From a virus (taxonomy: Duplodnaviria > Heunggongvirae > Uroviricota > Caudoviricetes): 23,780 bases of DNA. Below are positions 1 through 23,780 of the stretch, piece after piece (the stretch's first letter is position 1; every line of letters begins with the position of its first letter). Under the pieces are notes generated by a model. The model had not been told where the DNA came from. It ran no database searches and saw only the letters and a program-made list of their open reading frames with translations. The translations under genes and the position numbers were made by a program. The stretch lies in IMG/VR virus record IMGVR_UViG_3300015207_000030, positions 1 to 23,780 of that record; one strand, written 5' to 3'.

Positions 1-342
1 AACGGAAGCCGCTACCATATGCTTAACCTCCACGCGACATTTACAAAGGGAACGGTCGAGTTCAGACTTTTTCAATTCGATGCGCCGAGCGACGGCAAAC
101 AAAATGGGCTACACGCGGGGCAGCTCAAGAGTTACATTCAGCTTTGTCTGGCACTGAGCGCACTTGCCAAGAACGCGAAAAGCGCCTCGCCCAAGCCCCA
201 GCAGACCGAAAACCCGAAATACGCGATGAGAACATGGCTGCTCCGCCTCGGCTTTATCGGCGACGAATTCAAGACCGCGCGTGAGACTTTCACAAAGCGG
301 CTCGACGGCAACGGTTCATTCCGAGCGCGCCGAGCGGCTTAA
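1..342 (+). CDS. Amidoligase-family protein (glutamine-synthetase-like fold), C-terminal part; gene starts upstream of the window
   Basis: Frame is open from base 1 (first listed Met at 19). The motif KGTVEFRLFQFD matches the G-T-x-E-x-R signature that lies near the C-terminal end of the catalytic domain in carboxylate-amine ligases, so the gene must start upstream. Followed by an AIG2-like gene, the neighbourhood reported for this family in Firmicutes. Motif recalled from memory. Confidence 0.5.
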   Translation, partial: NGSRYHMLNLHATFTKGTVEFRLFQFDAPSDGKQNGLHAGQLKSYIQLCLALSALAKNAKSASPKPQQTENPKYAMRTWLLRLGFIGDEFKTARETFTKRLDGNGSFRARRAA

Positions 343-419
343 CGCGGACCGCTTGCCCGCTTCGGCGGGCTTAAGGCGGTAGAGGAACGGTTGAACGTCC
401 TCGGAAAGGTGGAATTACA

Positions 420-872
420 ATGAAAAAACTGTACTTAGCTTACGGGAGCAATCTGAACACGGAGCAAATGCGCTTCCGCTGCCCGGGTGCAAAGCCCGTC
501 GGTACGGCGGTGATACGCAATTACGAGCTGCTGTTCAAGGGCTCGCGGACGGGCGCGTACCTCACGATAGAGCCGAAGCGCGGCGGCAAAGTTCCCGTTG
601 CGGTGTGGGAGGTAAGCGCCGAGAACGAACGGGCACTCGACCGTTACGAGGGCTTCCCGGCGTTCTACTACAAAAAGGATATGAACGTCAATGTCAGGCT
701 CCCTGACGGCACGGCCGAACGCCGAGCGGCTTTCGTGTACGTTATGCACGAGGAGCGTCCGCTCGGTGTGCCGACGGGAGCATACGTCGAATGCTGCCGC
801 GAGGGCTACGGGGAATTCGGCTTTGACGAACGGTTTATTGATAATGCAATCGAAAGGAGCGTGAATGTATGA
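420..872 (+). CDS. Gamma-glutamyl cyclotransferase-like protein (AIG2/GGCT family)
   Basis: 150 aa; N-terminal LYLAYGSNL motif (YGSN signature of AIG2/GGCT), later VAVWEV and LDRYEGFPAFYYKK segments typical of the fold; RBS AAAGGTGG about 7 nt upstream of ATG 420. Confidence 0.75.
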   Translation: MKKLYLAYGSNLNTEQMRFRCPGAKPVGTAVIRNYELLFKGSRTGAYLTIEPKRGGKVPVAVWEVSAENERALDRYEGFPAFYYKKDMNVNVRLPDGTAERRAAFVYVMHEERPLGVPTGAYVECCREGYGEFGFDERFIDNAIERSVNV

Positions 873-1072
873 ATAACAAGCACAGTGAGCGGCTTGGCGT
901 TGAATTCTGCCCGAAATGCGGCAAAGCGATAAGCGGCTATCCCGCAGTCTCGCGCGTCGACGGTTCGCCGATATGCTCCGACTGCGGTACCCGCGAGGCT
1001 TTGGAGAGCATTGGAGCGTGCGCCGCAGAGCAGGACAGGATCATCGAGCTGATACACAGGAATAGCCGTTGA
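869..1072 (+). CDS. Small zinc-ribbon protein (CxxC...CxxC)
   Basis: 67 aa with CPKCG and CSDCG pairs; start overlaps the stop of the GGCT-like gene (ATGA), suggesting translational coupling. Confidence 0.55.
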   Translation: MNNKHSERLGVEFCPKCGKAISGYPAVSRVDGSPICSDCGTREALESIGACAAEQDRIIELIHRNSR

Positions 1073-1080
1073 TATTCGTT

Positions 1081-1200
1081 TTGTGCAAATCCAACAATAT
1101 CACAATCCGATATTTGTGCACGTTTTTTGCGAAAAATGTAACGAATGTAACGAATGTAACGAACGAAGTGTGCTATAATTAAAATGGCAACAGAATGACC
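1081..1200. repeat. Copy A of a ~120 bp promoter-like direct repeat (copy B at 2839..2959)
   Basis: Aligns by eye with 2839..2959 at high identity. Contains TTGTGCA twice, an imperfect inverted repeat (CAACAATATC / GATATTTGTG), three perfect tandem 9-mers ATGTAACGA (1136..1162) and an extended -10 TGcTATAAT (1171..1179). Confidence 0.75.
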
Positions 1201-1224
1201 GTTCCGAACAAACGGCGGATAAAT

Positions 1225-1260
1225 AAAGCAACGGCAGCTCATTAACTGCCGTTGCTTTGT
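1225..1260 (-). terminator. Intrinsic terminator hairpin downstream of vapC; may also stop + strand transcripts from repeat A
   Basis: Perfect stem GCAACGGCAG (1228..1237) / CTGCCGTTGC (1246..1255) with 8 nt loop; A-tract on + strand upstream gives a U-tract on the minus-strand transcript; TTTGT follows on + strand. Confidence 0.6.
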
Positions 1261-1294
1261 ATATGGCACTTCCTTTTAAGAGTTCGTCGGACGT

Positions 1295-1699
1295 TCAAAG
1301 CGTTTCAAGAAAACTGCCGGGTTTGATCGCGGGGATATCGCTTTCCTCAAAATCGCGCGTGTTTTGGGTGATGATGTATTTGCACGAATTACGCTTTGCC
1401 GTGAGCATTTGAACGGAATCCTCAAAATCCCGCGCTTTAAGCCGTGCTGCTCCCAGCGTGTCTGCGGCTTTGAGATCGACAACGTCAAATATTGCCGCCA
1501 GCTTTATCACAAGATCGTCGGTTTTGTCGGGAGTAAGCTCGCGGCGGAGAATATACACGATATTCGCAATAGACAACGCGGAAACGATACCGTTTATCTG
1601 TCTTGTCTCGCACAGCTTCCATACCTCTGCGGACTGCTCAAAGCCTTGACGGCGTGAAAGCACATCTATCAGAATGTTTGTGTCAATCAAGACCTTCAT
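1295..1699 (-). CDS. vapC: PIN-domain toxin, VapC family
   Basis: 134 aa; N-terminal MKVLIDTNILID with the conserved acidic residue, plus DFEDS and IITQNTRDF segments typical of PIN nucleases; overlaps the upstream antitoxin gene by 17 nt. Confidence 0.8.
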   Translation of the reverse strand: MKVLIDTNILIDVLSRRQGFEQSAEVWKLCETRQINGIVSALSIANIVYILRRELTPDKTDDLVIKLAAIFDVVDLKAADTLGAARLKARDFEDSVQMLTAKRNSCKYIITQNTRDFEESDIPAIKPGSFLETL

Positions 1700-1916
1700 G
1701 CCGCATTACCTTCTCCTCGCGCATTTTTTTGTAATCATAATCGTTTTTTAGAACGCCCGTCAGCTCGTCGGTCAATGATGAAACGGTCTTTTCACGCGAA
1801 ATCATTCTTGCGACCTCTTCGCCGTTTTTGGTGATCCGGATTTCTTCGTTTGACTGCACCAGCTTCAGATATTTTCCGAAGTTGTTCTGCATTTCCGTTG
1901 CGGATACTGTTAACAT
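1683..1916 (-). CDS. Phd/YefM-family antitoxin
   Basis: 77 aa; N-terminal VSATEMQNNFGKYLKLV...ITKNGEEVARMIS pattern of Phd/YefM antitoxins; GGAGG RBS (complement of 1925..1930) about 8 nt upstream of the start. Confidence 0.75.
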   Translation of the reverse strand: MLTVSATEMQNNFGKYLKLVQSNEEIRITKNGEEVARMISREKTVSSLTDELTGVLKNDYDYKKMREEKVMRHEGLD

Positions 1917-1937
1917 AATAAATTCCTCCTTTGCATA

Positions 1938-1978
1938 TTAGCTAATTATATTATAGCTTATTTTAGCTAATTTGTCAA
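1938..1978 (-). promoter_or_regulatory. Consensus sigma-A-type promoter of the phd-vapC operon with two TTAGCTAA palindromic operator candidates
   Basis: On the minus strand: TTGACA (1978..1973), 17 nt spacer, TATAAT (1955..1950), both perfect consensus. The 8 bp palindrome TTAGCTAA occurs inside the spacer (1963..1970) and just downstream of the -10 (1938..1945). Confidence 0.6.
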
Positions 1979-2172
1979 GGGGAAAGTTAAGGAAAAAATA
2001 AGCTATGCCGTATAAAGCAAAGCGCACCTGCAATTTTCCGTGCTGTCCGAAAAAGGTACTGTGACGCCCCCGCGGGGGAGACTGCGGGCTCGTCGACCCC
2101 GAATTGCACGCAGTGACAGGCGAAAAAAAGGGGTCACTTTAATTGAAAAAGGTTGAAAGGAAGGTATAGGAT

Positions 2173-2823
2173 ATGCCGGGAAAAAGGAAAGCGGCGCAAA
2201 CAAATTCATTAGGTATGCAGAGCGGCAGCGGACAGGCGATTTTCTCTCTGCAAGCCGGAACGCCTATTTTTGTCAAGACTGCCGACGTGTGCTCGGCAAC
2301 GGGCAAAACCAATCAGTGGATAGGACAGCTGACTTCACAAGGGGTTATTCACAAATGCAGAACAAACCACGGTCAGCTGTACAGTCTTTTTGATATGATG
2401 CGGGCATACTGCGCATACCTTGAAGAACGCGCGAAAAAGGACGATGAGGATATCTGCCTGCTTGAGCTGCGAAAAAAACAAGCCGAAACCAAACTGAAAG
2501 AATCCAAGGCTGCTGTCGCGGAACTTGAGGCAGCCGAGTTTCAAGGAAAAATGCACCGCTCGGAGGACGTGCGCGCAATGACCGCCGATCTGTTGTATTA
2601 CGTTCGCGGTTCGCTGCTGGCGCTCGCGGGAAGATGCGCGGCAGACTGCGCCGCGTCGGCTGATCCTGCGGAGGTACAGAAGATCATAGAACGGGAGGTT
2701 TTCGCGATACTTAAAGACCTCTCCGAATACAAGTATGACAGCAAACGTTACGACGAGCTAGTCCGCGAACGCATGAAACGCAGTTCGGACACGGAGCTTT
2801 CCGATTTTGACGATGAAGATTGA
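2173..2823 (+). CDS. Terminase small subunit, lambda Nu1-like (winged HTH)
   Basis: 216 aa; N-terminal segment (VKTADVCSATGKTNQWIGQLTSQGVI...GQLYSLFDMMRAYCAYLEERAK) parallels the lambda Nu1 N-terminus as I recall it (TIQNW..QG...LYD...Y..R); coiled-coil middle, acidic C-terminus; sits upstream of the large terminase. Confidence 0.55.
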   Translation: MPGKRKAAQTNSLGMQSGSGQAIFSLQAGTPIFVKTADVCSATGKTNQWIGQLTSQGVIHKCRTNHGQLYSLFDMMRAYCAYLEERAKKDDEDICLLELRKKQAETKLKESKAAVAELEAAEFQGKMHRSEDVRAMTADLLYYVRGSLLALAGRCAADCAASADPAEVQKIIEREVFAILKDLSEYKYDSKRYDELVRERMKRSSDTELSDFDDED

Positions 2824-2838
2824 CGGATCGGTGTTGAC

Positions 2839-2959
2839 TTGTGCAAGTTGAACAATATCGCAAAACGATATTTGTGCAGCTTTTTTCAAAAAAATGTAAC
2901 GAATGTCACGAATGTAACGAATGAAGTGTGCTATAATTAAAATGGAAACAGAATGATCT
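2839..2959. repeat. Copy B of the promoter-like direct repeat
   Basis: Same architecture as copy A: TTGTGCA x2, inverted repeat, 9-mers ATGTAACGA / ATGTCACGA / ATGTAACGA (2894..2920), extended -10 TGcTATAAT (2929..2937). Confidence 0.75.
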
Positions 2960-2991
2960 TGCGGGACAGACGGTTTCTTTTAGAATATTTG

Positions 2992-3027
2992 CGGCTTGCG
3001 GTGTAATATTGCAAGCCGTTTCCTTTG
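2992..3027 (+). terminator. Hairpin plus T-tract between repeat B and the VRR-NUC gene (possible attenuator)
   Basis: Stem CGGCTTGC (2992..2999) / GCAAGCCG (3011..3018), 11 nt loop, followed by TTTCCTTTG directly before the RBS of the next gene. Confidence 0.4.
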
Positions 3028-3042
3028 TGAGGTGAAATTGAA

Positions 3043-3414
3043 GTGCAGCAAAAACAGCATATTGAAGATACCGAGCAGATACATCTTTTTGATTGGGCGG
3101 CGATGCAGTCGGGGAAATATCCCGAATTGTCGCTGCTTTTTCATATCCCGAACGGCGGCAAGCGTGACGCACGTGAGGCGGCGCGGTTCAAAAGAATGGG
3201 CGTAAAGGCGGGCGTTCCCGATCTGTTTCTGCCCGTTCCGCGCGGGAAGTTTCACGGATTGTTTGTCGAACTGAAAGCGCCGAAAGGAAAACTTTCCGAT
3301 TATCAGAAGCAGTGGCTTCAGGAGCTTGCGGCGAGCGGCTACGCGGCTTGCGTTTGTTTCGGTTTCGACGAGGCTCGGCAGGATATTATGAAGTATCTTG
3401 AGGGGAAATTCTGA
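3043..3414 (+). CDS. VRR-NUC domain nuclease (PD-(D/E)xK superfamily)
   Basis: 123 aa from a GTG start with RBS GAGGTG; motifs HIPNGG.R, GVPDL and FVELK...GKLS..Q..W match the VRR-NUC signature as I recall it. Confidence 0.75.
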   Translation: MQQKQHIEDTEQIHLFDWAAMQSGKYPELSLLFHIPNGGKRDAREAARFKRMGVKAGVPDLFLPVPRGKFHGLFVELKAPKGKLSDYQKQWLQELAASGYAACVCFGFDEARQDIMKYLEGKF

Positions 3415-3434
3415 TTTTGCAATCGATTGCAAAA
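3415..3434. promoter_or_regulatory. Perfect 20 bp palindrome TTTTGCAATCGATTGCAAAA
   Basis: Starts immediately after the VRR-NUC stop codon; perfect dyad symmetry read directly from the sequence. Confidence 0.5.
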
Positions 3435-3524
3435 ATTGCGCTGCGGAACGAACACGGAGCAGAATATGATTTTAGTTTGATAACCGCCGCGCTCTGCGGT
3501 TTTTCTTTTACGGAGGTGTAGAAC

Positions 3525-5441
3525 TTGCGAAACGAGACCAAGCGGCAGCGGGAGGCAAAGCTGAACGCGTGTATCACGAAAGTCTTGAACGCGATGAAGC
3601 CTCCCGAAATAAGAACAGTGGCGGAGTGGGCGGATAAGAACCGCCGTTTAACGTCGGAATCATCGGCGGAGGTAGGCAAATGGCGCACCTCGCGCACGCC
3701 GTATATGCTGGATATTCTGAACTCGTTCACCGACCCGAAGGTCGAGCACATTGTTGTGGTTGCCTCCTCGCAGGTCGGGAAATCCGAGGTTGAAAACAAT
3801 ATCGTCGGATACATTATAGATCAGGACCCCGGTCCGATATTATTTGTACAGCCGACGGTAGACGACGCGAAGAAATATTCCGAAATGCGTATCGCTCCGA
3901 TGATACGTGAAACAAAGTGCCTTAAGAAAAAGGTCGCGGACCCGAAAACGCGCGATGGCGCAAACACCAAGCGTCAGAAAGCGTTTCCGGGAGGAGTGCT
4001 CGTGCTAGCGGGTTCAAATGTTCCACATGATCTGTGTTCAATGCCTATTCGGTATCTGATCGGCGACGAGCGTGACCGTTGGGCAAAATCGGCGGGCTCG
4101 GAGGGCGATCCATGGGAACTGGCGGTCGCGCGTACAAGAACGTTTTACAACCGCAAGCTGATAGAGGTCTCCACGCCGACCGTTAAAGGAGCGTCCGCTA
4201 TTGCCAAGGCGTACAGTCTCGGTACTATGGAGCGTTGGAAAACACAATGTCAGCATTGCGGCGGGTATTCCGAGGTGCAGTTTGAAGATATCCGTTTTGA
4301 ATATGATTCCGTTGACAAAGATGAAGAGAAGATATTCGATATCAAGTCGATTTTCTATGTTTGTCCGATTTGCGGCGGCGTTTCTTTGGAGAACGAGGTG
4401 AAAAAACAGCCGTCGAAATGGGAGGCGGAAGTGCCCGAGGCAAAGGAACTGCATAAGACCCGTTCGTTCTGGCTGACGGCATGGGTCTCCCCGTGGGCAA
4501 CATGGGAGTCTATCATACTGCAATTCCTGCAAGCGGGTACGGATTCCGCAAAGCTGCAGGTAGTGTACAACACTCAATTCGGCAAGCTGTGGGAAAATCG
4601 CGGCGATATGGACAGCGAGGAGGATATGCTCGCGCGTCGCGAGGAATACGGTGCGGAGCTGCCGGACGGCGTTCTGGTGCTGACGTGCGGCGTTGATACA
4701 CAGGACGACCGCTTGGAATATGAGGTGGTGGGCTATGGACATTTTAAAGAAAAATGGGGCATAAAAAAGGGCGTCATTATGGGCAGACCCGATACAAACG
4801 AAGTGTGGGAGCGGCTTGATGATGTTATAGCTCACAAATACACATTTTCAAACGGGCTGTCGCTCGGCGTATCGTTGACGTTTGTCGATGAGGGCGGTCA
4901 TTTTACACAGGAGGTACGCAGGCGCTGCCGCGAGCGGCAAAGCAAAAACGTATTTGCGATCAAGGGCGCATCGGGCAGTCGGGATATTCCGTATACGTCC
5001 GTTCCGAAACGGCAGAAGATCGTAATAAACGGTCAGACCGTCGGTTCTGTATGGGTGTATGAGATCGGCGTTGACGCGGGCAAGCAAAAGATCTTTGACG
5101 ATCTGCGTGTGCAGACGCCCGGGGCGAATTACTGCCATTTCCCGCGCCGCGACGATTACGGTAAGGCGTTCTTCAAGTCGTATATGTCGGAACGCCTGAC
5201 ATATAACGAAAAACTCAAAAACCCGTGGCGTTGGGAAAAAATTCCCGGGCATGAGCGTAACGAGGCACTGGACTGCCGAAATTACGCAAACGCGGCATTT
5301 GCGGCACTCGATCCCGATCTTGACGCTGTCGAACATCGATTAAAAGCGATGTTAATCGGAACAACGGCAGGCGCGCCGAAAAAGAAATCCCCGAAAACAG
5401 CGAGAAGAAAGCCGACGGACACGGCATACAGCGATTGGTGA
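3525..5441 (+). CDS. terL: Terminase large subunit, lambda GpA family
   Basis: 638 aa; TTG start after RBS GGAGGTG; Walker A-like SSQVGKSE within a PYMLDILNS...LFVQPTVDDA...PMIRE block matching the lambda gpA N-terminal ATPase region; CQHCGG and CPICGG zinc-finger-like pairs. Confidence 0.85.
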   Translation: MRNETKRQREAKLNACITKVLNAMKPPEIRTVAEWADKNRRLTSESSAEVGKWRTSRTPYMLDILNSFTDPKVEHIVVVASSQVGKSEVENNIVGYIIDQDPGPILFVQPTVDDAKKYSEMRIAPMIRETKCLKKKVADPKTRDGANTKRQKAFPGGVLVLAGSNVPHDLCSMPIRYLIGDERDRWAKSAGSEGDPWELAVARTRTFYNRKLIEVSTPTVKGASAIAKAYSLGTMERWKTQCQHCGGYSEVQFEDIRFEYDSVDKDEEKIFDIKSIFYVCPICGGVSLENEVKKQPSKWEAEVPEAKELHKTRSFWLTAWVSPWATWESIILQFLQAGTDSAKLQVVYNTQFGKLWENRGDMDSEEDMLARREEYGAELPDGVLVLTCGVDTQDDRLEYEVVGYGHFKEKWGIKKGVIMGRPDTNEVWERLDDVIAHKYTFSNGLSLGVSLTFVDEGGHFTQEVRRRCRERQSKNVFAIKGASGSRDIPYTSVPKRQKIVINGQTVGSVWVYEIGVDAGKQKIFDDLRVQTPGANYCHFPRRDDYGKAFFKSYMSERLTYNEKLKNPWRWEKIPGHERNEALDCRNYANAAFAALDPDLDAVEHRLKAMLIGTTAGAPKKKSPKTARRKPTDTAYSDW

Positions 5442-5451
5442 GGTAACCGAA

Positions 5452-5709
5452 ATGATAAGTAAAAAAACCGCGCGGAAGATGTACAACTACTACACCGAGC
5501 GCATAGATCAGCTGATACAAGCGCAGACCGCATTGACGAGCGGCGGCGTTAAATCGTACACTATCGGCGACAGACAGGTCACGAAATTTGACTTGACGCG
5601 GCTGTCGCAGGAGCTTGATGATGCTGTGGAGAAACAGGCGTATTACGATGCGATACTTAAAGGCAAGCCTACGCGCGCGATCGTGGGGATCGTTCCGACG
5701 GATAAATAA
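5452..5709 (+). CDS. Head-tail joining / head completion protein, lambda gpW-like
   Basis: 85 aa directly after terL; LTSGG...YTIGDRQVT...L..L pattern resembles lambda W; position matches lambda gene order. Confidence 0.5.
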   Translation: MISKKTARKMYNYYTERIDQLIQAQTALTSGGVKSYTIGDRQVTKFDLTRLSQELDDAVEKQAYYDAILKGKPTRAIVGIVPTDK

Positions 5710-5740
5710 AACAGCGGCAGCTTTGAGGGCTGCCGCTGCT
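5710..5740. terminator. Bidirectional intrinsic terminator shared by the W-like gene (+) and hicB (-)
   Basis: Stem CAGCGGCAGC (5712..5721) / GCTGCCGCTG (5729..5738) with 7 nt loop; A-rich on the left (U-tract for the minus transcript) and T-containing on the right. Confidence 0.6.
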
Positions 5741-5743
5741 TGG

Positions 5744-6151
5744 TTAATCTTGAATGTGACATTGCTTTTTCAGACCGTCCAGAAGCACGGCTGAGAAATT
5801 CACGCCCTGTTCTTCGGCGATTGCGTTGACCCAACCGGGAATGGAGAGGGTTTTCTTTACGAAGTGCTTGTGCATTTTCTCGCGGAACGGTTTCATATAG
5901 ACTTCGATAAGCATTGGAAGCTCGTTTTTTTCAAGCTGAATATCCTTAAGCTCCGAGGGCTCAGGAATTTCCTCCTTGTCCTCCTCCATTCCGTAAAGGT
6001 GCAGCAGAAGAGCGTCTTTAGCGCTTTCGATTGCTTTTTCGGTGGTTTCCCCCGCGCTTACACAGCCGGGGAGGTCGGGGAAATATATGCCGATTGTTCC
6101 TTTATCGCCGTATTCCAACACGGCGATAAATCTGTATTTGTCGAGGTACAT
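5744..6151 (-). CDS. hicB: HicB-family antitoxin-like protein with C-terminal DNA-binding (RHH-like) tail; no HicA partner found
   Basis: 135 aa; N-terminal YRFIAVLEYGDKGTIGIYFPDLPGCVSAGETTEKAIESAKDALLLHL matches the HicB/UPF0150 signature (PDLPGC core); C-terminal KKTLSIPGWVNAIAEEQGVNFSAVLLDGLKK resembles an RHH/CopG-type segment; RBS AGGAG 6 nt upstream. Confidence 0.75.
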   Translation of the reverse strand: MYLDKYRFIAVLEYGDKGTIGIYFPDLPGCVSAGETTEKAIESAKDALLLHLYGMEEDKEEIPEPSELKDIQLEKNELPMLIEVYMKPFREKMHKHFVKKTLSIPGWVNAIAEEQGVNFSAVLLDGLKKQCHIQD

Positions 6152-6262
6152 AAAGTTCTCCTTTCGATAGTCGGCATTACCGAGGGTTTAACAATTATAT
6201 TGTAATACGCAATTTGTTACGTGTCAAGTGGCTTTTCAAAAATTTTTAAAGAAGGTGAAAAA

Positions 6263-7777
6263 ATGAGCGGCTATTCAGATGCGGGCGCGAGTTATGACAA
6301 ACGCGCCTTAAAAGCCTTTATAGCGCGTTCTCTGTCGGCGATAGAGGATATCGACTATAACAACTTTACGCTGCGGCAGCGTGCGCGTATGCTGTATATG
6401 GCGTCGCCGATAGCGGCGGCAGCGATCAACACCAACCGCACAAAGATAGTCGGCAAAGGTCTGCGGCTGAAATGCAACATTGATTATGAGACGCTGGGGA
6501 TTTCCCCCGAGGCAGCCAAGAAATGGTGCAGACGCACCGAGGCGGCGTTCCGCTTTTGGTGCGAGGATCGCCGCAACTGCGACGCGCTCGGAATAAACAA
6601 TTTTTTCGAGCTTCAAAGTCTGGCGTGCAAATCATGGCTGATGAGCGGAGACGTTTTCGTGTTGCTGAAGCGCGAAAAGGCAACTCCGCTCAATCCGTAC
6701 ACACTGCGGCTGCATCTTGTCGAAGCCGATCGCGTATGCACTCCCGCGACCGCGGACGGCGGTTTGTGGAACGTTACCGAGGGCGAGTACAAGGGTCACA
6801 AGGTGCATGACGGCGTTGAGGTCGACGACAACGGTAAAGCGGTCGCGTACCACGTCTGCAACATCTATCCGGGGCAGATGAGCGCAAAAACGGAGAATTG
6901 GGTGCGTATAAAGGCAGTCGGCGAAAAAACGGGGCTGCCGAATATTCTGCACATAATGGACGCGGAGCGTCCCGATCAGTATCGGGGCGTTTCTTATTTG
7001 GCGTCGGTTATCGAGATGATCCTGCAGCTGCGCAGATACGTTGAGAGCGAACTGTTGGCGGCGCTTGTGCAGACATACCTTACTGCGTGGATAAAAGCCG
7101 CAGGCGACACGTCAGAAATGCCTATCATAGGGGATCAGGACGAGGAGGACGAAGAGGAACGATATGACAAAGACCCGCAGATGGCTCCCGGGAACGTTAT
7201 ACATTTAAAGCCCGGCGAGGATGTTATTTTCGGCAATCCGAATATCCCGACAGCGGGCTTTGAGACGTTCTCCAAGACGATCATAAAGCAGATAGGCGCT
7301 GGGCTTGAAATACCGTATGATGTGCTTGTCAAAGAGTTCAATTCCTCGTATTCCGCGTCAAAGGGCGCGCTCGAGGAGGCTTGGGAGGCTGTCAAAATGC
7401 GCCGCGCGTGGTTCGTGTCGGATTTTTGCCAGCCGATTTACGAGGTCTGGCTTTCGGAGGCGGTCGCGCTCGGCAAGATAAACGCTCCCGGTTTTTTCGA
7501 TGATCCGCTTATACGAGCGGCTTGGTGCGGTTCACGCTGGGACGGCCCCGCGCAAACTCACCTTGATCCGCTTAAAGAGGCAAAAGCAAACGCTATACTC
7601 GTTCAGAACGGCTGGAAAACCAACGAGCAGACCACACGCGAGTATTACGGCGAGAATTGGGAGGAAAATATGCAGCAGCTCGAACAGGAGAACGGGCTGA
7701 AAAACGCCGTTTGTCCGCCTGTAACAAATATGGATTTCAGCGATGAGGAGGAAGACGAAGATGCCAAAAACGATTGA
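6263..7777 (+). CDS. Portal protein, lambda gpB family
   Basis: Listed ORF starts at GTG 6221; I prefer ATG 6263 behind RBS GAAGGTGA. The segment FETFSKTIIKQIGAGLEIPYDVLVKEFNSSYSASKGALEEAWEAVKMRRAWFVSDFCQPIYEVWLSEAV parallels the lambda gpB C-terminal region as I recall it; acidic C-terminal tail. Confidence 0.8.
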   Translation: MSGYSDAGASYDKRALKAFIARSLSAIEDIDYNNFTLRQRARMLYMASPIAAAAINTNRTKIVGKGLRLKCNIDYETLGISPEAAKKWCRRTEAAFRFWCEDRRNCDALGINNFFELQSLACKSWLMSGDVFVLLKREKATPLNPYTLRLHLVEADRVCTPATADGGLWNVTEGEYKGHKVHDGVEVDDNGKAVAYHVCNIYPGQMSAKTENWVRIKAVGEKTGLPNILHIMDAERPDQYRGVSYLASVIEMILQLRRYVESELLAALVQTYLTAWIKAAGDTSEMPIIGDQDEEDEEERYDKDPQMAPGNVIHLKPGEDVIFGNPNIPTAGFETFSKTIIKQIGAGLEIPYDVLVKEFNSSYSASKGALEEAWEAVKMRRAWFVSDFCQPIYEVWLSEAVALGKINAPGFFDDPLIRAAWCGSRWDGPAQTHLDPLKEAKANAILVQNGWKTNEQTTREYYGENWEENMQQLEQENGLKNAVCPPVTNMDFSDEEEDEDAKND

Positions 7778-8999
7778 ACGCGCTTGTTATGCGCTGGCAG
7801 CCGACAGCAAATCGGAAACGGCAGAGCTTACGCTTTACGGAAACGTTGTCAAAAGGCGTCCGCTCGAGATCGATTGGGATAACGACAGGATCGCCAAGTC
7901 GACGGATAATTATATCGTTGAACAGGAATTTCTCGACGATTTAAAGGCTGTCGGGAAATGCAGGAAATTGAATATCCGCGTGAACTCTCTCGGCGGCGAT
8001 GTGCATGTCGCGCTTACAATTTACAGCCGTTTGCGCGAGCTCACGGAAAACGGCACGGAGCTTACCTGTTCCGTGGACGGAGTGGCAATGTCGGCGGGTT
8101 CGATGATAATGTGCGCCGCTGATAAGGTCACGGCAAGCGAAAGCTCGCTGATAATGGTTCACCGCAGTATGACGATGCCGCCGGATTATCTTAACGCGGA
8201 CGAGCTTCGCAAAGAGGCGGAGAGAATGGACGAGTACGACAAGGCGATAGCGTCCTGTTACAAACGCAAAACGGGAAAGTCCGAGGCGGAGCTGCTCCGC
8301 ATGATGAGTAAGGAGACATATATGACGGGCGCGGAGGCAAAGGACGCGGGCTTTGTGGACGAGCTTACAAGCTCTGAAAAATTAATAGCGATCGCGGCTT
8401 GTGCGGATATGAGATCACTTATGGTGGGCGGCAGAACGTTCGATTTAATGGGCGCTCCCATGCCCTTGAATTTACCGACGGTAACACAGCCCGAGCCGCA
8501 AGGCGGCGCGGACGTTACAGATATATCACAAACTGAAGGAGGTAACGGAATTATGGCAAATAACTTTGATGAACTGCTTAAAGAGAACCCCGCTCTCGCG
8601 GCGGCTATCGAAAAGGAGTTAAAGGCAAAAGCCGAGGCGGACGTTTCGGCTAAGGCGAACGAGACGGCAGCTAAAGCGGTCGAAGCGGAGCGGAAGAGAA
8701 TAGCCGAGATCGACGAGATAGCGGCGCTGTATTCTCCCGAACTGGTGGAGGCGGCGAAGTACGGCGACAAGGCGTGTACAGCGCAGGAACTCAGCTACAG
8801 AGCGGCTGTCGAGAACGCCAAGAGGGGCAGGAAGTTCGGCGACGATCTTCTGGCTGACGCAAAGGATTCGGGAGTGGGCGGCGTTCATGCTGCCGTTCCG
8901 CCCGCCGAGGGCAATGGCGGCGAAAAGTCGGAGGACGAGCTTATGGCAGAGGCAAGAGCAGCCGTTAAGGCGGCGCTCGGAGAGGAGGTAACGGCATGA
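7761..8999 (+). CDS. Prohead protease (ClpP/S49-like) fused to or nested with a scaffold domain, lambda gpC-like
   Basis: NSLGGDV and GVAMSAGSMIM match ClpP-family serine protease motifs; C-terminal third is Ala/Glu/Lys-rich coiled coil typical of scaffolds. Start could be ATG 7743 or ATG 7761 (RBS GAGGAGG). Confidence 0.75.
   Translation: MPKTIERACYALAADSKSETAELTLYGNVVKRRPLEIDWDNDRIAKSTDNYIVEQEFLDDLKAVGKCRKLNIRVNSLGGDVHVALTIYSRLRELTENGTELTCSVDGVAMSAGSMIMCAADKVTASESSLIMVHRSMTMPPDYLNADELRKEAERMDEYDKAIASCYKRKTGKSEAELLRMMSKETYMTGAEAKDAGFVDELTSSEKLIAIAACADMRSLMVGGRTFDLMGAPMPLNLPTVTQPEPQGGADVTDISQTEGGNGIMANNFDELLKENPALAAAIEKELKAKAEADVSAKANETAAKAVEAERKRIAEIDEIAALYSPELVEAAKYGDKACTAQELSYRAAVENAKRGRKFGDDLLADAKDSGVGGVHAAVPPAEGNGGEKSEDELMAEARAAVKAALGEEVTA
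8553..8999 (+). CDS. Possible nested in-frame scaffold protein (lambda Nu3-like arrangement)
   Basis: Internal in-frame ATG at 8553 preceded by strong RBS GAAGGAGG (8535..8542); downstream sequence is the coiled-coil Ala/Glu-rich part of the protease ORF. Confidence 0.35.
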   Translation: MANNFDELLKENPALAAAIEKELKAKAEADVSAKANETAAKAVEAERKRIAEIDEIAALYSPELVEAAKYGDKACTAQELSYRAAVENAKRGRKFGDDLLADAKDSGVGGVHAAVPPAEGNGGEKSEDELMAEARAAVKAALGEEVTA

Positions 9000-9364
9000 C
9001 GGAGCTGTCAAAGAAAACAGCCGCTATGGAGCCCGACGATCTGGTAGTCGGCACACAGCCGCCTTTGCGGACGGTCGGCGCGACCGTTAAAGGCGGCGCG
9101 GGCGAGCTTAAACGCGGCACGATAATGGCAAAGGGAGCGGACGGACTGCTGGATATTCTCGGAAAAGATACCGAAGCGGAGGCTTACGGCATTCTGACCG
9201 ACGATATCAACGCTGCCGACGGCGATCAGCCCGCAGTGATCTACATCAGCGGCAAATTCAACGCCAACAAAATGATCGCCGCGGACGGCTATACGATCAC
9301 GGAAAAAGACAAGGATACGCTACGCAAGTACGGCATCGAGCTTACCGCCGCGCTGTCCTATTGA
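8996..9364 (+). CDS. Head decoration protein, lambda gpD-like
   Basis: 122 aa between protease/scaffold and major capsid; AYGILTDDINAADGDQPAVIYISGKFNANKMI resembles the lambda D core (GILA...T.Y.SG.F). Confidence 0.55.
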   Translation: MTELSKKTAAMEPDDLVVGTQPPLRTVGATVKGGAGELKRGTIMAKGADGLLDILGKDTEAEAYGILTDDINAADGDQPAVIYISGKFNANKMIAADGYTITEKDKDTLRKYGIELTAALSY

Positions 9365-9384
9365 TAAAAGGAGGGACTTTGATA

Positions 9385-10461
9385 ATGCCTAATACGCTTG
9401 ATATTTTCAGCTCCTATACAATGCTGGCGACTCTGGAGCTTGTTAAGCCCGAGACGCTGTTCTTTTCGTCGCGCTATTTCCCTACGGGAGCGGGGGATAT
9501 TTTCAATTCCGACAAGGTGCTTGTCGAATACACAAAGGGCGACCGCAAAATGGCTCCGTTCGTTTCGGAGAGGATCGGCGCTGTTCCCGTTGAGAGACGG
9601 GGCTACGAGATACGCGAGTTTGCGCCCGCGCACATCGGCGTTTCGCGCACGCTCACTCTGGACGATCTTAAAAAGCGCGGGTTCGGCGAGGCGCTGTACT
9701 CCAATACCAAGCCCGCGGAGCGCGCTCTGCGTATGCAGCTTGAGGATATGACCGATCTTAACAAACGCATTTCACGCCGCGAGGAGTGGATGTCGGTGCA
9801 GACCATGATCAACAACGCCTGCCCCGTACAGGAGATGTTTGACGCGAAAACGGTGGGCGAGGAGAAACTCGTACAGTTCTTCGGCAGCGAAAGCTCCGAG
9901 CATATTTACACCGTCGCCAATATGTGGAATTCCAAAGACGGAAACATAACCGGAGACGTTTATGTAATGTGCGAGCAGCTTGCAGGCAGAGGACTGAACG
10001 CCGTCGATCTGGTTATCGGCTCGGACGTTGCGGACGTGTTCTACGACGATCCTGTCATCGCGAGAATGATAGACAAAAACTCGGGCATCAATTTCGGCAT
10101 GATAAACGAGCAGATAGTTTATCCCGGAGTATCGCAGATAGGTCCTCTTAATTTCAGAGGGCACTGGCTGACCATTTATGTGGTGTCGACGTCTTACGAG
10201 GACGAAAACGGCGTTACAAGACCGTATTTCCCCAAAAATTCGGCTATGGTAACATATCCGAATTGCGGCCACAAAATGTACGGGCGGATCACGCAGATGC
10301 CTTACGGTTCTATCGATTACAAGACGATCGCGGCAAAACGTGTTCCGAAGCTTATAGTGGACAATGCCAACGATACGAGAGCGCTGTCGCTCAAAACGCG
10401 TCCGCTTACTGCACCGAGGACATACTGCCCGTACATCTACGCGGCAAACGTAGTGGGCTGA
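9385..10461 (+). CDS. Major capsid protein, lambda gpE family
   Basis: ATG 9385 behind RBS AAAGGAGGG; the N-terminal 90 aa share the pattern Y...P..F.S.YFP...MA.FVS...PV...G..EF.P with lambda E as I recall it; size and position fit. Confidence 0.75.
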   Translation: MPNTLDIFSSYTMLATLELVKPETLFFSSRYFPTGAGDIFNSDKVLVEYTKGDRKMAPFVSERIGAVPVERRGYEIREFAPAHIGVSRTLTLDDLKKRGFGEALYSNTKPAERALRMQLEDMTDLNKRISRREEWMSVQTMINNACPVQEMFDAKTVGEEKLVQFFGSESSEHIYTVANMWNSKDGNITGDVYVMCEQLAGRGLNAVDLVIGSDVADVFYDDPVIARMIDKNSGINFGMINEQIVYPGVSQIGPLNFRGHWLTIYVVSTSYEDENGVTRPYFPKNSAMVTYPNCGHKMYGRITQMPYGSIDYKTIAAKRVPKLIVDNANDTRALSLKTRPLTAPRTYCPYIYAANVVG

Positions 10462-10483
10462 CGCATTGGGAAAGGAGAACGAT

Positions 10484-10918
10484 ATGCTGATAAAGATCAT
10501 TCGCGGTACATACGGACTTAAAAGCGGCAATATTATCAAGCCGAAAACCTGCAGCGACCCGCCCTTTCATGTTGAACATGAGGAGGGCGAGCGGCTGATA
10601 CGTCTTGGTATTGCTGATTTAGTTTTCTCTGACACTATGCCGCCTGTAAGGAACAAAGGGGACGATCCGAATGCTGTTCCCGACAGCAAGGTTCGGGTGT
10701 TGGACAGCGATGACGACGAGGGCTACGAGGTCAAGAGCACGGTTGAAGAACGCGACGTTCCCGAATACAGCGAGGACAACACAAACGCCGAATTGCAAGC
10801 GATTGCAAAAGAATACGGCATAGAATTTCCGCAGCGTGCAAACAAGGCGCAGATGCTCGACGCGCTTGACGAGTTTTTCGGCGGCACGCCCGAGATCAGC
10901 GCAAGGGAGCCCGAATAA
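10484..10918 (+). CDS. Hypothetical head-associated protein with C-terminal HeH/Rho-N-like motif
   Basis: ATG 10484 with RBS AAGGAG; C-terminal NAELQAIAKEYGIEFPQRANKAQMLDALDEF resembles a Rho-N/SAP-like helix-extension-helix motif; acidic middle. Confidence 0.45.
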   Translation: MLIKIIRGTYGLKSGNIIKPKTCSDPPFHVEHEEGERLIRLGIADLVFSDTMPPVRNKGDDPNAVPDSKVRVLDSDDDEGYEVKSTVEERDVPEYSEDNTNAELQAIAKEYGIEFPQRANKAQMLDALDEFFGGTPEISAREPE

Positions 10919-11286
10919 TGGGCTTTAAGGAAATGGTCGAGCGCGATAACGCGGCTGTTATGCTGAACGTCGGCGAGTTCGCCGAATACCGCACGATAAA
11001 GTTCGACGGCAATGAATACGGGCATATTCCCGTTGTGCTGACGAACGTTAAGCAGTCCGACCGCACAGTGCTTCAGAGCGACCACATGGAGGGCGTTTAT
11101 CTGGTGACGGCAAAGGCGTATTTTAACGCGCTTGACGTTGGCGGAAATATTCCCGAAAAGGGAAAGCGTTTTGAAATCGACGACGGTGAAGCGCTCGGAA
11201 AGCCGTTTTTTCGGAAATACCGTGTGGCGACGTCAGAGAACGCAATGGGTATGATCTGCGTGGAATTGGAGGCGTATGACGAATGA
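10918..11286 (+). CDS. Putative head-tail joining protein (lambda FII-like, tentative)
   Basis: 122 aa, start overlaps the previous stop; weak pattern resemblance to gpFII; position after capsid. Confidence 0.35.
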   Translation: MGFKEMVERDNAAVMLNVGEFAEYRTIKFDGNEYGHIPVVLTNVKQSDRTVLQSDHMEGVYLVTAKAYFNALDVGGNIPEKGKRFEIDDGEALGKPFFRKYRVATSENAMGMICVELEAYDE

Positions 11287-11951
11287 GCACAACAGGCGGT
11301 ATGATAGCGGTCAAGAGCTTCGGTGGCGAGGCGCTGGATCACGCGGCTAAGGTGCTGGCTGGGATACCCGACGGCGTAAACAAGGCGGTAAGGAGCGCGC
11401 TCCCGAGAACTGTTTCCTCGCTGCGCGGTGAGAGCGTCAGGGCGATACAGACGAAATACGATATTTCGGCGGCGAATATACGCTCTAAGCAGAATATATC
11501 GATAAGGTACTCTTACGGCGCTGTTTCGGAGGCGTATGTGCTGTTTTCAGGAAGAAAGATACCGCTGTATCGGTACAACGGCACTTCCCCGAAAAATCCT
11601 GCTGTGAACGCAAGCAAGACGGTAATGGTGAATATTGACGGCACGCTTAAGCCCATGCACCCGGGCGTTGCGGCAGCGGCGCATCAGCTTAAAGGCACGT
11701 CGCCCACGAAATTTCAGAACGCGTTCGTTACGAAAATGGATTCGGGGCACGTCGGCATTTTTGAGCGCACGGGCGGCGTGACTTCAAGCGGCAGAGATCA
11801 GATCAAGGAGCTGCAGGGCTCGTCCGTTCCGCAAATGCTCGGAAACGAGAGCGTTCAAACTCATCTTGCGGACAGAGCGTCGCAGAAGTTCGAGGAACGA
11901 ATGGAGCACGAGATACTCAGAATACTTAACGGATGGGGGCAAGGTAAGTGA
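11283..11951 (+). CDS. Hypothetical virion morphogenesis / connector protein
   Basis: 222 aa, ATGA overlap with the preceding gene; lies in the connector gene block; no family recognised. Confidence 0.45.
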   Translation: MSTTGGMIAVKSFGGEALDHAAKVLAGIPDGVNKAVRSALPRTVSSLRGESVRAIQTKYDISAANIRSKQNISIRYSYGAVSEAYVLFSGRKIPLYRYNGTSPKNPAVNASKTVMVNIDGTLKPMHPGVAAAAHQLKGTSPTKFQNAFVTKMDSGHVGIFERTGGVTSSGRDQIKELQGSSVPQMLGNESVQTHLADRASQKFEERMEHEILRILNGWGQGK

Positions 11952-12466
11952 CGGCAAGAGAATTACTGCACACGCTGAAAAAATTCTGCGAGGATTCCGT
12001 AAAGGGAATGGTGCTGCCAACGGCGGTGCAAAGAGGCGATACGGAGGAACACAAGCGCGTTCCGACAATGTATGAAATGCGTCTGCCTGACAGCGGAAAC
12101 GCCGAAAAATTAGCGCCTTACGAGATAATTCAAGTGGTGCATACGAAGCATATCCAGAACCCGGGCGACAAGCCGCGCTATTTTGTTGATGTGCGGCTCG
12201 TGTTCTGCGTGTACTGCGAGGACGAACAGGACGGCGCAATAATGCTCCTTAACTTTATGGAAAGAGTGCAGATGCGCTTATTGAAAGAAGTGGATATCGG
12301 CAGCTTGTGTCTGCTGGACGTAAACGAGCCGCTGGAAATGCTTATTTACCCCGAGGACACCGCGCCGTATTACGCGGGGGAGATGTCGGGAACATTCGTT
12401 CTCCCCGGAACAGAAAGAGAGGTTGATTTAAATGGGCTCAAGAGCCAAATTGGAAAAAGAATATGA
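11948..12466 (+). CDS. Hypothetical connector / tail completion protein
   Basis: 172 aa, GTG start overlapping the previous stop (GTGA); synteny only. Confidence 0.4.
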   Translation: MTARELLHTLKKFCEDSVKGMVLPTAVQRGDTEEHKRVPTMYEMRLPDSGNAEKLAPYEIIQVVHTKHIQNPGDKPRYFVDVRLVFCVYCEDEQDGAIMLLNFMERVQMRLLKEVDIGSLCLLDVNEPLEMLIYPEDTAPYYAGEMSGTFVLPGTEREVDLNGLKSQIGKRI

Positions 12467-12782
12467 AGCTCCCGCTTTTGAGGAAATCGCCGCAAAAGCC
12501 GACATGAAGCCTGCCGAGGTCAAGCGGGTCTACGTTTATGTCGGGCCGTCGTTCAAAGGCGTTGTCAATAACGGCAGAATATTCAAGGGAACAAGGGAGG
12601 ATATTCTGTCCGAGATAAAGGCAAACGCCGAAGCGGCGGGAATGATAAATAAATTCGCGAAGATAAGCAGACTGCTTATCGCGGATACCGAGCTGGCGCA
12701 CGCCAAGGAACAGCTCGCCAAGGGCGGGAACGGTCTCAGCAGAGCGTATGCGGCTATACTCGGCAATGAGGAGGAGGGATAA
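12432..12782 (+). CDS. Hypothetical protein upstream of the sheath gene
   Basis: 116 aa; ATG 12432 overlaps the previous gene by 35 nt (start uncertain); stop immediately precedes the sheath start. Confidence 0.4.
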   Translation: MGSRAKLEKEYEAPAFEEIAAKADMKPAEVKRVYVYVGPSFKGVVNNGRIFKGTREDILSEIKANAEAAGMINKFAKISRLLIADTELAHAKEQLAKGGNGLSRAYAAILGNEEEG

Positions 12783-12785
12783 TAA

Positions 12786-14213
12786 ATGCTCCAACATGGT
12801 ATAAACACATTTAAGGACGATACAGGCTCGGTGGCGGTGCAGGTCGCGGCGTGCGGTATCCCGTTCTTTATCGGCGCATGGCCGTGTCATACAGGCAAGG
12901 GCTTTGCGGGTAAGCCGCAGTACTGTACGAGCTTTGACGAGGCGGCGGAGCTGGGCGGGTATTCGTCCGAGTGGCGCTATGAAAACGGCTCTCCGAAATG
13001 GAATTTGTGTCAGGCGGCGTATGCGCACTTTAAGCTCGCGGGAATGAGCCCCGCGATTTTTTACAACATTTTTGACCCCAAAACGCACAGAAGGGCGGTT
13101 GAGGCGGGTAATTATCCCGTTGAAGAACATACCGTTAAGCTGCCGCTTGACGCGCTGCGGAACGGAAACCTTGTCGTTAAGTCGGCGGACGCGGAGGACG
13201 CGCTTGTCGAAAACGTTGACTACGAGGCGTATTATAACTCCGAAAATCTGTGCGTGGAGCTGCTTGAGGGCAGCGCGGCGTATAACGCGGATTCACTTAC
13301 GGTCGCGTATGACGCAGCCGACCCGTCGCTTATTACCGCCGAGGACGTTGAAATGGCTGTTGAAGCTGTTGAAATGTGCTACAGCGTTATCGGTATAGTT
13401 CCCGATCTGCTGTGCGCTCCCGGGTGGTCGGCGAACCCGACCGTCGCGGCGGTAATGGCGGCGAAAGCTCCGTCGATCAACGGGCTTTTCCGCGCAAAGG
13501 CGGTAGTGGATATTGACGCGGCAGTGGTTACCGAATACGGCGCGGTTCTGCAGTACAAGAACGACAACGGCTATACCTCCGAGGATATGGTCGTATGCTG
13601 GCCTATGGTAAAGAACGGCGATTATACGTTCGACCTCTCGGTCATTGCGTGCGGGCTTATGGCAAAGGTCGATTCGGGAAACGCGAACTGTCCGTATGAA
13701 TCGCCGTCCAATAAGGGCGTGCCTATTACAGGCGCTGTCAACGCAAGAGGTGAGGAGATAACCGTTTCGATCGCGCAGGCGGATATCCTTACCGTAACGG
13801 ACGGTATCGTTACCGTGCTCAACAACGGCGGCTGGAGCTTGTGGGGAAACTACCTCGGCTGCTACCCCAAAACGAGCGACGTCGCGAAAATGTTCATCTG
13901 CACCAACAGGACGCAGGACTGGATATGCAATACGTTCATCAAGACGTATTGGCAGTATCTGGATAAGCCGCTTACGCCGCCGCTTCGCGACGCGATAATC
14001 AACAGCTTCAACAGCTGGCTGAACGGATTGACAGCAGAGGGCAAGCTGTACGGCGGCGAACTGGAGTATATATCTGAGCTCAACCCCGTTACACAGCTTA
14101 CGAACGGTATGATAAGACTGGATACATTGGCGGCGTCGCCCATACCTGCGCAGCGCATAGATATGCACGTAGCGTACAGCGTGGATATGCTCGAATCCGC
14201 GTTCAGCTCATAA
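12786..14213 (+). CDS. Contractile tail sheath protein
   Basis: 475 aa behind RBS GAGGAGGAGGG; size and position directly upstream of tube, chaperone and tape measure genes as in PBSX/Mu/P2-type tail modules. Confidence 0.75.
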   Translation: MLQHGINTFKDDTGSVAVQVAACGIPFFIGAWPCHTGKGFAGKPQYCTSFDEAAELGGYSSEWRYENGSPKWNLCQAAYAHFKLAGMSPAIFYNIFDPKTHRRAVEAGNYPVEEHTVKLPLDALRNGNLVVKSADAEDALVENVDYEAYYNSENLCVELLEGSAAYNADSLTVAYDAADPSLITAEDVEMAVEAVEMCYSVIGIVPDLLCAPGWSANPTVAAVMAAKAPSINGLFRAKAVVDIDAAVVTEYGAVLQYKNDNGYTSEDMVVCWPMVKNGDYTFDLSVIACGLMAKVDSGNANCPYESPSNKGVPITGAVNARGEEITVSIAQADILTVTDGIVTVLNNGGWSLWGNYLGCYPKTSDVAKMFICTNRTQDWICNTFIKTYWQYLDKPLTPPLRDAIINSFNSWLNGLTAEGKLYGGELEYISELNPVTQLTNGMIRLDTLAASPIPAQRIDMHVAYSVDMLESAFSS

Positions 14214-14228
14214 AAAGGAGGGAAAGCT

Positions 14229-14756
14229 ATGAGCAGAGAAATAGAGGGTACTATTGCCGCGTATGTTTACGAGAACGGCGTAAACTTTCTGGGTCTGGCA
14301 AAGGTTGATATGCCGGACATTTCGTTCAAAACGTTCACATCGAGCGGACTGGGAATGTGCGGAGACGTGGAGCACGGAGCGCTGTGTCAATTCCAGCCCA
14401 TGAAAATGACCTTGCATTTCCGCGATACCAACACGGCATTTTACGCACTCAGCGATCAGAGGATACATCAGCTTACGCTGGAGGTCGCGAAACAGGTTCA
14501 CGAATACCAAGCGGGAGAAATTCCCGTCACAGGGGTCAAATATGTTGTGGATTTCGAGCCGCTTAAGACAACGGGCGGCAGCATAGAGCCCGCAACGCCG
14601 CAGAATGTTACTGCGGAGGGCTCCGTGTCTATGTTTAAGGAATTTATCAACGGAATTCTTGAACGTCATATTGACGTAACAAAATATATCTACATCGGTC
14701 ACGACGGCGTAGACCGCGCCGCGCCGATACGCAAGGCACTGAATATGGCGTACTGA
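14229..14756 (+). CDS. Tail tube protein
   Basis: 175 aa directly after the sheath gene with RBS AAAAGGAGGG; synteny-based. Confidence 0.65.
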   Translation: MSREIEGTIAAYVYENGVNFLGLAKVDMPDISFKTFTSSGLGMCGDVEHGALCQFQPMKMTLHFRDTNTAFYALSDQRIHQLTLEVAKQVHEYQAGEIPVTGVKYVVDFEPLKTTGGSIEPATPQNVTAEGSVSMFKEFINGILERHIDVTKYIYIGHDGVDRAAPIRKALNMAY

Positions 14757-14767
14757 TGAATAACCAA

Positions 14768-14800
14768 GTATCCCTCCGCGTTCGGAGGGATACGCTTTTT
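14768..14800 (+). terminator. Intrinsic terminator after the tail tube gene
   Basis: Stem GTATCCCTCCG (14768..14778) / CGGAGGGATAC (14783..14793), 4 nt loop, followed by GCTTTTT. Confidence 0.6.
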
Positions 14801-14819
14801 CGACGAAAGGAGAATTGAT

Positions 14820-15221
14820 ATGGATAATGAAGAGATTTTGGGCGGCGAGCTTACCGACGAGGAAAACAAGGCGGTCGACGACGCTGCAGGGAAGATCAGA
14901 AACGACGTAATGACGCCCGACGGCGTTTGGAAGTGCGAGCTGTCAAAGCCGATCACACACAACGGCATTGAATACAGCGAGCTTACGTTCAACTTCGGGA
15001 AGCTCACGGGCGCGGACGCTGTTAATATCGAGGACGAGCTTTCCGCAAAGGGAAAACCCGTGTTTATGAACGAGGCGGCTAACAGTTCGTATCTTATTTT
15101 AATGGCGGCGAGGGCGTGCGAGGAGCATATAAGCTCCGACGCGTTCAAGCGTATGAGCATTGTCGATTTTAACAGGATAAAGAACAAGGCGCGGCTTTTT
15201 TTATTGGGCGTTGCGGTGTAA
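14820..15221 (+). CDS. Tail assembly chaperone (XkdN-like), zero-frame product
   Basis: 133 aa between tube and tape measure; RBS AAAGGAG; ends with the slippery run described in the next feature. Confidence 0.6.
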   Translation: MDNEEILGGELTDEENKAVDDAAGKIRNDVMTPDGVWKCELSKPITHNGIEYSELTFNFGKLTGADAVNIEDELSAKGKPVFMNEAANSSYLILMAARACEEHISSDAFKRMSIVDFNRIKNKARLFLLGVAV

Positions 15222-15370
15222 GTCATTTGCGCCGCGACGTGCTGGCGCTGGCGCGAAACGGCTACGCGCCGATACAGTACTGGCTCGGTCTGCCGCTGCT
15301 TAATATACAGCGCTGGGCAAAAGAGCACAACAAACTGATAGACGAACTTAAAAGGAGTGAGGACGTATAG
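14820..15370 (+). CDS. Tail assembly chaperone, predicted -1 frameshift extended product
   Basis: Slippery heptamer T_TTT_TTA at 15197..15203 in the zero frame; the -1 frame is open from there to TAG at 15368..15370 (56 codons, my hand translation), ending 17 nt before the tape measure start. Confidence 0.45.
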
Positions 15371-15387
15371 CAAACAAGGAGTATCAG

Positions 15388-18300
15388 ATGCTGTTCAGGC
15401 TTGGCGCGCAGCTGGGCGAGAACTTCAACGGAACGTTCTCCTCCGCGCAGAGAGTTCTGCAGACAACGCAAAAGGAAATCCAAGCGCTCAACAAAACGCA
15501 GTCGGAGATCGGCGCTTATCAAAAGCAGCAGCAGAGCATTGAAAAGACGAACGAGAAACTCGAACTGTACAAAAAGCAGCTCGACAATGTTCAAAAGGAA
15601 ATGGCGGAGAGCGGCGAGCACAGTTCAGCGCTCGCGAACAGAGAACTGGAACTGAAAAAACGCATAGAGGATACCAAAGCTGCGTTATCCGATAAGAACC
15701 AAAAGCTGTCGCAGATGAGTGAGGAGCTTAGTAAAGCGGGCGTTGATGTCAATAATCTTACCTCGGAGACCCTGAAATGTCAAGGCGAGATCGCCAAATT
15801 GTCAAAGCAGGAAGAAATCGCGGCGGCAGAGGCGGCGCGGTTCGGTGACGAGGGCGCTACGGCGTTTGAGGCTGTCGGCTCCGCGCTTGTTTCGGCGGGC
15901 ATTGCGGCGGCACTCAATAAGATAGCGGACGAATACCGCGCGTGTGTTGAAGCGTCAATGGAATTCGGCTACACAATATCTACCGTTGAAGCACTTTCGG
16001 GTGCTTCGGTAACGGAAATGCAGACGCTCACCGCGACCGCGAAAGAGCTGGGCGCGACGACCGCGTTTACCGCAAATCAGTCCGCACAGGCCATGACATA
16101 CATGGGAATGGCAGGCTGGAACGCGGGGCAAATGGTGTCGGGAATGGACGGCGTTCTGAACCTCGCGGCGGCAAGCGGCGAGGGCTTGGCGAACGTCTCG
16201 GATATCGTTACCGACAATCTTACCGCGTTCGGTCTGAAAGCCTCGGATACCGCACACTTCGCGGACGTTCTCGCGGCGGCGGCTACAAATTCCAATACTT
16301 CTGTCGGAATCATGGGCGAAACGTTCAAGGGTTCGGCGTCTGTCGCGGGAGCGCTCGGCTATAGCATTGAAGATGTCGCGGTTATGACAGGTCTTATGGC
16401 AAACGCGGGTGTTAAGGGCTCAATCGCGAATACCGCACTGAAGAACACATTTAACGGACTGCTGAGCGGTGTTACACTTACGGGTACTGCGCTTGGCGAA
16501 GTTGAATTTACAGCAGTGAACGCGGACGGAACGATGAAGGGTTTAAGCGGCACCGTCGACGAACTGCGTGGGTACTTCGATCAAATGACCGAATCAGAAC
16601 GCGTAAATAACGCTATGGCTCTTGCGGGACAGCGCGGTTATAACGGCTTGCTTGCAATACTCAATGCCACCGATGAGGACTATCAAAGTTTGACCGACAG
16701 CATAAATAACTGTACGGGTTCTGCGCAGAAGATGGCAAATATCAAGCTGGATAATCTGCATGGCGATGTTACGCTGCTTGATTCCGCGACCGATGGTCTG
16801 AGAATGACTATCGGCGGTCTGTATGAGGACGAGCTGAGACAGGCAGCACAGATCGGTACAGAGATCATTACCAAGATCAACGAGTTCTGCGAGCAAAATC
16901 CCGTGGCGGTCAAGGCAATAATGGCAGGTGCTGCCGCGTTAGGCGGCTTGGCATTGGCTTATGGAACGGTAAATACTGTTAAAAAAGTGAAAAACGCGCT
17001 TGATACGCTTGGTATAACTCTGACAGCGGCACATACCGCAGGAACAACAAAAATGACTTTTGCTGAGAGTGCTCACGCTTTTGCAACAACAGTTGCCGCA
17101 AAAGCACAAGCGGGTTGGAACGCTGTGATGGCGGCCGCACCGTTAATGATATTTGTTGGAGCTGTTGTTGCTGCAACGGCTGGAATTGCAGCTTTAAGAG
17201 AAGCGTTCAAAGTTGAGACTATTGAAATGCAAACGCTCAACACTGCGACACAAGAACAGCGCGATAAGGTATCGCAGCTTTCCGAGGAATATGAAAAAGC
17301 TTGTGAGATTTACGGTGAAACGGACACCAGAACACGCGCGCTGAAATACGACCTCGACGAGGCTACGGCAGCTATTGACGATCAATCTTTTTCGGTAAAG
17401 GATCTGTACGCCGAAATAGATACGTTACACAGCTCGACGAGCGGCTTGCTTGAGGACTGCCGCAGCAGTACGGCAAGCATTGACGAGCAGTATGACAGTG
17501 CCATGATACTTTCGGCTAAGCTGCGCGAGTTAGCGTCGAGCTCGGACAGATCGGCAGAATCACAGGCAAAAATGGAGCCGATCGTGCGGCGGCTTAATGA
17601 AATGTATCCCGGGTTGGGGCTGAGTGTTGAAAATGCAGCCGACAAAATGGGCTTGCTGAACGGGCAGATCGAACAGGCAGCAAAGTCGCAGAGCTTACTA
17701 GCAAAATATAAGAGCGCCGATGATAATCTTCCGGAACTGTACGCAAAACAACTGCAGCTTCAGGAGGCTGTCGAAAAAGCGGAGATCGCACAAGTCAGAG
17801 CGGGAAAAGAATTCACCGACGCGGCGGGAGACAATTTCTTTACCGTCGCCGCCGGTATGATAACCGGCAGGGCGCAGGATACCGAAAAAGCCTATGATGA
17901 GGCGAGTGAAAAGGTGCGTACCGCACGGGGAGATCTGGCAGCCGTAGAGGCGCAGATACGCGAGTGTGAGGCAGCAATGGAAGAATACGGCGGCGTTGTT
18001 TCGGGAACTTCGGAGGAGACCGTTTCGGCGTTCGATGCGGTATCTATCGCCGTGAACGAAGTCACCGCTGAAACCGAGGAACTGCTGAAAGCCTACAACG
18101 ACGCGTATCAAGCGGCATACGACAGTGTTTCGGGGCAGTACGCGCTTTGGGACAAGGCTGCGGAGGTCTCGGCGGTGAGCGTCGGCACGATCAACGAAAA
18201 CCTCGAACAGCAAGCGGCTTATTGGGATAGCTACAACACCAATCTGAACTTGCTGCTCGGCAGAGCGGGCGATATAGACGGATTAAAAGACGTTCTCGCG

Positions 18301-19014
18301 GCGTTCGCGGATGGCAGCACGGACAGCGTGAACGCCGTCGCGGGTATGGCGTCCGCGTCCGACGAGGATCTGAAGCGTATGATTGAGAACTGGCAGATGG
18401 TTCAAGCGGAGCAAAACAAGACCGCCGAGGCGCTTGCCGATACAAAGGTCGACTTCAAGGAGCGGATGGACGGTATCGCGGACGATATGAACAACGTTAT
18501 CAAGGATATGAACTTAAGCGCCGAGGCAAAAACGGCGGCGGAGGAAACCATTAAGGCATACGCCGAGGCTATCGCGGCGGGCAAGGGCTCGGTCGCTGAA
18601 GCGGCGGATATCGTCGCGGCGGCGGTCGGGAACGCTCTCGGGATATCTCTCGCCGCAGATAACGCTGTGACCCCGGGCGGCGAATACGTCAGGGGATTTC
18701 ACAAGATAGACGCGTATGCCGACGGCACGGACTACGCAAAAAGCGGATACGCGATAGTCGGCGAGGAGGGTCCCGAGCTTGTTAAATTCGGCGGCGGTGA
18801 AAAGGTATTCCCAAACGATAAAACAATGGCTATTTTAGGCAATTCCGCGTCAAACACAGGCGGACAGACGGTAATAAATATCTCGCCGCAATTCACGATA
18901 AACGGCAGCGCCGACGCGAGTATGGTCGAGGAGGCTTCCGAGCGGCTGATTGAGCTTGTCATGGACGGACTGCGCGAGGCGGGTATCGACGCACGGAGAG
19001 GGGCGTATGTATGA
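15388..19014 (+). CDS. Tail tape measure protein
   Basis: 1208 aa; N-terminal coiled coil; central Gly/Ala-rich block (MTYMGMAGWNAGQMVSGMDGVLNLAAASGEGLANVSDIVTDNLTAFGL) typical of the tape-measure core; two hydrophobic segments; RBS AAGGAG. Confidence 0.85.
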   Translation: MLFRLGAQLGENFNGTFSSAQRVLQTTQKEIQALNKTQSEIGAYQKQQQSIEKTNEKLELYKKQLDNVQKEMAESGEHSSALANRELELKKRIEDTKAALSDKNQKLSQMSEELSKAGVDVNNLTSETLKCQGEIAKLSKQEEIAAAEAARFGDEGATAFEAVGSALVSAGIAAALNKIADEYRACVEASMEFGYTISTVEALSGASVTEMQTLTATAKELGATTAFTANQSAQAMTYMGMAGWNAGQMVSGMDGVLNLAAASGEGLANVSDIVTDNLTAFGLKASDTAHFADVLAAAATNSNTSVGIMGETFKGSASVAGALGYSIEDVAVMTGLMANAGVKGSIANTALKNTFNGLLSGVTLTGTALGEVEFTAVNADGTMKGLSGTVDELRGYFDQMTESERVNNAMALAGQRGYNGLLAILNATDEDYQSLTDSINNCTGSAQKMANIKLDNLHGDVTLLDSATDGLRMTIGGLYEDELRQAAQIGTEIITKINEFCEQNPVAVKAIMAGAAALGGLALAYGTVNTVKKVKNALDTLGITLTAAHTAGTTKMTFAESAHAFATTVAAKAQAGWNAVMAAAPLMIFVGAVVAATAGIAALREAFKVETIEMQTLNTATQEQRDKVSQLSEEYEKACEIYGETDTRTRALKYDLDEATAAIDDQSFSVKDLYAEIDTLHSSTSGLLEDCRSSTASIDEQYDSAMILSAKLRELASSSDRSAESQAKMEPIVRRLNEMYPGLGLSVENAADKMGLLNGQIEQAAKSQSLLAKYKSADDNLPELYAKQLQLQEAVEKAEIAQVRAGKEFTDAAGDNFFTVAAGMITGRAQDTEKAYDEASEKVRTARGDLAAVEAQIRECEAAMEEYGGVVSGTSEETVSAFDAVSIAVNEVTAETEELLKAYNDAYQAAYDSVSGQYALWDKAAEVSAVSVGTINENLEQQAAYWDSYNTNLNLLLGRAGDIDGLKDVLAAFADGSTDSVNAVAGMASASDEDLKRMIENWQMVQAEQNKTAEALADTKVDFKERMDGIADDMNNVIKDMNLSAEAKTAAEETIKAYAEAIAAGKGSVAEAADIVAAAVGNALGISLAADNAVTPGGEYVRGFHKIDAYADGTDYAKSGYAIVGEEGPELVKFGGGEKVFPNDKTMAILGNSASNTGGQTVINISPQFTINGSADASMVEEASERLIELVMDGLREAGIDARRGAYV

Positions 19015-19220
19015 CTTACACAACGGTTCAAGGGGATATGTGGGACAGCATTGCCTATAAATTGTACGGCGATACAAAGTTTAAGGACGTGCTTATTGAG
19101 GCGAATACCGAGTACAGGCGGATATACATTTTTTCGGCGGGGATCGTTCTGGAAGTGCCGGAGGTTGAAACGCGCGTCACGCCCGACGATCTTCCACCGT
19201 GGAAGAGGGTGAGCGGATGA
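19011..19220 (+). CDS. LysM-like tail protein (XkdP / P2 gpX-like)
   Basis: 69 aa; TVQGDMWDSIAYKLYGD...EAN pattern of LysM; position after the tape measure gene. Confidence 0.6.
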   Translation: MTYTTVQGDMWDSIAYKLYGDTKFKDVLIEANTEYRRIYIFSAGIVLEVPEVETRVTPDDLPPWKRVSG

Positions 19221-21022
19221 GCGACGCAAACAAAGCGCGCAGCGCCTCGGCGCAGGTTGTTTTCAACGGCGTTGATATAAGCGTGTATGTGAACAGCGAC
19301 CTTATATCGCTCACATACACTGACAATGAGGAGGACGAAGCGGACGATCTTCAGATAAAGGTGCTTGACCGCGATAGGAACTGGCTGCAAAAATGGCTGG
19401 ATACGCTTGTTTCCGATGCCGCGATCGGCAGCAGCTCCGAAAATACTGCGGGCTCTGTCGGCGCGGACGGTTATTCAGGTTCGGGCGGCGGTTCGGGCAG
19501 CTCCGGGGGAACGTCCTATAAAGTAACGGCGACAAGCGGCGTAAACGTCCGCACCAATACCACGTCCAAAGGCAAGATACTCGGCAAGCTGCCCTACGGC
19601 ACTGTTGTTTCGGTAAATAAATTTTCAGATGGCTGGGCGCAGATAAGGTACACGGGCAAAACGGCGTGGATAAAAGGAGAAAATCTTAAGCTCGTCGGCG
19701 GTTCGGGAAATTTCGCAAAGAAATCGGCAAAGGTCGAAAAGGGCGGTTTTTCGGGCGACAGAAACAGCGACTGGGCGATAGGCGACGAGGTAATCGCGAC
19801 GGGTACGCCGCAATATTCGTCCTACGGTCTGGGCGAGCCGGGCGCTCCCGTGAGCGGTCACAAGGGCAAGGTGTCGCATCTGAACCTCGGCGAGGGTATT
19901 CCGTACCCCGTTCACGTCGATTATCTGGGCTGGTTCGCGGAAAATCAGGTGCAGCGTGTAAACGGCGAGGACAAGCAGCCGGCGGAACGATCGGCGTGCA
20001 AGGGCTTAAAAATATCGGCGGCTATCGTCCGTAAGAATTGGAACGCGGACGGAAACGACGAAGTCCTCGACTGCGGACAGTTCGAGCTGGATAACATTAC
20101 GGTTGACGGTCCGCCGAATACCGTAACGATAAAGGCGACCTCGCTGTCGTATTCCAACTCCGTAAGACAGACCGAGAAAAGCAAGGCGTGGGAGAATGTC
20201 ACGCTTTCTCAGATCATCGAGTTTATAACGAAAAAAAGCGGCATGGGATATATGTACATCAGCGCGAAAGACCCCGTGTATTCGCACGTTGAGCAGTACC
20301 GGCAGAGCGATATCGCGTTTTTAAGCAAGCTCTGTCATAACGTAGGGTGTTCTCTCAAGGTCACGAGCAATATCATCGTTGTTTTCGACCAAGCGGAATT
20401 CGACCAAAACCCTGAGATCAGAACGATAAAATTCGGCAGAGATTACACGAAATACCGTTTGACAACCAACGAGAACGACAGCTACACAAGCTGCCGCGTT
20501 TACTGCACCGCTCCCGACGGCGGGGTCGTTTCCGCGACCGTTTTTTCTGATGATTACAAAGAGGACGGTAACAACGACCGTCGACTGGAGATACAGCAGA
20601 ACGTCGGCAGCATTGCCGAGGCGGAGGAGCTCGCCTATAAAATGCTCCGTCTGCATAATAAATACGAGTTTGAGGCGTCGTTTACTTTCCCCGGAGACCC
20701 CGAGCTTACGGCGGGGAGCGTTGTCGCGCTTGAGGATTTCGGCGCTTGGAACGGCAGATATGTCATTAAACAGGCGAAGCATACGCTTTCGCATTCGGGG
20801 CACACAACGCAGATAAGTCTGCGGAGAGCATTGCCGCCCGCGCCGTCGGAGGTTCACGGGGAAACGGACGGCAAGCCCGCCTATGACGTTGACGAGCTCG
20901 CGCTGCAGGTCATTCGCGGAGATTGGGATAACGGAGACGCTCGTTACGACAAGCTGACGGCGGCGGGTTATGACTACGATGCCGTACAGCGCCGCGTCAA
21001 CGAGCTGTTGGGAATATATTAA
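19217..21022 (+). CDS. Baseplate hub / late-control-D-like tail protein carrying an SH3b domain and a C-terminal CW_7-like cell-wall-binding motif
   Basis: ATG 19217 overlaps the LysM stop; Gly/Ser linker then YKVTATSGVNVRTNTTSKGKILGKLPYGTVVSVNKFSDGWAQIRYTGKTAWIK (SH3b-like, about 19517..19697); C-terminal ELALQVIRGDWDNGDARYDKLTAAGYDYDAVQRRVNELLG matches the Cpl-7-type CW_7 repeat as I recall it. Confidence 0.65.
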   Translation: MSDANKARSASAQVVFNGVDISVYVNSDLISLTYTDNEEDEADDLQIKVLDRDRNWLQKWLDTLVSDAAIGSSSENTAGSVGADGYSGSGGGSGSSGGTSYKVTATSGVNVRTNTTSKGKILGKLPYGTVVSVNKFSDGWAQIRYTGKTAWIKGENLKLVGGSGNFAKKSAKVEKGGFSGDRNSDWAIGDEVIATGTPQYSSYGLGEPGAPVSGHKGKVSHLNLGEGIPYPVHVDYLGWFAENQVQRVNGEDKQPAERSACKGLKISAAIVRKNWNADGNDEVLDCGQFELDNITVDGPPNTVTIKATSLSYSNSVRQTEKSKAWENVTLSQIIEFITKKSGMGYMYISAKDPVYSHVEQYRQSDIAFLSKLCHNVGCSLKVTSNIIVVFDQAEFDQNPEIRTIKFGRDYTKYRLTTNENDSYTSCRVYCTAPDGGVVSATVFSDDYKEDGNNDRRLEIQQNVGSIAEAEELAYKMLRLHNKYEFEASFTFPGDPELTAGSVVALEDFGAWNGRYVIKQAKHTLSHSGHTTQISLRRALPPAPSEVHGETDGKPAYDVDELALQVIRGDWDNGDARYDKLTAAGYDYDAVQRRVNELLGIY

Positions 21023-21032
21023 GGAGAACATT

Positions 21033-21224
21033 ATGTCCGATTTGAGAATTGGAAAGGTTACAAAGGTCAACGGCGGCAGGGTCAAAGTGCATTTCGAGGA
21101 CGTGAATATCGAGTCCGATTGGCTCGCTTGTGTGAACGGCGTTCAGAGCGTCGGCACGGTGGTGTTGTGTGCGTTCGCTTCGGGGTTCAACGGCGAGGGC
21201 TATGTATTGGGGGCGTTGGTATGA
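21033..21224 (+). CDS. Small baseplate protein (XkdR-like, tentative)
   Basis: 63 aa from ATG 21033 behind RBS AAGGAG; the listed longer ORF from 20970 overlaps the hub gene. Confidence 0.45.
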   Translation: MSDLRIGKVTKVNGGRVKVHFEDVNIESDWLACVNGVQSVGTVVLCAFASGFNGEGYVLGALV

Positions 21225-21616
21225 CTGTCGGAAGTCTTGGCGGCATTGTTTTCACGGTCTCCCCGAACAGGATCGAGACCGTGGACGGCTTTAAGCAAAG
21301 CGGCTCGGCGAACTATGGAAAGCATCAGCGGCACGGCGGAGATACGCTTCTGGAGTTTGTCGGACGTGACGCGGATACTATCTCGTTCAATATGTTATTG
21401 GCGGCGCAGCTCGGCGTTGATGTTGAGGCGGAGATCGCCAAGATCGTGAGCGCGGAGCAGTCGGGCGAGGCGTTAAGGTTCGTTATAGGCAAGAAAATTC
21501 TCGGGCGGTATCGGTGGGTGATAACAAAGCACACCGTGACCTACAAGCAGCTTGACAGAGAGCAAAGGCTGATATTGGCGGAGGTCTCCGTGCAGCTTAC
21601 CGAGTATCTGAAGTAG
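21221..21616 (+). CDS. Hypothetical baseplate protein
   Basis: 131 aa from ATG 21221 (ATGA overlap with the previous stop); synteny only. Confidence 0.45.
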   Translation: MTVGSLGGIVFTVSPNRIETVDGFKQSGSANYGKHQRHGGDTLLEFVGRDADTISFNMLLAAQLGVDVEAEIAKIVSAEQSGEALRFVIGKKILGRYRWVITKHTVTYKQLDREQRLILAEVSVQLTEYLK

Positions 21617-21623
21617 GTGAATT

Positions 21624-21947
21624 ATGGACGTTACGATAAATTCAAGAGAAGAATACGGCGGTACTTTTCTGGAAAACGATACCGTCAAGTCCGTTGTACA
21701 GAATATCGCCCTGCTGCTGAACACCAGAAAGGGCACTGTGCCGATGTACCGCGAATTCGGCTTACCTATGGAGTTTATCGACAAGCCGACAGATATTGCG
21801 GAAACAATGGCGGTGCTGGAGATATCCGAGGCTGTCGAGGAATTTGAACCGCGCGCCAAGCTCAAAGACCTGACGATCACAAAGACCGAAGAGGGCGCAA
21901 TGGCTGTAATAGTTGAGGTGACGATCAATGAGGGGAACGGATCATAA
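21624..21947 (+). CDS. Baseplate wedge protein, GPW/gp25-like
   Basis: 107 aa; VVQNIALLLNTRKGTVPMYREFG and EFEPRAKL fit the gp25/GPW signature as I recall it. Confidence 0.65.
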   Translation: MDVTINSREEYGGTFLENDTVKSVVQNIALLLNTRKGTVPMYREFGLPMEFIDKPTDIAETMAVLEISEAVEEFEPRAKLKDLTITKTEEGAMAVIVEVTINEGNGS

Positions 21948-23073
21948 ATTTGTACAGACCGACAGCGCGGCAGTACTTTCCACGCTGATAGCGAAATACG
22001 AGGAGCTGACGGGGCGGACGCTCCTCCCGGCAGACCCCGACCGCGTTTTTATTTCGTGGGTCGCGGACGTGATAATTCAGGAGCGCTCGCTGCTGAATTT
22101 CGCGGCAAATCAGAATATCCCGTCGCGCGCAGTAGGCTCACATCTGGACGCGCTCGGCGAGTTTATTTACAATTTAAAGCGCCCGACCGCAAAGCCGTCG
22201 GAGTGTACGATAAAATTCACGATCACCGAGCCGCGTGATACGGCGGTGAGTATTCCGATAGGTACGCGTGTGACGGATACCGCGCAGAAAATGACGTGGA
22301 AAACGGACGAGGACGCGGTCGTTCCGATCGGCGAGACCGAAACACTCGTTCACGCAGTCTGCGTTACCGAGGGGATTGTCGGGAACGGGTATGTCGCGGG
22401 GCAGATCTGCAAACTCGTCGACGCTGACAACGTTGAATTCTTCAGCTCATGCGCGAACGTTGACATTTCGAGCGGCGGCTCGGATAAGGCGGACGACAGC
22501 GGGTACTACGAGCTTATGCGGCAGAGCCTTGAGGCGTACAGCACGGCAGGACCGAGGGGCGCGTATGAGTATCACGCAAAGGCGGTATCCTCGGAGATCG
22601 CGGACGTTTGCGCAATAGACCCTCTTGATATGCCGGGCACGGTGCATATTTACGCCGTTATGAACGACGGCTCGATCGCGGATAGCGGCACGAAGAACGC
22701 CATACTCGAGGCGTGCAATGATGAAAGGATACGTCCGCTTACCGACTTTGTCGAGGTGCTCGATCCCGAAACCGTGGATTTCGATGTTGACCTTACATAT
22801 TACGTCGACAGAAGCAGCGCGAAAACAATGAGCGATATTGCCGCGGATGTCCGCAATGCCGTGGACGAATACATAAAATGGCAGACGGCAAGGATAGGAC
22901 GCGACATAAATCCGTCCAAGCTGAGCTGGCTGCTTAGCGGAACGGGCGTTAAGCGCGTGGATATCAGACTGCCCGTTTTTACGCCGCTGCGCGACGGCTC
23001 GGAGCGTATAACGCCGCAGTTCGCGCGGCATTTCTCAACAAAAATAACAAACGGGGGCTTTGAGAATGAGTAA
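21928..23073 (+). CDS. Baseplate J-like protein
   Basis: 381 aa directly after the gp25-like gene, as in P2/PBSX baseplate clusters; size and synteny. Confidence 0.65.
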   Translation: MRGTDHKFVQTDSAAVLSTLIAKYEELTGRTLLPADPDRVFISWVADVIIQERSLLNFAANQNIPSRAVGSHLDALGEFIYNLKRPTAKPSECTIKFTITEPRDTAVSIPIGTRVTDTAQKMTWKTDEDAVVPIGETETLVHAVCVTEGIVGNGYVAGQICKLVDADNVEFFSSCANVDISSGGSDKADDSGYYELMRQSLEAYSTAGPRGAYEYHAKAVSSEIADVCAIDPLDMPGTVHIYAVMNDGSIADSGTKNAILEACNDERIRPLTDFVEVLDPETVDFDVDLTYYVDRSSAKTMSDIAADVRNAVDEYIKWQTARIGRDINPSKLSWLLSGTGVKRVDIRLPVFTPLRDGSERITPQFARHFSTKITNGGFENE

Positions 23074-23779
23074 GTTTATCGACAGCGGAGACGATCTGCT
23101 GCAGGGCTTTCCGAGCGCGCTTTCACGCGACGGGGACAAGCGCAGACTTGCCGAGAGCATTGCGGACGAGCTTGCGCTGACCGCCTCCGACACCGACAAG
23201 GCTTTGATATTCCCGCGTATCGACGAGCTGCCGGAAGCGGTTCTCGATATGCTGGCGTATGACCTTAAGGTCGATTGGTACGAATATTCAGCGCCGATAC
23301 AAAATAAACGGAACGCTATCAAGGAATGCATTCCGGTGCATAGGCACAAGGGCACGAAGTACGCGGTCGAAACGGCGGTGCACAGCCTTTACGACAAAGC
23401 CGAGGTTTGCGAGTGGTTCGAGTACGGCGGCGAGCCGTTTCACTTTAAAATTAAGGTTTTCGGCTCGTCGAGCGGTAATATCAAGCTGGTCTATCAGAAG
23501 ATACAATACGCGAAAAATCTGCGCTCCGTGCTTGACAGCGTTGCGTTCGTGCATATTCCCGAGCGTGATCTGACGGCGTTTTTCGGCGCGGCGAATTCCT
23601 CGTTTTACAAGAGAACGGGCGTTTCGGTGCGATCTGACGACGATACGATATTCTCCGTGCCGACTTTGTCATGCGCGATTGGGATCAAGGTCTCCGCGAG
23701 AGTAAAGCGCATTTCTCTGCGGCTCGAATACGCCAAGCCGTCGCCGCCGAAAAAAATCACCGTAAAGGCGAACGTCGGA
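23066..23779 (+). CDS. Phage tail protein I-like (P2 gpI family), 3' end beyond the window
   Basis: ATG 23066 overlapping the J-like stop; my hand translation is open to the window end (not in the supplied track because no stop is reached); LDMLAYDLKVDWYEY...HRHKGTKYAVETAV resembles the gpI family core. Confidence 0.55.
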   Translation, partial: MSKFIDSGDDLLQGFPSALSRDGDKRRLAESIADELALTASDTDKALIFPRIDELPEAVLDMLAYDLKVDWYEYSAPIQNKRNAIKECIPVHRHKGTKYAVETAVHSLYDKAEVCEWFEYGGEPFHFKIKVFGSSSGNIKLVYQKIQYAKNLRSVLDSVAFVHIPERDLTAFFGAANSSFYKRTGVSVRSDDDTIFSVPTLSCAIGIKVSARVKRISLRLEYAKPSPPKKITVKANVG

Positions 23780-23780
23780 G

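Follow-up and report, generated by a model that had tools for sequence, protein, structure and literature searches.

The open reading frame at positions 19217-21022 of the window (the whole stretch of 23,780 nucleotides analysed here, from IMG/VR record IMGVR_UViG_3300015207_000030) is confirmed as the gene of a gpD/gp27-type baseplate hub. The hub carries three small accessory modules, SH3_3, a second SH3-like barrel (module 2) and CW_7. Judging by their sequences, these are families that serve the endolysins of the same phage group as non-catalytic wall-targeting parts. We consider it probable that the modules bind peptidoglycan at the tail tip and fasten the tip to the wall while the tube is driven in. 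Taken together, our results suggest a tail tip that grips the thick wall and does not digest it. A hub with such modules is no peculiarity of this phage; it belongs to a large family with combinatorial swapping of modules.

The hub and its scaffold

The hub gene is divided as follows.

19217-21022 (+): baseplate hub gene, 601 amino acids (aa), a gpD/gp27/VgrG-type hub bearing three accessory modules
19217-19426 (+): N-terminal segment of the hub core, aa 1-70
19427-19510 (+): Gly/Ser-rich flexible linker, aa ~71-98
19511-19693 (+): SH3_3 (bacterial SH3b) module, aa 99-159, first part of the loop insertion
19769-19963 (+): module 2, second SH3-like barrel, aa 185-249, without a Pfam model, probably a divergent member of an endolysin-type module family
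20000-20836 (+): hub core, aa 262-540, with the 6u5h_C alignment, Phage_GPD and YQBQ, and the fold matches
20837-20881 (+): flexible linker before the C-terminal module, aa 541-555
20882-21019 (+): C-terminal CW_7 repeat, aa 556-601, a three-helix module

The ATG of the hub gene overlaps the stop codon of the gene upstream, and an alternative GTG start lies at 19199. Gene callers predict the identical 601-aa protein on 21 independent contigs. Pfam matches were judged against the curated gathering scores, and CW_7, SH3_3, Phage_GPD and YQBQ all lie above them. In the core, Phage_GPD (PF05954) covers residues 317-525 with 31.4 bits (cut-off 30.1) and YQBQ (PF24032) scores 30.4 bits (cut-off 27). 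The protein also matches PHROG 52 'tail protein' with E 1e-76, and in a phmmer search of PDB sequences its core matches the pyocin R2 hub 6u5h_C with E 1.7e-15. Specifically, residues 11-54 align to residues 4-47 of 6u5h_C and residues 281-534 to residues 67-320, residues ~55-280 being an insertion relative to the pyocin R2 hub.

The AF2 model of the hub has a mean pLDDT of 76.9, mostly 80-92 in the core, and consists of five folded units with low-confidence linkers between them. Foldseek matches the model with probability 1.0 to about 50 solved hubs, including Mu gp44, T4 gp27, VgrG and those of diffocin, phiCD508 and monocin; the fold matches of the core comprise Mu gp44, diffocin 8v3w_H, phiCD508 9g8s_q and monocin 9j1k_L. 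The N-terminal segment is folded in the model, with strands at residues 9-50 and a helix at 52-70. The Gly/Ser-rich linker behind it (pLDDT <50 at residues 69-97) differs in length and sequence between relatives, and the linker ahead of the C-terminal module has pLDDT <50 at residues 542-553. The first-pass annotation, made from the sequence alone, had called the protein a late-control-D-like hub. Phage_GPD and YQBQ above cut-off and the match to 6u5h_C bear this out, and, of the checks it had proposed, the domain searches for SH3, CW_7 and Phage_GPD and the structure prediction of the hub came out in its favour.

The three accessory modules

SH3_3 and module 2 are both inserted in one loop of the hub. 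SH3_3 (PF08239) covers residues 107-158 with 40.9 bits (cut-off 27), and SH3_4 is matched as well. Its matches among PDB sequences include 2kq8 and 2krs, SH3 domains from surface proteins and cell-wall hydrolases, and 9ovi, which was deposited merely as a conserved domain protein. In the AF2 model the module is all-beta, with strands at residues 99-159 forming a beta-barrel. An internal bacterial SH3 domain after a Gly/Ser linker had been annotated, and this is what is found, the linker (residues ~71-97) preceding the SH3 domain. Note that wall binding is not uniform among members of the SH3_3 family.

The annotation had counted two wall-binding modules and missed a further one: residues ~185-249 form a second SH3-like barrel, which brings the count to three. 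Module 2 has no Pfam match even at E up to 10, and a profile search of the PDB gave matches at chance level only. It is well conserved, with 25 invariant positions among 26 sequences. When aligned to an endolysin-type module, which we call type A, hhalign gives a probability of 90.5% and E 1.3e-6. In addition, the module at the equivalent position in the hub of Faecalibacterium phage Taranis is 43% identical to the endolysin module of a related locus, L006 (E 1e-19). These comparisons give moderate, not decisive, support to the view that module 2 is homologous to a module in the C-terminal halves of endolysins. Such homologues are seen in the endolysins of Roseburia phage Shimadzu, Faecalibacterium phage Lagaffe and the loci L006, L093 and L095. 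An exhaustive search with module 2 gave 73 matches, 36 of them in proteins other than hubs; the commonest domain partners among these 36 are Peptidase_M23 (5), Amidase_2 (5), GH25 (3), CHAP (3) and Amidase_3 (1). A word-indexed profile search with module 2 found one match among only 390 candidates collected, too few to be informative, and tblastn found matches to annotated endolysins.

The CW_7 motif annotated at the C-terminus holds up: CW_7 (PF08230) covers residues 559-598 with 66.0 bits (cut-off 25), and the module aligns directly to the repeats of Cpl-7 in the PDB sequence search (5i8l, E 7.8e-22; 4cvd, E 3.5e-7). The AF2 model has three helices in this region, 558-567, 574-582 and 587-598, forming a three-helix bundle with pLDDT of about 89-91. 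Residues I566, R576 and Q591 of the hub correspond in the alignment to Ile261, Arg271 and Gln286 of Cpl-7, which contact the muropeptide GMDP and proved important for its binding in experiments (PMC5705596). Each of the three is conserved in at least 90% of 100 relatives.

Neighbouring genes and the absence of a catalytic domain

The hub gene sits between the genes of the tape measure and gpX on one side and those of the spike, gpU, gpW and gpJ on the other, and the order is the same in all relatives.

15388-19014 (+): tape measure protein, 1208 aa; Pfam PhageMin_Tail only, PHROG tape measure families only, no lytic domain
19011-19220 (+): gpX-like small baseplate protein (Phage_tail_X, LysM clan), adjoining the hub
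21033-21224 (+): very short central spike/gpV-like protein, 63 aa; PHROG 6142 'baseplate assembly protein', E 1.7e-10, weak Pfam Phage_base_V
21221-21616 (+): gpU-like protein, Pfam Phage_P2_GpU
21624-21947 (+): gpW/gp25-like protein, Pfam GPW_gp25
21928-23073 (+): gpJ-like protein, Pfam Baseplate_J

The spike/gpV-like orthologue in locus L009 likewise has a faint Phage_base_V match.

The first-pass annotation took the upstream neighbour for a LysM protein and for one more sign of wall binding. A LysM-clan gene does adjoin the hub, in fact in every relative examined; its product has no match to Pfam LysM itself, only to Phage_tail_X (33.7 bits), and falls into PHROG 46 'baseplate hub'. It is the standard baseplate part gpX and adds nothing to the case for wall binding. 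In Mu, Milano, A-1(L) and R2 pyocin the corresponding module has been described as a structural baseplate element, and gpX also occurs in phages and pyocins of Gram-negative hosts, where it is read as structural (PMC11915804). As a conserved baseplate component that is structural in Gram-negative-host systems, gpX cannot count as an extra wall-binding module; the literature and its universal presence beside the hub rule this out.

The hub has no catalytic domain by Pfam (E up to 1), PHROGs, NCBIfam, PDB sequence search or fold search, the classes considered being lysozyme, lytic transglycosylase, NlpC/P60, CHAP, M23 and amidase. Having no peptidoglycan-cleaving domain, it does not belong to the virion-associated peptidoglycan hydrolases or hub-hydrolases. 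No catalytic domain was detected by Pfam or PHROGs in the tape measure or the other tail genes, where one might have been hidden, nor in the remaining ORFs of the window. The absence of a hydrolase domain from hub and tape measure, as annotated at first, therefore stands by Pfam and PHROGs, and for the hub by the PDB and fold searches as well. An endolysin of this phage itself was not recovered: all contigs with the exact hub stop at most 5.1 kb downstream, searching viral and metagenome contigs for exact patterns from the contig end gave no match, and the 10 kb upstream of the window, which encode methylases, an amidoligase and toxin-antitoxin systems, lack a lysin gene.

A hub family with exchangeable modules

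The hub architecture is widely distributed among Oscillospiraceae and Lachnospiraceae phages and prophages; cultured strains with related prophages include Anaerotruncus colihominis DSM 17241, Flavonifractor sp. An100 and Dysosmobacter segnis. The hosts of the family are gut Clostridia, which are monoderm and have a thick wall. All three modules are retained in over 100 protein clusters that range from 100% to about 49% identity. In 90 dereplicated hubs the same two positions are occupied, in many combinations, by SH3_3, module 2/type A, PG_binding_1, LysM, CW_7 and a further module, type B. In one clade (loci L175 and L176) the hub loop that bears SH3_3 and module 2 here contains an intact NlpC/P60 endopeptidase; it is the only catalytic cluster of the 90, and its best PDB match (for L175) is the endopeptidase of the diffocin hub-hydrolase CD1368. 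An NlpC/P60 domain in the same loop implies that this site meets peptidoglycan.

The endolysins of relatives carry CW_7, type A, type B and SH3_3 modules, and the relatives encode separate fibres, often diversified by DGRs. In the first three loci compared, the hub and endolysin modules are 64% (L007, 81 aa), 45% (L009, 115 aa) and 55% (L006, 53 aa) identical. Among 16 dereplicated loci, the excess of hub-endolysin matching within genomes over shuffled pairings is not significant, and we therefore report a shared pool of modules rather than matched pairs. Recent copying between hub and endolysin of one genome can also be rejected as a general rule, as in the identity matrices hub modules are usually closer to the modules of other hubs; L007 alone leans the other way, its hub module being nearer to its own lysin. 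Type A (with module 2) and type B represent at least two families of wall-binding type that have no Pfam model and are common in the endolysins of gut phages.

Comparison with known systems

The closest cultured-phage homologue is gp59 of Faecalibacterium phage FP_Taranis (YP_009797411, 'tail protein'), an orthologous hub with 42% identity and the same gene order. Its corresponding loop holds just one SH3-like type A module, and SH3_3 and a C-terminal CW_7 are missing; the module is described neither in the phage record nor in the Taranis papers retrieved. The principle of loop insertion is also known from the 'evolved' Dit and Tal of lactococcal and Lactobacillus siphophages, central tail-tip proteins with inserted non-catalytic carbohydrate-binding modules. 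Those modules are of CBM type, target wall polysaccharides and sit on non-contractile tails, whereas the modules of the present family are of peptidoglycan type (SH3b, CW_7, PG_binding_1, LysM) and sit on a gpD hub of a contractile tail.

Two hubs of Clostridia systems are direct fold matches. Diffocin CD1368 (8V3W chain H) is likewise a gp27/gpD-type hub of a contractile particle directed against a Gram-positive Clostridium, and behind its hub domain come a flexible linker and accessory domains that act on the wall; our linker at aa 541-555 has the same topological position as the flexible loop before its hydrolase domains (PMC11329794). In contrast to CD1368, our hub has three modules of binding type and no catalytic domain, and two of the modules lie in an internal loop, not at the C-terminus. 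The needle hub of phiCD508 (9G8S) is a Clostridia myophage hub without an enzymatic domain; the phage has a minimal baseplate and a short needle, and purely mechanical penetration has been proposed (PMC11948020, PMC13324602). The phiCD508 hub lacks accessory domains altogether, while ours adds three of wall-binding type. In the Bacillus myophages Deep-Blue (Gp189) and Vp4 (Gp110) the hub is also fused to a wall-related domain, which there is a C-terminal NlpC/P60 peptidase with demonstrated bacteriolytic activity (PMC11406892); the present hub has none. The Cpl-7 endolysin (4CVD, 5I8L) shares with our hub the CW_7 family, the three-helix fold and the Ile/Arg/Gln residues, but it bears three tandem repeats on a GH25 muramidase instead of a single repeat on a virion structural protein. 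The CW_7 architectures surveyed in the Cpl-7 study are wall hydrolases, and tail proteins are not mentioned there (PMC5705596).

Possible role of the modules

The identity of the domains, the insertion topology, the exchange of modules across the family and the lack of a catalytic domain are established here; that the hub binds the wall we infer from the homology of its modules. The hub is the central baseplate part of a contractile-tailed phage of gut Oscillospiraceae and would be present in three copies at the tip of the tail tube, around the very short spike. Its conserved gpD/gp27 scaffold bears the three small non-catalytic modules on flexible linkers, and up to nine modules per virion would bind peptidoglycan; the ligand of CW_7 would be the GlcNAc-MurNAc-L-Ala-D-isoGln unit. 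As the baseplate opens and the tube is driven in, the modules would secure the tip in the thick wall of the Gram-positive host and keep it there until spike, tape measure and DNA have gone through. The wall itself would be crossed mechanically or with the help of an enzyme encoded outside the tail module. In diffocin, the C-terminal accessory domains of the hub dock on the wedge and come free when the particle fires (PMC11329794). The first-pass annotation had proposed peptidoglycan as an anchor or receptor for the tail tip. This idea is consistent with the endolysin-type module families, the conserved contact residues of CW_7 and the endopeptidase at the same site in a relative; the LysM argument that was used in its favour falls away.

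Whether binding takes place during penetration or before it, and what it serves, we can only infer. It is possible, though we think it rather unlikely, that the modules are adhesins that act before firing: their linkers would let them extend beneath the baseplate and attach to a primary or secondary receptor, either exposed peptidoglycan or a wall polymer, thereby affecting host range and the trigger of contraction. The linkers are indeed long and, with 29, 23 and 12 residues at pLDDT <50, disordered, the modules are swapped among close relatives on a conserved scaffold, as expected of host-adaptive binding parts, and carbohydrate-binding modules on baseplate proteins of Bacillus myophages aid adsorption (PMC11406892). 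However, within the baseplate the hub lies furthest in, and wedges surround it in every solved relative, the separate and often DGR-diversified fibres are more obvious receptor binders, and motifs such as GMDP are too widespread to confer specificity alone.

Recruitment for protein-protein contacts within the baseplate appears improbable. The modules would then dock on the wedge as a latch or 'ripcord' and tune the trigger without binding the wall. SH3-like barrels are common as protein-protein modules, and in diffocin the C-terminal accessory domains of the hub bind the wedge periphery before contraction, an arrangement likened by the authors to the pyocin ripcord protein (PMC11329794). Yet docking hardly explains why folds that are unrelated and have only a wall-binding role in common (SH3_3, CW_7, PG_binding_1, LysM) interchange at the same sites; the conservation of the CW_7 ligand-contact residues and the catalytic NlpC/P60 in the same loop of one clade also speak against a latch. 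Least credible of all is that the modules are functionally neutral leftovers from a hub-hydrolase ancestor whose catalytic domain has been lost. Fusions of this kind do exist (CD1368, Gp189, Gp110 and the L175/L176 clade), but leftovers would not be expected to persist as one architecture across such a range of identity and so many clusters, or to keep the invariant positions of module 2; the modules are actively exchanged and not degraded, and a catalytic domain occurs in just one cluster in 90.

Implications

It is a standing question by what means contractile phages and tailocins get through a Gram-positive wall of 30-100 nm. Of the two solved Clostridia systems, diffocin with its hub-hydrolase represents an enzymatic answer and phiCD508 a purely mechanical one (PMC13324602). 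The hub family described here points to a third possibility in the same structural place, one based on binding. The family is also at odds with the textbook generalisation that virion-associated wall-active proteins have no wall-binding domains (PMC6116005).

A broader proposal, which we put forward as a speculation that may well fail, is that phages of gut Oscillospiraceae and Lachnospiraceae use a hitherto undescribed enzyme-free wall strategy. The hub would be a modular peptidoglycan grapple, and interchangeable endolysin-type modules (SH3_3, the unnamed SH3-like family, CW_7, PG_binding_1, LysM, type B) would decide which host wall chemistry the tip engages. If this is true, the module content of the hub would be a second, predictable determinant of host range besides the fibres. 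Gut viromes of humans and animals, as well as prophages of cultured Oscillospiraceae, contain the family in abundance, the lineage of Faecalibacterium phage Taranis included, and the hypothesis of a tip that binds the wall is therefore testable with available strains. It is relevant to the prediction of host range and to the engineering of tailocins and phages against gut Clostridia.

Domain organisation of the hub

The hub gene proposed by the first-pass annotation is intact, and its ATG overlaps the stop codon of the gene directly before:

19217-21022 (+), gpD/gp27-type baseplate hub, 601 aa

The identical 601-aa protein is called on 21 independent contigs (NCBI, JGI, ENA and Logan assemblies). 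Its late-control-D-like, SH3b and CW_7 parts, originally named from the bare sequence, are upheld by the Pfam domain search, in which all four families exceed their curated cut-offs.

Regions of the hub (residues; AlphaFold2 model units, with Pfam matches in bits)
9-70: N-terminal part of the hub (model)
99-159: SH3 barrel (model); 107-158, SH3_3, 40.9 bits, cut-off 27
185-249: module 2, a second small all-beta domain (model)
262-540: hub core (model); 317-525, Phage_GPD, 31.4 bits, cut-off 30.1; 466-536, YQBQ, 30.4 bits, cut-off 27
556-600: three-helix CW_7 bundle (model); 559-598, CW_7, 66.0 bits, cut-off 25
69-97, 161-183, 250-261, 542-553: low-confidence linkers (pLDDT <50)

In the PDB sequence search the core aligns with the pyocin R2 hub 6u5h_C (E 1.7e-15), residues 11-54 corresponding to 6u5h_C residues 4-47 and residues 281-534 to 67-320. 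Since the flanks alone align, residues ~55-280 represent an insertion in a loop of a known hub. The AlphaFold2 model, built from 100 homologues (mean pLDDT 76.9), predicts five folded units, with stretches of pLDDT below 50 linking them. Its core matches about 50 solved hubs in Foldseek with probability 1.0, among them Mu gp44, T4 gp27, VgrG, pyocin R2, diffocin (8v3w_H), phiCD508 (9g8s_q) and monocin. Four core cysteines (C286, C373, C426 and C456) are kept in at least 90% of 100 relatives, C426 being invariant. NCBIfam holds no model naming such a protein and automated annotation picks up pieces of it, as in the JGI name 'phage protein D/SH3-like domain-containing protein'.

Searches of Pfam, PHROGs, NCBIfam, PDB sequences and folds revealed no catalytic domain in the hub or in the tape measure (1208 aa), in agreement with the first reading, and the rest of the window gave none either. 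The tail module thus lacks a catalytic domain. A neighbouring LysM protein had also been taken as evidence of wall binding, and this was not borne out: the 69-aa upstream gene is Phage_tail_X (gpX), not Pfam LysM, and it adjoins the hub in all relatives inspected. In the baseplates of Mu, Milano, A-1(L) and R2 pyocin, which all belong to Gram-negative systems, the module of LysM type is described as structural, lying between hub and wedge (PMC11915804).

Identity of the modules

The C-terminus aligns with the CW_7 repeats of the endolysin Cpl-7 (5i8l, E 7.8e-22; also 4cvd). Each Cpl-7 repeat binds the muropeptide GlcNAc-MurNAc-L-Ala-D-isoGln; replacing the groove Arg or Gln by alanine strongly lowers the binding signal, and an Ile was the third substitution made for testing the binding model (PMC5705596). 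Aligned to Cpl-7, the equivalents of Ile, Arg and Gln are I566, R576 and Q591, each at least 90% conserved in 100 relatives. PDB matches of the hub SH3_3 include SH3 domains from wall hydrolases and from surface proteins, and it has sub-threshold NCBIfam matches to 'cell wall-binding protein EntA-D' models.

The SH3b and CW_7 modules of the first-pass annotation therefore stand, but its count of two overlooked module 2. Pfam gives no match for this domain, even with E relaxed to 10, and the PDB sequence search none that is significant; modelled alone it reaches pLDDT 91.5. The endolysin of L006, a locus whose hub is 77% identical to ours, consists of Amidase_2, Peptidase_M23, a segment without assignment and CW_7. 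Faecalibacterium phage Taranis has a single module in the corresponding hub loop, and the L006 segment is 43% identical to it (E 1e-19); the segment also matches the module 2 profile with an hhalign probability of 85-90.5% (E about 1e-6). In tblastn the segment matches the Taranis and Pioen hubs and, in addition, proteins annotated as endolysins in Roseburia phage Shimadzu (residues ~183-246 of 316), Faecalibacterium phage Lagaffe, Dulem virus 37 and phage nd4. When 1.84 billion representative proteins were searched exhaustively with a profile, 73 matched: the top ~22 are hub-sized, and most of the others are 230-480 aa long and carry the module C-terminally or close to that end. Pfam domains on 36 non-hub carriers were Peptidase_M23 (5), Amidase_2 (5), GH25 (3), CHAP (3), Amidase_3 (1), LysM (3), CBM_5_12 (3), SH3_3 (2) and CW_7 (1). 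Because of these endolysin matches and partner domains, module 2 probably belongs, as a divergent member, to an unnamed SH3-like family that serves in the non-catalytic part of peptidoglycan hydrolases; its link to the endolysin modules comes from profile comparison and is of moderate strength. Two of the 36 carriers (among proteins P0140-P0192) have a DNA_circ_N match as well (Mu gp43-type tube initiator), so that in some phages another central baseplate protein is decorated likewise.

Module exchange in the hub family

Over 100 protein clusters have the complete SH3_3, module 2 and CW_7 architecture, the most distant at about 49% identity. IMG/VR yielded 399 relatives and the GTDB species genomes 120, with hosts in the Oscillospiraceae, Ruminococcaceae, Acutalibacteraceae and Lachnospiraceae; cultured ones include Anaerotruncus colihominis, Flavonifractor, Dysosmobacter, Agathobaculum and Flintibacter. 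One Oscillospiraceae MAG is 100% identical to hub residues 214-601. A genome record labelled Escherichia coli ('cleanbin'; L127, CAVIFG010000007.1) has a Clostridia-type tail module with a 56% identical hub, most likely on a mis-binned contig. When 168 hubs were dereplicated at 90% identity, local HMMs recognised at least one module in 86 of the 90 clusters. Pfam scans of about 40 representatives showed what the sites hold.

Contents of the hub insertion sites
Loop insertion: SH3_3 alone; SH3_3 + module 2; type A (related endolysin-type SH3-like module) alone (Taranis); SH3_3 + PG_binding_1; PG_binding_1 alone; SH3_3 + LysM
Second site within the hub core: PG_binding_1, in one lineage
C-terminus: CW_7; unnamed type B; a second module 2 copy; type A; or nothing

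In one clade (L175:9983-11551, and L176) an NlpC/P60 endopeptidase (100.9 bits) replaces the binding modules of the loop. This enzyme keeps intact Cys and His motifs, and in the PDB it matches best the endopeptidase domain of the diffocin hub-hydrolase (E 1.3e-22). Unrelated folds with nothing but a wall-directed role in common interchange at these sites, and the loop can also house an enzyme that has to contact peptidoglycan. Of the indirect evidence that the insertion sites meet the wall, this is the strongest.

Several endolysins, and some hubs, carry type B (about 65 aa) as their C-terminal module. Its motif is GDkVk...Y.nG..ipaWV....lyVr.ve..gkVlvS......tG.v...dl.ki, and Pfam gave no match for it up to E = 10; related entries are L007:19547-20722, L009:19958-21166, L093:16759-17736, L064:19550-21016 and L065:19754-20719. 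The hub and endolysin of one phage may carry similar modules, as in the loci inspected first: C-terminal type B in L007 (64% identity over 81 aa, E 4e-31), C-terminal modules in L009 (45% over 115 aa) and CW_7 in L006 (55% over 53 aa), with further sharing in L013, L108 and L131 (CW_7) and L072 and L103 (SH3_3). Genome-by-genome matching was rejected, as the excess over shuffling was non-significant in 16 dereplicated loci with a permutation control. Any module type was shared in 8 of 16 loci against 6.2 expected (P 0.20), the hub C-terminal type was found in the lysin in 6 of 11 against 3.7 (P 0.10), and the CW_7 association gave P 0.077 (Fisher). Hub modules are usually nearer to those of other hubs than to those of their own lysin. 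What can be defended is a common module pool (CW_7, type A/module 2, type B and SH3_3) for the hubs and endolysins in this group of phages.

Genome context

The genome is mosaic, a lambda-type packaging/head region being joined to a P2/Mu/PBSX-type contractile tail.

Other features of the window
19-342 (+): 3' end of an Amidoligase_2 gene, the first ORF
420-872 (+): GGACT/AIG2-like gamma-glutamyl cyclotransferase
1295-1699 (-), 1683-1916 (-), 5744-6151 (-): toxin-antitoxin genes within the packaging/head region
3525-10461: lambda-type packaging/head, with terminase (3525-5441) and portal (6221-7777)
12786-23073: contractile tail and simple baseplate

The lambda-type set comprises gpA terminase, lambda-family portal, ClpP-type protease, gpD-like decoration protein and gpE-like capsid. 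Of the toxin-antitoxin genes, the pair upstream of the terminase is a PIN-domain toxin with a PhdYeFM antitoxin, and the gene between terminase and portal is a HicB-like antitoxin, all by precomputed Pfam matches on the identical contig. The Amidoligase_2/GGACT pair (also L010:8979-10453) may be a conserved peptide-modification accessory module of the phage group; in the relatives L007 and L009 a GGACT gene directly follows the lysis cassette, on the other strand. In many relatives diversity-generating retroelement cassettes (bAvd and reverse transcriptase) adjoin tail-fibre, FGE-sulfatase or DUF6273 genes (L007:17386-19116, L009:17886-19623, L094:19334-21116, L095:18588-20335, Taranis (L001) 17851-19305). 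All 21 exact-hub contigs end within about 5 kb downstream of the hub (region L002:14614-16918), just past a 576-aa fibre-like gene without Pfam match. Searches for the phage's own endolysin, and for sequence past the fibre-like gene, found neither. Such systematic breakage of assemblies at the same place suggests that the region beyond is hypervariable or repeated.

Possible role of the modules

The diffocin hub domain (1-314) continues through a flexible loop into C-terminal hydrolase domains, which are docked on the wedge before firing and freed by contraction for action on the wall (PMC11329794). Our hub shares this topology, with binding modules standing where diffocin has enzymes, and adds the loop insertion. 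For phiCD508, which has a bare hub, penetration is proposed to be mechanical (PMC13324602). Given the diffocin-like topology with binding modules for enzymes and the loop insertion, we propose an anchor: nine modules per virion would bind peptidoglycan, and the bound modules would keep the tail tip in the wall while the tube is driven in. Module identity, topology and family-wide swapping are observed; that the modules bind peptidoglycan, when they would do so and what the phage would gain are what we infer. The modules might instead act as an adhesin before firing or as an internal latch, or they might be vestigial.

Hubs fused to catalytic domains are already known (diffocin, Deep-Blue Gp189, Vp4 Gp110), and, in the words of one review, virion-associated lysins 'seem to lack' domains for wall binding (PMC6116005). 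Our full-text literature searches found no paper on non-catalytic peptidoglycan-binding modules on a contractile-tail hub. The architecture described here is well supported, and its predicted function in these phages of gut Oscillospiraceae is wall binding.
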